Source of the DNA: Thalia democratica
Lineage: Eukaryota
Assembly: GCA_965202585.1 (NCBI GenBank)
Contig: OZ241833.1
Location: 39,184,001 to 39,248,000 of the forward strand
Length of the DNA stretch: 64,000 nucleotides
Direction of reading: 5' to 3'
Shown here: one piece after another, positions 1-64,000 of the stretch
How the letters are laid out: every line of letters starts with the position of its first letter
Position numbering within the stretch: the first letter of the stretch is position 1
The notes under the pieces: generated by a model
The model's input: only the letters and a program-made list of their open reading frames with translations
Told to the model about the DNA's origin: nothing
Database searches by the model: none
Position numbers and translations under genes: made by a program

Positions 1-249
1 ACACCATGGGGTCACAAAAGCTTGGAAAGGGGCTGCATGTCAGCTGATAAAAAGTGCAACCCTGGTGAGACGGTATACGTTGCTCATCCTGGTTATTCTG
101 TGAAACAGTATGTTCGCTGTTGCGAGGGCGATCGGTGCAATGATCCGGAACTAATGTCTAGCTCGAACAAGCTGACCAATCAAAACTTGTTATTCGCCGC
201 AATGTTGTTGGGTTTTGTTTACAGTGCCGTTGACTGGTCGTTTAACTGA
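1..249 (+). CDS. 3' part (5'-truncated by the window edge) of a Ly6/uPAR three-finger protein with a GPI-anchor signal
   Basis: Frame 1 is open from base 1: TPWGHKSLERGCMSADKKCNPGETVYVAHPGYSVKQYVRCCEGDRCND, ending in the LU-domain CCxxDxCN signature, then small residues (SSSN) and a hydrophobic tail (LLFAAMLLGFVYSAV); TGA at 247-249; visibly GC-richer than the flank. Confidence 0.85.
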   Translation, partial: TPWGHKSLERGCMSADKKCNPGETVYVAHPGYSVKQYVRCCEGDRCNDPELMSSSNKLTNQNLLFAAMLLGFVYSAVDWSFN

Positions 250-3200
250 ATATTTTGGTTATACAAGCAATATGTTTTTCTTATTAAGTTATGTATTTTA
301 CTTTAAAAAGTATATAGATGCTTTATTGCAACTGCGATTTAGTTATGACTTTTGAATTATTTTTATATAAAGTTATCGCATAGTTTAAAGCATGTTAGTT
401 TAAAGCATTTTAGGATTAAAAAAATTTCTATTTCTTCACAAACTATTTTTTGTATTACATCATAATGAATATGTTAATACTTGTTATTTCAAAATGATAG
501 TGTATCTGTACATATTTATCTGCAGTTTAGAAATCTTATAGAATTAATATTTTAGTTTAAGATTTTTCTAAACAGTTCAAAAATTTCTTTTTATTTGAAC
601 TGTTAAATATGTTAATAAGTCTTCAAATGAACACTATATGTATAAAACAATAAAAACTTTCTGCTTCTTGTATAGTTCATTTATAAACATAAAGTTGCTT
701 TGATGAGTTTTATGTTGAATTTTTGTTAAAAGTTTTTGAACTATTTAAACATGAGACTTAGTGTTTGACATCAAGCCATAAAATCTAAGTTTTATTTGAA
801 ATTCAATAAGTATCAAAACCATTGTAAAAATGCCTATATAGTAATTATGTTATAGTAATTATGACTTTATAATAATTTAGTTAAATCAAACTTTTAAAAA
901 AACAATTTAAAACATAAGTAACTGTAAACATTTTTACAATTTTAAAGGTAGTTAAACTGATAATATTTTAAAGACAAATATTAAATATAAAATAATTAGG
1001 AAGATATATAGTTTTATTATCTTAGATGTAGTTATAGCGTTAATTATGCATTGTGAAGACGAATATACTGTTTTAATAAAAATTTCAACAATAAGAAATA
1101 TATTTTAGGTGACTTGATCGACAGTTTTGGTTATAAAAAATACAAAGTAACACATGAGTAATAAAACTTTCATTTTAAAAGTCTCAAGTATTTTTTTAGT
1201 TGTAACTTTAATTTTAAAATGCATTTTCAAATTAGTAGTTTGCTTTGTTTTGCTGGGTTTACATTAAACTGATTCGATTCAAATTATTAACTCACTATTA
1301 TTTTTTTTTAATTTAAAAAGTAATAAAGATTAAGAATAAACACTGTAGTATTAACCCATTATTAATAAATATGCTGCTGATTTTTATTTGGAATAACATT
1401 ACATACTTACATTACAACATCGCTTATATTTATAAAGTTAGAACTGATAGGTGAATATGATGTATGTTTAACTATTTTCATACTATTTAAATTAAGGATG
1501 ATTTAAACATTATTTATTAGTAATATAAAAAAAGTTTTATTTTAAACTAATCTAAAATAAGATGAGTCGTATAACAATTCTGTTTTACTATAAAAGTAAA
1601 TTGTTCTGCCGACCAATAATTTTTATTTGCCTAAAATTAAGCATCAACTGTTATTTTTATTTCAAACGTTTAATTCTGACTGACTGATTAATTCTAACTA
1701 AAAATATAACTGTAGGACTGTAAAAAAAATTCACAATAACGTCAACTATTTTAATAAATAGAAAAACATAGAATTCTTATATTGACTTATGTCATTTTAA
1801 CGTGTCTTATAAACTATTATGTTTAAAACTAATAGTTATTTGTTTTTTTTTATGATTAAACAGATAAAGAATTATTTAAGGAATTATAATTATATCAGAG
1901 ATAAGGATTTTTACAATAACTTATAAAAGTCAAACAGGTACATTAGTAGTTTATAAAGTTTATAAAGCTTTTGTTACATTTAGTTCTGTACAATAACTTT
2001 TTTAAGTCGTTTTGATAAAAAATAATCTAAATTTATGTTAGTTATCGAAGAATAAGAACCTTAGACGACTAAATACGTTTTTTTATTAAGAAAATATATT
2101 AACTGTTTAAAGGAAAGTTTTTAACAAAAGAAGTGTATAAATTGTTCTGAATTTTTATTTTAACAAATAAAAGTATGTTTAGTGAACAAAAACGTACTAA
2201 AACTAATAAGTTAAAATATTTTTAAAATTAAAAGTTAATATATTTTAGATAACTTAAGCACAAAAAAAAAGCGAAAAATCCAAAAACAAAGGAAAACTAT
2301 GTTTTATGTTTTTATTTTCTTTTGTAACTTTAGTGCTTTAAAAATTAAAGATCTTTTTTGAAAGGAAATTAACAAATATTTTTTTCAACAAAAGATCAGG
2401 TAAAATACTAGTTTGTTAGGATATCAAAATTTATATAAAAAAAAATATTTCTAAGAAATATAAATACTTGTAAAGTTCAAATATCACTGTCAAGTGGAAA
2501 ACTGCAAGTACTTTTAAAAGGCCACTTACAGTAAAACTAACTGAGACAACAATGAAAAAAAGGTAAAAATTTCATAAAAACGCATAACTATTTTTCTAAT
2601 CTTTCAAAGTCAGAATGAAACTGTTGTTGGTGATTAATAAAAAGTAGTGAAGTGAGATAATAGATTGAAAAAAGCAGTAGTTTCGTAAAAGCTCACATTT
2701 TTATTACTAATTACTCAAAGTAGCGATGAAACGGCTGTTGCTATTTAGTTTAGTATTTTGTATTAGCTCAGCATTCGCCCACCAATTTTACTTATGTTCA
2801 CCTTAAACAATAAAGTTTGTTATTTACACAAAAAACTGTTTTTGTTCCTATAACTTAGAAATTTAACAGTATCATTAAAAATTTACCATGTAGGCTTTAG
2901 CTTAAAATATAACTTTCCTTTTTAGATGACTAGTATAAAATAAAATAAAAAAATCAGTTTCTTTATTTTGAAAAGTTGTTTTCAGAGTACTAGTTAACCT
3001 TCAAAACAAACACAAACTACAAAATACAAAAAAAGTATTAACAGTTTTCTACTAAACTTTCATATTCTAAATGATAATAAAATGTTATTTTTCGCTGATT
3101 TTATCGAAGTGGTGCAGGGTCATGACATTAAATAAAAATAAATATGTAATAAAAATTGTTTACATAAAAATAAGCACTTGTAACTTAAGTAAAACTATTT

Positions 3201-6200
3201 TAAAAAAAGTGTAAAATGTTTTTTTTGTTTTGCATCACATTTTAATAACTTCACACGATTTAATTACTTAAATGTTTCATACAAAATAACTGTAAGTATA
3301 AATTTACACATAGTTAATAGTGAATTTAAGTAAAGATTGATAATTGTTTTAGTTAGCTAATCAACAAATTGGTTTGTTACAGTAAATAAGTTTATAGAAG
3401 AAAAAATTAACTCGAATAATTAAATACCAATAAAAACAAAACTAACTACTGACAAAACTGTTTAAGTTACAAAATAGTTATTAACTATTTTAAGTACTAA
3501 ATAGAAAACAAAATATTGTACTATCAACAGGCTTCTTGAATGAAAATTTAAAATGCAGTCATAATAAAAAATATTGAAGTCACAAATTTTACACAAATAA
3601 TAACGTGACCTTTTCACTTAGAACTTCTCCTTTTAACAGTTTATTTTATTACATAGTTATATGAATGTGCTAGCTACAATTTAAACAAACTAGTAATTCT
3701 TTTTATAAGCAAAAAATATACTTACAACACAAGTTTTAGACTTGCAGTTAACCATTATGAAAAGTTTAAACATTGATATTAACGCGGTTTTTATTTTTTA
3801 ACCGCAAAAAATCAAACTATTAACAAAAAAGCTATTTATAATATATATTTAAAAATATATAATATGCATTTAATTAATGGGACTAAAACATTCAAAGATA
3901 CTTTAATCTTTTATTTATATTTTTTAGTAGAAAAAAATGAATGTTCATATATGTGTATTAGTAAAAGACTCTAAGAAATTAGGCCTTGAAAATAAAAGTT
4001 TATTAGTTAAAGCGGCTATAACTGTTGACAGTAAAAAATCAAAGCTAATTTTTAAGATTAAATATCTACAACCATTATTTATAATATTAAGTTAGTTGTT
4101 TTTTTGTTTCTAGTAATTTGGATTGTTTTACTTATAGCTTAAAAAAAAATTTATAATTATATTTTAAAAAAACACATACAATGTTTAAAAAACAAATAAT
4201 TTTCGATAGGCTTTACAAAACTTTAATAAAAAAAAAGAATTAAAAATGTTACGTCAGTATTAAAACAGTAACACTGAATCAAAAATAAAACTTGCATCAG
4301 CAGTTTTGTACTAAAGTTGTACAGAGACAAAAATAATCTTCTGTGTTAAAATAATGCATGCTTAGCAATTATTAGTTTCTTTATTCTGATTTCAATTTAT
4401 TGTGAAATAAGCATTTTTGTTTAAAATAAGATATTAAAAAATTTTTAAAAATCTCATGCGCTATAAAACTTGATAACAATTATGGCTTTTTTTTTTTTGT
4501 TTAACAACAAAAAAACATTTTCCTAAAAATTTATTAGTTTTTTAGTTTTTAATTTAATTTATGACCTATATAAAATGATTAAAAAGTATTAAAAATAAAT
4601 TTAATTTAAAAACTAAACTTATGCTTTTACTAATTCTATTTGCTTTGAAATGTTTAAAACAAGATGTAATAAACATAAACGTATTTGTAAGCTTATGTTT
4701 AACGCAAGTGAGATAAAACTAATTAGAAATATATAATGATTAAAACTCATTGTTTTATTTAGCTGTTTTTACAATTATAACTACATAGTTTTCACTTTTA
4801 AACAACTTTTTTTTGAAAATTATCTTAAAAAATGTTAAATAGATTTAAAAAATAAGCGCAAAAAAAAAAACTTAAAAAACATTTACCACCTTTTAACAAT
4901 TGTTTTTGTTTACAAAAATACTTTTCCAAGTGTTTTTTATTATTCGTTTTGATCTTTTATGATTAAGAAACTAAATTTTTAAATGCAAAAAATTAAATAA
5001 GTTTAAATATATAACTTGTAATCTTTTATCTAAAGGCACAGTTTATTTTATTGCAAAAGCTTAATTAGTTTGTTAAGATGAGTTATTTTATTGTATACTA
5101 GCTGACTTTTGGCTGTCTACTGTTTTACTTAATCGTAAGACTTAAAAATTTCATATTAAAACAATACACTTCTAAACATGTGACTAGAAAAACTGTCAAT
5201 TGAAATTTTAAGTGCTTACAAAAACAAATTAAAGTTGTGTGCCATAAAAAATGCAAACTGAAATTGGCTAACGAATTTTCTGCAACAATTCTTTTTATGA
5301 GCTTCAATAAAAGTCTGATAATCGTTAAAAACCTTATACGTTTATTTTTTAAGACTTGAAACAGAAGACAACTTAAAAGATATTATAATTATTTTATTGA
5401 TTTTATATATTTTACTTATTATCTATCACACTAATTTGTACCTATCGTTGTACTTTAAACTTTTGAAATCAAGCGAATAGTAAGAGTAAAACGTATGTAG
5501 TTACAATTAAGTATGTGTCTAATAATTAAACTATAACAAGTTAAATACCTTTCAATGTTTAAAGTTAGAAAGTAGAATAAGAAATAAACTCTTTATTAAA
5601 GTTAAAGTTCGTTGCAAAACTTCTGCCAGATTTTATATTTGATGAGATACATTTACTTTGATATATTCTTATATTAATAAAAAAAATCTTAAGTTTTGAA
5701 AGTTTCTATCTATGAACAAAACAAATATAATAAGGTAACATATTACAACAAATTCGAATTCAAATTGTCACAAAAGTTGCTTACTCAAAGTTTTAAATGA
5801 TACTATCTAATAACTTATTAGATAATAAACCAAGTTTTTGTTTGGATAACAAAGTAACATTTTCTATAGCATTGTTTACTATTGTTTACTATAACTTTTT
5901 TTTTTGTGTTAAAAAGTACATGAAAGCATTTTAAAAGCAAAACAGATACGAAAATTAATATAATTTTACTACAATGCAATAAAGTATTTTTGCAGATTGT
6001 AAAAACTGTTTTTGAAAAGCTTATCAAAACAAATAATTTATATTAAAATTGAAGTATATAAAAAGTTTATTTCATAAAATTGAATAAGTATTTAAAGTAT
6101 ATAAAGCTAACTTAATTAAAATCTGATCAAAGTTAATGTAATTTATCAATAAAATGTTTTGTGTTTCTGAGATCGTCTATAGCAGTATGTAAATTAAAGC

Positions 6201-8678
6201 TATTTTTCATCATTAATTATATGTTTTTACCTATTTTTAAATTAAAAGGTAAAATACTTAGACAATATTTATCCAATAGGTTATACTTAAAACTTTGGTA
6301 AAACAGTAAATTAATTTTTATTTTAAAAAACAAGAAAACTTGTAGTCTTGAAATGATTGTGATTTAATGACAAAATTAAGTAAACATGAAAATATTTAAA
6401 AAATTTGCAACTGTTAAATATTTTTTATTAAAGCAAAACTTACTCCCTTTTTTTGCATTGCTTTTTTCAGACTTGTCCACTTTAAATAAAAATAAAATTT
6501 CTGTATATATATAATAACAAGTTCTTTTTTTTCAAACATATCAATTTATTAAATATTAAGTAATGTACTACTTTACAAACAATTTAAAAGGAAAGTTTGC
6601 AAAAATTTTGAACTAGAAAAACACTTAATCAATAAAAAGTTTAATAAATAGAATAAAAAATTATCATAGTTTAATTTGTAAATAAAACAATAAACCAAAC
6701 ATAAAATTTTATATTGAGTAGTAATTTATATTAAATATTAAAAAAAGAATATCTTTAATCTAATTTATAATTTAAGTTTCAAGTGAAATGTTGAATGTGA
6801 ATTATGAAAAAAATTATATTTTCATTTTTATACAAAATAGAATAATTGGTCACTATACATCTATGATTTAAAAGTAAAAAAAAATTAAAAAAAAAAATTG
6901 TAACACACAATAAATACAGGATTACTAAAAATACTGAATAGTTATTTTATAATAAAAATCAACACTTTCAGTATTAAATATCTTTCACTCTGAACAATAC
7001 AAAATAGAATTCAAGACTACTTTTGTATAGATTATAAACAAAAAATGAATAATAGGGGCATTGGGGGTAAATATTTTTTGGTGGATTTTGTTGTAGTTTA
7101 AATTGTTTAAAGTTCTATTATACAAATTGAAATATTTGAAAGCCTAAGCTCTTCAATACACTTTGTTTTACAAACTTTCAGTTTATACTAAAATGTTAAT
7201 ACATTTATTTAATTAGAATTATTTTTAGTAAGTATCAGTTGCTTAGTAAATTAAAATTTAATCACAATAAATTCATTATTAACTGTTTCGTAAACTTAAC
7301 TGCACTTAGTATAAATTGAAATGTTTTATGACTAAAAAATATATGAATACTTTCTTTAAACTTGAAAAAATCTTTATTTATTATGAATTGTGACAAACTA
7401 CTAAAATTTTTTCTTTATAATAAATACTTTTATGATCATTTCTGTCCTTTTGCAAAATATCTGTAGCTAATAGTAGTATATTTTGAAATTTAGTTAATAC
7501 TTTCCCTACAATTGTTCTAAATTTACAAATCAATGAAATGTAGCTGTGTTTAGAGTTGCCATGATCACTAATAAAGTACACCTAACACAAAATAAACGTT
7601 GTTTTGTTTAACTTTAAGTTAATGATTTATTATGTATGTGCTCACTTACATTATAGTTTAAAGTTATTTCTATTTGTATTTTATCTTTGTCTTCATTTTT
7701 ACACGAAAGGATAACTATTACTAAAAAAGTTAAAGCACACAACCAAAAATTTAATTGTAATCTGAGTTACAACCTATAATTTCCAAATGATAAAGTTTAG
7801 TTTACAAACTTTTTAGTTTTCTTACCATGTAAATTTGTTCATATTAAGTTTGCTTTTTGTTTATGCGTTTATAGTTTAAATTTTTCACTGTTTTTAATTT
7901 TCTTAAAACTCAGCAATTTTTAAACGTCATTAGGGTTTTTACGCAATGTATTATATATTGATAATAACTTTGTGCACAACAGTAAATCATTAAAAAAAAA
8001 CTTAAACTATTAAATAAAACAGAATTTTTTTTATAATTGTTCAGTAATTATATTAAAAGTAAATTGTATTTAAACGTTTTTAACGAATGTTGTTTAGAAA
8101 TGAGTATATTTTTGTTTTATAACTCTCATAGTTTACTAAGAGCAATTTAAACTGTTATCATTTTTTTACAGACTTAGGTTTTTGTAAACCTTTGTAGCGT
8201 ATAAAAAGCCTTTACAGTCTTTATTTCAAACGATTTTAAAGGGTTGAGGGAAAAATTTTTGAAGACTAAGTTTTTCAATATATATTAAACAATTTTGTTT
8301 TGATCAACATGTTTTATAGTTTTGATTCATCTTTAGGTATTAAGCAATCAAAATTGTAGACAAAATGTAAAAATTTTATTGTATTGTAAAAATACAAAAT
8401 TTATAACTTTTCAGATGTATAGAAATTAAATATTCAAAAATGTTACTTTTAAGCTTGACATGAATAGCAGTAATAATAAGTTATAAGCTTTGTTATAAGT
8501 CATTGCAATAAATAAGCACCTTATTGTATTAGTTTTATAAACTAATTTTGTAATACAATTTAGTTGTCAGTATTTATCGTTTATAGTTGTTTTAAATGTA
8601 TTTAAAAATGTATATTTGTTACCTTTAAGGTAGAAGCATAAAATCTTAGCGACGAGCACGAACTTAGCTTGACAATAT

Positions 8679-9614
8679 TACTGATGTACCGGACTCACTA
8701 TCCGGGTCCGGATCCGGCCGGATATTGCCATTTTTGTCTGATATCCGGATCCGGCCAGATCTTGATATGAAAAAAATGTCCGGATACGGTTCCGGCCAGA
8801 TCCTAATTTGAAAAAAAAGTCCGGTTCCGGCCGGATTCTAACAGAGATCCGGCCGAATCGGATCTAGTTAGTAAAAAAAAGCATACGGAAAATAATTTTT
8901 TTAAAACAAACCCTTTGTAAATTAAAAAGAGTCATATTCGTCAGTTAAAATTAAACACCTACCGTGATTGGCTCATTTTGAACACGTGACTAATTTACAT
9001 TTGTTTACATTTAAACTATGAAATAAACATTTTAGAAATGCAACTCTTTACTTATGTTGTAAAATTAAAAACTTTACTACCAAATTGTTAGGCTAGTTTT
9101 AAGATTTTTTAAAAACTCAGGATAGTTTTCTTTTAGATTTTGAATGAGTTTGAGCTGATCCAGTTTTCAATATTTTGTGATTTTCTAGTTAATTTTGTTC
9201 AAGAACTTGATTTTAATTGATTTTAGATTGGTAAGGCTATAGGGGGGGTCCTCCTTGATTTTTACAGGTTGACCTTATTTAATAGATTTTAATCTTAGCT
9301 ACCAGATATTGTTTCTGTGATGTACTTTATCTTTCTATCAATTTTCCTTATACTAAATCTAAAGTTATTCATAGTTTTTTTATATCACAAAAGCTTTTAT
9401 AGAAATGAAATTTTGAAACTAAAAATGTAAGCTCTACTTTTTATGTGAGAACTAGTGATGTACCGGACTCAATATCCGGATCCGGCCAGATATTGCCATT
9501 TTTGTCTGATATCCGGATCTGGCCGGATTTTGATATGAAAAAAAAAGTCTGGATCCGGTTCCGACCGGATTCTGATTTGAAAAAAAATCCGGATCCAGGT
9601 CCGGTACATCACTA
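8679..9614. mobile_element. Composite non-autonomous hAT-like element (two left ends, one right end)
   Basis: Left TIR TACTGATGTACCGGAC at 8679, a second left TIR TAGTGATGTACCGGAC at 9453, right TIR GTCCGGTACATCACTA ending at 9614. Subterminal ATCCGG/GATCCGG repeats are shared by 8679-8865 and 9453-9614. The 8-bp flanks GACAATAT/ATCAATAT (6/8) surround the outer pair only. Confidence 0.75.
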
Positions 9615-10898
9615 ATCAATATAGAGTAGCATTTTTTACATTACTAGTGTTTTTAAATTAAAATATAATTCATAAGTATAAATAAAGTCTGTAGCAATAA
9701 AACACTAAGTTTCGTCACCAAAAAAATTGTTTTCAATTAACAACTGACAAAAAAAAAGTAGAATTGTTTACCTACATTGTTACTTCTAGTTGTATTATAA
9801 AAGAACAAATTTATTTCACTAAGAACAAATAATGCATTAAAAAAGTAGCTAACTTGAAATGCTTATTTTCAATTACGGCTGTTAGAGAATTGTTTATCCA
9901 ATGTTTCTAGATAGTTAAAATAGATTTTTTAAAGTGGATTCATTTCACGCATATTTATAATTATAAAAACTCTTTAATAAATTTACAGACGTTTTATTTT
10001 TTTGGGAATTTTTTTATTTTTTATATAAAAATTTGAGTTTCAGAGCGATCCAAGGAGCCCATTTTTTAAAACTAATTTTTGTTTTATTTTTATACGGGGT
10101 TTCATTAAAAAACGTTTTTTCTGCATGTTTTACTAATTCTTATAAGTTAAAATCAAAATTTATACTTTTTTTTGCCTTGATTACTTTAAGTTTTTTCTTA
10201 AAAAGTCGGAAAAGGATAGGTACTCAAGTTTTACACTTTTGTAGGGCGTAATAAATGTAATAATAAATTTAGGTTTTTGATTTTAATTTAAATAAATTAA
10301 TACTATTATGTATTTCTTTTCAAGCTTTTTTTTTTTATGAAAGACTAGATTTTTGCTTTATAGAAATATAAAGACATGTATTGCACTGTTGCTAGAAATA
10401 ATTTGACTTTTTTTTAGGATGTGTTTGTTTATGTTTTAAAAATATTTTCCTAAATCATAATAAAGTCGGAAAAAAGGTAAATATAAAAGAATTTAGATAG
10501 ATTTTGCGATTCTTCAGAGTCTTTTTCCAAAATGAAATTATTTTATTAAAATTTACAAAACACTTTTTTAATACTGAACGTAAATTTATTTTAATGATGC
10601 CTTTAATCATTTTAAAAATTATTTTAGTTCTAAACGGCTTAAGTCACTAAAAAATTAAAGTTAAAATGTTACTAACTAATTGTCTTGAACAAGAAAATTT
10701 CATATAATAAAATATTTCAGTTCACCGAAACTTTTCAATTAGTTTTTACTCACAATAGCTTAAAGTGTCATAATTATTGTTATAATTTGTATCTCTTGTA
10801 ACGTATAGTGTTAAATGTTTGAGATACTTATAACTTTGAACTTAATTGCCCATAGTTGTTTAAGACCTATTATATGGCATATATAAAGAAAATTTTAA

Positions 10899-11085
10899 AC
10901 ATCACAGTAGGGTGCATCATTACAACTATCAAACCACAGTAGATAGCAACTATCACAATACAGTAGACCGCAACACTACAACTATCACATCACAGTAGAT
11001 CGCAACACTACAACTATCACATCACAGTAGCTCGCAACACTACAACTTTTGTATCACAGTAGATCACAACAAAATTCAACTATGT
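10899..11085 (+). repeat. 32-bp minisatellite array (ACATCACAGTAGATCGCAACACTACAACTATC), about 6 units
   Basis: Tandem units read directly; reverse complement of the arrays at 12.06-13.17 kb and 13.97-14.40 kb. Confidence 0.9.
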
Positions 11086-12062
11086 TGTAACCATGTTATC
11101 CTATAAAGTTATGTAGAAAATTCTAAATCAAAACCATAAAGTACTAGAAACAAAACTAATAGTTTTGTAATTTATTAAAAATATATATGCTGTGTTTATT
11201 GACGACCTCCTTAAAAGATGTTGCAGTATTAACACTTGTTAAAAAATAATGTTGTTAACCCAGTAAAAATATTTGTCCTACAAAAGTTGACAATGAAAAT
11301 TACTCTGTAAGTTTAGAACTATGTTTCTTTACGAAAAATGAAATACTATTAACGAATTAATACAAGTAATATTGAACTAACTTTGTGAAGAAGAAGTTGT
11401 CAAAACTTTGGAGATCATACGCAAAAACAGAAGTTTCTGACCTGTGACGTATTTTTCAGTATAAAAATTACTTTTTAACATTCAAATAAAGTTGTGCCTT
11501 TTATGAATATATTTTATTAATATATTATAACTTGGTATTTTATTTAGTACATATTAGTTCTTATTCATGATTATTTTATTGTAAATTTACTTTAAAGATA
11601 GTGTTGATATTGTGGTATATTATTAAAAAAACACACAACACGCACACACTTTAACACCTAAGTTCAATAAATTTTATTATTTATTTAACCTTATTGAACT
11701 TTGCATAAATATTTTAATTTTATGAAATAATTAAAAAAACCTAATATAAAATATAGTTAAAGAAAAGTAAACTTAAAAATAATACTTTTAAATACTGTGC
11801 AATGTGTTATTTGAGTTTCATTTCCTTGATTATAATTATAATTGTTTTTTTTTAGTCTTTACATAAAGAATACGTTTTTTCGCAAAATTAAATAAGTTTT
11901 TTTTTATGTTTCCAAGGGTAACAACCTTTTTTAATACTTACAACATAACTAATGCTTATAAATATGCTGTTTGTTATGTGGTAAAGTGAACTTTCACAAA
12001 GACTACAACTTATAAATTAAAAAAAAAATATTTGTATTTTGTTTAGGTTAATAGTATCTTAA

Positions 12063-13172
12063 CAATGTGATAATTGTAGTGTTGCTGTTTACTGAGACGT
12101 GACTGTTATAGTTTTGTTGTCTTCTGTGAGATGATACTTGTATCGTTGCAAACTACTATTATCTAATAGTATTTCTATTTATTCTGATGTGATAGTTGTT
12201 TTGTTGCAATCTACTGTAATGATATAGTTATAATGTTGCTATCTACTATTATGTGGTTGTTGTAATGTTGTAATTTACTATGATGTAATAGTAGTAGTGT
12301 TGCAATCTAATGTTATATTATAGTTATATTGTTGCGATCTACAGTGACGTAACATTTGTATCGTTGTAGTCTACTGTAACAGTTGTAGTGTTGCTATTTA
12401 CTGTTATGAACTGTTGTAATGTTGCAATCTACTGTGATATGATAGTTGCGGTGTAACAATCTACTGTGATGTAATAGTTGTATATTCGCAATCTATTGTG
12501 ATGTAATAGTAGTAGTGTTGCAATCTAATGTTATTTATAGTTATATTGTTGCGATCTACAGTGACGTAACAGTTGTATCGTTGTAGTCTACTGTAACAGT
12601 TGTAGTGTTGCTATTTACTGTTATGGACTGTTGTAATGTTGCAATCTACTGTGATATGATAGTTGCGGTGTTACAATCTACTGTGATGTAATAGTTGTAT
12701 AATCGCAATCTATTGTGATGTAATAGTTGTAGTGTTGCAATCTATTTTTATGTGTTAGATGTTTCAATTTACTGTGATGTGATAGTTATAGTGTTACATT
12801 CTACTATGGTGTAATGGTTTTATCGTTACGATATACTGTATTATGATAGTTGAATGGTTTCAATCTACTGTGAATTGACTGTTGTAGTGTTGCGATCTAC
12901 TGTGATGTAAAAATTTCAGTGTTGTATCTATTTTTATGTAATAGTTGTTTCGTTGCAATCTACTGTGTTGTGATAGTTTCATCGTTGCGATATACTGTGT
13001 TGTGATAGTTCTTAAAGTAGCGATCTACTCTGATGTTGTAATTGTAGTTTGGTGATCTACTATATTGTGTTAGTTGTCCGATGCGATCTATATTAATGCG
13101 AAAGGTTTTTTTTATGATCTACTTTGATGTTGTATTGAATTAACTAAGTGTAAAATTTTTTAAAGGAAGATA
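12063..13172 (-). repeat. 32-bp minisatellite array with a ~218-bp higher-order duplication
   Basis: Unit ACTGTGATGTGATAGTTGTAGTGTTGCAATCT repeated roughly 35 times with divergence; 12291-12508 and 12509-12726 are near-identical ~7-monomer blocks. Confidence 0.92.
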
Positions 13173-13965
13173 TTAAGAACTTGAAAAAATTAAACAAGTT
13201 TATGTGTAAGTCAGTTCAAATTAGTTATTAAGATTAGGAGTTTTCTTTAATTAAAACTAAAACATTATTTTGTTTTTGTTTAGTTTCGTTTCTCAAAGTT
13301 TTTGAAATTGAAAAAGAAGGATTATTTTTTAACTAACAACATTTGACCAAAAACCTGTGTGTCTGTTTACTAGTATGATTTTATTTTAAGTTGGTTCAAT
13401 TAAGGTAGTTTACTAAACTAGTGTTTGTAAATTTAAATGCATACAAAGCTAGCTAAATAGTTTATTTTACATTGAAAGTATTACTAGCAATGTTTGAATT
13501 ATTAAAGCTGTTTAAAAAAACTTTTAAAACGTGTGAAACTTTTATTTTTTTTTTGCATAGGAACAAAGTACTATATAGCGGTGTTTACAGTTTAAAGTTG
13601 TAGTGCTGCTAATTAATTTACTAAATTATAATTAAAATACAGAGATTTTATTTACCAAAAACTATTCTTCTAACTGAAAAAGATACATTGCTGCTATAAA
13701 TTTTGTTTTTAGAATATTCACAAAAAGTGTGATTTGCTTCGTACATAAATAATGCTAAGCATAAAATATTTAACTAAAAATTCACCTTTAGTGAAAAGTA
13801 AAAATTCTCATTAAGAATTATACTTGCCTATAAAGGGATCGGCTTAAGTATATAAATCATTTGACTAATATCATATTTGAAAAAACTTTACTTGGAGTAT
13901 TTTTTCGAACAAAACTGTGTATCAATCACTTCCCATTTTAGCAACAATATTCGTCGATTTCCCTT

Positions 13966-14402
13966 AATGTGATAATTGTAGTTTTGCTATCTACTGTGAT
14001 GTGGTAGTTGTAAAATTGCAGTCTACTGTGACGTGATAGTTGCAGTGTTACAATCTACTGTGACGTGATAGTTGCAGTGTTACAATGTACTGTGACGTGA
14101 TAGTTGTGTTGTTTCAATCTACTGTGACGTAATAGTTGTAGTGTTGATATCTTAATTGATAAGAGAGTTGTAAAATTGCAATCTACTGTGACGTGATAGT
14201 TGCAGTGTTACAATCTACTGTGACGTGATAGTTGTGTTGTTGTAATCAACTGTGAATTGATGGCTGTAATGTTTGTATCTATTGTGATTTGATAGTTGTA
14301 GTGTTGCTATCTACTGTGATGTAATAGTTGTAACATTACAGGCTACTGTGACGTGATAATTGCATCGCTGCAATCTACTATGATGTGATAATTTTATTGT
14401 TG
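13966..14402 (-). repeat. 32-bp minisatellite array (same family)
   Basis: About 13 units of ACTGTGACGTGATAGTTG(C/T)AGTGTTACAATCT; starts in the same phase (AATGTGATAATTGTAG) as the 12063 array. Confidence 0.9.
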
Positions 14403-17400
14403 CTAGTTCTAGAAGTTAATAAATGTCTGAAGCATTTTGTCAAACAAAAAATCTAACATTCAAGTATCACAAAAGTTTTCTTAGTTTCACAAAGACAAAA
14501 AAATAAATTTAAATAAAAATTTCTATATCACTTTAAAAACAATAAACTTTTATTTAATTCACTATCATAAAATAACTATTTCAAAAAAATGTACTAAACC
14601 GAATTACTGAAAGATATCTGTGTGATCTTAGAAGATAAATACTTTTGATAGTATTCTAGAAGATTCTAACTATCTGAAATTATTATGACTAAACATTAAG
14701 ACGAGCTCGACAATAAAGAATTTAAAAAAAGCTCCTTTGTGGTAAAAAGACAAAATATAATATAAATAAGTTTTAATTTTAACTTTCAACTTAAAAATAT
14801 TAAACTGTAAACTCAACTTACTCGAATTAAATAAATAATTTAAAAATAACTCTTTATGTCGTATACTTGCAAACTAAAAAGTATGTGTATAATTAAAAAA
14901 GTTAAAAGCTGAATGTACTCTGATGATTGCTGAATTACTCTCACCCTTTTTTGACATTAATATATTAAGATTATCTTTAATAGAAATTCTAAAAAAAACT
15001 AAAATTTAAACAAATAATTAGATTTTTTTGAATAATTTTCCTAGTAAATAAAGTTAAGAAGTAGATATAAAACTTACTATTAAGTTTTATATATTTTCTT
15101 AGTTTTAAAATTAAAAGATTAGGTTTTTAGATATAAACAAGATATAATTAATTTCATTGTTTTACAAAACCAAAGTATCTACTTGTTTTTTAAATAATCA
15201 TAAAATATATGTATGTTTTAAAATTAAAGGTGATTTGTTCAAATTAATTAAACTGAAATGACGCATAAAATTAATGTGTCAACAGATGTTTTTATTGCTA
15301 TCAAAATCTTAATATTTTTATTTTTGCGCCTGAAACAACGGTCACTTTTGTGAAGTATTATTACTGAAAGTTGTAAGAACTCTAACTATATATTAAGCTT
15401 CTAATTATTTAATGCTTAACACATATCTTTAAAGCAAAAATCAAGCATTACTTGTAAGTTTTTGAAAGTTAAAGTGTATATATAAATTGTAACGTTCTAA
15501 ACTAATTTGAATAGTTTTAACATTCATATCAAATAATATTTTTCTACATGATAATTTTAAAACTAGCAGTAATTAAAAAAAGTTAAACAGGTAACAATAA
15601 AAACGATAATTTTTATTATTTAATGTAAAATCAATTTGATAGAATACTTAAAAAAGATTGGTATTATTCTGATATCAAATCACTGATATTATAAGTGTTT
15701 GCCTATTGAAATAACTAAGCAATACAGTATTCTTTTTGTCTTAAAATGTAGAAAATATAAATAGAAAATAATTATTAAAAGAACTAATTAAGAAAAATTA
15801 AAAAAATTGTACGACGTTACCAATTAATCAAGCAAACTAAAAATACTTAAAAAAATATAATTGAATTTATTGAAAGTACGTGTTTATAAAAGAATTAAAA
15901 TAATAAACTAAGTTATAAGAGTTTACATTGAAGTTATAAAAATACTTAATATTCGAGTTATGTGTTTATAACAATTAAAGTAAAACATTAATCAATCTTA
16001 ACTTTTTCTAGTTTTTTAGTTAGGAGTATAGGAAATTTTGACACTTTTTTTACACAAATTGACACTATAGTTAATATAAAAGCTTTAAATACATAGTATA
16101 AGATACTTTATACTTTTATCAGATAAAAAATTATTACTAATATTAAATATAATATCAATTGTGTAAAACGTTTCTGATACAACCAAATGAAGGAAAATGA
16201 ACAAATGCTGTTTTTCTCTAAATTTTAAAAAATGACTTAAACTTTATTTTCCTTAATTTTTTGTCAATTAATCTCAAGCCTTTAGAAAATGTTCCTTGTA
16301 TGAAGAGAAAAAAATATCAATACATAAAAAACTATTATTAAGAATACAAAATCCTACCACAGAAATGTAAATTATTTAGTTAAGATTAAATTGAAAAAGT
16401 TTTACAACGATCGCTTAAAAGTTGTACGAGAAGATATATTTTGAATGAAATAGTTTTCTTTCAACTTTTTAGTTAGTTTTTCTCCAAGGAACCTATAGTG
16501 CATTCTGACTTTGAACCCTTATATCTCAAAAACTAATTCGAATTTTTTAAAACAAAAAGAGCAACTGTCAGCTAAGTTAAAATTTTTAAAATAAGATTAG
16601 TATGTACAAAACTGCTTCCTTATGCTCTTAAATTATACATGTATCATTTACTAAAAAAACTAAAAACTCTGCATCTTAAACTTATGCATCTTAAACTTTC
16701 TGTTTATCATTTTAAATCAAATACTACAACATTAATAAAAACATTTTGTGTTTTTTATTTTTTTGTAACTGTTTGTTTCAACATTTTTATAGAATTTAAA
16801 CTTCTGAATAAAGTTTTAAAACAAGTTAAAACAAACTCTATTTAATAGGGTATCAGGTTGATAATTTACACAGTTCTTTAAAACTGGTTATTAGTAAATA
16901 GTTTTATCAATAAATATTTTATATCAGGAAAAGACAGAAAAGTTAAAAATTCAGAAATTCAAACAGGATATATTTAGATATAAAAATTACGTTTTGCTTT
17001 TTATTTTTATATTTAAGATGATTAAAAAAATAAAATTTTTAAACAAACACAATAAAAAAGCTAATGTAGTCTCAAAAAGTATAGAATTATAAATCTAATA
17101 ATTTTTTGAAAACGTTACGTTTGATAATGTATTTTTATGATTATTAAACAAAAATAACAAAAATAAAAAAAAACAAAATACTACAAAACTTAAATTTACA
17201 TTATACGTATTTAAGGTAACCAGATTTTTTTTAACAATAGAGTTAAACTAGTATTCAGCAAAAATATTATTTAATTCTAAAAATTTAAGATGTTATATCT
17301 GAATATAGTATAATATAGGTAGTATAAAACCATTTAATACATAAATGTGTAAAAAAAATGTATTTCTTTGTCTCAGAATATTTCGATTGATCATAGTAAA

Positions 17401-20229
17401 AAAACTTAGAGAAGAAAAACAACATTTACTAAACTAAATAAGCTTTTGACTATACCTGATTTTATCATAGTTTTTACCTTTTATTATCAAGTCTTATCTA
17501 ATTTAAAACAATGGTTAGAAGTAAGAACTGTTTGTATACTTTTTTTAAAATAAAAAATGCACACTTGTTTTGAATACAGTGAGCCATTGTATTTTTAGAA
17601 ATTTTATAAAGAATATTTCAAGTACTGTATGTTACCATTTTAAAATGTTTTTGATATTAAAAATAAACGAATCACGCAAAGTTTTTATTAGAGGACGGCA
17701 GCAGACATGGTAAAAAGCGCCGGCTTAGAATAAAACTAAAACAAATACTATTAAAATCCCTGGCAGTAGGATTTTTTCATCTAAAATATGAACAGTTTTA
17801 CAAAATAGTTATAATAGCTATTTTTTGATCTTAAATTTGTTTTCTTATGTTGTAGATATAAAATGATTTTAACAAAAATATTATAAATTTAATCTTTAAA
17901 ACCTTTGATTTATATTTAGCCACAAATTTATACTTTGTAGTTATTTCATTAAAAGAATTAAGCCCACTATTTTACAACTCTCATTTGTGGACTAAGCATT
18001 CACAGAACAAAACTTTCAAATTAAATTTTACAAAAAACATTCTAAATAAGACATTAAAGTATTTTTTAATATATTTGTGTCTTTTATTTATTAAAAAGGA
18101 TGTCAAAACATTTAAGTTAAAAATTTTTAAAGAAATTATGCATTTAATTTTTTAAATATGTTGATGCAAAACAAATTAGATCAATAAATAATAAATTAAA
18201 ACAAAAGGTAAAGTAACAGATGAAAGTTATTTTCCACTATAAAAGTTATTTCATTCTTTTTTTAAATTTTAAGCTTAAAATTCACTTAAGAAGAAATTAA
18301 TTTTTTGTTAATAAAAATAATAAGTTATTATGTAAAAATTATACTATAAACTAATTTAATTTTACAAACAAGGTGTTAAAATAATAAAGTACACTGTAAA
18401 TTAAATCTTTTTTACTTAACATGATAGTAAATATATTACATAAAAAGTAATAAAAGTTAACTTTATTAAATTTGACAAAGTGTAAAATATTAGAAAAAAA
18501 TTAGCTATAGTTTGTTACTTTAGCTTCCTAGTTACTATAGTGACATAACAGCTGTAACTAATGATTTTCAAATATTCTCATGCATGGACGGTAGGCAGTT
18601 GGTTCTCGCCGACCAAATTTCAAATTTTAAAATTTTGGTTGTATAGTTCGACTTTTTTAGTAAAAATTATCTTTTCGTGTAAAAGTAGAGACAAAGATAA
18701 AAGACAAATAGAAAACACTTTAAACTATAAAGTAAGTCATAATAAATCATTAAATTTTAAGTTAAACAAAACAAACGGTTATTCGGTATTAAGAGTACTT
18801 TGTCATTAATTATGGCAACTCTAAACACAGCTACCTTATATTAATTTACAAATTTACAACAATTATAGGGAAAGTCTTAACTAAATTTTAAAATATAATA
18901 TTTATTTCAGATGTTTGGCAAAAGGACAAAAATAATCGTAAAATTTTATATTATAAAGAAACAATTTTAGTAGTTTGTCATAAAATAGTTCATAAGAAAT
19001 AAATATTTTTTCAAATATAAAGAAACTATTTATATAATTTTAGTCATAAAACATTCCCATTCATACTAAGTGCAATTAAGTTTATAAACCGGTTTATAAT
19101 AATTATTTTTGTGATAAATTTTAATTTACTTAGCTAGTAAGTGATACTTATTAAATACTTTTAATAATATTAATAATATAACTATATTAACATTTATAAG
19201 TAAACTTAAAGTTTGCAAAAAAAAGTGTATTGGAGAGCTTGGGCCTTCAAATAATTTAAAATTGTATAATAGAACCTTAAACAATTTAAACTACAAGAAA
19301 AACCTCTAAATAGTAATTATACTTTTGAGTAGCTATATTAAAGTCAACACACACATTTTTTTTGTTGTCCCTGACAAACTAACAGTGTATTTTTTGAAGT
19401 AATTTTTTGTAGTATTTTTGGGGATACACCGATTTAGCAACATTTACTTTAAAAATTTTTAACTTGATCAAAATTTTTATTTATATAAAAAGAAAATTAT
19501 AAACTCTTACAACAATAATCAATTATTGTTAGGATAGACTTTTAGGTCATAAGCGATGTACCGTCTGCTTGTAAATACTTTTAGTTTAAATTATCTAGGA
19601 TGATGTCCCACCAATATCAATAGAAAAATACTTTCACTTTGATATTGAAAAATTCTAAATTTAAGTTAAATTTGTTAAGTAATAAACTTAAATTGTCAAA
19701 TTCTAACCAATTTTTATGCTCATCACTGCCAATGTTTACTATGGAAGCCATAGTCTACTACCGGCATTATAGTTATACAAACTTAAAAAGCTGTTTTGAA
19801 GAAAAACAGTAAAATGTTTCTATAATATTATAATAATGTCATAATACCTCTTATGTTTTAATAATACTTATTTATCTCACAAAAAGTTTTGTAATTATTG
19901 TATAAATGAGTTAAACAATTAGGATTTTTTCTATTTGATTGATTGTTTAGTACAACTAGTATAATGGTTATTTAAACTGTTTTTCAGATAATTATAGTTT
20001 ACTATATAGAAACAACTTCTATATAAGATTGTATATTCAAACCCTAAGTAAAATTTATTAAGCCATGGTTGTTTTTCTTCCATATTCTAAATGTGGTTTA
20101 TTTTGCTTGAAGTGATAATGTAGTTTTTTTTTTTTTGTACTAGTGAATGTTACTTAAAAACTTCAATAATATTGAAATATAACAAATTAAATTTTTTTTT
20201 GAAAATTTATGCTAATTTTGTAAAAAGTT

Positions 20230-20635
20230 TTGGTTATTCTTAACCTTAGGTGAGCACAAATATCAAGCTGAAATTATGATACATTTAATGTCTTATTTAA
20301 TCATAATTTTAGGCTAAAATCTTATTTTTTATAAATACATGAACCAAATTAAACTTAGATCACATAAAATAATATGCTTAAATATTTAATTGCTTTTATT
20401 TTACAACATAAAGTAATTATATCAATACATTAGTTTGTATTGATTGCAATATTTTAAAATAAAACTGATTAAATTTATTAGTTAATAATATATTAATTTA
20501 GTTCTTTCTCTGTATTTATATAGCTTGTTTAAAACAAAGTATCATTTTTTTAGCCTAAAGTTATTGTTAAATAAGATAGAATGTACTATATTTTCAGTTT
20601 GATATTAGTGCTCACCTAAAGTTAAGTATAACCAA
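20230..20635. mobile_element. MITE-like element with ~44-bp terminal inverted repeats
   Basis: 20230-20273 TTGGTTATTCTTAACCTTAGGTGAGCACAAATATCAAGCTGAAA matches the reverse complement of 20592-20635 at 40/44; no ORF inside; no TSD recognised. Confidence 0.65.
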
Positions 20636-22029
20636 ATTTGTTAAACCTTGTTTATATTTCAGAATTATTCAGTATCACATGGTTGATTATTATTTCTTTT
20701 GTTCAAAAAGAGTAATTGATTTTTTATATGTTAAATTGTGGAAAAAAACTTCAAGCCAGCTTTTATTTGTTGATCGAAATTTTTAATACATTGCAAACAT
20801 AGAATATACATAATAAACATTAATCTAAAGTTGTATTGCAATAGAATACTCACCTGCCATTACACTTGATTAAATATTTAATAATTTAAAGTCAGTCAAT
20901 GGAAACACAAAACATATAGTTTAAACAGAGCTTATGAAATATTGTCTTATGTTGATTTATTTTCAGACTTATGGAATTTTTAAAAAAAGTAACTCCTTTT
21001 CATTTCTTATGTGTTTTACTTTAAATTCTTGAGAAATGTTCTTTTTAATATTACAAAAAACTTGTAGGTAGCAGACTTTTGAAAAATTAGTTAAAAGAAG
21101 TATTAACAATAAAAAAAAACATATTTTTTGTTTATTTTTCATAACTGTTTTTTACAAAACGTAAATGTATTTTTCACAAATTGTTTAAAATTCCTTAAAG
21201 ACTCTGAAAAAGTTTCAAAATAATTTTCCAATAAATAAAGGAAAAGATAGTTTTTAGTGATATCTATTTTTGCTTTTTTTTATTTTGCTTGCAACTCCCA
21301 TTATGATCTGATAGAACGCTTAAAGCTTAAATCTAAAAAATAACTTTTTTCAATTTTTCAATAAAAATAGAATTTTAATAAGTAGTAAAAAACAACTGTT
21401 AGGGATATTAATTATGTAAAAAAATAGCACTAAATTTCTAAATCGAATTTTACTCCTAATACCCTATCTATTCATTTTTGTTTATAATCTATACAAAAGT
21501 AGTTATAAATTTTATTTTGTGTTGTTAAGGGTGAAATATATTTAAAACAGGTATTTTGGATTTTTATTATAAAATAACCTTTCAGTTGTTTTAAGTAATC
21601 CAGTATTTATTGTAGGTTACAGTTTTTATTTTCAATTTTTATGTACTCTTAGATCATAGATGTATAGTGTGCTAATCATTCACTTTGTATAAAATTAAAA
21701 TACCATTTTTTCATAATTCACATTCAATATTTCACTTAAAACTTAAGTTATAAGCTAAGTTAAGGATTGTCTTCTTTTTACATTCAATTTAAATTCATTA
21801 AAACGTTTTATGGTTGGTTTATTGTTTTATTTACAGTTTAAACTATGTTAATTTCAATTCTTTTTATAACATTTTTTAATGATTAAGTGTTTTTTTTGTT
21901 AAAAATTTTTGCAAACTTTTTATTTAAATAATTTGTAAAGTAGTACAATACTTAATATTTAATATATTGATATGTTTGAAAAAAATAATTTATTATTGTT
22001 TACTTACAGAAGTTTTATTTTTGTTTAAA

Positions 22030-25000
22030 ATGGACAAGTCTGAAAACAGCAATGCAAAAAATGGAAGTTAGTTTTTTTATAAAAAGTATTTAATAGTTGC
22101 AAATTTTTAACTAATTTCATGTTTACTTAATTTTACCATTTAATCACAATCAGTTCAAGGCTACATATTTTCTAAAGTTTTTTTGAAAAAAAGCTTTGTT
22201 TACTGTTTTACCAAAGTTTTATGTATAAGCTATTTGATAAATATTGTATAAGTAAAACAAGGTAGATAACTTAACAGATAAATCAGTTTTGAAATTTTTT
22301 ATGTAAAAATCTAGGAAAAGTAAGAAGTAATGACCAATTTTCACAGAGAATAAAAAAAAAAGAAAGATTTTGTTTTTAAAATTTTAGTTTAAGAATTTTT
22401 TTTTGAAATGAGAAACAAAAGAATTATACAATAAGATACACAGACACAATTTCAATAAAACTAGATATATTTTAAGCAATTCTCATCAGTAGAGTACAAA
22501 GCTAACAAGTAATAAGAATTTACAAAGTTATATAGTAACAATTAATTAAGTTATCATAAAGTAATTAATAGATTAATAAAAGACAAAAGTAAATAGTAAC
22601 CATTAAAATCATTTAAGTTTTCTTACTCTGTAATGATTTACAGTAAAACTAAACATAAGTAAAATAAAAACAACACTTTTAAAATATAACGAAAATAAAG
22701 CAACAGTATAGTCAAAATCTTATTGCTTACATAAAACAGGTTTTCTTAACAAAATACTTTATTTTAATTGAATCGGAAACATCACTACAAGTTTTAATGA
22801 CTTTAATTGTATTTAGATTAAAACTGTTTGCACAAGTTGAATTATTATTATTACAGCATAATTTGATAATAAGTATAACAATTTAATGCAGTAAATCAAA
22901 TGTGCTTTATTGATAAACCCAAACTGCACAAGTTTTGAAATTCTTTTTTTTTTTTGCTAGCTTAGTTAAATATAATTGGTGTATATGACCAACAGATAAC
23001 ACAAGCAAACAAAAATCTGATGTTTTAGACGAAAACTTTGTACAACAATTATTGCAGTCAGATCAACCTTTAAGCTCTAATAAACAAGGTAAGTTGTTTG
23101 TTATCAAGTTATCTTTTACAACAAAAAATTAGTATTTAATTTTGTTAAACTTTAAAAATTAATTGTACTCAAGTGATACTTTTTTAGTATAAACTAGTTA
23201 TAATGTCTATAACTTTAATAACATTTACATAATCATGCAATACAACTAAGTTACTGTATAATTTTTTGCTTTAGCTTAAATTATCAGACTTATCTTAAAA
23301 CCTACTTCTAATAAGTGACTTGTAGTGATTTTGTTAGGTGGTAAGTTTATTCTATTTTATTAGTTTATCAACATTTAAAATAAAATAGTAAATTGTATAA
23401 TTTATCAAATAAAAATTAGTTCATAAAACCCAGATCATTTTATTTTATACATATTTATCCTGTGCATAAACAATAAAATTATACAACAAAATTTGTTTTT
23501 GTCTTATTTATATAATTTATAAAAGTTTTTAATTGTAAACATAGGTTAAAAAGTATTGATTTCAAATTAAACAAAAAAAACATGGTCATAGAAATTGTTT
23601 TTTTTTTGTAAAAAGGTCAATACAAGTCAGAGGTTGCAATTATTTTAAAATAATGAGTCAGGAGCATGTTATGTAAGATAAAGACTTATACTTGAGCATA
23701 TTGTGACTTGTACAATTCTTATTTGGTGTGCTTAAATATGGTGTGGGTTATATCAAACTTTATTTTTACTTAGTGGACATGTGTTTTGTTTATTGGAAGT
23801 CTTTGAAAATTTAATTTTGTTATTTTTTATGAAAGTTATGTTTAAACTTCGGCTGTCCATGACCATTGATTTGTTGCACTGGAAGTTCTGCCCTTTATTG
23901 GTATAAAAATTGCCTTTTTGTTTCTAAAAACACCTACCATAAGAGTTTCTAGAATGTCTTAGCCCATAACTAATCTGTTTAAATTGTAGATAATTCTTTT
24001 TTAGTGACAGACCTGCTGATTTTGTTTTGGTTTCTTGAAACACCTGTTAAATTATTTCTTTAGATGGCGTTGTCTATTTACTTTACGGTCTTGCAGTTTA
24101 TTTCTTTTTTGGTAAGATGACTGCTAATTATTTTTTTCTTGAAACATCTTTTAAATAAATTTTTAGGATGTCCTTGTCATGTTTAAGTCACATGTAAAAA
24201 TCACATAACTTTGAAATTTTTAAAACGTAGTGATAAGCTTCTGGTTATCATGTCTTTTAACTGTTTTAGTATGAGGTGGTTTAAAAACAATTTCTGTAAT
24301 ATTTCCTTGTCTTTTAAATCATTAAGTCATATTTTGACTTCAAAGTTGAGGTCCTGGCCACTGACATAATGTGGTTGCTTTTTTGGTAGTAAAATCCTTG
24401 TCAACATTCCAGCATTTCTTACTAGGAAAGCCTGAAGCTTTTAATGTTTCTATCTCTACGGTTAGTGCTTAAGGTTTAGTTTTATTTTTCCCATATGTGT
24501 TTGTTTGGCCAAAAATCTAATTTATTCAGTCTTTTCAGTTTCATTAAAAATGCAATGGTCAGCCATACGTTTCTCAAAAAAAAAAGTCTTTTGTCTTTAA
24601 TATCAAATGTTTCAATTTTTCTAACTATTTCAATCTTATATCTTAAAATTTTAAGTTTTAAACACCTTGTTGGTTTGCCATCATGGCAGTATTGATATTT
24701 CTGATTTTACAGGTTCTACTACTGACATGTCCTGAGTCAGCTAGAACATACAATGTTCAGGTCTGATCACCAATTATGATCCCCGACCTGAGTTAAACAA
24801 TTACTTATAATTTTTAAATACAAACTAGTATTAACTGTCAAATATACATATGACTCTTGTAATAGTTGTGCTCAATAATGTTTATTCAACAAAGCAAAAC
24901 AAACAGACACAAACTAACATTAAAAAAATTTATAACACAGATAATAAAGAAACATAAATACTCTCTGGTGACAATTTTACAAATAAATGTGGTAAGAAAT

Positions 25001-27116
25001 AAAAATTAAAATTAACAAATTTGATATTTAGTTACAGCATGGGCATCATGTTGGATGGAGCACTGTAGCAAATGCTCTCCTAAAAAAAAGTTGATTAAAT
25101 ATAAAAATATTACAAAAGTTATCATTTTTCTATAAACTTGTGTTTATAATATGATATATGCAATTCCAACATTTTAATCATATTAAATTAGTTTAAAAAA
25201 TATCAAAATAAGAAGATTTCAAATACTTGCAAATTTTCCTTTATTTTACTAAAATATTGCCTTTATATGGGTACTCTAAATCAGCAAAAAGTTCTCACAA
25301 GGTACTTTTGTGATAATTGTCACATGTAAAACAATTTTCAGCTAAAGCAACATCCCTGGTCGATATGTTAGAAACCTTTTCACAAACACGCAAATATCTC
25401 AAGAGTTTATTAAAAGTTTTATAGTCTATAAAAAACTACTTATAAATTAACTTTTTTTATAAAGCCAACGTAATTTTTCTTTTTAATTACAGACAATTCA
25501 AGTGAATAGATCTCTAATGTTTTAGATGAAGATTTTTTATCCAAATCTTTGCAATCAGATAAACCTTCTAGCTCTATTAATCATAGTAGATTATTTTGTT
25601 TATTTTTCGTACACTTATCATTCTTACCTTTTATGAGTGAACTATATTTAAGGAATATACTTTTTCATTATGCGGAGAGTTAACACATTATTAAAATTTA
25701 ACCAAAGTCAAAACATTTTATTTATGTTTGGGACTCTTAATAAATTTATAAATTATTTCACAGTGAATTTCATAGTGATTGCTGGTTATAATACTTTGTG
25801 GATCGGTAAAAATTTTTAATTCTCCAAAGAAATAGATTTGTTACTATTATAACTATTTAAAATAAGTTTTTTGTTTGCTTTTGCTTTAGTTTACATTGAT
25901 ATTGAATTTAATTTGTAATAGATAAAACTTGCAATAGTATCAAATCACTTTTTTAGAGAATTAAAAGTTTTTACAGTTTTACAAAGTATTATAACAAGCA
26001 CCCACTTTAAAATTAGTTCACTATGAAATAATTTATAGATTTATCAAGAGTTTATGAACATAAATTAAATACTGATTTTAGATAATCATTACATTTAATT
26101 TACATATATTTTAACAATAAACTTTGTTATTAAATTTAAGTGAGTGTTTTTAGTACATATCGTAAATCGTTGAAACGATAAGAAAATATATTTAAGTTTA
26201 AAAGCACTAAAAACAAAGTTACATTGTTATAGTTATACAAGGTTCATTTTATTGATCATATTTAAATAAACAAAATTATAAGTTAAATTCAAAACTATTT
26301 TTAAATAAATTCATTAAATTATTTGCAGTTGACATGTATAGTGGAATCGAAAACAAGTTTGAATGCTCTGTATGTGAGAAGAAATTTTCATCTAAAAATA
26401 GTTTATATAATCATATGAATATCCACGATAAATCTTACCGATGTAAAGTTTGTCTGAAGTGTTTTGGAGGTAAATCTCTTCTAGCAGTTCATATGAGAAA
26501 GCACACTGTAGAAAAGCCCTACGTGTGTTCTACTTGTGATAAAAGATATTCTTCGAAGCAGAATCTTACTATTCACATGAGAAGCCACACGGGAGAAAAG
26601 GTCAACGTGTGTTTGATTTGTGACAAAAGTTTTTCTACCAAGCATTCTTTACAAAACCATCTGACCACACACAGTGATTAGAGAAAATTTAAGTGCGAGA
26701 TATGCCCAGAAGAAAGATACTTCAAAACTAAATATCAACTAAGCATGCATACGAAGCTACATTACGAACCAACTCATCAGTGTGAAGTTTGCCTGAAAAG
26801 TTTTCATTCTAAATCAGATGTTGTTAGACACATGAGAACGCACACGGGAGAAAAACCCTACGTGTGTTCTACTTGTGATAAAAGATTTTCTCTAAAACAC
26901 CACTTGAACCAACACCAGGCAATTCACAGTGATGAGAGAAAATTCAAGTGCAAGATATGCCCGGATGACAGATATTTCAAGACTAAAAATCAACTGAGCA
27001 GTCATATGCGTTTCCACTATGAGCCAAAACATTCATGTTTTCATTGTAACAAGAAGTTTCACAATTCAACAAACTTGAAAAACCATGAGAAACTAAAACA
27101 TGCTAATAAAATTTAA
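22030..27116 (+). pseudogene. C2H2 zinc-finger locus 1 (9 fingers) with two in-frame TAG codons
   Basis: Exons 22030-22066 (MDKSENSNAKNG, 37 nt), 22996-23088 (93 nt), 25493-25585 (93 nt, TAG at 25507-25509) and 26329-27116 (finger exon, TAG at 26679-26681 between fingers 4 and 5, same frame on both sides). All are GT-AG and phase 1. The repaired product is 336 aa; skipping exon 3 gives a 160-aa, 4-finger protein. Confidence 0.75.
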
Positions 27117-28158
27117 ATTTTTTGTGCAAAATATTTTGTTTAATACTTAAAATATTCAAGGTTTTTCTAATTTGTTACATTGAAAGTTTTAGACCTTTCT
27201 TTCAAAACTTGAAATTTGACTAAATGCTAACACAAGTATGACTTCTAATACTTATTAAATCTTAATCGTTTCGTAAATGTTGTCTTCTTTCAATAAAATA
27301 CATTTAAACAAGGTTTACTTTAGTATGACAATAAACAATGATATATCATTAGATAGAAATTTCTAAATATAAATAATGAATTTGTATACTTTTAAATATT
27401 TGTTTTAAAAATATTTCAATACTTTTATCTACATACAGTAGTATTTATAGTTTAAAATTCTTAAGTACGTTATAAGTGTTTTTTTTATTTATTTAATAAC
27501 TTAAAGTAGTTTATTAAACTAAAATTTTTAGAAAAGTATGTAGTTAAGTAATTACCATGAATTTATACAAACTATGTGTCAACAAAAGTTTTCAAGATAA
27601 AACTATATTCAAAATTAATTCTAGTAGTGTATACTCAAGTTTAGTACTGTTATTTAAGCTTTTGTTTTAACAAATAGGTGTTTTAGGGTAGTATACTAAT
27701 TAGTTCAAACAAATTGATTTTGTGATAAAAACTTTAACTTTTTTCAAATGTTTATTCTGATTTACAATAGTGGCAGTTGTTTTCTAGTTTTATGTTGCTT
27801 GTTTTACTAGTAAATCACCTTACAATCTTAAACTAAATATGTGAAACTGAATGTGTGCTTAAGTTGTTTAAGTTTTTACCTTGTATAATTGCTGTGGTTG
27901 CTATATGATCAACTATATCAAACAGCCAGTTGATATATTTTTTCACAATAAAAATATTTATACTTCAGCTTTAAAACCTTAATCAATTAACACAGAACAT
28001 TTTTGTCAATGGAAGCAGTATATGCGTTATACAAATATCACATAACTATATATTTTATAAAAGTATTTCAAGACAGTATTTTTAATTTATCAGTTATCTA
28101 TTTTATATAATTATATTTCAAAAGATTATTGTTGATTAATCAGTTTCTTAATAGAAAA

Positions 28159-31100
28159 ATGGATATACTTGGAGGCAGCATTGTGTTAAATAAAAGTTAG
28201 TATTATTTATGTATATTTTCTAAATTTAGATAAATAAAATTTTATCAAGTATTCTAAATTATTGTCTCTTCAATATAAAAGTATTTTTTTTATTATACTC
28301 TTTTTAATTAAATGACAGTTATTATAAAAACAATTTTTCTAAATTTTCAGATTTGAACCAAGCTGAACTGTTGATGACAGGCTTGAAACATATTATTCAA
28401 AAGCAAATCACAGAAAATCAAAATTTAGAAAACAAGAATTGCTGTTTAGAAATGGATAATAAAATTCTTGCTGATAAAAACACTGAATTGTTAAATGAAA
28501 ATAAGAAGTAAGTGAAAAAGTTTGAATTTTAACCACAATCAATGTTTCAAATAACTATTTTATTGTTATAACATTAGTACAAAATATTTTTAGTAAATAA
28601 ACATTGACAAAGATTATTTAAGATGTTTTATGGTATGAAACAATCCTAAATATTTTATATTGGTTCAGTTTAAAAACACAAAATTATCACAGTTTTGAAA
28701 TGGAGAATAAAAAAATGGCTGAAGCACAAGATAGATTAAAAAATAAAATTGAGGTGTTAAAAAAAGACCTCATTTTGAAAAATTCAGAGTGAGTATCAAT
28801 ATTTTTAAAGATTCTTAAATAGTTCAAGACTTTATCAAAATTAATTGCTTTTGTTATAGCTAAGTTTTAAAATTTATATTCAATAATTCAATAGTCAATG
28901 TAAAATATGCTATGTTAGTGAGAAGCAAAGTAGTATGGTCATAGTGTTTAAGATTAACATAAACTACCTGATATATATTTTTGTTTCATAAGTAATATTT
29001 TTGGAAGTACCTAAGATTTAGTATTAACTATTAATTAGTATTTAAAATATTGTCTAAGGTAGAAGTTTTTGCATTTTACCCCTCATGACATCATCACAGT
29101 GAAAAAATGTGATCAAAACTACTTATTTCTTGTTAAATAAATAAACTTTTATATAGAAGTATTGCTTGATTAGAAATTTATGCAATTTAAGTCAATCATC
29201 AAATTAAGTTTCTCTTTTTTTTAAATAATTTAATTTATCTAGATTACAAAATATCAAAAGATGTTTCTTTTTGGATCAATTTAGTGAAAAAGATGAAACA
29301 TCATACAATAATCAGAATGGTAAAAAAAGTTTTGAAATTTTCTTTTTTAATGTACACTTTGAAAATTTTTGATTTATGTAGATACCACAACAGATTCATC
29401 AGAAGCAATCTCTGAAAATGCATTGGTTAATGATTTGAATGAATTCAAAGGAGAACAAAAAGATTTTAGTGATAATATTGTGAATGTATCAAAGGGAAAT
29501 AAAGTAACACCAAATAATTCTCAGTTACCTCAATGTTTAGACAAAACTCCTGAGAACAGAGCTAGTAAGTTTGAAAGTTTTACTTAATTTATATGAAACT
29601 TTGTTTACACGTTTAAACTTTTAGAAGCTGAAAACTCAAGTTTTAACAACCACACTTCAAAAGCAAGTTATGTTGAATCAATGCAAATTGAATCAGATGA
29701 GTTATTGACCACTGATGAAAATTCAGGTGACAGCAGTTTAAGACAAGGTAAATTAATGGTTTCCAAAAAAAAAGTACAAGCTTGTTAGAAATAGTAAATT
29801 GTTTATAATGTTTTAAATGTTATAAGTTTTTTAAACAGTCACAATCAGCTTGTTAAGCTTTAAAATGGAAAATTTACTATATGTTCTATTGAAGTCTGCA
29901 TATTAAGTTTTTATGTTTTACTAAGATTATTTATAAAATTACCCTACAGGCATTGGAAAAACTAGAGTTAAGAATCGCATAAATAATAGAAGTTATTGTC
30001 AAAGTTCTGAAAAAAAATCATTACATATTGATATTAACTTAAATGCTAAAGGTAGATAGTTTAAGCAATTATTTATTTTTTAACTATACTGTTCATTTTT
30101 TGCTGTCATTTAGTGTAAATAAAATTAAAACAAAAGATTTTTTTTTCGTATAAAACCTTTCCATCATTTAAATTATGTTTTACCACTTACGACTTATATT
30201 ATCATGCAACAATTTCTATGGTATGTGTTTTTCATCTCAGTATTTTTAAAAGTATTATTTATTAACAGAAGAGAAAAATGTTTACTCAAAAAATCTAAAT
30301 CCAACTTCTAATGACGAAATTGGGCCTGAAAGTAATAAAAATTTAAACTTGTTTTTAGATGGTGAAATTTCAAATACTGTTGACAACAGCTCAACAGAAT
30401 TTGTTGACAAAGGTATTTATTTTTTTGTAACTTGATTAATTTTTTATTGTTGAATATACCAATGTATAAAAAAAAAAGTATAATATAATGATTTATTTGT
30501 AAGTAAATGTCTTTTTAGTTTTTTAATTCATCTTTTTATCAACTTGAATTGCATAATAATCAGTATTTTATTATAAAAGGGCAAGCTTGTTTTTAATTTT
30601 ATTTATTATTTTTATTTAATTTATAAGTTTTTACCTCTAATTTTATCTTTATATAATATTTTCAACATGAAACAACTTCTAACAAAGCCTACAAAAGAAA
30701 AATTTATAAAACAAATAAATTAATAGACAGACAAAAACAAGAGTGTTAATAACATTGTTTGTCAAACTATCATGCCTTATAAAAAAGCAAAAGCTTTTTC
30801 TAATATTCAGCACTAAAATAAGACTAACTATATCATTTGTAGGTGACATGTATTGTGGAAACGAAAAAAAGTTTGAATGCTCTGTATGTGATAAAAAGTT
30901 TGCCTCAAAAAAAACTTTATGTAATCATAAGAAGATACACGATAAAACTCATCAGTGTGAAGTTTGTCTGAAGTGTTTTGGAACCAAGTATCAACTTACT
31001 GTTCACATGAGAACTCACACGGGAGAAAAACCCTTCGTGTGTTCTACTTGTGATAAAAGATGCACTACAAAAAGTAATTTAAAAAGTCATCAGGCAACTC

Positions 31101-31168
31101 ACAGTGTTGAGAAAAAATTCAAGTACAAGGTTTGCCCAGATGACAGATATTTCAAAACTAAAGATTAA
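28159..31168 (+). CDS. C2H2 zinc-finger locus 2: coiled coil + acidic spacer + 3 intact fingers (414 aa, 9 exons)
   Basis: Exons 28159-28195, 28351-28507, 28693-28788, 29243-29319, 29382-29564, 29625-29747, 29950-30051, 30269-30412 and 30843-31168 join with GT-AG boundaries and consistent phase into a 1245-nt stop-free ORF; HTGEKP linker; degenerate fingers continue 31169-31430. Confidence 0.8.
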
Positions 31169-32400
31169 TCAAGTAGGCATATGAAGTTATTTTTATGTGA
31201 ACCAATGTTCTTGCACTAACTGTAAAAGAAGCTTCACACTTCATCAGGTTTTAATCAACATGTGAAACTTCATTACGATTATAAATATTCTTGCTGATAA
31301 TGCTAGAAGATATTTCACTGTTAATCTTACTGAAAGAAGACATGAACATTTTGAACCCAGTTACTCTTGTGCAAGTGTTGTAAAACGTTTTATACTTTAG
31401 CAAGTTTGAAAAGATATGAAGTTACTTATTAAAACCCAGTGGCCGTCACATATGAAACAATTAATTTTAAGGTTAAAAAAAATACTATATAAGTTTAATT
31501 TCAGTATAAACAATTAATGTAAACTTATTAATATTTTACAGCAGTAAATTTAAGTTTTTTATTAGTGAGTGGCATTCTTTTACCTTTAAAAATATTTTTT
31601 GTGTACCATTTAATATTTCATTGTTCTTTAATTAAATAAAAATTCATTTACCTTTTAAAGGGTTATCACACACCTAGGATAAAAAAATATTTTGAAATTT
31701 TGAAAATCTCAGGTATCTCATAGAACTCAGGAAAAACTAAAGAGTTATTTTTTTTTTGAACACGAATGACTCAGGATAGATATTTTTAACGTAGAAATAT
31801 AAAACTCTCTATAATTAAATTTGAAAAAAAAAATTAAAAACTATAAGTAGACAATTTGACCTTTAAATCAAATTATCTTCAACATGTACAAAAGCTATAT
31901 ACTATATTGTAGCTTTTTATGAACTGGTTGAAATTTTTAGTTTTCTTTTATTGATTAAAGTATTTTGCTTCACATAAAATAATACTTTCTTTAATGTATA
32001 AAAAAAAAAGTAAAATATTATTTTATCTTCAAGTACAATATTTTTTTATTTATGATAGCTCTAAATTAAACAATTTTCATTTTTATACTTTTTTTGCTTT
32101 ATTTAGATGCTATTTATAGTTGAAATCTTATATCAACTTTACCCGACACCTTTTAACTCTTCACTAGTTGATATATTACCAGATTCACACTAAAAATCTT
32201 TATATTTCAGCTTTAAAACCTTAATCAATTAACACAGAACATTTTTGTCAATGGAAGCAGTATATGCTTTATACAAATATCACATAACTAAATCTTTTAT
32301 AATAGTATTTCAAGACAGTATTTTTAATTTATCAGTTATCTATCTTATACAACTATATTTCAAAAGAGTATTGTTGATTAATCAGTTTCTTAATAGAAAA

Positions 32401-34385
32401 ATGGATATACTTGGAGGCAGCATTGTGTTAAATAAAAGTTAGTATCATTTATGTATATTTTTTAAATTTATATAAATATAATTTATTCAAGTATTTTAAA
32501 TTATTGTCTCTTCAATATAAAAGTCATTTTTTTATTATAATCTTTTTTATTAAATGACAGTTATTATAAAACATTTTTTTTTTAATTTTCAGATTTAAAC
32601 CAAGCTGAATTGTTGATGACAGGCTTGAAACATATCATTCAAAAGCAAATCACAGAAAATCAAATTTTAGAAAACTAGAATTGCTGTTTAGAAATGGATA
32701 ATAAAATTCTTGCTGATAAAACACTGAATTGTTAAATGAAAATAAGAAGTAAGTGAAAAGTTTATTTTGAATTTTAACCACAATCAATGTTTAAAATAAC
32801 TATTTTTTTTATAACATTAGTACAAAGTGTTTCAAGTAAATAAACATTGACAAAGATTATTTAAGATGTTTTGAGGTATGAAAAAATCATCAATATTTTA
32901 AATTGGTTCTGTTTAAAAACACAAAATTATCACAGTTTTGAAATGGAGAATAAAAAAATGGCTGAAGCACAAGATAAATTAAAAAATAAAATTGAGGTGT
33001 TAAAAAAAGACCTCATTTTGAAACATTCAGAGTGAGTATCAATGTTTCTAAAGATTCTTAAATAGTTAAAGACTTTATTAAAATTAATTGCTTTTGTTAT
33101 AGTTTAGTTTTAAAGTTTATTTTCAATAATTCAATAGTCAATGTAAAACATGCTATGTTAGTGAGAAGCAAAGTAGTATGGTCATAGTGTTTAAGACTAA
33201 CATAAACTACCTGTATATATTATTGTTTCATAAGTAATATTTATGGAAGTACCTAAGATTTAGTATTAACTATTAATTAGTATTGAAAACATTGTCTAAG
33301 GTAGTCGTTTTTGCATTTTACTCCTCATGACATCATCACAGTGAAAAAATGAGATCAAAACTAATTATTTCTTGTTAAATAAATAAACTTTTACGTTGAA
33401 GTATTGCTTGATTAGAAATTTATGCAATTTAAGTCAATCATCAAATTAAATTTCTCTTTTTTTTTATAATTTAATTTATCTAGATTACAAAATATCAAAA
33501 GATGTTTCTTTTTGGATCAACTTAGTGAAAAAGATGAAAAATCATACAATAATAAGAATGGTAAAATTAGTTTTGAAAAAAAAAATAATTAAATGTACAC
33601 TTTAAACATTTTTAATTTATGTAGATACCACAACAGAATTATCAGAAGAAATCTCTGAAGATGCATTGGCTAATGATTTGAATGAATTCAAAGGAGAACA
33701 AGAAGATTTTATTGATTATATTGTGAATGTATCAAAGGGAAATAAAGTAACACCAACAAATTCTCAGTTACCTCAATGTTTAGACAAAACTCCTAAAAAC
33801 AGAGCTAGTAAGTTTGAAAGTTTTTCTTAATTTGAATGCTCTGTATGTGATAAAAAGTTTGCCTTAAAACAAACTTTATGTAATCATAAGAAGGTACATG
33901 ATAAAACTCATCAGTGCGAAGTTTGTCTGAAGTGTTTTGGAACCAAGTATAAGCTTACTGTTCACATGAGAACTCACACGGGAGAAAAACCCTTCGTGTG
34001 TTCTACTTGTGATAAAAGATGCACTACAAAAAGTAATTTAAAAAGTCATCAGGCAACTCACAGTGTTGAGAAAAAATTCAAGTACAAAGTTTGCCCAGAT
34101 GACAGATGTTTCAAAATTAAAGATTAATCAAGTAGGCATATAAAGTTTTTTTTATGTGACCCAATATTCTTGCACTCACTGTGAAAAGAAGCTTCACACT
34201 TCATCAGGTTTTAATCAACATATGAATCTTCATTACGAACATAAATATTCTTGCTGATAATGCTAGAAGATATTTCACTATTAATCTTACTGAAAGAAGA
34301 CATGAACATTTTGAACCCAGTTACTCTTGTGCAAGTGTTGTAAGACATTTTATACTTTAGCAAGTTTGTAAAGACATGAAGTAAC
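32401..34385 (+). pseudogene. C2H2 zinc-finger locus 3: duplicated, deleted pseudogene copy of locus 2
   Basis: About 90% similar by eye to 27925-31430 (offset 4242 at the 5' end); TAG at 32676-32678, a 1-nt deletion in exon 2, and intron 5 fused directly to the finger exon at 33831-33833. Confidence 0.88.
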
Positions 34386-34934
34386 TAATTATAGAATTGC
34401 TAAATTATTTTTTCATTTTACTTGCTAAATGATAATAACTTAAAAAAAAAACAGAAAAAGTTTTTAATTTTACTTTTTTTAAATTGTGTTGAGTTAGTTT
34501 TGAATTTGTGAAAAGTCTATTGAATCATATTGGAAATTATTTAGTAATTATGGTTTCCTATGTAAACCATTATAAATTATGTAGTCTCTTGTTATTAATA
34601 AGAAATAAGAAATTATAACATCTATATTACTAAATTATGTTTATTTATATGTAAAAGCTTGTTTATGAGATTTATTTTAATTCAATTTTTGATTAAAAAA
34701 AATTAGTTTTGAACAAAAATCACTAAAAACCTGAAAACCCTTTATTTTTGAATAGATTTACATGTTAGATATTCTAACAATAATACAAAAATTTTTTACA
34801 CAAAACATTTTTTAAATTTTATTCTTACTCTTCTATTTCTTGATGTGAAATTATTCATTAAATAATTATTTCATTATCTAATTCATTTTAGATACATTTA
34901 CAGGAAACTTAATAATTATTATGTTATGATGAAA

Positions 34935-37900
34935 ATGGACAAAGTAGAAAAAAGCAAGGTGTTAAAAGAAAGTTAGTTTTATTTTTTAAAAATATTGAAC
35001 TTTTGTAAATTTATCAATATATACCTTTAACAATTGGTTTTATCTTATTTTTTAATAAAAATTTTTTAAAAACCATATATTTTTATTAACAAAACAAAAA
35101 AGTTAACCATTTAAAAAAAATTAAATCATAAACTTTTATATACTTAAAATTTATAGATTTATTACATGTCGTAAAAGAGTTCTTAAAATTAATGTTTATC
35201 CTGAAAGAAATTAATTCTTTTATTTACTTTTAGTTTACTTTTATAGATTCTAGTAAATTAGCTATAAATTTCTTAATGCTATACAATTGTGGTTTTTTTT
35301 ACTGGGTATGCCTCAAAGGCTAGTTGATTTGTTTTATTGCATATAAAGTTTAGTAATTTTTCAAATAAAAGCCAATGTTAGTTTCTGTAATAAAAAAAAA
35401 ATTGAACACCCCTACAGCCACAAATTATTTAAAATTAATTTTAGTATATATCAAACTAGAAGATGGAAACTCAAGTTTTAACAACCACACTTCGAATACA
35501 AGTGATGTCGAATCGATGCAAATTGAACCAGATCAGTTGTTTAACAATGAAGAAAATTCGAATAAGAGTCACAAAAATTCAAGACAAGGTGTGTTTAAAA
35601 GTTAAAATTAAAATTTTTACTTATTTGTAATAAAACGTTTTATACCTCTTAAATGCTCTATACTAGTTTTGTTACTTTTGAACATTTTGAATTAACTATT
35701 TTAGCTTTAAGGCAAAATTACTATATAAGCTCCAATAAAATTTGTTGTACATAAATAAACTTTTATGTTATGATAAATATTATACCATAAACTTTAATAA
35801 AATGATCACTCTACAGGGATTGAAAAAATCAGAGCTAACGTCCACGTAAATGATAGAAATGATTCTCAAAGTTCTGAGAAAAATCAATCAGATACTGGTA
35901 TAGACTTAAATGCTAAAGGTAAATAACTTAAATAGTATTCACTTCTAATTTTTTGATTTTTCTACCAAGTAAACAAAAAAAGTAAAAAAAGGAAATTTTA
36001 AACTTAACACGTTTGTAACACCTGTTTAGTCACAGAACAGCTTATTAATCAATTATTTCAACATTCAATAAGTTCTATGAAAACTAATTAAAGTATAAGT
36101 TTTAATTTTCAAATTGTTTTCATACTAAATGAATTAACAGATGATTACTCGAAAAATGGCAATCAAAACTCAAATGACAACAAATTGATAAAAACTGAAC
36201 ATGAAAGTACTGAAAATTTAAGCTTGCATTCTGATGGTGAAGTTCCAATTGCTATTGACAACAGAACAACAGAATCTGCTAAAAAAAGTAATTATTCATT
36301 ATTATTTACTTGGTTGTTCACTCATTAATTAATTTATAAGTTTTAGAAATAATTTATGGAGTTTAGAAGTTGAGGTATTTTAAAATAAATTTGAGAATTT
36401 TTGTTAGTAAATGTTTTTTTTGCTTTATATGCCTTATGTTTTATTTTTCATAAGATAGTGTTTTTTTTTTCTGTCATTAAATTAAAAAAAAAAAGCTTAT
36501 ATAAAAAATGTTATTATTCATCACAATTAGATTTCTCCCGAATGATATAAATATGTATATATTATTTACTTCTCTGTTACTTTTACTTCTTAACATGTTT
36601 TTGTCTATTTAGTACATATTTGTCAAAGAAAAAAAATAACAAATCTACAAAACCAAATTATGATAGATTGTATAACATACTTACTGAATATCAACTAATT
36701 TATTTTGGTGAGTTATATTTTTTTATAAATCAAGGTTTATAAAAAGATATAAATGAGTTCACAATTTAAACACCTATATAGATGTATTGTATAAAAACAA
36801 TTGGCAGCTATTTTAGATAAATATTTAAAATATAATTTTCATATTAGTTAAAAATTTTTGAAAAGGTGAAAATCTTAGGAATCATTTTAAAGTAATTAAT
36901 GAAGCTTAACTAATTGGCTGCAATTAGGCAAAAAGTCATTGAAACTTTATGCTTCACTAAATAGTTTCGCTGCTTACTATAAATAATAATTAACTATAAA
37001 AAAAAAGTATATTTTTAATTATTATTAGAAAAATCTAATTTAGTTTTAAAACAGTAAAAACAATAAAATAAAAATTCGAAGTAATTAACTTTTGCACCTA
37101 AATAAATAGATTAACATTTTTGTTTATATTTTTGTTTAAAAATAACATTGTTTTTTCTACTCATATCTGATTTTATTTGTTAATATTTGTACCAGTTTAT
37201 TAAAATTTTTTGTTCTATATTTTTTCATCCTTGAGTCATTTGGTACTTTCTAATCCTTCATAGGCTCGTTTTGATTTCGTAAAATATGTTTTTTTGTGCT
37301 TTGTTTAGACGTTTTGACTACTAAATTTATTTTTTAATACATATTCTTTCACTTTTTCGTTAAAAGATAATTTATTAAAAGTTGCAATGTATATTAAACA
37401 GTTGTAAGTTCAGAACGAAAAGTTTCTTAAAGTGATTAAGTTTTTTTTTGTTTACAACCACTGACATTAAATGTCTGAATTTTTCAATGAATATAATTAA
37501 AAATTTGTACATTATAGCAACTAATCCAAAAAACTTTTTACAAAATATCATATAGTTCTTATACCTAATAAGTTGCTAATATAACTTGAAGTTACATGTA
37601 ATTTGTAGTAATTTAATTAAAACTGATAGTTTCGCTTTTAATGTTAAAAACTGAAGTTAAGGAAATTACAAACTTTAAACAATATATGGATTCATCGAAA
37701 TAAATCTGTAGTTATAGATGTTAATAATTTTATTAATATTTGTTTATAAGGTTGGACATTATAGAATTACTTCATATATTAACAAAATTTTATAATTAAT
37801 TTTTACAGTTTAGTATACAGTTAGCTAATGTTTTATAATTTTTTTTGTTGTACACTGCCCTAAGTAAAGTGAAGTAATTTGTATTTAGTTTAAGTTTTAT

Positions 37901-39774
37901 ATACATACAAAAAATTATTATGTTTAAGAAATGTTAAGTTTTATATTTTATAATCTTATATTTCAAAAACATAAACAACGACTACTTAAAAAGACTATTT
38001 TTAATAATAAAATTTTCTGCACAAGTTGTAATAATCTTAAGATCAAATATTTTTATTCACACAATTTATGTTTTAGTTAATTAACAGATAATTCAAGTGA
38101 ACAAAGTTCTGCTGATTTAGATGAAGATTTTGTACCTGATTCTTTGCATTCAGATCAATCTTCTAGCTCTAAAAGTAAAAGTTAGTTGTTTTTAATAGTA
38201 ATATTGGTAGATTACCCTTGTTTTTCTTAAAAATCCTTAAAACTAATAATGTTTTGTATAAAAGTGTTGTAAATTAAATACATGCTTTTATTGAAACAAT
38301 TTTTAAACTATATATGCATATGTAGTGAGTAATACTTTTAAAACATTGAATAAAAAGCAAGTTTGCAAAACTGAATAAAGATATTTTTTTTAGTTACTTC
38401 ATGATTTTAATTTTGAACGAGTTAATGTTTTAAATATGAGTAAAAAAAACTTATATGTAACATTTTATTTAATAAATACTAAGTTGGGTTAATTTAATGG
38501 TTGTTTATTTGTTTTGGCGAACATATAACTTATATTTTTATTTTATATGAATGGCTAAAAAGTATCAAATAGTAAGTGTATATTTGAAAATGTTTACTTT
38601 AAGTTTTGTTATTAACTTTCTAAACAGTTTATATGAAAAGTTAATACAATTTAATCTCTTAAGTAAATTTGATTATATTGATGCTGTTAGTTTTTTGTTA
38701 TAAACAATTAGTTTTTTATAAGTTTTTTTGTTGTGCTATTAAATAGTTACTCCTTATTTAGTATAAATATTTTATTTTTTAAATTTTAATGTAATAAGAT
38801 AAAAGTGTTCAAGTTTAAAAAATGACAAAACAACAAAGTCTGTTTAAATTTCGTACATGCTTTTCGACTGATATACATTAGAAAAATACAAAGAGTATTG
38901 ACTTATATCTCACATTTTTTGGTATAAAACAAAAACTGGTTCACACGTTTTTCGTATTTAAAACTCAATTTATTAAGTGTTCCAAAATAAACCAATGTTT
39001 TTGTCAAAAAATTTTGATCTGCTTTGCTTTTAAATATCAACTGAATATTAAACAAAACACCACATAATCTACTTATTTACAGTGATTTTGATTTATTGTT
39101 GAACTTGTTAGAGACGTTTATGAATATAGCTTATAGGTAATCATTAATATCAAAATATACGTTAGAAACTGTTTATTTTTTATTTAACAATAAGTTAAGT
39201 TTTTATGTAGTAATACTATTATATGTATATTTATTTACTTTCAGATGGTAGTTCGGCGCTCAAGAAAAATGAAAAACAATACAATTGCTCTGTTTGTAAG
39301 AAGAAATTTTCTAGTAGAAAAACTTTTTACCGCCACAAAAATGTTCACAATAAAAGCCATCAGTGTGAAGTTTGCTTGAAATATTTTGGAAGCAAAGTTC
39401 TTCTAAGTAAGCATATGAGAACTCACACTGGAGAAAAACCCTACGTATGTTCTACTTGCGATAAAAGATTTGCTCGAAAAGATGCTTTACAAAACCATCA
39501 GGCAACTCACATCTATGAGAGAAAAATCAAGTGCAAGATATGCCCGGATGACAGATATTTCAAGACTAAAAGCCAACTGAGCAGTCATATGCGTTTCCAC
39601 TATGAACCAAAACATTGTTGTATACGTTGTAATAAGAAGTTTCATACTTCGTCACATTTGAACGAACACATGAAATATCATTTTGAACCGACTTACGCTT
39701 GTGCAAAATGTGGTAGGAAATTTCACACATTAGCTAATTTGAAAAGACATGAAAAAAGAAAAACAGGATGTTAG
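34935..39774 (+). CDS. C2H2 zinc-finger locus 4: acidic spacer + 6 fingers (last one C2HC-like), 345 aa, 6 exons
   Basis: Exons 34935-34971 (MDKVEKSKVLKE; an in-frame ATG also at 34926), 35460-35588, 35817-35918, 36141-36287, 38088-38180 and 39245-39774; all phase-1 GT-AG junctions, 1038 nt without internal stop. Confidence 0.82.
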
Positions 39775-41024
39775 TGGCAATTTGGTTTAACTTGTTTTCA
39801 ACAACTTTATTTTGAACTCAGTTATATTAGATAATTGAAAGCTTATTTTTACTTATGAAGTATGTACAGAAAACTTCATTTTTTCAAGCAAATATTTAAT
39901 TGTATTAAAACTTTCATAAAAAAGTTTTTATAAGCGTAAAACTGTTTTACTTGTGCGATTTTAGGTGTTCTAAAATAAAAATTACTCAATTTTTCAATTA
40001 AACGACTTAAAGTATAAAATAATCTAGTTTTTCAATATAACTAATATTTTTTTTAGTTTGTGGTTTTTTTAATAACACTATAATATGTTTATATTATTTT
40101 GAAAACTACTTTGTTGGTTTTTTTGCTTTCTCTAAATATAACGTGATTTTGTAATTAGCAAAATTTCAAACAACTGCAGTTTGTTCTAGAGGACGTTGAA
40201 AATAATTAGTAAATTTGTTTTTTACGACTCTGCTATATCGCTTATCCCCACTAATAATAGATTAAATTTATATCAAAAAGTAGTTGTGTAACACAGTATA
40301 AGCAAATTATATAAGTTTTATTCAAGTCTTTTCTTTTAATTTGTTTGTATTTTGAATAAAGACTTTAAGAATGTTAAACTAAGCAATCTTGAATTATTTA
40401 AATATTAATTAGCTTTTATAATTTGACTTTTAGGATTTCCAAATTTTTTTTTAATGCGTTTAAAACAAGTTAACAGTTTTTGTTACTGTAACTTTATTGT
40501 TGATAAACTTGTTCTTTCTATCAAAGTTTTTGCCTATTTTGTATTTAATAATATCTATTTAATTTTTACTTTTAAAAGTGTCATTTTAACTAAGAAAAAT
40601 AAATATTTTATGAACAACTTTAAGTTTTGATCCTTTTTATCAAGTCTGAAAATGATGATTTTTACAATAGAAAAATAATATTAATGTATTTTCTTATGTG
40701 ATGAGTTTTAAAGTTTTCTTATTAATCTACTATTAGCTAGATTAAGAAAATAAATAGTTATTTTATTCTTTAAATTAAAATAATATTAGAGGTGCTAACT
40801 TTTTAAACCAGGTTTGAAAAAAATAATATATTTATCCTTTGTTCTAATATCTGATCAACCACATATGTTTCATCGACTTCTTTTATCTTTTAATGAAATT
40901 GTTTACTAAGTCAGAATTATTTGCTGTTTTTTTATTCCTTTATATATGCAAAAATATGTAATCAATCTTTATTATTTCATTTAAATTAATAGGTAATAGT
41001 AAAATGTTGTAATGTTAATAAATA

Positions 41025-41150
41025 TTATAGTTTATTGAACGACAAAAAATAAGACGCTCAAATTTTTTGGTCTTAGGACCTGGTGCACAAAAAGCCTTTC
41101 GGTTATCGAGTTGCACACCACAGGTACCTTTTAACGTCTTGTCCATTTTA
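41025..41150 (+). repeat. Dispersed ~120-bp repeat with AGGACCTGGTGCACA core (copy 1)
   Basis: Similar copies at 44735-44855 (+) and 46995-47095 (-). Confidence 0.7.
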
Positions 41151-42344
41151 ACAAACTTTAATTTAACATCTGTTGAATTAAATTTTATAAACGTATACTG
41201 AAGCCAAGGGTTGCCAAAAGTAGATAATTCCGAATACTTAATAATTTTTTAATGTTTTAGCTTAAAATGTTGCACTCAAGTAAATTATGTATTTATAAAA
41301 CTTTCAAACTTAAATTTGGTGAAATGATATAACAAAAATAGAACTATAAATACTTAATAAAATTAAACAAAAAATTACATACTTGTGAAATAAGTAATTA
41401 ATAAATTGAATAAAATTTATACAATATCTGATCCATTAGCATCCTGCCTGGTCAAAATCTTTTTTGGAACTAAATTAGAGTCAGATCTGGATCTTTGCAG
41501 TTATGAGAAATAAGGCTTAGAACCAATGATGCAACAATTCATAACAAAATTTATGCTTAGTGATTTATAAAAGCAGTTTATATTTTTTGAGTATAAAATT
41601 TTGTAATATATATATATTTTTTTTAATAATATATACATCACGCAAACTATGTTGCCTAATTTATATTAAGTAATCTAAATAAGTCTTTAGATTTGATGAA
41701 TAAAATTCATTTATGGACAACACTGATACAATATAATAAATTAGTATGAAAGCATTTTATATTTTTTATGTCCAATATAGTAATACAAATACCAAGCTGC
41801 CCGCAGAGAGTTCTAAGCACAAACGTGCTAGAAAGCCATCCCGTCTGTAGGAAAAGTCTAGGCAAAAAGGTCAGGTTAGTAGCCTACGCACAGACAACCA
41901 GACTCAACTAAGACTTTAGAAGTTGGCCCACCAACATCCATAGCTCACAAATTTTTATCAATTTTTTATTTGTTAAACTATTTTTTGGAGTGAAAGATTG
42001 TTATACAAACAAATTCTCAAAATAATTAAAGTTATAGTATTCTCTTTACAAGGTTTCTAAAAAAACCTGGAACCATGGAACTTGACAATTTAGACTAAAA
42101 AATTTCGGAAAATCTTAAATTTGAGAAGTTAAAAAAAAAACTGGAATTTTGAACAAAAATCACGATAAAAACTGGAATATTAAACAATTATAACATGTTA
42201 AGTAGTTAAACAATTTGACACAATGCAATTTATCATATATATTAAAAATGTATTACCATCATATTTTTTCTTCATTCAAAAACACTTTTAAAGTAGCTTT
42301 ACAGTATCTTTTTAATGTTTATATATTTTGTTTTAATATTTTGT

Positions 42345-42800
42345 TAAAAACTTATTTTTTATTGATGTCGAAAAAAAATTATATTTTTTTAAGGATTTAA
42401 AATATCTCGAGGTGACTTATTACAGTTAAAGATCACTTAGAGCAGCTTTATGTCTTGAAAAGTGGCAACCTTGAATAATATGAATGTTGTCGGTAGTTTA
42501 CTTATGATCCTGATTCCTGGTAGATGTTGACTGTTTTTATACTTTGTTTCATAACGAATTTTGCTAAGAACTTGATTTTTATTGATGTCGAAAAGATATT
42601 AAATTTTTTTTAAGGATTTGAAAAATTTTGAGGTGACTCGGGACAGTTTAACGTCACTAAGGGCAGCCTTTTTCACTTAAAGAGTGGCAACTGCCTTTTT
42701 CACTTAAAGAGTGGCAACTGCCTTTTTCACTTAATAAGTGACAATAATGAATAATGTAAATATTGTTGGTAGTTTGTTTATGATCCAGGTAGATGTTGAC
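42345..42800 (+). repeat. ~220-bp tandem duplication containing a 27-bp x3 repeat
   Basis: TTTTATTGATGTCGAAAA...GGTAGATGTTGAC occurs twice; GCCTTTTTCACTTAAAGAGTGGCAACT starts at 42666 and 42693, with a diverged partial third copy at 42720. Confidence 0.8.
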
Positions 42801-42829
42801 CACGCACAAATAAAACATTAAGCCTTGCT

Positions 42830-43793
42830 ATTTGTTCATGATGTGGATACAAGGTGTACCTCAATATTTATTATGCTAGAGAGACTGAAAACGTAAAATC
42901 AGATGTCCGGTACTATGTGGTTAACTTTAAAAACGATCAAGATTCGAATGTTACACCTGAAGGATATCAGCTAGTTAATGATATTGTTCTACTGCTCGAC
43001 CCTTTTTTTTTCATAACAAAGAAGTGTAATAAAAACAATGCATTACTCTCAAGCGTGATCTCGCATGAAAAATCACTGATAAAGTTTGTTAACTTTTATG
43101 AAAATTCAGAAGAAGTATCAAGTGTTTGTAAAACCTAAGATAAATATATAGAAGAGGCTTGCGAAGGAAGGTTCTATACCATTAACAACAACTAACTTAA
43201 ACCTTAATGACAAAACATAATGTTAGTCACAACAGCTGTTGATCCACGATTTCGACTTTCCTCTTTTCTTTCTAACCTCAAAAACAATGTAAAAGAGCAG
43301 CTAAAATTAAATATTAAAAAATATATCTGTTTCGAGGCTAATTAATGTGGGGATTCTCCTATACTACCACCAGAAAAACTAAAACCACAACACTCTGTAA
43401 GTTTTGATCCAAAAAGTTTTTAACTCACAATTATTTGTTCAAAATAGAATCAAACATAACACAGGAGGACGAGCAAAAGTATTCTATTGGTGAAAAAATT
43501 GAAGCAGAAATAAGAGCATTTTTACTACAGAAAATTTGAATGCAGAAACTGAAGAGCGTAAAGTCTTAAACTGTTGGAACTTTGACAAGACAAAATACCC
43601 ACATCTTGCCAGTTTTGCAAGGAAGTATCGTGCTGCACCATCATCTTCTGTCTTTCCTGAAAGATTATTTTCTAAAGCTTGGAATGTTTTTGAGCAAAAG
43701 CACAATCGATGCTTCCAAAGACCGGCGAAAAACTTATATTTATCCACAACAACTTTAAAAAACAAAAACATTGTTTTTATGTTAGTAAAGTAA
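42830..43793 (+). mobile_element. Degraded hAT-family transposase (C-terminal half including the dimerisation domain)
   Basis: Motifs VTPEGYQLVNDIVLLLDPFFFITKKC...SSVI, TAVDPRF and WNFDKTKYPHLASFARKYRAAPSSSVFPERLFSKA match the hAT insertion-domain and C-terminal dimerisation consensus; several stops and a frameshift. Confidence 0.85.
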
Positions 43794-44209
43794 ATAAGAA
43801 CCAATTGAAAATTTATAAAAAATCAAATACAATTTAGCTTAATTATTGTTTAATATACAAACTGAAAGATAACAAAGCACAAAAAAATAATGTTGTAGCT
43901 TAGAAACAGTTTATAGTTTTAAAACTTTTGATACAATGCATTAGTTACTCTTTTAATTTTTTTATAAATTCCATGTTGTTTTACTAAATGCAATTTTTAA
44001 CATTTATAAGTGTGTATACTTAATATTTAACGGTTTTAATCTAAAAATTCATTTAAAAAATTACAAAATTTTTGGGACTAATACTACTTTTAAAAATACA
44101 GTTGTGAGAAAGTTATAGAATTGTTACAAATTTTATTAACAAAAAAGCAACAACTTTATATAATTTATATAATGGACGAAACCGGTCGTAAATTGTCTCA
44201 GATACTCAG

Positions 44210-44306
44210 ATTAACGGATTAACAAACTTCAACTGGGTTATGAATGAAAAAAAGAACTGTTCTTTCTTTAATTCGTAACCCAGTTGAAGTCTGTTAATCC
44301 GTTAAT
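44210..44306. repeat. 97-bp near-perfect palindrome (hairpin)
   Basis: Arms 44210-44245 and 44271-44306 are 34/36 complementary; the spacer is itself partly self-complementary (AAAGAAC/GTTCTTT). Confidence 0.9.
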
Positions 44307-44734
44307 ACACAGAAACATATATCGGTATAATAAGCAAGGACTGTATAATTTGTTTTTATTATATATTCCAGTGAACTTGTATTAATAGGATCTTTTATTA
44401 CCAAACACTTAAATTTATATTTTGAATAGCTAATTTAATATAACATACTTAAGCACTGTGTAAATTAAAAAGTAAAACTACAAATATATTAAACAAGACA
44501 GAATTTTTTTTGGTGATTTATTAGCTAATTTTGTAGATACTTAATAATTAAAAGCTACTAAAAACCTTAACAATTTTTTTTTGTTTATATATTAGTAAAA
44601 CAGACTATTAAGATATTAACAAACAATGAAAAATATTTTGAAAAATGCAACTTAGTGCAATTAAATACAAGTAAACGACTAAAAATAAATTAATTTAACT
44701 TTTGCTTTTTTGATTTAAACTTCATTTAAAACAG

Positions 44735-44855
44735 TTATAGTTTATTAAACAACAAAGAAATAGACGATCAAAATACTTGGTACTAGGACCTGGTGCACAA
44801 AGAATCTTATGGTTATTGAGACATACACCGTAGATACCTTATAATGTATTGTTCA
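44735..44855 (+). repeat. Dispersed AGGACCTGGTGCACA repeat (copy 2)
   Basis: Aligns by eye with 41025-41150. Confidence 0.7.
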
Positions 44856-46479
44856 GGAAAATTACATAACTTTTACTACAAGCTTCTGAGTAAACAAACG
44901 TAAGTCATTAAGCAATTTTGTTGGCTCATGAAAAAAGATGACAAATAGTAATTTTAGTGGATATTTATCTTTTGTGTTTTAAAACGGAAGTTAAAAATAT
45001 ACCAGAAACTGTGTAACTGTGACTATATGTAATTAATTTTAATACTGACCATACTAGTTATCAGCAAAGATACTTTAGAAAATTAAAAAAAAAGATTAAT
45101 ATTGCACCAGTCATATTTGTTTTATTCTCAACAGTTTCGTTACAAGAAGAAGACATAAAATATAATATTACAAACTATGTCTAATTGGACAACTTGACAC
45201 TTAATATGCATATATTTAAAACAACTAAATTTCAAAACAGAATTCTTTATGGGAGTTGTTATATATATATATATATATCTTTTGAATAATAGTTTAACTC
45301 CTAACTACCTAAATAAACACAAAAAAGTTCTTAAATGTACTGATTATAGTTCTTATATTTACTACTAGTTAAAATAACAAGATAAAAGTTTTATGTTTAC
45401 AGAAATTTGTTTAAAATTTTACATGGCTTATACGGTTTCACTTTTGCAAGAGCAGTCAATTTTGCTTTTTAAATTGACCACTTGTGCAAAACTGACTCCG
45501 ACCCTCCTTTTACGTATACCTCGTTAAAATTAAAGCTATAAATATTACTACTTGAATTTTTATTTCCTTTTTATAAAATAACTTTTAACGACGATAGAAG
45601 TTTCGAATCTTGAATTTCAAAACTATACTGAAAAGAAAATTTGGTTGCTTGTAAAGCTAATAGAACTAATTGATTTTTTTAAAATTTTATAGTTAATGAG
45701 TAAACCTTAAGCTATTTTATACTTATTTTAAAATCTATTGCAAATGTTTAACATTTGAAAATTGTATAACTAAAAATTTATTGTTTGTTTTATATAATAT
45801 TAGTATCAAAAGAGTTATTCTTAAGTAACCTTATTTACTAAAAATACTTGAAAGTTATTATTTCATTTTAATGTATATTTATTATATGCTGTAAGTAAAA
45901 TAACAGAAGTTATAAACATTTTTTATATGGTTTAAATAAATATAGTAATCTAAAAAACACATAAGTTATGTCTTAGTTAAACTAGCTTAAAGTTATTTTC
46001 AGTATATTTTTTAACTTATCCTAATAAGAAGAGTCCAGATAATAATTTATTATATTTTCGTGTCGACAACTGGGTTTTTTATTTTGCTGTATTCAAAGCC
46101 TTCTTAACAATTTTTTCAACAATAGGCAACTTTTTTTAAGTTTAGGTCTTTCTTATAACTTTCTTAAATACTTAACTAGCCTGAGTGTGTCACATCTAAT
46201 TTCTCTTCTTAGTTCAAACTAAAATGAGTAAATTAAAGTTTGAAATGCTTTTTATTCTTCATGAATGTGTACTCCTTTGGTTTAACAAATTTTAAGATTA
46301 TTTATAAAATTGTAGTTTTTTTCTTCAAAGTTTAACACTTCTGTGCAGTTTAAAACGATATTTAACATAATAAAAATTAGTTATTAATATTGGTTGTAAC
46401 TCTCTTGTTTTCATTGTTTCATTATTCTAGCTTAAAGTTTGCAGTGCATAGTAACTTAAACTTGTTCTGTTAAAGGGCT

Positions 46480-46860
46480 AATTAAATGGCGGAGTCTAGA
46501 TCTGTTCGCAAGTTTTTATGGAATATTACATTTACTTTATTTCATTTAAATTTTTTATTTCTCATTAATGCGCAGAATTTTACATAAAATGCAAAAATGT
46601 TTTCCAGCAAAACGGTCCTACTCTAAATTGAGGTCAACTTTAAATGCAACAGTAAAGCAATTAAAATATATCAAGTAGGAGTATATAAAAAGATAAAATT
46701 ATAAAATAATTTTAGCAACTGTCATTGTCAAAATTCTTTTTCTCAAAGAGCAAAGACTATGTGGAACAAATTACAACAGGATGTAGTATTGTGTGAGAAG
46801 GTGGAACTTTTTCGCTTAAAAGTAAACACATATAATTTAAATAGTCTAAATAGCAGTAAA
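46480..46860 (+). mobile_element. 3' fragment of a CR1/L2-type LINE ORF2
   Basis: WRSLDLFASFYGILH and SNCHCQNSFSQRAKTMWNKLQQDVVLCEKVELFRLKV resemble the CR1 C-terminal consensus (RRxxxDLxxxYKIL...FFSxRVVxxWNxLPxxVVxxxSxxxFKxxL). Confidence 0.7.
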
Positions 46861-46994
46861 AATCAGAAAATTTTCTCTAAAACAATACAGAAAAGCAAAT
46901 GATTCTATAATTGTATTATATTTATCTGATCTAAATTAGCTACCGATTTCTTCATTTTGCTATTTGTAATAAGTCCTGGAGATGACTTTAAACT

Positions 46995-47095
46995 GCTCTT
47001 GTGTATGACTCAAAAATGAAAAGACTTTTTTGTGCACCAGGTCCTTAGACAAAACTTTTTTAGCGTTTTTTGTCGTTCAATAAACAATATATAGA
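46995..47095 (-). repeat. Dispersed AGGACCTGGTGCACA repeat (copy 3, inverted)
   Basis: TGTGCACCAGGTCCT core plus GTCGTTCAATAAAC, the reverse complement of copy 1. Confidence 0.7.
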
Positions 47096-47824
47096 TTATT
47101 TTTGTTTCCCTATGCCTCCCCCTGACAGAATATTAATCAAATTTTATTATTTTTGTAGAAATAATTTTGTAAATGTTAAGTAATCTACTTTTATATCAAT
47201 CACATAAGTTTAAGGCTGTTAATTTTTTATAAGTTTGACTATGTTTGATGATTTATTTATGTTTATTTTTTGTTGTTTATATATGTTTTTATTTTCATTT
47301 TTCTCATTGTGTTTCCTGCTAAAGTGGCTCAGGTTTTGATGCCATAGTCCAACACTGCACAACAAACAATTTAATGATAATAATAAAATCAGTTTTTTTC
47401 ATTTGTTTTATTAGGCGGACCAGCTTTTTTAATGCTTCACCGTGATAGATAAATAAACAACCAATTAGCCTACAAAATGAAAACATTACTTGTAATCAAA
47501 AATAGTTTCCGTTTTGATCTGTTCGCTACTTAAAAAATACTAAATTTAGTTTTAAGAGTTTTAAAACAAAATAGCTTTGTGATGCTTTAATAACTTTGTT
47601 GCTTTTGAGTACCTGTAATTGAAAAAAAAAACTTTTAACTTCTTTTGCTTTATTTTTAACCTAAACTTTTATTTTTTAATAAATTTCACAATCTAACAAA
47701 CTTTGAAATACACTTTTACTTGAAAAAAAGCAATATAAACTTTTCTACATATAAATTTAAAAAAAGGCTTTTTCAAGTGTTCAAAAAAAAGTTATATTTT
47801 TTCAAATAGATAAAGAAAGTTTAT

Positions 47825-49567
47825 TCAAAGTCTACTTAAACTAAAAACAACTAGATAAGCGGGAATCAAGCCTATCATTGGCCGAACTGTTGTTATTTCG
47901 CTATTTTCGAAACAGCACCCTCTGGTGTCAGAGTTGGGAGAAGTTTCAGCGCTTTTACCTTCGCTCGCAAGAAACACGAACGACATCTTTCTGACTTGTC
48001 CGTTGGTGACGCAGTGGCTGGTCCCTTTCATGAGTTCGAAATACAACCTGGTGGACACGTCACAGTCGCAGTCTTCGAAGCAGCATTCGCACTGTTTCAC
48101 GATATCCTCGGGGCTCGCCGGGTAGCCTCTTGCCAGAACGTCTGACACCTCGTTCGCCTTGACTCCGTGCATATAGAGGAAACCGTCGCGCATCTTTTCA
48201 ACCTCACTCTCATCGACTGGGTTGATCCTGTATATTTGCAGAACTGTCGGGTTACTGTTCAGATTTCCCTCAATCATTGACCCGAGCACAAACTGGTAAT
48301 CTCGATTTGAAGTTTGCAACAGCTCTGCTTTGTACTTGATGCTAGCGTTTATTTCAGTGATGCTGCTCATTTCAAACAACAATTGCTGCATGAACGAGTT
48401 TACTTTGCATTCAAATTGATGTTTTGCAAGTTCAATTTCTGCGCGCTGATTTACGATTATTTCTTCTTCAAGCTTGGTAACAAAACTGTTAGTAGAGTAG
48501 TCTTCAGCAGAACTGTTTTCAATCACAGTGCCTTTTTGCGGTTCTGAAACTGAAGGGTCTTTTGAAAACTTGGTCTCGCGGAGTTCGCCGTATAAAATAT
48601 GCTTCACAAGCTCGCGTGCGCTTTGCTTTATTTCGATTTCTATCATGTAAGCGAGAGTAACTAGGTCATGGTGAGCCACGGCTATTCTTTTTTCGTCATC
48701 AACCACTTGAAACGTGCCAGAAAGAATTTTATTTCCATCGCTGTCAAGTTTACGATTCAAAGATTGTTTGAATCGAATTTGTTTTTCATAAAAAGGATTT
48801 CCGTCAAAAACCTTTAAAACGGGCTCATAACTAAACCTGGAATCGTGACACTGAAACGACGTTTTTACAAACGGAGTCGAAGGAATCTTCTTTACAAATA
48901 ATGGTCGGCAAGTTTTAACAAACTTCCCTTCCTTACATTCTCTACAAATACCACTTGAACTTGTTAGCGTCTCTTTCACTTTGTTAACAAACAAGTACGT
49001 TACTTGTTTAGCGGTCCCTTCGTCTTCAACATAGCATTGGCCGTAACGATGAGCAATTTCAAAGCTATTAGTCAAATATATTCCGGGACCAAATCTGCCG
49101 GACGACGAAGGCATCAGTCCATCTTTCAAAATTCCCTCAACGTTGCACTCTTTGGTGCCGTGCAGAAGCAGCAAGCCCGGACAACTGCAACGTTCCACAT
49201 TTGATTTGACCCTGTAAATTCTGAGAGAAATGTTTTTATTCGAGTAGTTTTTCAACTGCAACACTTTTGTTTCAGTGATCAGACCGAGTGCTCCTTTCAA
49301 AAGATCGTAATCGGGATCGTCGTTTTTCAACAGCTGAAGCTCGTGCTTTGAATCCGAAAGAGGTTTTTTGAAAGCCGAAGTATCGTGTTCAAATAGTTTA
49401 ACTGCTCGTTTTACCAAATTTTCTCTCCTTGCTTTAAATTTTTTTTCCATATTTTTAATTTTAATGTTTGTTCTCTGTTTTTCTTTTTCGCATAATTGGC
49501 GCAAAAAGTTCTGAGGACCAGGAAACTGTGTTAGTAGCTGGTTTAAGTGTTCTTCATTTGAGTACAT
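47825..49567 (-). CDS. 580-aa protein with two tandem PARP-like (ADP-ribosyltransferase) domains; single coding exon
   Basis: Domain 1: LRIYRV...LLLHGTKECNVEGILKDGL...GRFGPGIYLTNSFEIAHRY...DSDGNKILSG...IAVAHHDLVTLAYMIE, colinear with the PARP1-type catalytic fold. Domain 2: LQIYRI...FLYMHGVKANEVSDVLARGY...SEITTV...IPAYLVVF. AATAAA overlaps the TGA. Confidence 0.88.
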   Translation of the reverse strand: MYSNEEHLNQLLTQFPGPQNFLRQLCEKEKQRTNIKIKNMEKKFKARRENLVKRAVKLFEHDTSAFKKPLSDSKHELQLLKNDDPDYDLLKGALGLITETKVLQLKNYSNKNISLRIYRVKSNVERCSCPGLLLLHGTKECNVEGILKDGLMPSSSGRFGPGIYLTNSFEIAHRYGQCYVEDEGTAKQVTYLFVNKVKETLTSSSGICRECKEGKFVKTCRPLFVKKIPSTPFVKTSFQCHDSRFSYEPVLKVFDGNPFYEKQIRFKQSLNRKLDSDGNKILSGTFQVVDDEKRIAVAHHDLVTLAYMIEIEIKQSARELVKHILYGELRETKFSKDPSVSEPQKGTVIENSSAEDYSTNSFVTKLEEEIIVNQRAEIELAKHQFECKVNSFMQQLLFEMSSITEINASIKYKAELLQTSNRDYQFVLGSMIEGNLNSNPTVLQIYRINPVDESEVEKMRDGFLYMHGVKANEVSDVLARGYPASPEDIVKQCECCFEDCDCDVSTRLYFELMKGTSHCVTNGQVRKMSFVFLASEGKSAETSPNSDTRGCCFENSEITTVRPMIGLIPAYLVVFSLSRL

Positions 49568-49586
49568 GATGTATTTATTTTATTAT

Positions 49587-50131
49587 CTGTAAAAGTAAGT
49601 ATTAAAGGAACAAGTCTTTAGTTTTAGTTGTGATAAAAAAGGTAAACTATTCTAAAGTATTCATATTAATTTAAACGAAATATAAATACTTGTCTCAAAT
49701 GTTACTTAAATAAATCTAAACCCCTGTAAATAATTTTGAATCTAGAAAAATTGTATATAATTTTTTTTTGAATCTTTACATTTAAATATATTTATTTTAC
49801 CGATGAAAATTGTTCGTTTTACTAATGTTAGTAAATAGTTAACGAACAGACAGTGTTTTTTATAAATACTAAAATTACTGTTTTTTTATTTATAGTAGGC
49901 AGTCTGCTATTTCAGTTTTAGTATGTTTTCTATTTAACATTTTTTGACTGTTGAGTCTGTTAACGAAAAGTGATAGTATTAATGTTAAAAATTTCCTAAA
50001 AATTTACTAATGAAATTTTTAAATAATAATAAAATAATGACACTTTTTAAAATCATAAATAAATTTTGACTATTTTTATAAAATAGATTATAAAACATTA
50101 ACCTTTTTACACCAAGACTTGTTGTACTTAC
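49587..50131 (-). other. Putative 5'-UTR intron of the double-PARP gene
   Basis: Minus-strand donor AAG|GTAAGT at 50132/50131 and acceptor TTACTTTTACAG at 49587; the 19 nt between acceptor and ATG contain in-frame TAA TAA, so the ATG at 49567 is the start. Confidence 0.5.
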
Positions 50132-50643
50132 CTTTTGTCTGTTGTAATGTAAATTGATTTTAAAACAGTTAAGAATATTTTGTGTGATAATTGAAAAGAA
50201 ATACATTTTATAAAATCACATAAGACTTTCATATTTAATAAACTAATTATAGTAAAGGGATATTGATTTCCTAACTCAGTTTGGTTATTACAAACAAAAT
50301 TATTACAAATTAAAACAGTCTAAATTTTAAAAGTAAAATTGATTTTTAGAGAACGCAAAATATAAGTTCTTAATTTTAATATTAACTTATTTTTATATAG
50401 AAAATGTAGTATATATTTTTTCAAGACTTTTTTATTACTTTGACTAACACTTAGTTTGCATAATATAGTTTTGAAAAATAAATATACTATTTCTCCTCTA
50501 GTAGTTGCAGTCTCCTTTTTTCGAAAAATTAATACATAAAACAAAAAACATTAAATGTAAGGTTTTGCTTATGTTACGCTTATGCCATCTTCTCTATTAG
50601 TGTTTTTTAATAAAAAATTTATAAAGTATATGACCATTTAACA

Positions 50644-50965
50644 CACAGTTTCCCAAAGTGGGCTATATAGCTCTTAGGTGCCCATAAGCTGCACTTGGGG
50701 GAATGAATAGTAAACGGACAGAGGTGGGCCATGAGGCCATAATTTGGTCTTACACTAAATGTTCTGGAGTTAATGATGAATACAAAAAAATGTTCTAAGG
50801 CTTATTTAAGAGTAACAAGATAATACAGTAAAGTTTCAGTTTTATAGGGGCTACAACCTGTAAAAGGGGGAAAAATAAAAACATAATTTAAAACCTACAT
50901 TAGATATTCTAGAATTAATGATGAAGAAAAAAATTGCAGGGTACAATAAACTTTGGGAAACGCTG
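50644..50965. mobile_element. hAT (Charlie-like) MITE, 322 bp
   Basis: TIRs CACAGTTTCCCAAAGTG / AACTTTGGGAAACGCTG; perfect 8-bp TSD ATTTAACA at 50636-50643 and 50966-50973. Confidence 0.9.
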
Positions 50966-51909
50966 ATTTAACATGATTTTTTAAATAATATTTTAGTCTA
51001 AATTAAAACATAACAGCATAGATGAAAAACTAATATATTTGGGTGTTTGTAGATTTAGTCTTCTTATAAAATTTCGCTTAAAAGACTATGGCAATCTTGA
51101 TTACTTCTAGTAAAAAGGTAGATTGATTTTTTTAAGCGGGTTGCACATACTTCACTCATTTTGTGAAAAGTTCAATTATTCTACAAAACTATGTTAAGAA
51201 ATGAAGCATTACGTTTATGATAAAGCTTTGTTTTTCACAAAACGAGCATAGTAAAAGGTTTAATAAAGGTTTGCCACTTTTTTAAGAAAAATTAAGAGCC
51301 TGAGTTTTTGATAAAAATAACATTTTAGTACATACAGACCAAATAATAAACATTACTGTATTTAAGTCCTTAAAATGTTCATTTAATAACAAGATTTAAT
51401 AACTAAGGAAGATATTGTTTAGAGTCATTAACACTAGCATACGAATTTTAAAAAATTCAAATTAATCTAGTTATAGAAAAATTCAAACAAAACTAAGTTA
51501 GCATTTATTTTACTACAAAAAAAAGTACTTTGAAGTTAAAAACTACACACTACTAACTAGTATCCTGCACATTGAATACAATAAGTGTTTTGTTAGTTTA
51601 GTTTTTTTAACTATCAAAACATAAAAAAACAACTTACAAAAAAAAGTTTTAGAAATAATGTACATGAATATTTTGCAGTTTTACCTCTGTCACTAAGTCT
51701 TTTAACAAGGGAAATGTAACAAAAAAATTGGAGTAGCACTAGTAGCAAATTAAAATAGTAGCACTAAGTATGTTAATGTACTTTTTAACCTAATGTAGCA
51801 GTGCTAAACACTAAAAACTATCACTTTAAAACAGGAGGAAATTTAAGTTATTTATCTTGACTTAAAAATTTCAAAGCACAATATTTTCTTTGTTCTTTGG
51901 TTTTTTTTT

Positions 51910-52705
51910 TATACAATTTAATAGCTAAACAACAGAGCCATAAAAACTTTTTTTGAGTTAAATGGGTTGTTGCTAGAGCCCACAATAAAAATTGGAAAAA
52001 TTTGGTTTTATTTATTTCGCGGAACATACGTCAAAAATTATATATATTTTTAAGTTATTTTCATTGATATGTTTCAGTAAACTAACTTTTTTCCTCAGTG
52101 TCTTGTTTTTTATATAAACTTAATATTTTTTGAGATATAGGGTACTTTTGTTTTATCAGTTAAGTCTTTAATTGTGGTCCCCTACTTTAAGTTTTTATAG
52201 GAAATCTAATTTCACTGACGAATGAAAATATTTTGTTAAACATTAATGTAAAAAACATTAATGAAAAAACATTAATGAAAAAAAAACAAAAGGTTTTATA
52301 ACTATTTTTTGGTTTTTGCAACATGTTTTTATAAAAAGAAATAAATAAAAATTTTATTGTACTTTGATATTTTAGAAAAAATCTTTATTTTTCAGTGAAT
52401 TTTAATATTTTTAAAAATCTTTAAAAGACCATAATTATAGACCAAAACTAAAACTAAGAATGTACCTTATGTCTCGAAATTATATTAAAAAATAGACACT
52501 AAATAATTATGTTCATACATCTGACATACTTTATGACAAAAAATAACTTAAAAACATGTGTATGGTTTGATGTATTTTCAAATAAATAAAAAAGCCAAAA
52601 TGACCTACTTTTTCTATGGGCTCTAGAGCATTATCTTAAATAAGATTAACTCAAAAAGTTCATATTTTATTTTAACTTTATCACTTAGCTAAAAAATTGT
52701 TTCTT
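51910..52705. mobile_element. Long-arm palindromic MITE-like element (CTAGAGCCCA family), copy 1
   Basis: Roughly 300-bp arms are diverged reverse complements (CTAGAGCCCA/TGGGCTCTAG, AGTGTC/GACACT, GGTAC/GTACC); ends approximate. Confidence 0.65.
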
Positions 52706-52997
52706 ATTATACTTGAAAATTTTTAAAATCAAAGATTAAGAAAATTATAATGTTTTAAAATTTTTGTTTCAAGAAAAATAACTTAATTTTCCCCATATTT
52801 TTAAATGACTGTCAGTATCATTAAACTACACTTAACATAACAATACACTCTTAAATTTTCTATGTTGATCAAGGCAAAATTTTCATCCACAAATTTAAAA
52901 ACTTCACTAGGTTTCTTTTTTTTTTTGAATTTGGGTCAAATGTGTTGGTACTAGAGCCCACGAAAAAAGTGACCATGTTTGCTCCTTTTATTGCTAG

Positions 52998-54011
52998 TAT
53001 TGTATACCATATTTATCTAAACGTAATTTAAAGATGATATTATTATATCTCTATCTTTATCGGATATAAATAGGTATAGCAACTTAATTTAGTTATAAAA
53101 TAAACAACAAAAACTATGTACAATTTATTACTTTTACATACGAACGATTCAAAATGGTGCGCGACGCTTAAGTTTTCTACACATTAATCTTATACGAACT
53201 TCAATATCGATAAAAGTGGAAAATACAATATTTATGAACGTAGAAATCCTATCAAAATTGTTTCATATCGTACCACAGCTTACGTCTTCGGCCTCGAAGT
53301 CTCACGTAAGCTGTTTTATATCGTTCTCTAGTTAACCTCTGCGGCCGCGCAGTCCCAAGCCAACTATTTTGTATCGTACTGCCATTCACGTCTCCGGCCT
53401 CAAAGTCTCACGTGAAAAGTTGCAACTACTTCCACGAAGGAAGAGTCGCCCCGTTGAAGCGGCCTAGGTCCGTTCCGTAGGGTAGTTGAGGTTTAGTAAC
53501 CTAATTTGTAGATGTGCTTCATCGTTTATATACATTTTTACTCTCTCTTTTGCAGGTGGCTTGACATGTTGCAGGTGTCTTGACTTGTTAACAGTTGCAG
53601 GTGGCTTGACATGTTGACAATTGCAGGTGTCTCGTTGCATGTTGGAAGCTGCAAGTGTTTCGGCATGTTGGTATATGCATGTTGGAATCTGCAGGTGTCT
53701 CGGCATGTTGGAATATGCATGTTGGAATTTGCAGGTGTCTCGGCACGGTTTTAATAGCCAGCTTACATACTCACCTGGTTTTGAAAACGGCAATTAATGA
53801 ATACAAAATTGTATTTATTTTGCCTTTGTCAATCAAAAAATATCGAGTAGAGTTTAAAATATAAATTAGAGAACTGTTGTTATTATTTATTTGAAACTTG
53901 TCTTTTTATAAAAAACTTTAATTTAAAAAGTTTTAAATTTTATTCTAATGCATGCATCGACATATGGACAATTGAAGTGAAATAAGTATAATTTCACATA
54001 AATGTCCAACA
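52998..54011 (-). repeat. Complete 3' LTR (LTR-B, 1014 bp)
   Basis: Begins TGTTGGACAT at 54011 like the element 5' end at 60379; ends GGTATACAATA at 52998, and this end recurs (35/36) at 55581-55616; AATAAA at ~53125; weak purine-rich PPT-like ATAGAATAGAG just upstream. Confidence 0.75.
53551..53746. repeat. Modular minisatellite inside LTR-B (19-bp TGCAGGTGTCTCGGCATGT module plus 7-bp modules)
   Basis: Six CAGGTG, one CAAGTG and seven CATGTT counted directly; it accounts for the overlapping ORFs at 53464-53864. Confidence 0.88.
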
Positions 54012-55562
54012 TCGACTCTATTCTATAAAATAAATTTTTTTTTTTAATTTGCCAAGAAAAAGAAATAAAAATTTACACGTTGTAATAGAGTTTTGTTGCC
54101 ATTGACAATTAAATAATAAAAACACCAAAATAACTTCAAACTCCAAAATCTTATTTTTGTCTGCAATATTTACAAGCAATCACTAAAAAAACCAAAAACG
54201 AGAACCATTGATACAATTATCTAGGACTAAAAACGCTAAGGCATTGACGCAAAAAATAACATACATTTTGTTTAAACAAACCACATAGTATTTTTTATCT
54301 TATTGTAAACAACTTGTTATTTAAGTGTTGATACAATAGGCTTATGAACTTGAAATTGTGAAATTAGTTTTTATTTTGAAACATTTACTCTTAAAATACT
54401 TAACTCATGCAGTAAAAATTAAAAACTAACAATTTAATTTGTAAATTCTATAAATATACTTAAGTCATATAAAATGTCTAAAGCAAAATAAAGAATAAAT
54501 ATTTTTACAAGGATATTTCTATAGTTGAGAGAACTTTGTATCATATGCAAATTTTAACTATATACAACAAACGGTTTTTTTTAAGTTTTTTATGTTTAAA
54601 CAATATTTACACAAATATACACATATAAAGATATATAGTTTTAAAAGTTATCTACAAAGTTTAAACTTTGCTTTGTCTTACTGTAGATGTTAATGTTTGA
54701 CTTTGGTTGATTTGCAGACTATTAATAAATGACTTGGTCGACTTCATTTTATAAGTGCTTTTACTTCTGTTCAAGATATATAGCTGTCATAGATTATTTA
54801 ATGAAGTGGTTGAACAACAATCGCTTTTCTTCACATACATATATTGTTTTGTTGCTAAATCGAGTTTCTACCTTCCGGGTGGAATAAGTACGCATACATA
54901 AGCACTCTTTTTAACTGTTTTATTTCTAGTACTGGAACACTTAAATCAAGAGTGATTTTCTTTGCTGCAAATTAAATGCCTTTATGTCTGTGCGGCTGAT
55001 AAAAAGCGATTATATTTTTACGACAAAAACAAGTGCAATGGGAGTTAAAAGTGCTTTCTTTGCGGCTTACATGCGCTCATTGACGGCTTATATGCGATTA
55101 GCGACTTTTTAATAATAAAAGCTTTGCGTTAAAATTTTGTACACATTTAGCACAAATTATAGAAATATAGATGACAAAAAAAAACTGCACATACATTAGG
55201 AAATAAAGCAATTCTTTATTTTTTTTTTGCTAGCAATTAAACCACTCGAGAAATAAACACTATCATTTTAATAAAACTCAGTAGACTGTTACCACACGCT
55301 TTTACCTTTAATTTTACACTCACTGTCACAAAACCGGTGATTTACACTACCATCCTTACTAAAATCAAAAAAGCGATCATCACAAACTATAATTAAGTTC
55401 AGTTTTACACGTAGAAAAGCATTGAAGAAATTATTCCGAGTTGTAAGTCTAAAAGATAAATAAATTCTTAAAAAATAACTTAGTAAAATAAATTATTTTC
55501 TGATCGGTTTTAATTAAATCGTTACTTATGTTTGCCTTGTCTTCGAAAGGTTAGTTTTAAGA

Positions 55563-55616
55563 GCTGTTAGAGGACGCCAATATTGTATACCATATTTATT
55601 TAAACGTAATTTAAAG
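55563..55616 (-). other. Isolated 36-bp LTR-B 3' end followed by a PBS-like TGGCGTCC
   Basis: 55581-55616 matches 52998-53033 at 35/36; it is followed on the minus strand by T-TGGCGTCCTC (TGG-initiated, typical PBS position; cognate tRNA not established). Confidence 0.65.
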
Positions 55617-58600
55617 GGATAAGTTGTTCAGTTTCTGATTCATTTTGTAGGTCTAGTTCTTCGTCCGAATCGCGGTGTTCTAAGTATTGGACCATTTTAT
55701 TGTTCGTTACGACGTTTTTACAATTGTCATCGTATTCTTGAGTTTCTTCGTTGAAAGCAACAAGTATTGGGCGACTTAATAAATCAGCTGTTTTGTTTTG
55801 ATCGCCTGGAATATACTCCATTTTTGGAGCATATTCTTTAATAATGGCTATGTACTTTTCTTCTTTTGGAGAGTGATCTCCGGTAGCGTTGTTAATAGCA
55901 TCTACCAAGGCTCGGTGGTCTGTTTTTACTCGAAGTTGCCTTCCAATAATTCTAATTTTAAAATGCTTTATACTAAGGTATAAAGCTGTCAGTTCACGGA
56001 AAAATACCGATCTTACTGATTGAAGTACTGGTAATTTTTTTGAAAAGAATGCAAGAGGTTTAAGATTTCCTAGTTCGTCCTCTTGTTCAAGCACTGCCCC
56101 AATATGCGTAGAAGAGGCGTCTGTAGAAAGAATCAGCTCTTTTTTTGGATTTTCTTAGGAGAGATGAGTAGCTGAGACAAGGGTTTGAATTGCTTTTTCA
56201 AAAGCTTCTTGATGTTCTGTCTTCCATTTTAATCGTTTTCTTGAATTTTTCGGTTCTCCTTTGGTAAGTTCATATAACGGTTGAATTTTCTCGGCCAAAT
56301 TCGAAGCAAATTTATTGTAGTAGTTTAAACAACCAAGGAAAGATCGCAATTGTTTTATTGTTTGTGGTGGTTGAAAGTTTTCGATTGCCTTAACTTTACT
56401 TTTCTGCATAAAAAAACCTTTGCTGCTCAACATGTGTCCTAGATATTGAACTTCTTCAGCTGCGAATTTGCACTTTTCGCGGTTGATACGTAGGCCAAAT
56501 TCGTTTAACCTAAACAACACTGTAAACAAATGTTTCATATGTTCTTCAACTGTTTTTGAGTAGATTAAAATGTCGTCTATATATGTGAAACTAAATTCAT
56601 GGCACGGGGCCATTATATCGTCCATAAGTCTTTGAAAGGCCATAGGGGCATTCTTAAGGCCAAATGTTCTTAATGGCAGAAACGTGCCATATTGCGAAAT
56701 CATGGCCGCTACTTTTTTTGCCCGGTCGGTCAAAGGGAGGTTGAGATATGCCTCTTTCAGGTCGAGTGTGGAAAATACTTTTGAGTCGATTGGAATAATG
56801 GCCGAAAGGTCATCGATATTTGGCAGAGGATAGCTCAATATCTTGGTGTATTGGTTGATATGTTGGTAGTCTACACATACTCTTGGTTCCCCGTTCTTTT
56901 TTCTAACCACGGTTAGTGGGGATACTATGTCGGAGTTGCCTCTTATGACTGCTCCTTGTTTAAGTAGTTTGTTAAAATTGTTTTCAATCTCTTTAGAAAC
57001 AACATTGTTTGTTTTTCTAGCTTTTTGATGTCGTGGTAAAAATCCTTTTTCAAGGTCTATGTCTAGTTCGTGGTTGTGTTTAGGTTTTTCGTTGTAGTTT
57101 GGTTCTTTCTCAATTTCGGGAAATAATGTCAGAAGTTTTTCTATATCATCTAATGTTTTTGATTTACGTGGCAGATTTGTTAAATGTTTTAATTTAAGTT
57201 TAATTCCAGTTTTTGTCTGCGCGATGATTTTTTCTTGAGGTATAATTGTCAAGTTGCGATTTATAATGAAATCTAACCCGAGAATTGCAAACGGGTTGTT
57301 TGAGTCAATTACGTAGAAAAAATGAGGTGAATCTGGTTTTAAGCCAATGTTAACATTTAACATTACGTGGCCTAGCACTTTCGTTTTGTTTCCATTTATT
57401 TCAGAGATGAAAGGTGCTGATTTATCTTCTTTATATGAGTTAACCATATTTTTTGATATTATAGAGACTTCTGCACCAGTATCAAATAAATATGGTATAT
57501 TCGTATGATTGTCCGTTAAGACTAAGAGTTCTGTTTTGCTGTTTGGTTTTGTTTCGTATAAGACTTTATTATCAAGAAATTTGTCTAATACTATTTTTGG
57601 TTCTTGTATATTTTGTGTATCGTTTTGATCAATAGTAGCACATGATTCTTCTAATTCTTTTGTGCTATTTATTGATTTTTCTTCTATTTTATCAATTTTA
57701 TTTACGCCTTCTTCCTGTATTCTTGTCATATTTACTACCGATGATTTTTGTTTAAGATACTCTAATTTATTTTCTAAAAATTTTTGATACATATCACATT
57801 GCGGCCCTTCGCAGTTGTAGGCTTTTTCACCAAAACGCATATGATGGTAACATCTATTAGAGTTTTTATTATTGAACTGGTTTTGATTTTCTCTGTAGTC
57901 TTGTGAGAAATTGCCTTTGCTTTTATAGTTGTTGTTCGTGTTATTTTGTGCAAAGTTCTGTCTAAAGTTTCGGTTTTGTTTTTGATCAAGTGTGTTGTGC
58001 AATTTATTGTTGAAATTATATTGATTGGTGGAATTTTTTGCATTGTAGTTTGTTTTTAATTCAGCCGGGCCTTGTTCAAGAGTCCACATCACTCTTGACT
58101 TGAACTTATGAATAGGTAATTCCAGATCCTTTCTTAGTATTTCCTTTGCCCATTTTGGGCTGTAACTAAGAGTTAGATGTTTATAGAGGTCGTCTTGTGA
58201 ACAAGTAAGACCTTTTGTCACTAGTTGATGGATATCTTTAAATGTTGGGGTACGACTCCAAACGGGAGGTGATTTGTGTATATTAGGTAAACATGGTGTC
58301 ATGCTTAAAATTTCCTGTTTAAAACAAGTGTAACTCGATGGTTTGCCAGCTTTTACATATGAGAGTACGTCATTTATTGGCCAAATTCCAATAATGATTT
58401 CAAATTGCGCATGGTCGTCAAAAATTCCTTGACTTTTACATTGGATCTCAAAAAGATCGAACTCAGCCATGGGCCTTTCGCCTGTTATTTTTCTAAACGC
58501 TCGTTCTTGAAATTTGTTTGATAGTCTTGAATTTGTTGGTTGATGGAAGGTACGATGATCAGTCGGAAGACTTTGGTTGTCAATGTGGTTGCCGTTGGGT

Positions 58601-59345
58601 AGATATTTGTTGTTTTTATTATAAGTTTGGTCTAGCTTTTTTTGTAAAATGTTCATTTCTCTTTGTAAACTTTTTATTGTAGTACCATCTTCACAGTCTA
58701 CGTCTATGCTTTGGTCACTTGACTGTGTGTGATTTGCAAGGCGAATTGGGTTTTTTTAATAGAACAGGATTTTGCTACAGAATTAGATGAAAGAGTATTT
58801 GAGTGTATTAGCGGGGCAGGGAGTGCGGACATTGTTTCACTTGTCGTTGGGGGAATAGTGTGTAATCTTCTCGTGTTTGGGTAACCTTGAAGGTTGTCGC
58901 CGAACATCGCTTCATCTGTTGTAGCTGAATGTGATCTTCTAGGATCTGTTGAATTTATTTGTGAGTTATAATTACAAATTGTGCTTACCTCGGCTCTTGC
59001 AGGGGGGTTGAGTGATTGATTATTCTGTAAAGAAATTGCATTTATAATAGTATTAAATTTATTTTCTACTAATTTAGTTAACTCATTTATTCTTTTTGTA
59101 TTGTCTTCGATGGTTGGTTTGCTGTTCTTCACCGGGACGCCATTAATGCTCCCGGTGTTACCGGCGTCCCCAGATTCCTCTGAAGCCAACCCTGTAACAG
59201 GTTCAGCAGCCTCAACAGGAGCTAGATTCGCGGTAGTTCCGGGGCATTCTTCTGAAGTATTCTCGGTTTGCGATAGTACTTCGGTCCTGGATCGCGTTCT
59301 TGGGGGTTTAAGAACCTTTTTTAAGGTTTTTTCAATAGAGGACAT
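55600..59345 (-). pseudogene. gag-protease-RT-RNase H polyprotein with one frameshift and one in-frame stop; no integrase
   Basis: Gag knuckle RCYHHMRFGEKAYNCEGPQC; protease YLFDTGAEVSII; RT SPLTVVRKKNG..RVCVDY, LDLKEAY, FGLKNAP, YIDD; RNase H TDAS, RELTAL, TDHRAL, ADLLSR. TAA at 56155-56157 is in frame on both sides; -1 offset at the A7 run (58751-58757). Confidence 0.92.
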
Positions 59346-59984
59346 TTAATTAGATTAGATACAATGAGTTTTTTATAGTTTCAGTTTATTATTTACAATA
59401 AAAAATACAAAAAAACAAGTAACACACAAATAACTGCAAAGTTCAGTTAAATTAGGAAAATGAGCAGAAATATGCTTTCTGCTCTGTTTCACTGCGGTGT
59501 GACGAGTGGTTGTTTTGCTCAGACTCCGTTGATGGTTTACCTCGAAGGGTCGGGCTGGGCACGTTCTCTTGGTCGTGGTCGTTGAACTGTGATCGTGCGA
59601 TAAGCGAAATAAAATTTTAATTTACACAAGAAATATTTACAAAATAAATGTACACTATTTTGAGTGTTGGGTTGCTGAACAAAGACTTAATCAGAACAAT
59701 ACCACTCGCAATGGTTTCGTTAGGAGTTATCTATCAAATGACTTAGCTATACGCTAAAATTCTAAAGCACGTTACAAACTCAAGTCGAGTTTGACGCCCC
59801 GATATTTATAAGTTACAAAATTAAAGACACGCAAACCTCAATTTGAGCTAAGCGCCTCGTTGTAGTAATTAAATTAGAATCACTCAAAAAAAACGCTTTG
59901 AATGATTAATTTGAAGTGCTTGTGCGGCCACAATCACTGATTGTGACGTAATGAGATAAGATTTGAGATCTTCGATCGACGTTG

Positions 59985-60120
59985 TAATTTCAAAATGGCG
60001 ACTGTCGCTTCGGACTGAAACCGGCGTAGTGGTGCTTCTTGTTAACGTTGAAATCCAAATGATCTGCCTTCTCGTTCGCTCGGCTCTTTTTATACGCTTC
60101 TCTTACATAACATCACCTGG
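59985..60120 (-). promoter_or_regulatory. Pol II promoter of the 5' LTR (LTR-A): TATA box, Inr-like TCATT, YY1-type motif
   Basis: TATAAAAAG at 60094-60086, ATCATT about 30 nt downstream, CGCCATTTTG at ~59999-59990; motif-level evidence only. Confidence 0.55.
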
Positions 60121-61944
60121 TCAAGACATGATTGTATGATGTAACATGCTGATTAAGGCATGAAAACCCGGCGTGATCGGTGGTTGATTCTATATTGTGT
60201 TCAAAACGAAATGCGTCAACTAGCGGTTGTTTAATATTATAATTTAAAGTGGTTTTTATAGGAATGAGTTTTGTTATTTAACAAAACAACGAAATTTTTT
60301 TTAAAAAATAACTTTAAATGAGTTCAATTTTAAGGCAATCGACGTGAAAGTAATAAGACCTTCACGTTGATGTCCAACACTAGTAACGTATGTCAAAAAC
60401 TAAATATATTTATTATTTATTGTTTTTAAATATTCTTCAAAAAATTAAATATATTCCTTAGTGTCTTTGGTTTTTATATCAACATAATTTTTTTAAGAAA
60501 TAGGTCATTTTTTGTTTTTAAGTTTTGGTTTTTAATTGTGGTCCTACTGCTTAAAGTATAATTTAGAAAATTTAAATTCACTGAGGAATAAAAATATTTT
60601 TGTTAGAAATTTTAAAGTAAAATAAAAAAAATTAATAAAAATAAACCGTCTGTAAGTTGTCTTTAATTATTGTTACATGCTTTTATTAAAATATTTAAGT
60701 AAAAATTTTATCTTAATAATTGTAGCAATAACAATGTAATTATTATTTGAATTTTAATATATTTTTTATTCATTAAGCAACAACACCAAAATTATAGACT
60801 AAAACTGAAAAAAAAGTACCTTGTATCTCAAAATATATTAAAATTATAATAAAAACAAAGACACTAAAGAGTAATACTAATTTATTTGAGATAATTTATG
60901 ATAATAAATGATTTAAAAACATATTAATATTTTGAGAAGCTTTCAAAGGTATAAAAAAATCCAAAATGTCCCTTTTTTTCTATGCCCTTTAAACTATCAA
61001 ATTAACCTAAAATCGAATTCTTCATATTTTATTTTAGTTCTAATTTTTAACTAAAAAACTGCTAAAATATATACAACTTATATAAATGTATTGTAATTTT
61101 TTTTTATACTATATTTATAAAACATTAACTATAATTAACATATATTACAACATTAACAATCAACCGTTAATAACTATACAAGTAAGTAATTAGTTTGTAA
61201 CGTTAAAACATTTCACTTTAAATTAAGTTTATAATGTTTTAAGCGTTATATGTTATCTGCCATCAGGTGCTGTTATCACTGGTTTATTATAATTTAAAGA
61301 AATTGAAGTTCTTCAATCCGGAATATTGTTGTGAATATTACAGATGTTTCAAGTTATTTTCATTATAAAGTTTAACATACTTTATCAAAAATATTGTATA
61401 CTTAATTACTTTAAAACTTTTAAACATTTTATAAACTTTGATACAATTTGTAATGATCCCTTGAAATAGATATTTTGTTGTTGTAGATATATATTTGTAT
61501 TTAGTTATTTAATCGTAAAACATTTGACATAATAACAATTCTACGAGATTTAAAAATACTGTGGCTATCTTACATACAAATGGTATAATTCAAAGTTCTG
61601 ATAAAAATCACTCAAATAATGAAAATAGTATAAATTTTAATACTTTAAAATAACTTGAGGTTTGGCATATTTAGTTATATACCACTCTACAACAAATTAG
61701 TATAAATTAAAACAACTTATCAATTTACTCTTTAGAATTTAGTACTAGTTTTGTGTATAGTGTAAATTTAACTTATTATATTTTTCATCAGTTTTACTTG
61801 TATTCTATATGTTTTAATCAAATTTTTTTAGCTTGACTTCTTTCAAAACTAATTTAGGTTTAATATAGTCAATTGTACGTTCGAAAATTATTAAGAAGAA
61901 CAAAAATTATTTAAACTTATAAGTATTAAAGGTAGCTTATCAAT

Positions 61945-62347
61945 TAATTGTGCTAAAATGTGTTCAAAGTAGGAAGCATCTTACTGCTAACATGAGAACA
62001 AACACGGGAGAAAAATTACAATTTGTTCTAATTGCGATAAAAGATTTGCTCAAAAACAACATTTACAAAGACATCAGGCAACTTACAGTGATGAGAGAAA
62101 ATTTAAGTGCAAGATATGCCCTGATGACAAATATTTCAAAGCTAAAGGTCAACTGAGTATTTACATGCGTTTTCATAATGAACAGAAACATTCTTGCCTG
62201 CTATGTAACAGGAAGTTTTATACTTCAACACATTTGAAAGAACGTATCAAGTATTATTTTAAACCAACTTACTCTTGTGCAAAGTGCGGTAAAAAATATC
62301 ATACCTCTAGTAGTTTAAATCATCATAAAGAAAGCAAAAATTGTTAG
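61945..62347 (+). pseudogene. C2H2 zinc-finger locus 5 remnant (finger exon only)
   Basis: NTGEK linker, a frameshift, then CSNCDKRFAQKQHLQRHQATY-SDERKFK-CKICPDDKYFKAKGQLSIYMRFH-...-CAKCGKKYHTSSSLNHHKESKNC*, colinear with the locus 4 fingers; several Zn-binding His are lost; no upstream exons recognised. Confidence 0.82.
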
Positions 62348-64000
62348 TTCAAACTTTATGCAAATTATTTTTCACTACTTAAACTGGCTCAGTGATTCTT
62401 ATTTATTTTTAGTAGTGCAATTTTTTTTTAGTCAATAAGTTACTGTCGCATCAACTGTTTCTTAATTTACCAACATAACTACAATAAAATTATGACTTCT
62501 GTACTGATTTTAGATCAGAATATTTTTTAATGACTTTTAACTATGTGCTAAAATTATTTAAAGTTTTCAATTAGTATGTTTTCAAAATACATTTTTTTTA
62601 CTTTTTGTTTTTTTATTTTTTTAGTTGTTATACTTGTTCTATTTAAGCTATTCTTACAGTAAGGCTTATTAAACTTTGTGAAAATGATATCTAAAGGTTT
62701 GCTAAAAACTTCGTAGTTTGAGAATTTATCACTATAAAAGCTTAAAGGAGTTTTTTGTTGCATTGAATAAAAAATTAAATTAATTAAAGTAACACTACTT
62801 TTGTTTAGTTTATATCTTACATTACTTGGTCATATACTACTAAAACTGAGAAGGTCCTAATATTTGAAGACTTTTGTTTTTTGATTGCCTTAATTTTTAA
62901 GTTTTGAAAATTAGTGAACGTAATTCAAAATCCAACAATTCAAAATCTTAATGAAATTTCATAAAACCTTAATTCAAAAAGAAGTGTTAATTAGAAAATA
63001 ATAAAATGTATGTATGTAAGTCTTGTTAATATCTACAAGCCTTTATATTATTTTAGCACAATTTAAATAATTATAGTTAAATAACTTGAGATATAGTTAA
63101 AATAAGCTCAAAAAGTAATAATAACTAGTTATTTTAGTAGTTATTGATAGTCTTTCAAATTATTAAAAAATAAATTACCCAATGTTATTAATAGTACCTA
63201 CAAACATAGTTTTAAACCTCACTAAAGTTTATAACTTTTTGATACATGGCCTCTTAAATAGTCTTTTAAGAATTTGAATCGTCATGTAAATTTAAAAAAC
63301 TAGTATTTGTTCTTAAAAAACTGCGAAATTACTGAAATTATCATTATGTTAAGTTAAGACTGAAAAAGTATTTTCTAGTTTTTGATATTTAAAGAAATTA
63401 TTTGTGTATATTTTTGTATTGTAATTTTAATTTTACTAGCAAATACGATGTCTCAGTTCCTTAAATACTTTTTTTATTTTGAACTTTATTTTCGTAAATT
63501 TATTATTTTGAAATATTTTTTTTTAATAATTTTGTTTTAAATAAGACCTATTTACCAAATATTTATCATAAATATTTATTTAGGCAGAGTTATAAGTTAT
63601 TATATGTAGTATAGTTACTGTATATTTTTATACAAACTTATTTTTATTATTTTTATACATAATCTTAAATTTTATGTCCAGTAAAATTTATCAATGCCAT
63701 ACTTTAAATCTTTAATTTACTATCTTTTCACACTTGAAACTTGTTTTTTATTTAAAGTTAGAGATACTGTTTTTAATTCAATAAAACGTAACAGTTTATT
63801 CACAACCTTATGCTATTTAACATACTGCACATAACATAGTTATTGCTAGTAGGTGATAATTTTCAACAAGCAACTGTGCACAATTTAAGTAAATATTAAA
63901 ATGACTTTATAATCAGATGTAGTTTGGTTTGTGACGAATAAATATTCATATCAAATTATCTAAACAGTAAAAAAAAGCTAGTAAATAATATTTTTTTTCT

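What the first reader, a model, noticed from the sequence alone, without database searches (positions are those of the whole stretch)
22030..39774. Zinc-finger cluster assembled combinatorially from symmetric phase-1 exon modules
Seen: every locus starts with aaaATGGA..., a 37-nt exon ending A|GTTAG (22030, 28159, 32401, 34935) and ends in one finger exon. Between them are interchangeable 3n-length phase-1 exons: X (93 nt; 22996, 25493, 38088), A (183), B (123/129), C (102/102) and D (144/147). Locus 1 = X+X'; locus 2 = coiled coil+A+B+C+D; locus 4 = B+C+D+X. Established: symmetric-phase exons can be gained, lost or skipped without frameshift, and clustered fast-evolving C2H2 genes (KRAB-, ZAD-, SCAN-ZNF) pair an effector domain with a finger array. 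No KRAB, ZAD, SCAN, BTB or SET domain is recognisable here. Inference: an undescribed lineage-specific ZNF family diversifying by exon shuffling and birth-death, possibly targeting the surrounding TEs.
Basis: partly seen in the sequence, partly recalled or inferred. Interest (0 to 1): 0.7.

Follow-up and report, generated by a model that had tools for sequence, protein, structure and literature searches.

The report
Modular-exon zinc-finger gene cluster
Four neighbouring copies (only one intact) of a zinc-finger regulator gene family, with no relatives found outside marine metagenome fragments, have front ends made of small in-frame exons; the different layouts come mostly from exon loss among tandem copies, so this is one more lineage-specific zinc-finger expansion, not a new kind of gene assembly.

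Summary
Four + strand loci each start with a 37-nt ATG exon (donor A|GTTAGT) and end in one C2H2 finger exon. Exons X, A, B, C and D sit at the stated coordinates, with 3n lengths, phase 1-1 and AG/GT borders.

Corrections:
- Only locus 4 is intact (345 codons).
- Locus 1 has a private TAG in its finger exon and a stop in X'.
- Locus 2 carries an old shared TAA after three fingers.
- Locus 3 is a dead copy of locus 2 with a 1,281-bp deletion.
- The coiled coil is three exons (phases 1>2>2>1).

The loci are a slice of a cluster of about 1.1 Mb holding at least 42 finger-exon units. In all 32 multi-module units the order is E1-zipper-A-B-C-D-X-fingers, and the commonest form is E1-zipper-A-B-C-D-fingers. 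The layouts are therefore collinear subsets produced by deletion, exon duplication and unequal crossover, not free shuffling.

The modules match no Pfam family, evolve fast and look disordered, but stay open and end at conserved splice sites. Module A carries a SUMO-consensus-like motif.

This scan had already noted a leucine-zipper zinc-finger family on other contigs of this genome, probably the same superfamily. No RNA data were available, so splicing, expression and TE targeting are untested.

The parts
22030..22066 (+). Locus 1, first coding exon E1 (37 nt, ends in phase 1)
   Evidence: ATG, donor GGAA|gttagt; pattern hit
22996..23088 (+). Locus 1, exon X (93 nt, phase 1-1, open)
25493..25585 (+). 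Locus 1, exon X' (93 nt duplicate of X) with an in-frame TAG at 25507-25509; a dead or skipped exon
26329..27116 (+). Locus 1 finger exon with nine fingers, interrupted by a private TAG at 26679-26681 after finger 4
   Evidence: paralogous copies have open frames of 270-277 aa, the window copy 141 aa
28159..28195 (+). Locus 2, E1 (37 nt)
28351..29319 (+). Locus 2 leucine-zipper block: CC1 28351-28507 (157 nt, phase 1>2), CC2 28693-28788 (96 nt, 2>2), CC3 29243-29319 (77 nt, 2>1)
   Evidence: heptad a/d pattern of Leu and Asn; 78 CC1-like open exons in the genome
29382..29564 (+). Locus 2, exon A (183 nt, phase 1-1) with a psi-K-x-E motif
29625..30412 (+). Locus 2, exons B 29625-29747, C 29950-30051 and D 30269-30412 (all phase 1-1)
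30843..31440 (+). Locus 2 finger exon: three fingers, then a TAA at 31166-31168, then frameshifted finger remnants
   Evidence: all five copies of this type are truncated (open frames 98-149 aa)
32401..34391 (+). Locus 3: pseudogene copy of locus 2 (93-95% identity) with a TAG in CC1, a 1-nt deletion and a 1,281-bp deletion that fuses the A intron to the finger exon
34935..34971 (+). Locus 4, E1 (37 nt)
   Evidence: 23 genomic copies with flanks
35460..36287 (+). Locus 4, exons B 35460-35588 (129), C 35817-35918 (102) and D 36141-36287 (147)
38088..38180 (+). Locus 4, exon X (93 nt) with the acidic D-L-D-E-D-F motif
39245..39774 (+). Locus 4 finger exon, intact: five C2H2 fingers (one atypical, C-x2-C-x14-H) plus a terminal C2HC-like finger
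61991..62344 (+).

Best explanation
The region is a slice of a tandem cluster of about 1.1 Mb holding one lineage-specific C2H2 zinc-finger transcription-factor family. Earlier scan notes call the organism a salp or pelagic tunicate; I did not verify that.

The fullest gene form has these parts, in this order:
- a 37-nt ATG exon;
- a three-exon leucine zipper, inferred to mediate dimerisation;
- a string of small phase 1-1 exons (A, B, C, D, X) that encode a fast-evolving, acidic, Ser/Asn-rich, probably disordered effector or linker region carrying short motifs;
- one terminal exon with 5-9 fingers built from a stereotyped triad that includes an atypical C-x2-C-x14-H finger.

Every internal block starts and ends in phase 1. 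Deletions, tandem exon duplications and unequal crossovers between neighbouring paralogues therefore yield in-frame genes holding collinear subsets of the modules.

In the window, locus 4 is an intact derivative that lost the zipper and A. Locus 1 is an E1-X-fingers form with a dead duplicate X' and a private nonsense mutation. Locus 2 is a zipper-A-B-C-D form with an old truncating stop. Locus 3 is a dead partial copy of locus 2.

Shown: the exon anatomy, family size, collinearity, open-frame retention and disabling mutations. Inferred: splicing, DNA binding, dimerisation, effector role and any role in TE control.

Family size:
- At least 52 finger-exon DNA matches, mostly at C9 38.49-39.57 Mb.
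- 4,413-4,433 first-look finger candidates genome-wide.
- Module hits: X 33 by DNA and 12 by protein; B-C-D 45; zipper+A 59; CC1 78, A 37, B 39.
- Nearly all module copies are open. All 37 copies of the 60-codon A are open, against about 0.4% expected at this base composition (my estimate).

Exons behave as real exons:
- L2 versus L4 identity is 80/75/65% for exons B/C/D but 59/56% for the introns, against a shuffled baseline of about 51%.
- In 10 metagenomic homologues of A, similarity begins and ends at the predicted splice sites. The next codon is Ser or Gly (that is, xGT) in all nine that continue past the junction, which implies a conserved phase-1 donor.
- A divergent CC1 exon elsewhere in the cluster is also exactly 157 nt.

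Collinearity and direction of change:
- 32 of 32 multi-module units are in the same order, and 13 are E1-zipper-A-B-C-D-fingers.
- The L4-type first exon is normally followed by CC1 about 0.9 kb downstream, but in L4 and its three close copies by B about 0.5 kb downstream. No zipper or A remnant is left in that intron.

Disabling mutations:
- The locus-1 TAG is private: 4 of 6 copies have open frames of 270-277 aa.
- The locus-2 TAA is shared by all 5 copies.
- Locus 3 carries the 1,281-bp deletion.

Module character:
- No Pfam match for any module.
- Module A has only 11 hits among 1.84 billion proteins: 10 short genomic ORF fragments and one spurious hit.
- The AF2 model of A has pLDDT 61, pTM 0.16 and no secondary structure.
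- The zipper heptads have Leu/Asn at a/d positions.

Selection:
- Finger dN/dS is 0.29, against about 0.94 pooled for B-C-D.
- Variability across fingers is highest at helix positions -1, +2, +3, +5 and +6.
Against: - There is no transcript evidence. The only public runs that hold the stretch are DNA, because their contigs cover the introns.
- Three of the four window loci are disabled.
- dN/dS near 1 in modules C and D is also what neutral decay would give.
- Four recent duplicate pairs show no excess of changes at DNA-contact residues: 4/92 versus 42/721, p = 0.81.
- The architecture map outside the window and the fetched 200 kb rests on hit coordinates only. Weakly conserved exons could have been missed.
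- The direction of change (loss versus gain) is inferred by parsimony, not from a rooted tree.
Confidence: 0.72

Rival explanations
1. One reading: the family actively diversifies by exon shuffling, assembling new effector regions combinatorially from interchangeable modules, as an adaptive response (for example to TEs).
For: - At least 8 different layouts exist: E1-ZF, E1-X-ZF, E1-X-X'-ZF, E1-zipper-X-ZF, E1-zipper-A-X-ZF, E1-zipper-A-B-C-X-ZF, E1-B-C-D-X-ZF, and E1-zipper-A-B-C-D(-X)-ZF.
- Units at C9 39375898-39368933 (minus strand) and on contig C1145 join locus-2-type B-C directly to locus-4-type C-D-X. That is what unequal crossover between diverged paralogues would produce.
Against: - Order is never permuted in 32 units.
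- The commonest form is the near-complete one.
- Locus 4 is explained by a single deletion.
- There is no sign of positive selection in the data at hand.
- No link to TEs was tested.
Confidence: 0.15
2. The cluster here is essentially a graveyard. The units are non-functional copies carried along by large segmental duplications, and the 'modules' are decaying remains of one old gene.
For: - 3 of the 4 window loci plus the fragment at 61991-62344 are disabled.
- dN/dS is about 1 or above for C, D and A.
- The truncated locus-2 type is copied five times with its stop.
- No RNA evidence exists.
Against: - Locus 4 and its copies are intact.
- About 90% of the 140 listed finger matches have no stop, with open frames of 130-435 aa.
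- All 37 copies of A, all 39 of B and 71 of 78 CC1 copies are open, at identities down to about 40%.
- Exons are far better conserved than introns.
- Finger dN/dS is 0.29.
Confidence: 0.08
3. The symmetric exons are mainly alternative-splicing cassettes. Each gene makes several isoforms by skipping, and genomic presence or absence is secondary.
For: - All the exons are 3n and phase 1-1, so skipping keeps the frame.
- X' of locus 1 must be skipped for any product to be made.
- Synonymous sites in the exons are better conserved than the introns, as expected if the exons carry splicing enhancers.
Against: No RNA data are available. The genomic presence/absence differences are real and suffice to explain the layouts.
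Confidence: 0.3

Closest known systems
Leucine-zipper zinc-finger family noted by this scan on other contigs of the same genome (notes s1-301247, s1-301209)
   Same: Both are tandem arrays with a short first exon, a leucine zipper spread over small exons and one terminal finger exon. CC1-like exons related to locus 2's occur at 78 or more places, including other clusters (C9 2.0-3.1 Mb, C8 30.0-30.1 Mb, C6, C7).
   Different: This cluster has extra phase 1-1 exons (A, B, C, D, X) between the zipper and the fingers. Some members (loci 1 and 4) have no zipper at all. I could not read the other contigs, so identity of the two families is inferred from hit coordinates only.
KRAB zinc-finger genes of tetrapods
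   Same: Both are large tandem clusters with birth-and-death turnover. The effector is encoded on small exons upstream of one exon holding the whole finger array, and the DNA-contact residues are variable.
   Different: No KRAB domain is present (Pfam). There is a zipper for dimerisation, and the effector region is disordered and multi-exonic. A TRIM28-type corepressor link is unknown.
FiNZ zinc-finger genes of cyprinid fish (Wells et al. 2023, PMC10547256)
   Same: Both are lineage-restricted and have a short acidic N-terminal sequence with no similarity to known domains, on its own exon ahead of a single finger exon. Both have hundreds of copies.
   Different: FiNZ is one conserved 28-residue exon, whereas here there are up to nine small exons with presence/absence variation. 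FiNZ genes have been shown to be expressed at zygotic genome activation and to repress LTR elements. Nothing of that is known here.
SCAN, ZAD and BTB zinc-finger families
   Same: Each has an N-terminal dimerisation module ahead of C2H2 arrays, and each has undergone lineage-specific expansion.
   Different: Those are folded domains with Pfam models, and none matches here. Dimerisation here would be through a plain leucine zipper, and it is optional.

Membership tests
C2H2 zinc-finger proteins | Tandem C-x2-4-C-x12-H-x3-5-H fingers that match Pfam zf-C2H2 | tested here: met
   PF00096 at E 1e-13 to 1e-24 in all finger exons. Fingers are listed.
KRAB-ZNF | KRAB A (and B) box, Pfam PF01352, N-terminal to the fingers | tested here: not met
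   No Pfam hit at E<=1 in any N-terminal module.
SCAN-ZNF, ZAD-ZNF, BTB-ZF, PRDM | SCAN (PF02023), ZAD (PF07776), BTB (PF00651) or SET domain | tested here: not met
   No Pfam hit at E<=1 in any module. Exons were scanned one by one; the joined protein was not scanned.
FiNZ-ZNF | Conserved 28-residue FiNZ exon; restricted to cyprinid fish (PMC10547256) | not tested
   No FiNZ sequence or model was at hand. The comparison rests on the paper's description only.
Leucine-zipper ZNF family of this genome (scan notes) | Leucine zipper encoded by small exons after a short first exon | tested here: met
   Met for loci 2 and 3 only: Leu/Asn at heptad a/d positions in CC1 and CC2, and 78 related exons. 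Loci 1 and 4 have no zipper exon.
Leucine-zipper ZNF family of this genome (scan notes) | Five-exon gene with four or five fingers | tested here: not met
   Window genes have 3 to 9 coding exons and 3 to 9 fingers. They fit as a derived subfamily, not the canonical form.

The most novel reading that the evidence does not exclude
The small symmetric exons may form an effector code. The zipper would give dimerisation. Module A would be a SUMO-acceptor, 'synergy-control'-like motif (psi-K-x-E-P-E-D-F). Module X would be a VP16-like acidic-hydrophobic motif (D-L-D-E-D-F). Module B would be a conserved cofactor-docking motif. Recombination and deletion among tandem paralogues would then re-pair these effector motifs with different finger arrays. 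The family would diversify what it does at a target as well as which target it binds, a dimension not described for KRAB, ZAD or FiNZ families.
Probability: 0.2. Interest if true: 0.65.

Novelty: new member of a known kind. Interest (0 to 1): 0.45.

Why it matters
Lineage-specific zinc-finger expansions (KRAB, ZAD, SCAN, FiNZ) are the standard example of fast regulatory evolution, and in vertebrates they are tied to transposon control. Here is another independent case in a poorly studied marine chordate lineage, with thousands of finger exons. Its effector region is split into in-frame, droppable exons, which lets one ask whether effector parts are re-paired with DNA-binding arrays. It also gives a clear exon map for annotating a genome that has no public RNA data.

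Tried and rejected
- **Read evidence.** The only three runs that hold the stretch are DNA. Their contigs cover introns evenly, and the listed 'joints' have 21-nt sides in low-complexity DNA. Junctions could therefore not be tested.
- **Fetching the cluster.** The rest of the map rests on hit coordinates. I did not try to obtain more genome letters by another tool.
Every search was exon by exon.
- **Pfam** on all modules found nothing. **ESM Atlas** on module A gave no usable hit.
- **Exhaustive protein search with module A** gave only 10 short genomic fragments plus one spurious bacterial Rib-repeat protein. No spliced full-length protein was found.
- **Word-index search with the finger exon** gave only unnamed metagenome fragments at 47-76% identity and generic ZNFs at 39% or less.
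- **Internal homology between modules** was weak: A versus C z = 4.7, B versus X z = 3.0, out of about 60 comparisons. I did not rely on it.
- **Excess change at DNA-contact residues** in recent duplicates was not seen.
- **Alternative genetic code** as an explanation of the in-frame stops was rejected. Each stop is a single-base change from the sense codon of paralogues, and paralogous copies are open.
Full report
**Observation**

The window is very AT-rich (GC 0.20-0.29 across the finding).

- There are four + strand loci. Each starts with aaaATGGA and a 37-nt coding exon that ends A|GTTAGT (22030, 28159, 32401, 34935).
- Each locus ends in a single finger exon.
- Exons X, A, B, C and D lie at the stated positions, with 3n lengths and phase 1 on both sides. 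All have AG acceptors and GT donors.
- A strict pattern for the first exon hits exactly these four places in 64 kb. It hits six more in 200 kb of the same cluster, each upstream of a family exon. The feature is homologous, not chance.
- Pfam finds only C2H2 families in the finger exons and nothing at E<=1 in any N-terminal module.

Only locus 4 is intact. Its exons of 37+129+102+147+93+530 nt give 345 codons plus a stop.

- In locus 1, X' carries an in-frame TAG (25507). The finger exon carries a TAG at 26679, where paralogues read GAG.
- In locus 2, the finger exon stops at a TAA (31166) after three fingers, followed by frameshifted finger remnants.
- Locus 3 is a 93-95% copy of locus 2. It has a TAG in CC1, a 1-nt deletion and a 1,281-bp deletion that removes B, C, D and the finger-exon acceptor.
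- The coiled coil is three exons of 157, 96 and 77 nt with phases 1>2, 2>2 and 2>1.
- A fifth, decayed finger fragment lies at 61991-62344.

**Context**

The window is C9:39184001-39248000 of an 802-Mb assembly.

- The locus-4 finger exon has at least 52 DNA matches, mostly at C9 38.49-39.57 Mb.
- Protein queries with finger pieces give more than 4,400 first-look candidates genome-wide. About 90% of the 140 matches listed are stop-free, with open frames of 130-435 aa; one search looks the same.
- Module searches give 33 X hits by DNA and 12 by protein, 45 B-C-D, 59 zipper+A, 78 CC1, 37 A and 39 B.
- Nearly all are open. For the 60-codon A, all 37 copies are open at identities down to 39%. I estimate about 0.4% of random frames would be open at this base composition.
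- The window's triplet (locus-1 type, locus-2 type, locus-4 type) recurs about six times, four direct and two inverted, at 91-98% identity.
- A 50-kb tandem segmental duplication lies in the 200 kb I could fetch.

**Are the small exons real?**

No RNA run holds the stretch. The three runs found are DNA, since their contigs cover the introns. Splicing is therefore inferred, and the indirect evidence is good.

- Between loci 2 and 4, exons B/C/D are 80/75/65% identical, but the introns between them are 59/56%, against a shuffled baseline of about 51%.
- In ten metagenomic homologues of A, similarity starts and stops at the predicted splice sites. The codon that follows is Ser or Gly (xGT) in all nine that continue past the junction, which implies a conserved phase-1 donor.
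- A divergent CC1 exon elsewhere in the cluster is also exactly 157 nt.

**Shuffling or loss?**

From the hit coordinates I assembled 42 finger-terminated units at C9 38.76-39.58 Mb.

- All 32 units with two or more modules have the order E1 < CC1 < A < B < D < X < fingers.
- Thirteen are E1-zipper-A-B-C-D-fingers, and two add X.
- Other layouts are E1-zipper-A-B-C-X, E1-zipper-A-X, E1-B-C-D-X (locus 4 and three close copies), X-fingers (locus-1 type) and E1-fingers.
- In the fetched 200 kb I read an intact E1-X(87 nt)-fingers gene, an E1-fingers gene and an E1-CC1-CC2-X-fingers gene.
- The locus-4 type of first exon is followed by CC1 about 0.9 kb downstream in eight other genes. In locus 4 and its three close copies it is followed by B about 0.5 kb downstream, with no zipper or A remnant in that intron.
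- Locus 4's nearest relatives in B-C-D (89% identity) carry A upstream, and one of them also CC1. Locus 4 is therefore a deletion derivative.
- Two units (C9 39375898-39368933 on the minus strand, and contig C1145) abut locus-2-type B-C to locus-4-type C-D-X. That looks like unequal crossover between paralogues.

The variety is real, but it consists of collinear subsets plus a few recombinants. It is not free assembly.

**State of the window genes**

- The locus-1 TAG is private. Of six copies of this type, four have open frames of 270-277 aa, one has a TGA, and the window copy is open for 141 aa.
- The locus-2 TAA is shared by all five copies of its type, with open frames of 98-149 aa. It therefore predates the segmental duplications. 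Whether a three-finger product is used is unknown.

**Nature of the modules**

- CC1 and CC2 put Leu and Asn at heptad a/d positions over four to five heptads, which is a leucine zipper.
- A, B, C, D and X are 65-80% disorder-promoting residues and mostly acidic.
- An AF2 model of A with a 12-sequence alignment has pLDDT 61, pTM 0.16 and no secondary structure.
- A carries a nearly invariant psi-K-x-E-P-E-D-F motif, with E24 invariant and K22 in at least 90% of sequences. This matches the SUMO consensus. That reading comes from my own knowledge and is untested.
- X carries D-L-D-E-D-F, which resembles acidic activation motifs. This too is inference.
- B keeps S-S-F-N-N-H-T-S and V-E-S-M-Q-I-E.
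- dN/dS between loci 2 and 4 is 0.57 (B), 1.2 (C) and 1.2 (D), pooled 0.94. It is 0.29 for fingers. The modules are held open and keep motifs, but otherwise drift.
- Against 1.84 billion proteins, A finds only ten short genomic ORF fragments and one spurious bacterial repeat protein.

**Fingers**

- The array is built from a triad that includes an atypical C-x2-C-x14-H finger (P-D-D-R-Y-F-K-T-K). That finger is present in 72 of the 120 retrieved relatives, and the locus-4 array and several relatives end in a C2HC-like finger.
- Across the family, variability is highest at helix positions -1, +2, +3, +5 and +6.
- Four recent duplicate pairs show no excess of change at contact residues: 4/92 versus 42/721, p = 0.81.
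- The closest database relatives are unnamed marine-metagenome fragments at 47-76% identity. Named proteins are generic ZNFs at 39% or less.

**Comparison with known families**

In kind this is like the KRAB, ZAD, SCAN and FiNZ families. All are lineage-specific tandem expansions with small upstream effector exons and a single finger exon (Wells et al. 2023, PMC10547256). None of those domains is present here.

This scan had already noted a leucine-zipper zinc-finger family on other contigs of this genome (notes s1-301247 and s1-301209). CC1-like exons at other clusters make it likely that the present cluster is a subfamily of it, with extra linker exons.

The identification of the organism as a salp or pelagic tunicate comes from those notes. 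I did not check it.

**Limits**

- TE targeting, expression, dimerisation and effector activity remain untested.

Noticed in passing
window 12185-13048 and 13969-14403: Two arrays of a 32-bp minisatellite (about 28 and 14 copies, 68-75% matches) with higher-order periods of 122-217 bp.
   Followed up: partly
window 6255-7754 versus 22254-18627: An inverted duplication at 81-83% identity. One arm covers the promoter, first exon and start of intron 1 of locus 1. No intact first exon survives in the inverted copy.
   Followed up: partly
window 22005-22029, 28150-28158, 34900-34934: Each first exon is preceded within 4-35 nt by a pyrimidine-rich tract ending in AG (ttacag, ttaatag, tttacag). That would fit an upstream 5'UTR exon or a spliced-leader trans-splice acceptor, as is usual in tunicates. 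This is untested.
   Followed up: no
window 29625-30412 versus 35460-36287: Synonymous sites of exons B-D differ by about 23%. The flanking introns are near the random baseline, and dN/dS is about 1. Something other than protein sequence (splicing enhancers, or exon-limited gene conversion) may conserve these exons.
   Followed up: partly
L010-L020 (C9 38573424-38671346): A tandem segmental duplication of about 50.4 kb at 82-97.5% identity carries four to five family genes per copy. One of them has a nine-finger exon.
   Followed up: partly
window 61991-62344: A decayed finger-exon fragment of the same family, in which several zinc-binding His residues are replaced by Tyr. It lies just beyond the LTR element noted by others.
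   Followed up: yes
whole genome G000: More than 4,400 first-look candidate places for this type of finger exon. Further clusters lie on C9 (2.0-3.1, 32.7-33.8, 37.2-37.4 Mb), C8 (18.2-19.0 Mb), C4, C6 and C2.
   Followed up: no

Follow-up and report, generated by a model that had tools for sequence, protein, structure and literature searches.

A two-unit PARP-type protein of Thalia democratica with a predicted mono-ART domain and a degenerate second ART domain

Work on PARPs has treated them as modular enzymes that contain one ART domain, and the dead ARTs ZAP, PARP9, and TASOR are known as stand-alone regulators. Tandem duplication of an ART with inactivation of one copy is known from the actin-ADP-ribosylating binary toxins (iota Ia, C2I, and VIP2), which are secreted bacterial toxins of the R-S-E (cholera-toxin-like) branch and carry the inactive copy at the N-terminal side. 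Pseudo-PARPs are a documented class (10.1101/2020.03.09.974832, PMC11377751), the antiviral PARPs of vertebrates are fast-evolving (PMC4038475), and the E988K mutant of PARP1 keeps mono/oligo-ADP-ribosyl transferase activity (PMC5137445). This report describes a 580-aa protein encoded in a window of 64,000 nucleotides, the whole stretch of DNA analyzed, from the AT-rich genome of the marine eukaryote Thalia democratica. In an earlier note on this DNA, the protein was read as a tandem-duplicated PARP-like product. On balance, the gene is probably a functional host gene of a lineage-restricted, multi-copy PARP (ARTD) subfamily, in which a predicted mono-ART is joined to a non-catalytic pseudo-domain.

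Gene Structure and Transcript Signals

The gene is a complete single-exon coding sequence at positions 47825..49567 of the minus strand (ATG start, TGA stop included), and its extent in the ORF list agrees exactly with that given by the earlier note. The GC content of the ORF is 41% versus 23% for the window, in which tblastn finds one copy. Upstream of the start codon, the block ACTTAyTTTTACAG (49587..49600, minus strand) combines a branch-point-like site with a pyrimidine run and an AG that lies 19 nt before the ATG. It does not vary between the window and three homologous contigs, with diverging sequence around it, and is probably a 3′ splice (or trans-splice) acceptor of the 5′UTR. At the other end, an AATAAA polyadenylation signal, read directly from the sequence, overlaps the stop codon (47820..47825, minus strand). 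In a search for RNA runs, the matching runs were of unlabelled kind and none was an RNA run with the gene; the runs containing the gene also span intergenic DNA and are therefore runs of DNA.

Two Homologous Units and Their ART Domains

The product consists of two homologous units, in each of which a long helix leads into a PARP-type ART domain. The repeat is beyond chance, as the N-terminal half matches the C-terminal half in BLASTP at E 7e-5 over 228 aa, and the family profiles of domain 1 (D1) and domain 2 (D2) align in hhalign with a probability of 99.5% and E 1.1e-22 over 209 columns. On the minus strand, long helix 1 (residues 19-57; 49397..49513), which is present in the secondary structure of the AF2 model and aligns with helix 2 in hhalign, precedes D1 (residues about 74-315; 48623..49348), which was assigned from Pfam PF00644 and profile matches to the PDB. 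D1 contains a variable insert (residues 199-248; 48824..48973) with the motif CRECK, which is absent from D2 and has a pLDDT of about 25-40. A linker (residues 316-355; 48503..48622), poorly conserved and partly of low pLDDT (335-353), connects the units; long helix 2 (residues 359-396; 48380..48493), as seen in the predicted structure, precedes D2 (residues 406-580; 47828..48352), a degenerate PARP-type ART fold recognized by AF2, Foldseek, and VIA. The motifs listed in the earlier note (DPDY/NRDY, L.IYR, GPGIY, HRY, CRECK, and PAYLVV/LAYMIE) are all found in the translation, and the HG(T/V) codons are positioned as it stated, with His136 at 49160-49162 and His467 at 48167-48169. The Atlas shape search places helix 2 on a portion of the PARP_reg helical region of PARP1-3 models. 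One long helix stands before each ART, and PF02877, the multi-helix regulatory helical domain, gives no match at E ≤ 10; Pfam at E ≤ 10 likewise contains no WGR, BRCT, WWE, macro, or zinc-finger accessory domain in the protein, in agreement with the earlier reading.

In D1, residues 132-197 match the Pfam PARP family PF00644 with 31.9 bits against a gathering cut-off of 26.7, and in the relative P0005, which has a short insert only, the match spans profile positions 18-195 of 199. The D1 profile finds PARP3 best in the PDB (4.8e-7), followed by PARP15, PARP1, and PARP14, with PARP4 also among the matches, and the alignments to PARP3 and PARP15 place His136 and Tyr164 on the PARP His and first Tyr. 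The profile of residues 180-316 retrieved nothing from the PDB at E ≤ 10, and phmmer with residues 60-320 of P0005 gave spurious matches only. The full-length model is moderately confident in D1, and a low-confidence stretch runs from the insert to about residue 294. The characteristic residues of D1 are His136-Gly-Thr, Gly-Pro-Gly-Ile-Tyr164, Ala172, Tyr175, Asp275, Arg294, His299-His300, and Tyr307. Among about 60-100 relatives, His136 is conserved in 93%, Gly137 in 96%, Tyr164 in 100%, and Tyr175 in 85% (plus Phe in 8%), so that retention of the His and both Tyr, claimed for this one protein, holds family-wide; some relatives, e.g., P0005 with Gln, have no D1 His. The CxxC-bearing insert noticed previously is present, but it is variable and modelled with low confidence, and evolves nearly neutrally (dN/dS 0.4-0.9).

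The catalytic Glu988 of PARP1 would correspond to position 294 of D1, an assignment made from spacing (Tyr307 minus 13) and the predicted strand 293-299. The Arg that the earlier note had placed here by manual alignment agrees with this strand spacing and with the secondary structure of the model. In the family, Lys is found in 37, Asn in 12, and Arg in 8 of 79 sequences, and Glu in none; we know of no human PARP triad (H-Y-E, H-Y-I/L/Y, Q-Y-T, Y-Y-V) with Lys, Arg, or Asn at this position. By the same spacing logic, the near-invariant Ala172 occupies what we take to be the position of Ser904, the nicotinamide contact in PARP1 numbering, and could weaken NAD+ binding.

D2 alone has no Pfam match, and its assignment comes from structure. 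Its AF2 model has a pLDDT of 91.5, matches the PDB in Foldseek at E 6e-8, and superposes on the whole ART domains of PARP1/3/4/10/14 with VIA Z-scores of 12-12.7; the VIA search gave 372 chains at Z ≥ 8, and those among the matches listed are all PARPs. The top structural match in Swiss-Prot is PARP3 (E 2e-7), and the ZAP domain is also among the matches. The C-terminal half, which had been proposed for checking against an unrelated fold, thus adopts the whole PARP-type ART fold. Both Tyr are missing, and in the hhalign columns a Cys-rich loop (residues 493-502; 48062..48091, minus strand) stands in place of the GxGxY donor-site loop, as the earlier note had described. His467 is kept in this protein, as claimed, but it is not a family feature, since the position is His in 28/73 relatives. 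Because the His is kept in only these 28 and both Tyr are gone, D2 is judged from its sequence to be a conserved pseudo-ART domain. Conservation is concentrated elsewhere: DSRG and PAYL are conserved in more than 90% of relatives, as are D423, G468, G481, D547, P569, Y571, and L572, and the terminal part reads PAYL(I/V)VF. Cys is present at columns 493, 500, 502, and 519 with frequencies of 44-74%, and the Cys-rich loop together with Cys519 may form a zinc site. The further suggestions that D2 may keep the catalytic Glu, and that the two domains could supply complementary catalytic residues, are not borne out, because the proposed Glu sits in a non-conserved stretch (10-19% acidic, with no conserved column).

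Family, Selection, and Readings of Activity

The family is large and unnamed, and is represented to date exclusively by sequences from marine metagenomes. At 50% identity, 484 representatives match it. All of the clusters looked up (20/20) contain unnamed proteins of metagenome-only origin, and the family contigs are AT-rich and have repeats in common with the window. No named protein was found among the relatives, a second word-indexed search (31-sequence alignment) gave the same five proteins, and no described PARP was found with a tandem ART and pseudo-ART; the earlier impression that the layout is foreign to described PARPs therefore stands. Both halves are under purifying selection: dN/dS is 0.22-0.30 in the core of D1 and 0.30-0.60 in D2, although values of 0.3-0.5 are high for an enzyme. 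The paralogous contigs gave 4 synonymous and 14 non-synonymous variants; these are few and were selected by support, and are not used as evidence for positive selection.

In the favored explanation, the subfamily would have arisen by internal duplication of a unit of long helix plus ART domain. With the His-Gly, Gly-x-Gly-x-Tyr, and second Tyr kept, D1 most likely binds NAD+ and most likely transfers single ADP-ribose units as a mono-ART of an H-Y-K/R type, like engineered PARP1 E988K; the Lys, Arg, or Asn at the presumed Glu988 position would preclude polymer synthesis. We infer this catalytic activity from the conserved motifs. D2, in which the ART fold is kept under purifying selection and the NAD+ site appears lost, would most likely be a non-catalytic partner of D1 in regulation, in target or ligand recognition, or in oligomerization.

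Alternatively, both domains could be catalytically dead, and the protein a double pseudo-PARP that acts, like ZAP/PARP13 or TASOR, only through binding of a nucleotide, ADP-ribose, RNA, or a protein. This is unlikely, although the absence of Glu at the presumed catalytic position, the near-invariant Ala172 where PARPs have the nicotinamide-binding Ser (both positions assigned by spacing), a Pfam score of D1 that barely exceeds the threshold, the relatively fast evolution of the protein, and the precedent of the documented pseudo-PARPs all speak for it. Against it, the His-Gly-Thr, Gly-x-Gly-x-Tyr, and second Tyr of D1 are 85-100% conserved among relatives at only about 30% identity, whereas their D2 equivalents have decayed freely, a contrast expected from selection for NAD+ binding in D1; furthermore, in PARP1, Lys in place of Glu988 does not preclude mono-ART activity (PMC5137445).

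An extension of the mono-ART reading is that the family consists of rapidly diversifying effectors of innate immunity or genome defense, in which the dead ART acts as a sensor or decoy that gates the mono-ART activity of D1, and would do so by binding a pathogen factor, ADP-ribose, or a nucleotide signal. An immune or anti-TE role, raised in the earlier note, is speculation, and this gating arrangement is a rather doubtful proposal. If true, the protein would be a self-contained enzyme-plus-pseudoenzyme switch, and no such arrangement was found described for any PARP.

It is quite improbable that D1 is instead an NAD+ glycohydrolase or a modifier of a non-protein substrate such as nucleic-acid ends or a small molecule. 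The His-Gly-Thr region weakly resembles RNA 2′-phosphotransferase (Tpt1/KptA), ART-PolyVal, and DUF3990 (E 0.005-1.7), and the basic residue presumed to replace Glu988 and the conserved His299-His300 pair, the latter to our knowledge without counterpart in canonical PARPs, could be accommodated by such an activity; the resemblance is, however, far weaker than that to PARPs (5e-7), and the structural neighbors are all protein-modifying PARPs.

Finally, it is very improbable that the ORF is transposon or virus cargo or a decaying retrocopy instead of a maintained host gene: the coding region has no introns, the ORF is multi-copy in the DNA runs (depth 3-10 times its flanks), an LTR retroelement lies 3.4 kb away, very high-copy repeats adjoin it, and the relative P0003 is interrupted by a premature stop after residue 330, but a contig that matches the locus collinearly for 5.6 kb, at 80% identity through the non-coding flanks, has the ORF intact (dN/dS 0.53), the gene has a conserved splice acceptor and a poly(A) signal, and cargo is rejected on the grounds of this collinear locus together with the absence of terminal inverted or long direct repeats around the ORF and of companion ORFs here or on contigs up to 21 kb. 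The tRNA and Rfam scans of the neighboring high-copy repeats were empty.

As a mono-ART with a pseudo-ART partner, the protein would represent a probably competent ART fused to a dead ART by internal duplication, with both selected across dozens of divergent paralogues, and would offer a natural setting in which to study the contribution of a pseudo-ART to an active one. It also suggests that an entire family can naturally carry a basic residue at the presumed Glu988 position.

Comparison With Described ART Proteins

The nearest described proteins are PARP3, PARP4, and PARP1, of the helical-domain clade, and the mono-ARTs PARP14/15, with the ART fold found here in both halves. The donor-site motifs of PARPs (His-Gly, Gly-x-Gly-x-Tyr, and the second Tyr) and their terminal P-x-Y-L-I strand recur in D1, and the helix in front of each ART can be aligned to a portion of the regulatory helical region of PARP1-3. 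By contrast, a single long helix replaces the multi-helix HD of the PARP1-4 clade (PF02877 without match), each chain has two ART domains, D1 contains a large variable insert, and the WGR, BRCT, WWE, macro, and zinc-finger modules of other PARPs are missing. D1 further differs from the poly-ADP-ribose-forming PARPs (PARP1/2 and tankyrases) in having no catalytic Glu at the position assigned by spacing, and from PARPs in having Ala at the presumed Ser904 position.

Like ZAP/PARP13, PARP9, and TASOR, D2 retains a selected ART fold and has lost NAD+-binding His/Tyr residues, and no sequence kinship to these proteins was found beyond the general PARP fold. Unlike in those proteins, the pseudo-domain here follows immediately on a paralogous domain that is probably competent, and is not joined to RNA-binding or chromatin modules. 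Ia, C2I, and VIP2 share with the present protein an internal ART duplication in which one copy is catalytic (predicted here) and the other is a non-catalytic adaptor; the present protein, however, is a eukaryotic member of the H-Y branch that lacks a signal peptide and carries the inactive copy at the C-terminal side. The Pfam and PDB searches gave no R-S-E family (Arg, Ser-Thr-Ser, Glu-x-Glu), the matches in sequence and structure all being H-Y-type PARPs, and the resemblance to the binary toxins is convergent. With PARP1 E988K, D1 has in common a basic residue at the presumed catalytic Glu position along with intact His and Tyr; that mutant is an artificial form of a DNA-dependent polymerase, whereas the basic residue here, at a position assigned by spacing, is natural and family-wide.

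Architecture of the duplicated protein

The open reading frame (ORF) on the minus strand at 47825-49567, which starts with ATG and encodes 580 amino acids, was recovered exactly as the earlier note had predicted, with all motifs named there at the positions given. It is present once in the window by tblastn and has a GC content of 41% in surroundings of ~23% throughout. The two-copy organization that the note had proposed is significant by both BLASTP between the N- and C-terminal halves as single sequences (E 7e-5, 23% identity, 228 residues) and profile-profile comparison of domain 1 (D1, residues ~74-315) with domain 2 (D2, residues 406-580), in which the probability was 99.5%. The latter match, with an E value of 1.1e-22 over 209 columns, establishes the internal duplication, and its alignment runs from the helix and first strand (KYKxE.L...D.DY) through the His strand and central strands to the D-S-x-G loop and the terminal PAYL strand.

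The Pfam PARP catalytic model matches D1 at residues 132-197 (31.9 bits; curated threshold, 26.7), and a 31-sequence D1 profile matches PARP3 (E 4.8e-7), PARP15, PARP1, PARP14, and PARP4 in the PDB, where the family's LLLHGT falls at the His-Gly motif of PARPs and its GxGVY at their Gly-x-Gly-x-Tyr motif. In the metagenome relative P0005, which has a short insert, the Pfam match extends over profile positions 18-195 of 199; therefore, D1 is a complete ART domain, which a variable insert (residues 199-248) splits in the window's protein; low model confidence continues to ~residue 294. The C-terminal half has no Pfam match, and the D2 profile matches PARP3 only marginally (E 0.06), across the PARP3 residues that D1 also hits. 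Modelled alone from a 42-sequence alignment, D2 reaches a pLDDT of 91.5 and a pTM of 0.87, and the top Foldseek matches in the PDB are PARP ART domains only (PARP4, 5.8e-8, then PARP3, PARP1, PARP14, and PARP12). VIA-align gives Z of 12-12.7 across the whole ART domain and 372 chains at Z of at least 8, with model residues 55-229 placed on PARP14 1613-1801, PARP1 772-1010, and PARP3 319-532. Among Swiss-Prot models, human PARP3 is the best match (E 2e-7), and ZAP, PARP12, PARP16, and PARP11 are among the matches; the full-length model, of lower confidence, again has its best structural matches on residues 398-580.

Family, selection, and genomic neighbourhood

Five relatives were recovered by word-indexed search, each from an ENA marine or TARA assembly. 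Exhaustive profile searching of 1.84 billion representatives clustered at 50% identity gave 484 proteins with E ≤ 1e-3, of which 84 have E ≤ 1e-30; ~30 of the proteins found are full-length two-unit forms of 520-690 aa. All members of the 20 clusters looked up come from metagenome assemblies (ENA, JGI/IMG, or Logan); NCBI and UniRef contain none of them, and no member carries a protein name. The contigs bearing family genes have a flank GC of 0.21-0.27, are nearly devoid of other genes, and have dispersed repeats in common with the window. One TARA sample contains two very different members; thus, genomes of one AT-rich marine lineage carry the family in multiple copies. In DNA runs containing the locus, summed contig depth over the ORF is 3-10x that of the flanks, mainly from contigs 90-95% identical, which agrees with several close paralogues, a depth table not being a copy count. 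The metagenome relative P0003, 73% identical over D1, is interrupted by a premature stop behind residue 330, where the linker begins, and family sequence is still recognizable past it (L009:1640-1719); this relative is a pseudogene or else a copy naturally shortened to D1.

Selection was estimated from two pairs, the window with the metagenome relatives P0001 (dS 0.32) and P0002 (dS 0.69). The respective dN/dS values are 0.53 and 0.32 for the whole protein, 0.30 and 0.27 for the D1 core, 0.89 and 0.66 for the D1 insert, and 0.60 and 0.30 for D2. Both domains are constrained, most strongly D1, within a fast-evolving protein.

The P0001 contig is collinear with window 44462-50115, with ~80% nucleotide identity across the non-coding flanks and an intact ORF. 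A block, ACTTAyTTTTACAG, ending 19 nt 5′ of the ATG is identical in four homologous loci, with diverged sequence farther upstream, and we read it as a putative 3′ splice or trans-splice acceptor. The metagenome gene call of P0002 has a 16-residue N-terminal extension (L008:3001-3048) upstream of this block and the conserved ATG, which is probably spurious and produced by prokaryotic gene calling. The stop codon is overlapped by AATAAA, and none of the RNA data sets searched was found to hold the gene. Several plus-strand ORFs of 115-183 aa at 26334-39774 consist of C2H2 zinc fingers (Pfam zf-C2H2, E 1e-15 to 1e-24) and represent exons from a cluster of zinc-finger genes located upstream of the PARP-like gene. 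Together with the low GC content and an LTR retroelement, these ORFs are in keeping with a large eukaryotic genome, probably that of an animal. Directly downstream of the PARP-like gene, the summed contig depth in DNA runs reaches ~118,000 at 46920-47103 and ~62,000 at 47288-47471 versus ~500 nearby, with numerous loose ends at 47026-47093. At 44759-44804 there is a partial inverted copy, and related ones occur at ~41016-41145 and on TARA contigs; the segments resemble a short interspersed repeat of very high abundance, in which tRNA and Rfam scans found nothing.

Catalytic positions and possible function

In D1, family conservation is high at His136 (93%), Gly137 and Thr138 (96% each), Gly160 and Gly162 (94-98%), Tyr164 (100%), Tyr175 (85%, plus 8% Phe), Asp275 (91%), His299 (90%), Pro at 305 (87%), and Tyr307 (97%). 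Its last two strands in the model (293-299 and 303-313) end in P-A-Y-L-I, the equivalent of P-x-Y-L-I at the end of PARP domains. The catalytic Glu988 of PARP1 precedes Tyr1001 of this motif by 13 residues. Structural alignments place the last residue of D2, 580, on PARP1 1010 and thereby Tyr571 on Tyr1001, and hhalign aligns D1 PAYLIE to D2 PAYLVV. Counting 13 residues back from Tyr307 gives Arg294, so the Arg that the earlier note assigned to the Glu988 position holds by spacing. Column 294 contains Lys (37/79), Asn (12/79), Arg (8/79), and Ile (5/79), with Glu in 0/79, and the three preceding columns are acidic in 22-46% of sequences. With Lys, Asn, or Arg and no Glu here, D1 would be an H-Y-(K/R/N) domain, its third residue placed by spacing, and poly(ADP-ribose) synthesis by D1 is very unlikely. 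A caveat is that the Ser904 position, by spacing (Tyr164 plus 8), is presumably the near-invariant Ala172 (96%), which would remove one nicotinamide contact.

In D2, the His column holds His in 28 of 73 members, Asn in 13, Tyr in 8, Gln in 7, and others; a Cys-rich loop replaces the Gly-x-Gly-x-Tyr loop, and residues vary at the second Tyr column. Asp423, Gly468, Gly481, Asp547, Pro569, Tyr571, and Leu572 are each conserved in at least 92%, and Arg549 in 78%. Cys at columns 493, 500, 502, and 519 (44-74% of members) suggests a putative zinc site in a subset of these proteins.

We favour, as reasonably probable, a lineage-specific member of the PARP superfamily whose D1 binds NAD+ and works as a mono-ART and whose D2, a conserved non-catalytic ART fold, serves D1 and may act in regulation, recognition, or assembly. 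The earlier suggestion that a Glu from D2 complements D1 found no support. The main rival, which we judge unlikely, is a double pseudo-PARP with D1 inactive too, to be weighed with the residues at 294 and 172 on one side and the conserved His136 and Tyr164 on the other. The PARP1 E988K mutant is a mono/oligo-ADP-ribosyl transferase, and Lys there thus does not abolish transfer (PMC5137445). An NADase or nucleic-acid-modifying enzyme is improbable, set beside the PARP-only top structural matches of D2. An LTR retroelement lies on the minus strand at 55600-59345 (aspartyl protease, reverse transcriptase, and RNase H in adjoining ORFs of 833, 164, and 213 aa; no integrase in ORFs of 110 aa or longer). 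Carriage as mobile-element cargo is highly improbable, no inverted or long direct repeats bracketing the ORF. A speculative immune or anti-TE role would be compatible with the copy-number expansion, fast evolution, broken copies, and precedent of vertebrate antiviral PARPs, which evolve rapidly (PMC4038475).

Comparison with known PARPs and ARTs

Both domains belong to the PARP/ARTD superfamily, with PARP3/4/1 and PARP14/15 as their nearest members by sequence and by structure. The absence of the regulatory helical domain (PF02877) and of the Glu sets the protein apart from the PARP1-4 clade, and we know of no human mono-ART triad that the protein fits. Tandem ART is not among the architectures described in the consulted portion of a 2023 domain re-annotation of 17 human PARPs (PMC10450202), and a full-text search of the literature on tandem or double PARP domains found nothing beyond a second PARP-like domain predicted for TASOR. 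Two metagenome proteins unrelated to the family, P0130 (672 aa) and P0132 (571 aa), contain three and four tandem short PARP-type domains, with Pfam PARP matches of 96 and 125 bits in 3-4 stretches and secondary ART-PolyVal and Exotoxin-A matches; unless the gene caller fused adjacent minimal ART genes, multi-ART arrays also occur in other architectures. The nearest architectural analogue is found in the actin-modifying binary toxins, in which a duplicated ART comprises one active and one inactive copy; because these toxins belong to the other, R-S-E, branch, the likeness would be convergent.

Follow-up and report, generated by a model that had tools for sequence, protein, structure and literature searches.

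An insertion of 7,382 bp (7.4 kb) lies in the window, the 64,000-nt stretch of Thalia democratica DNA analysed here. On the minus strand, to which all of its features belong, it reads CTAG, LTR-A, gag-PR-RT-RNase H, 30-41 nt of the end of LTR-B with a primer-binding site (PBS), 1.57 kb of noncoding DNA, LTR-B, and CTAG, with LTR-A as its left end and LTR-B as its right end. An earlier note on this DNA had given the same layout and coordinates, and these hold on reinspection of the sequence. The upstream CTAG (60380..60383) abuts LTR-A (59144..60379; 1236 nt, TGTTGG...GCATTA), the complete 5' LTR of an autonomous family, A. The end at 59144, set by comparison with a full copy of the family and defined by 14 copies flanked by target-site duplications (TSDs), makes this LTR longer than the earlier note assumed, and the ATG at 59345 that starts the gag-pol reading frame (ORF1) falls inside it. 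The family A PBS, TGGCGTCC continuing CGG (59135..59142), was assigned by comparing A with two other families, B and C, and with hybrid elements; it sits one spacer A past LTR-A, within the gag reading frame.

The A internal region (55611..59134), recognized by Pfam and by its identity to a full A copy, comprises gag with a CCHC knuckle, protease, reverse transcriptase, and RNase H (RVT_1, 1.2e-27; RT_RNaseH, 5.5e-19; RVP/gag-asp_proteas). The claim that pol is nearly intact calls for qualification, as comparison with an intact copy reveals a disabled coding frame: a 1-nt gap near 58758 shifts it, an in-frame stop lies at 56157-56155, and the region breaks off 57 codons short of the integrase zinc finger seen in intact copies. 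The pol frame runs into the LTR-B remnant and ends at a TAA (55602-55600). As had been stated, integrase is absent: a Pfam search of the element detected none, and a tblastn search with the integrase-bearing part of the intact A copy gave no match in 52998-55620.

The transition from A to B falls in an 11-nt microhomology, TATCCCTTTAA (55611..55621), defined by the overlap of the A and B matches. The last 30 nt of U5 follow (55581..55610), a B-only remnant of a 5' LTR-B identified by its match to the end of the 3' LTR-B and to the LTR-B ends of many genomic copies. The copy of that end at 55616-55581 agrees with 53033-52998 at 35 of 36 nt, as reported before, and is succeeded by a spacer T at 55580 and the B PBS, TGGCGTCCTC (55570..55579), assigned by sequence comparison. 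Judged by an ORF scan and by genomic copies, the B internal region (54012..55569) is noncoding, with no ORF longer than 53 aa in 55580-54012. The complete 3' LTR of the nonautonomous family B, LTR-B (52998..54011; 1014 nt, TGTTGG...ACAATA), holds internal tandem repeats of 53, 40, and 26 nt and adjoins the downstream CTAG (52994..52997).

LTR-A and LTR-B of the window are unalignable except at their tips, and no identical LTR pair is present. Their starts agree exactly over the first ~10 nt and at 79% over ~48 nt with gaps, or at 26/46 positions ungapped, which revises the earlier estimate of about 34/46; the blocks quoted at 60120-60102 and 53778-53762 are both there. We accept the argument made from these differences, that canonical reverse transcription cannot yield two different LTRs.

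Family A is an autonomous Ty3/gypsy (Metaviridae) LTR retrotransposon of ~13.27 kb. A full 13.27-kb copy (L001+L002) has 1240-nt LTRs that are 99.7% identical to each other, TGGCGTCC as a PBS one nucleotide past the LTR, and a polypurine tract (PPT) ending ...AAATCGA. LTR-A of the window is 99% identical to both LTRs of this copy, and the A part of the window matches it at 99.5% identity up to 55611. More than 40 genomic matches to LTR-A were found, with paired matches spaced by ~12.03 kb. A single 1950-aa ORF of the intact copy includes Integrase_H2C2 (2e-19) and rve_3 downstream, and the family has the pol domain order PR-RT-RNase H-IN, seen as far as RNase H in the window and for IN in the intact copy.

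Family B is a 3.6-kb nonautonomous, LARD/TRIM-like LTR element without protein-coding capacity (largest internal ORF, 53 aa). LTR-B has 40 or more genomic matches at 89-97%, with pairs ~2.59 kb apart; the internal region exists in 22 full-length genomic copies at 92-97% identity, and the B part of the window is 95-97% identical to 3.6-kb B copies. Intact 13.27-kb A copies and 3.6-kb B copies confirm the proposal that two families, one autonomous and one noncoding, are involved. A third, C, is a sister helper family to A and likewise an autonomous Gypsy family. The similarity of B to A and C is confined to the LTR start, the LTR end/PBS/leader, and the PPT (in B ending ...GAGTCGA). Eight nucleotides of the PBS are invariant across A, B, C, and the two other hybrids described below, all 10 nt of TGGCGTCCTC are identical in C, and a leader of ~65 nt in B is homologous to the 5' end of gag in A and C. 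Because B keeps only the LTR tips, the PBS and leader, and the PPT of A and C, it is probably mobilized by their proteins in trans; the shared cis signals, equal TSD lengths, and physical A-B and C-B hybrids all point this way. The window element, lacking its own integrase, would likewise have depended on integrase acting in trans, as had been suggested.

The whole 7,382 bp is one insertion. In two paralogues (C9:38.757M and C9:38.857M), sequences matching its flanks, 60380-60880 and 52497-52997, run on directly from one to the other at 92% identity, and the flank matches overlap by exactly the 4-mer target. These empty sites (L043 and L044) have one 4-mer, CCAG and CAAG, between otherwise collinear flanks, and the two CTAGs of the window are a genuine TSD. 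Eighteen other insertions have perfect 4-mer TSDs of varied sequence. They include 14 of 14 A copies or solo LTRs (ACGT, ACTT, GCAG, AAGT, CGTG, CTAG, TAAG, CCCT, GTTA, GTCA, CTAT, CCTT, CCTT, and ATAT), three B copies, likewise with 4 bp (ATAG, CTTT, and ACAC), and one C copy (GTTG). With CTAG at 1 of these 18 sites, the survey contradicts the idea that it is a preferred target.

When window positions 55470-55760 served as a query, the A match covered 1-150 and the B matches 140-291, an overlap of 11 nt. This microhomology is common to A pol (element position ~4763-4773) and to U5 of LTR-B, and a random A/B junction would share at least 11 nt with a probability of 2.5e-5. In each genome search the best 40 candidates were scored, and among these the window alone spans both halves of the junction in the 801-Mb assembly. 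A junction that is single among the scored matches and lies within an 11-nt microhomology does not mark a propagating family. With heterologous LTRs, a missing integrase, a broken frame, and a junction found nowhere else among the scored matches, the window copy is a dead end.

The hybrid type is nevertheless recurrent, and the process that yields helper/parasite hybrids with mismatched LTRs has repeated itself. L005 (C1:32030339-32034135) consists of LTR-A, PBS, B internal region, and LTR-B, with TSD TAAC; L008 (C8:31371735-31375646) has LTR-C in place of LTR-A and TSD GTAA. The LTR-C of L008 matches, at 99.6% identity, a C copy in which the two LTRs are 100% identical. Together with the window element, these hybrids make up 3 of the 22 full-length B internal regions. 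All three are flanked by matching 4-bp TSDs and have the same polarity, helper LTR left and LTR-B right; reciprocal hybrids (LTR-B with A internal, or A internal with LTR-B) were absent from the best 40 matches of each search. The B-side breakpoints lie in the PBS or at most 41 nt upstream of it in every case (3/3), an interval that contains just 1-2% of the 8-11-mers shared by A and B. The L005 crossover is inside TGGCGTCC, that of L008 is in the last ~7-11 nt of U5, and these two occupy the sole homologous patch of helper and B, the LTR end/PBS. In the window element, A pol is joined to B at a crossover 30-41 nt upstream of the B PBS.

We consider it probable, with moderate confidence, that the insertion is a recombinant cDNA of co-packaged helper A and parasite B that switched around plus-strand transfer and was integrated in trans. 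A RNA and B RNA would have been packaged together in one virus-like particle. At a late stage of reverse transcription, either at the second (plus-strand strong-stop) transfer or directly after it, synthesis would have switched between B and A intermediates. A B-derived strand would first have been copied through its own PBS and 30-41 nt into U5. Synthesis would then have moved onto A at the 11-nt microhomology, which falls in the linker between RNase H and integrase, and proceeded as far as the terminus of LTR-A. The resulting molecule, with an A left end and a B right end, may have had both ends accepted by helper integrase in trans, and its integration would have created the 4-bp TSD CTAG. 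We infer the co-packaging and the stage and strand of the switch; the single insertion, the parentage of its parts, the microhomology, the single junction among the scored matches, and the recurrence of the hybrid type are shown. In a published model, intermolecular second-strand transfer is predicted to give a provirus with two different LTRs (PMC5651808), and microsimilarity-guided template switches in LTR-element particles have been documented in animals (PMC5131818).

Several points count against this reading. Any homology-dependent process would favor the LTR end/PBS patch that holds two of the three junctions. Had the switch been simply a minus-strand one on RNA, the B RNA would have had to retain its U5 at that stage, so that either RNase H digestion was incomplete, or a third RNA took part, or the templates were DNA. 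One of 36 positions also differs between the 5' remnant and the 3' LTR-B. Finally, a switch during reverse transcription and the end joining or single-strand annealing of finished cDNAs are not separable by sequence alone.

This last process is the strongest competitor, although we regard it as unlikely. Before integration, microhomology-mediated end joining or single-strand annealing could have fused linear A and B cDNAs, finished or broken, while these were in the particle or the nucleus, and helper integrase would then have inserted the hybrid. The same product would result, with one TSD, A left, B right, and an 11-nt microhomology, and the L005 and L008 junctions lie in an 8-22-nt LTR end/PBS homology patch usable by annealing. 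Breaks and resection, however, should scatter B-side junctions across the 1-kb LTR and the interior, whereas all three fall at most 41 nt from the PBS, in that 1-2% of shared 8-11-mers. A single polarity was observed among the scored matches, and the cDNA must have been broken yet have kept both integrase-competent ends. A clearly lower probability attaches to conversion after integration, in which a plain B first inserted at CTAG and A sequence later took the place of its 5' LTR, copied by break repair or gene conversion from an A copy or A cDNA, with the shared LTR start and the microhomology as boundaries. Conversion preserves the TSD, and the LTR starts offer a possible left anchor, exact for ~10 nt and 79% identical over ~48 nt. 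Yet anchors of 10 and 11 nt are far below the usual requirement of homologous repair, the event must gain 4.8 kb while losing about 0.97-0.98 kb, and a boundary exactly at LTR nucleotide 1 would have to arise three times with two donor families.

The earlier note favored independent head-to-tail insertions of A and B at one CTAG, followed by a single deletion of the integrase-to-3'-LTR portion of A, the shared CTAG, and most of the 5' LTR of B. CTAG is palindromic, another A copy (C7:32.50M) has a CTAG TSD, and a loss via 11-nt microhomology is plausible in itself. Given the varied TSDs of these families, though, it is not credible that a single 4-bp site in an 800-Mb genome was hit twice, and we hold this history to be very improbable. 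The paralogous sites are empty, the assembly yielded no A-B dimer among the scored matches, and the TAAC and GTAA hybrids have junctions exactly at the LTR/PBS border, an unlikely target for repeated deletion. Misjoining of an A copy and a B copy by the assembler, conceivable for young, high-copy repeats, is just as improbable: an 11-nt overlap is implausible as an assembler joint, the outer flanks are contiguous in two paralogues and bracket a unit with a perfect TSD, and two analogous TSD-flanked hybrids lie on other chromosomes. The least probable account is the note's other proposal, a bipartite family in which the hybrid itself transposes with integrase in trans. In favor of this, the 5' LTR is intact and bears a promoter, and the copy also has two PBSs, a PPT, and ends competent for integrase. 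However, its junction is single in 801 Mb among the best 40 matches scored, its coding frame is broken, and the scored matches included no LTR that starts as B and ends as A; a transcript would start in R of A and finish in R of B, leaving the first strand transfer without homology. As stated, the proposal is wrong; what survives of it is that the hybrid-making process recurs.

A broader suggestion, which could well hold but which we offer only tentatively, is that the second (plus-strand) transfer or the extension immediately after it often crosses between co-packaged genomes in this helper/parasite system. In that case about one in seven full-length B internal regions (3/22) would be a first-generation provirus with unrelated LTRs. 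Such proviruses would preserve, as natural fossils that can be dated, a step that retrovirology holds to be almost always intramolecular, and they would document physically which helpers (A and C) package parasite B.

Rice RIRE2-Dasheng, reportedly described by Jiang, Jordan, and Wessler in 2002, is said to be a partnership of autonomous and nonautonomous LTR retrotransposons with chimeras, and Du and colleagues, as cited in PMC6894440, reportedly found LTR swapping in soybean in 2010. Chimeric TRIM elements of sugar beet represent a further partnership of this kind (PMC13570524). In all of these, as here, the noncoding element retains just the cis signals of its coding partner, and chimeras are read as products of co-packaging and template switching. 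Unlike the plant cases, the host here is an animal, an AT-rich marine invertebrate, and a single parasite bears the record of both helper families, A and C. Each hybrid also has two entirely different LTRs yet a perfect TSD, and thus looks like a first-generation product caught before further replication.

Cappy et al. (2017; PMC5651808) set out a model in which, inside heterozygous retrovirus particles, the second (plus-strand) strong-stop transfer is intermolecular; one co-packaged genome then supplies the 5' LTR of the provirus and another the 3' LTR, and the crossover falls at the PBS. L005 has exactly this structure and L008 nearly so; the window element comes close, with whole heterologous LTRs, but its crossover at a microhomology 30-41 nt into U5 joins A pol and needs a further or different switch. 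For HIV, that account describes the transfer as inferred indirectly from next-generation U3/R breakpoints and as “generally intramolecular” (PMC5651808), whereas here the predicted intermediates would be fixed in the genome itself. Tan et al. (2016; PMC5131818) described LTR-mediated retroposition via microsimilarity-dependent template switches, with a median microsimilarity of 6 bp. As in their cases, a chimeric cDNA would have been made in the particle at short identities, here 11, and integrated with LTRs and a TSD. Their chimeras join the element to a host mRNA, and the second of two switches brings synthesis back to the original element, giving matching LTRs, whereas the partner here is another retroelement and synthesis would never have returned.

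Unequal crossing-over that involves two distinct insertions also generates recombinant elements (Devos et al. 2002, as summarized in PMC1950507). In that summary the outer LTRs come from different insertions, which predicts nonmatching flanking repeats; in contrast, all three hybrids have perfect TSDs, and the window site has empty paralogues. Sabot and Schulman (2007; PMC1950507) attributed TSD-flanked complex LTR insertions to abnormal template switching, and a flanking TSD is an accepted criterion for a complex element formed before integration, during reverse transcription. The window element has CTAG on both sides and empty paralogous sites. Their complexes contain three LTRs of one family with a highly similar outer pair, whereas it carries only two LTRs, each of its own family, and its coding region is truncated. 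A separate B complex at C4:84.84M, arranged LTR-int-LTR-int-LTR with the single TSD ACAC, is of the Sabot and Schulman type.

The minus-strand insertion lies in a very AT-rich assembly of 801 Mb (window, C9:39184001-39248000) and has the layout that the earlier note had described. After a CTAG at 60383-60380, LTR-A begins at 60379 with TGTTGGACAT and leads into a gag-PR-RT-RNase H reading frame, which occupies the interval between that LTR start and a remnant of LTR-B. The remnant comprises the last 36 nt of LTR-B (55616-55581), followed by T and the primer-binding site (PBS) TGGCGTCCTC. Beyond it are a 1.57-kb spacer, a complete LTR-B of 1014 nt (54011-52998), and a second CTAG (52997-52994). 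GC content is 34-37% within the coding part versus 22-29% around the element. The claim that integrase is missing was likewise borne out: Pfam identifies protease, RVT_1 (1.2e-27), and RT_RNaseH (5.5e-19) domains and no integrase domain in the element, and tblastn with the 704 integrase-bearing residues of an intact relative gave zero matches in 52998-55620 and found only a protease paralogue elsewhere in the window. An integrase hidden in the spacer was ruled out because this segment has no ORF above 53 aa and no tblastn match. The window copy is a disabled, dead-end insertion, an inert by-product with no evident function.

Both 500-nt flanks, one upstream of 60379 and one downstream of 52998, align with C9:38.757M and C9:38.857M at 91-92% identity. 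At these two loci the flank matches are adjacent and have the 4-mer in common, which is doubled in the window (CTAG...CTAG) and single in the paralogues (CCAG, CAAG). Because the flanks are contiguous there and overlap by the 4-mer, the insertion comprises all 7,382 bp, with CTAG as its true target-site duplication (TSD). A preference for CTAG targets, which the earlier note had wanted checked, is rejected by the variety of 18 further TSDs. Perfect 4-bp duplications flank 14 A copies or solo LTRs (ACGT, ACTT, GCAG, AAGT, CGTG, CTAG, TAAG, CCCT, GTTA, GTCA, CTAT, CCTT, CCTT, ATAT), and others flank three B copies (ATAG, CTTT, ACAC) and one C copy (GTTG). The insertion site itself lies within a unit of ~1 kb that is locally repeated (52146-52700 versus 60510-61061, about 70-77% identity by segment), its copies having been ~979 bp apart before the insertion. 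This unit is also segmentally duplicated at 78-92% within ~0.8 Mb of the same chromosome (C9:38.756M, 38.857M, 39.015M, 39.147M, 39.520M), and because parts of it (query ~250-500) match dozens of dispersed loci, it probably includes an older short repeat.

The two ends of the element have separate parents. For LTR-A the genome holds over 40 near-identical matches, including several pairs ~12.03 kb apart. An intact copy of this autonomous Ty3/gypsy family (L001+L002, C8:61965081-61978347, ~13.27 kb) has 1240-nt LTRs of 99.7% identity, and its gag-pol is encoded in one 1950-aa frame whose start lies 202 nt before the 5' LTR end. From LTR nucleotide 1 to window 55611, the window copy is 99.5% identical to it. 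The frame of the window copy is shifted by a 1-nt gap near 58758 and interrupted by an in-frame stop at 56157-56155; the other differences are 19 substitutions and a 3-nt gap at 56665. In the intact copy, Integrase_H2C2 (2e-19) starts 57 codons past the break point of the window copy; further downstream come part of the integrase core, another protease-like domain, and an env-like ORF.

LTR-B has at least 40 genomic matches of 89-97% identity, with pairs ~2.59 kb apart. It belongs to a 3.6-kb family, for which we found at least 22 full-length copies and whose internal region makes up the 1.57-kb spacer. B and A are alike at the LTR start (~48 nt, 79%), at the LTR end and PBS with ~65 nt of leader, where an invariant GAAGACAA block belongs to the gag coding sequence of A, and at the end of the polypurine tract (...TCGA). 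Because sharing is limited to these segments, B is a non-autonomous element that retains cis signals only. The earlier note had also matched a TATA-proximal block between the two LTRs; this carries no weight, since the global alignment of LTR-A and LTR-B scores just 3.6 SD over shuffles. Also present within LTR-B (53256-53413 and 53550-53755) are a 53-nt repeat in three copies and 40-, 26-, and 19-nt repeat arrays with a TGCAGGTG core, upstream of a TATA-like box.

A third family, C, is a 13,757-bp sister of A with 73% identity across gag-pol. The copy that we fetched (L051/L052, C5:24592160-24605916, TSD GTTG) has 1324-nt LTRs that are 100% identical, and there are ~15 other pairs. Because this LTR identity is accompanied by many copies that match the LTR-C of L008, a hybrid described below, at 99-100%, activity of C would seem to be very recent or ongoing. 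C and B share the same PBS. The primer tRNA may be tRNA-Asn, to judge by a ...GGGACGCCA 3' end. The LTR-B start resembles that of A, the C start being TGTAGGACAC. The LTR-B end (GGTA(T)ACAATA, with its PBS) resembles that of C, and A ends in GCATTA with TGGCGTCCCG. LTR-B may have descended from an A/C-type exchange or may have adapted to both helpers. With Tf1-like self-priming in mind, we searched U5 for 8-nt complements of the element's own PBS; these are present in A, and none were found in B or C. A PBS variant, GGTCGTGC, was considered as a hybrid-specific copy of the tRNA and rejected as uninformative, because ordinary B copies carry it too.

A genome search with 55470-55760 returned, among the best 40 matches scored, A copies covering query positions 1-150 and B copies covering 140-291, with the window alone spanning both. 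The overlap, TATCCCTTTAA at 55621-55611, is 11 nt long and occurs in A pol as well as 30 nt before the LTR-B end. A random A/B joint would have at least 11 nt of identity with P = 2.5e-5.

Checking the flanks of every B internal region found revealed two additional hybrids. At C1:32030339-32034135 (L005), the PBS comes immediately after a complete LTR-A (98.8%) and leads into a B internal region (95%) and LTR-B, with the TSD TAAC. At C8:31371735-31375646 (L008), a complete LTR-C precedes the PBS, B internal region, and LTR-B, with the TSD GTAA. In all, a helper 5' LTR is combined with a B 3' LTR in three of the 22 full-length B internal regions found, and because each has its own perfect TSD, the three mismatched-LTR elements are integrated as they stand. 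A TSD around a complex element is the accepted sign of pre-integration origin (PMC1950507). In L005 the B-side crossover falls inside TGGCGTCC, in L008 it is within the final ~7-11 nt of U5, and in the window it is 30-41 nt ahead of the LTR end. All three lie within a 68-nt stretch that holds just 1-2% of the 8-11-mers common to A and B. Genome searches scored the best 40 of ~200 candidates, making counts lower bounds and absences provisional. Among these best 40 per search, no reciprocal hybrids were seen (LTR-B before an A internal region, or the 3' end of an A internal region before LTR-B), and the scored LTR-A matches included no progeny with chimeric LTRs (B start, A end). Four loci with a 5'-truncated or unpaired look (C75, C8:14.32M, C5:31.23M, C9:0.67M) proved to carry LTR-A that is either ordinary or truncated. 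The A copy at C6:8.40M breaks off at position 2415 and has no B joined to it, and C337 is an LTR-A match running off a contig end.

In canonical reverse transcription, the 5' LTR arises from plus-strand strong-stop DNA copied from the 3' LTR, and even mosaic recombinants finish with two identical LTRs (PMC6894440). Wholly heterologous LTRs within a TSD therefore mean that the exchange occurred at or after plus-strand transfer and before integration. An intermolecular second-strand transfer, an event considered rare, is expected to yield a provirus whose crossover lies at the PBS and whose two LTRs differ (PMC5651808); L005 has this structure, and L008 very nearly so. In the simplest account of the window copy, a B-derived strand would have been complete through the PBS and 30-41 nt into U5, as would be the case had the B minus strand begun to copy its own strong-stop DNA. 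We infer that this strand would then have switched at the 11-nt identity onto an A plus strand (or A RNA), with synthesis continuing back across RNase H, RT, PR, and gag as far as the end of LTR-A. The product, its left tip from A and its right tip from B, would have been integrated in trans by integrase from the particle, and the hybrid would later have decayed in place. The single polarity of the hybrids may have a kinetic cause: a 3.6-kb B minus strand would be done long before a 13-kb helper strand, so helper strong-stop DNA would first meet a free B PBS.

LTR-pair finders throw out elements with two unrelated LTRs, which are usually put down to nested insertion, deletion, or misassembly. 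The reading that the earlier note had favored, head-to-tail A and B insertions followed by a deletion, is very improbable here. It would require A and B to have hit one and the same 4 bp independently, which is not credible given 18 other, varied TSDs and no preference for CTAG, and the empty paralogues and an A/B junction that is unique among the best 40 matches scored speak for a single insertion. Misassembly is just as improbable; support for the assembly at the junction comes only from the internal consistency of TSD, empty paralogues, and analogous loci. A mobile bipartite family, for which the earlier note had proposed looking for the same junction at several loci, is the least probable reading of all, as only the window spans that junction among the best 40 matches scored.

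Conversion after integration we likewise judge improbable. The joining of two cDNAs by end-joining or annealing is the likeliest of the rival readings, and we still consider it unlikely. Microsimilarity-guided switches in LTR-element particles are documented in animals (PMC5131818), and we infer that reverse transcriptase made the switch.

Chimeras of autonomous and non-autonomous LTR retrotransposons reportedly include RIRE2/Dasheng, which Jiang and colleagues are said to have described in 2002, and the products of LTR swapping in soybean attributed to Du and colleagues in 2010. Such chimeras and template-switch complexes are known mainly from plants (PMC1950507, PMC13570524). It is less usual to find, as here, a helper/parasite trio in an animal that preserves TSD-flanked first-generation products whose two LTRs are wholly different; these amount to about one-seventh of the parasite internal-region copies found, and their junctions lie where the second jump takes place. 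On the evidence of the hybrids, A and C are the probable helpers of B. As direct genomic evidence from an animal, they point to co-packaging of helper and parasite. They also point to strand exchange at the PBS/second-jump stage, for which support in retroviruses is indirect (PMC5651808). Hybrid copies cannot be dated by LTR divergence, and TE annotation of the Thalia democratica genome should permit mixed LTR pairs.

Several B copies have other irregular structures. L004 (C4:84844218-84850395) is a tandem array, LTR-int-LTR-int-LTR, with a single TSD (ACAC), a template-switch or unequal-exchange complex of the Sabot-Schulman type, and L007 (C2:56.97M) is a partial version. L012+L050 (C1:34.19M, minus strand) is an old B element (TSD ATGA) whose composite 5' LTR consists of LTR-B nt 1-53, diverged LTR-C-like sequence (78-88%) to an ACAATA end, and LTR-B from nt 54. 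With an overlap of just 4 nt (TGTC) and no internal TSD, it seems to be a further recombinant and not a nested insertion. Two copies have internally deleted 5' LTRs with endpoints adjoining the PBS: in L013 (C1:112.21M), nt 1-308 are joined to the PBS at CAATA microhomology, and in L010 (C5:17.83M), nt 1-220 are joined ~28 nt before it. Both recall the deletions that are described for HIV as arising from aberrant second-strand transfer (PMC12657518).

The helpers also have distinctive coding features. In A (59345-59144) and C (L051:1283-1484), the gag-pol frame begins ~200 nt inside the 5' LTR, and the PBS is translated as codons (I-N-G-V-P in A). The gag-pol start of Ty1 likewise lies inside its 5' LTR. 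An env-like ORF is located at L001:5087-6157 (-) in A and at Cel 8771-10603 (L051:8931 to L052:763) in C, where it is an intact 611 aa. Its sub-threshold Pfam matches to class III fusion proteins (Monjiviricetes_fusion, 8e-6; herpesvirus Glycoprotein_B, 2e-4) are weak and offer a lead to a possible affinity. Past the integrase of intact A (L001:8465-10000 (-), residues ~241-326 after the integrase core), a second retropepsin-like domain (RVP 7e-5) aligns with the element's own protease (window 57519-57223) at 35% identity over 99 aa, giving the unusual layout PR-RT-RH-IN-PR2.
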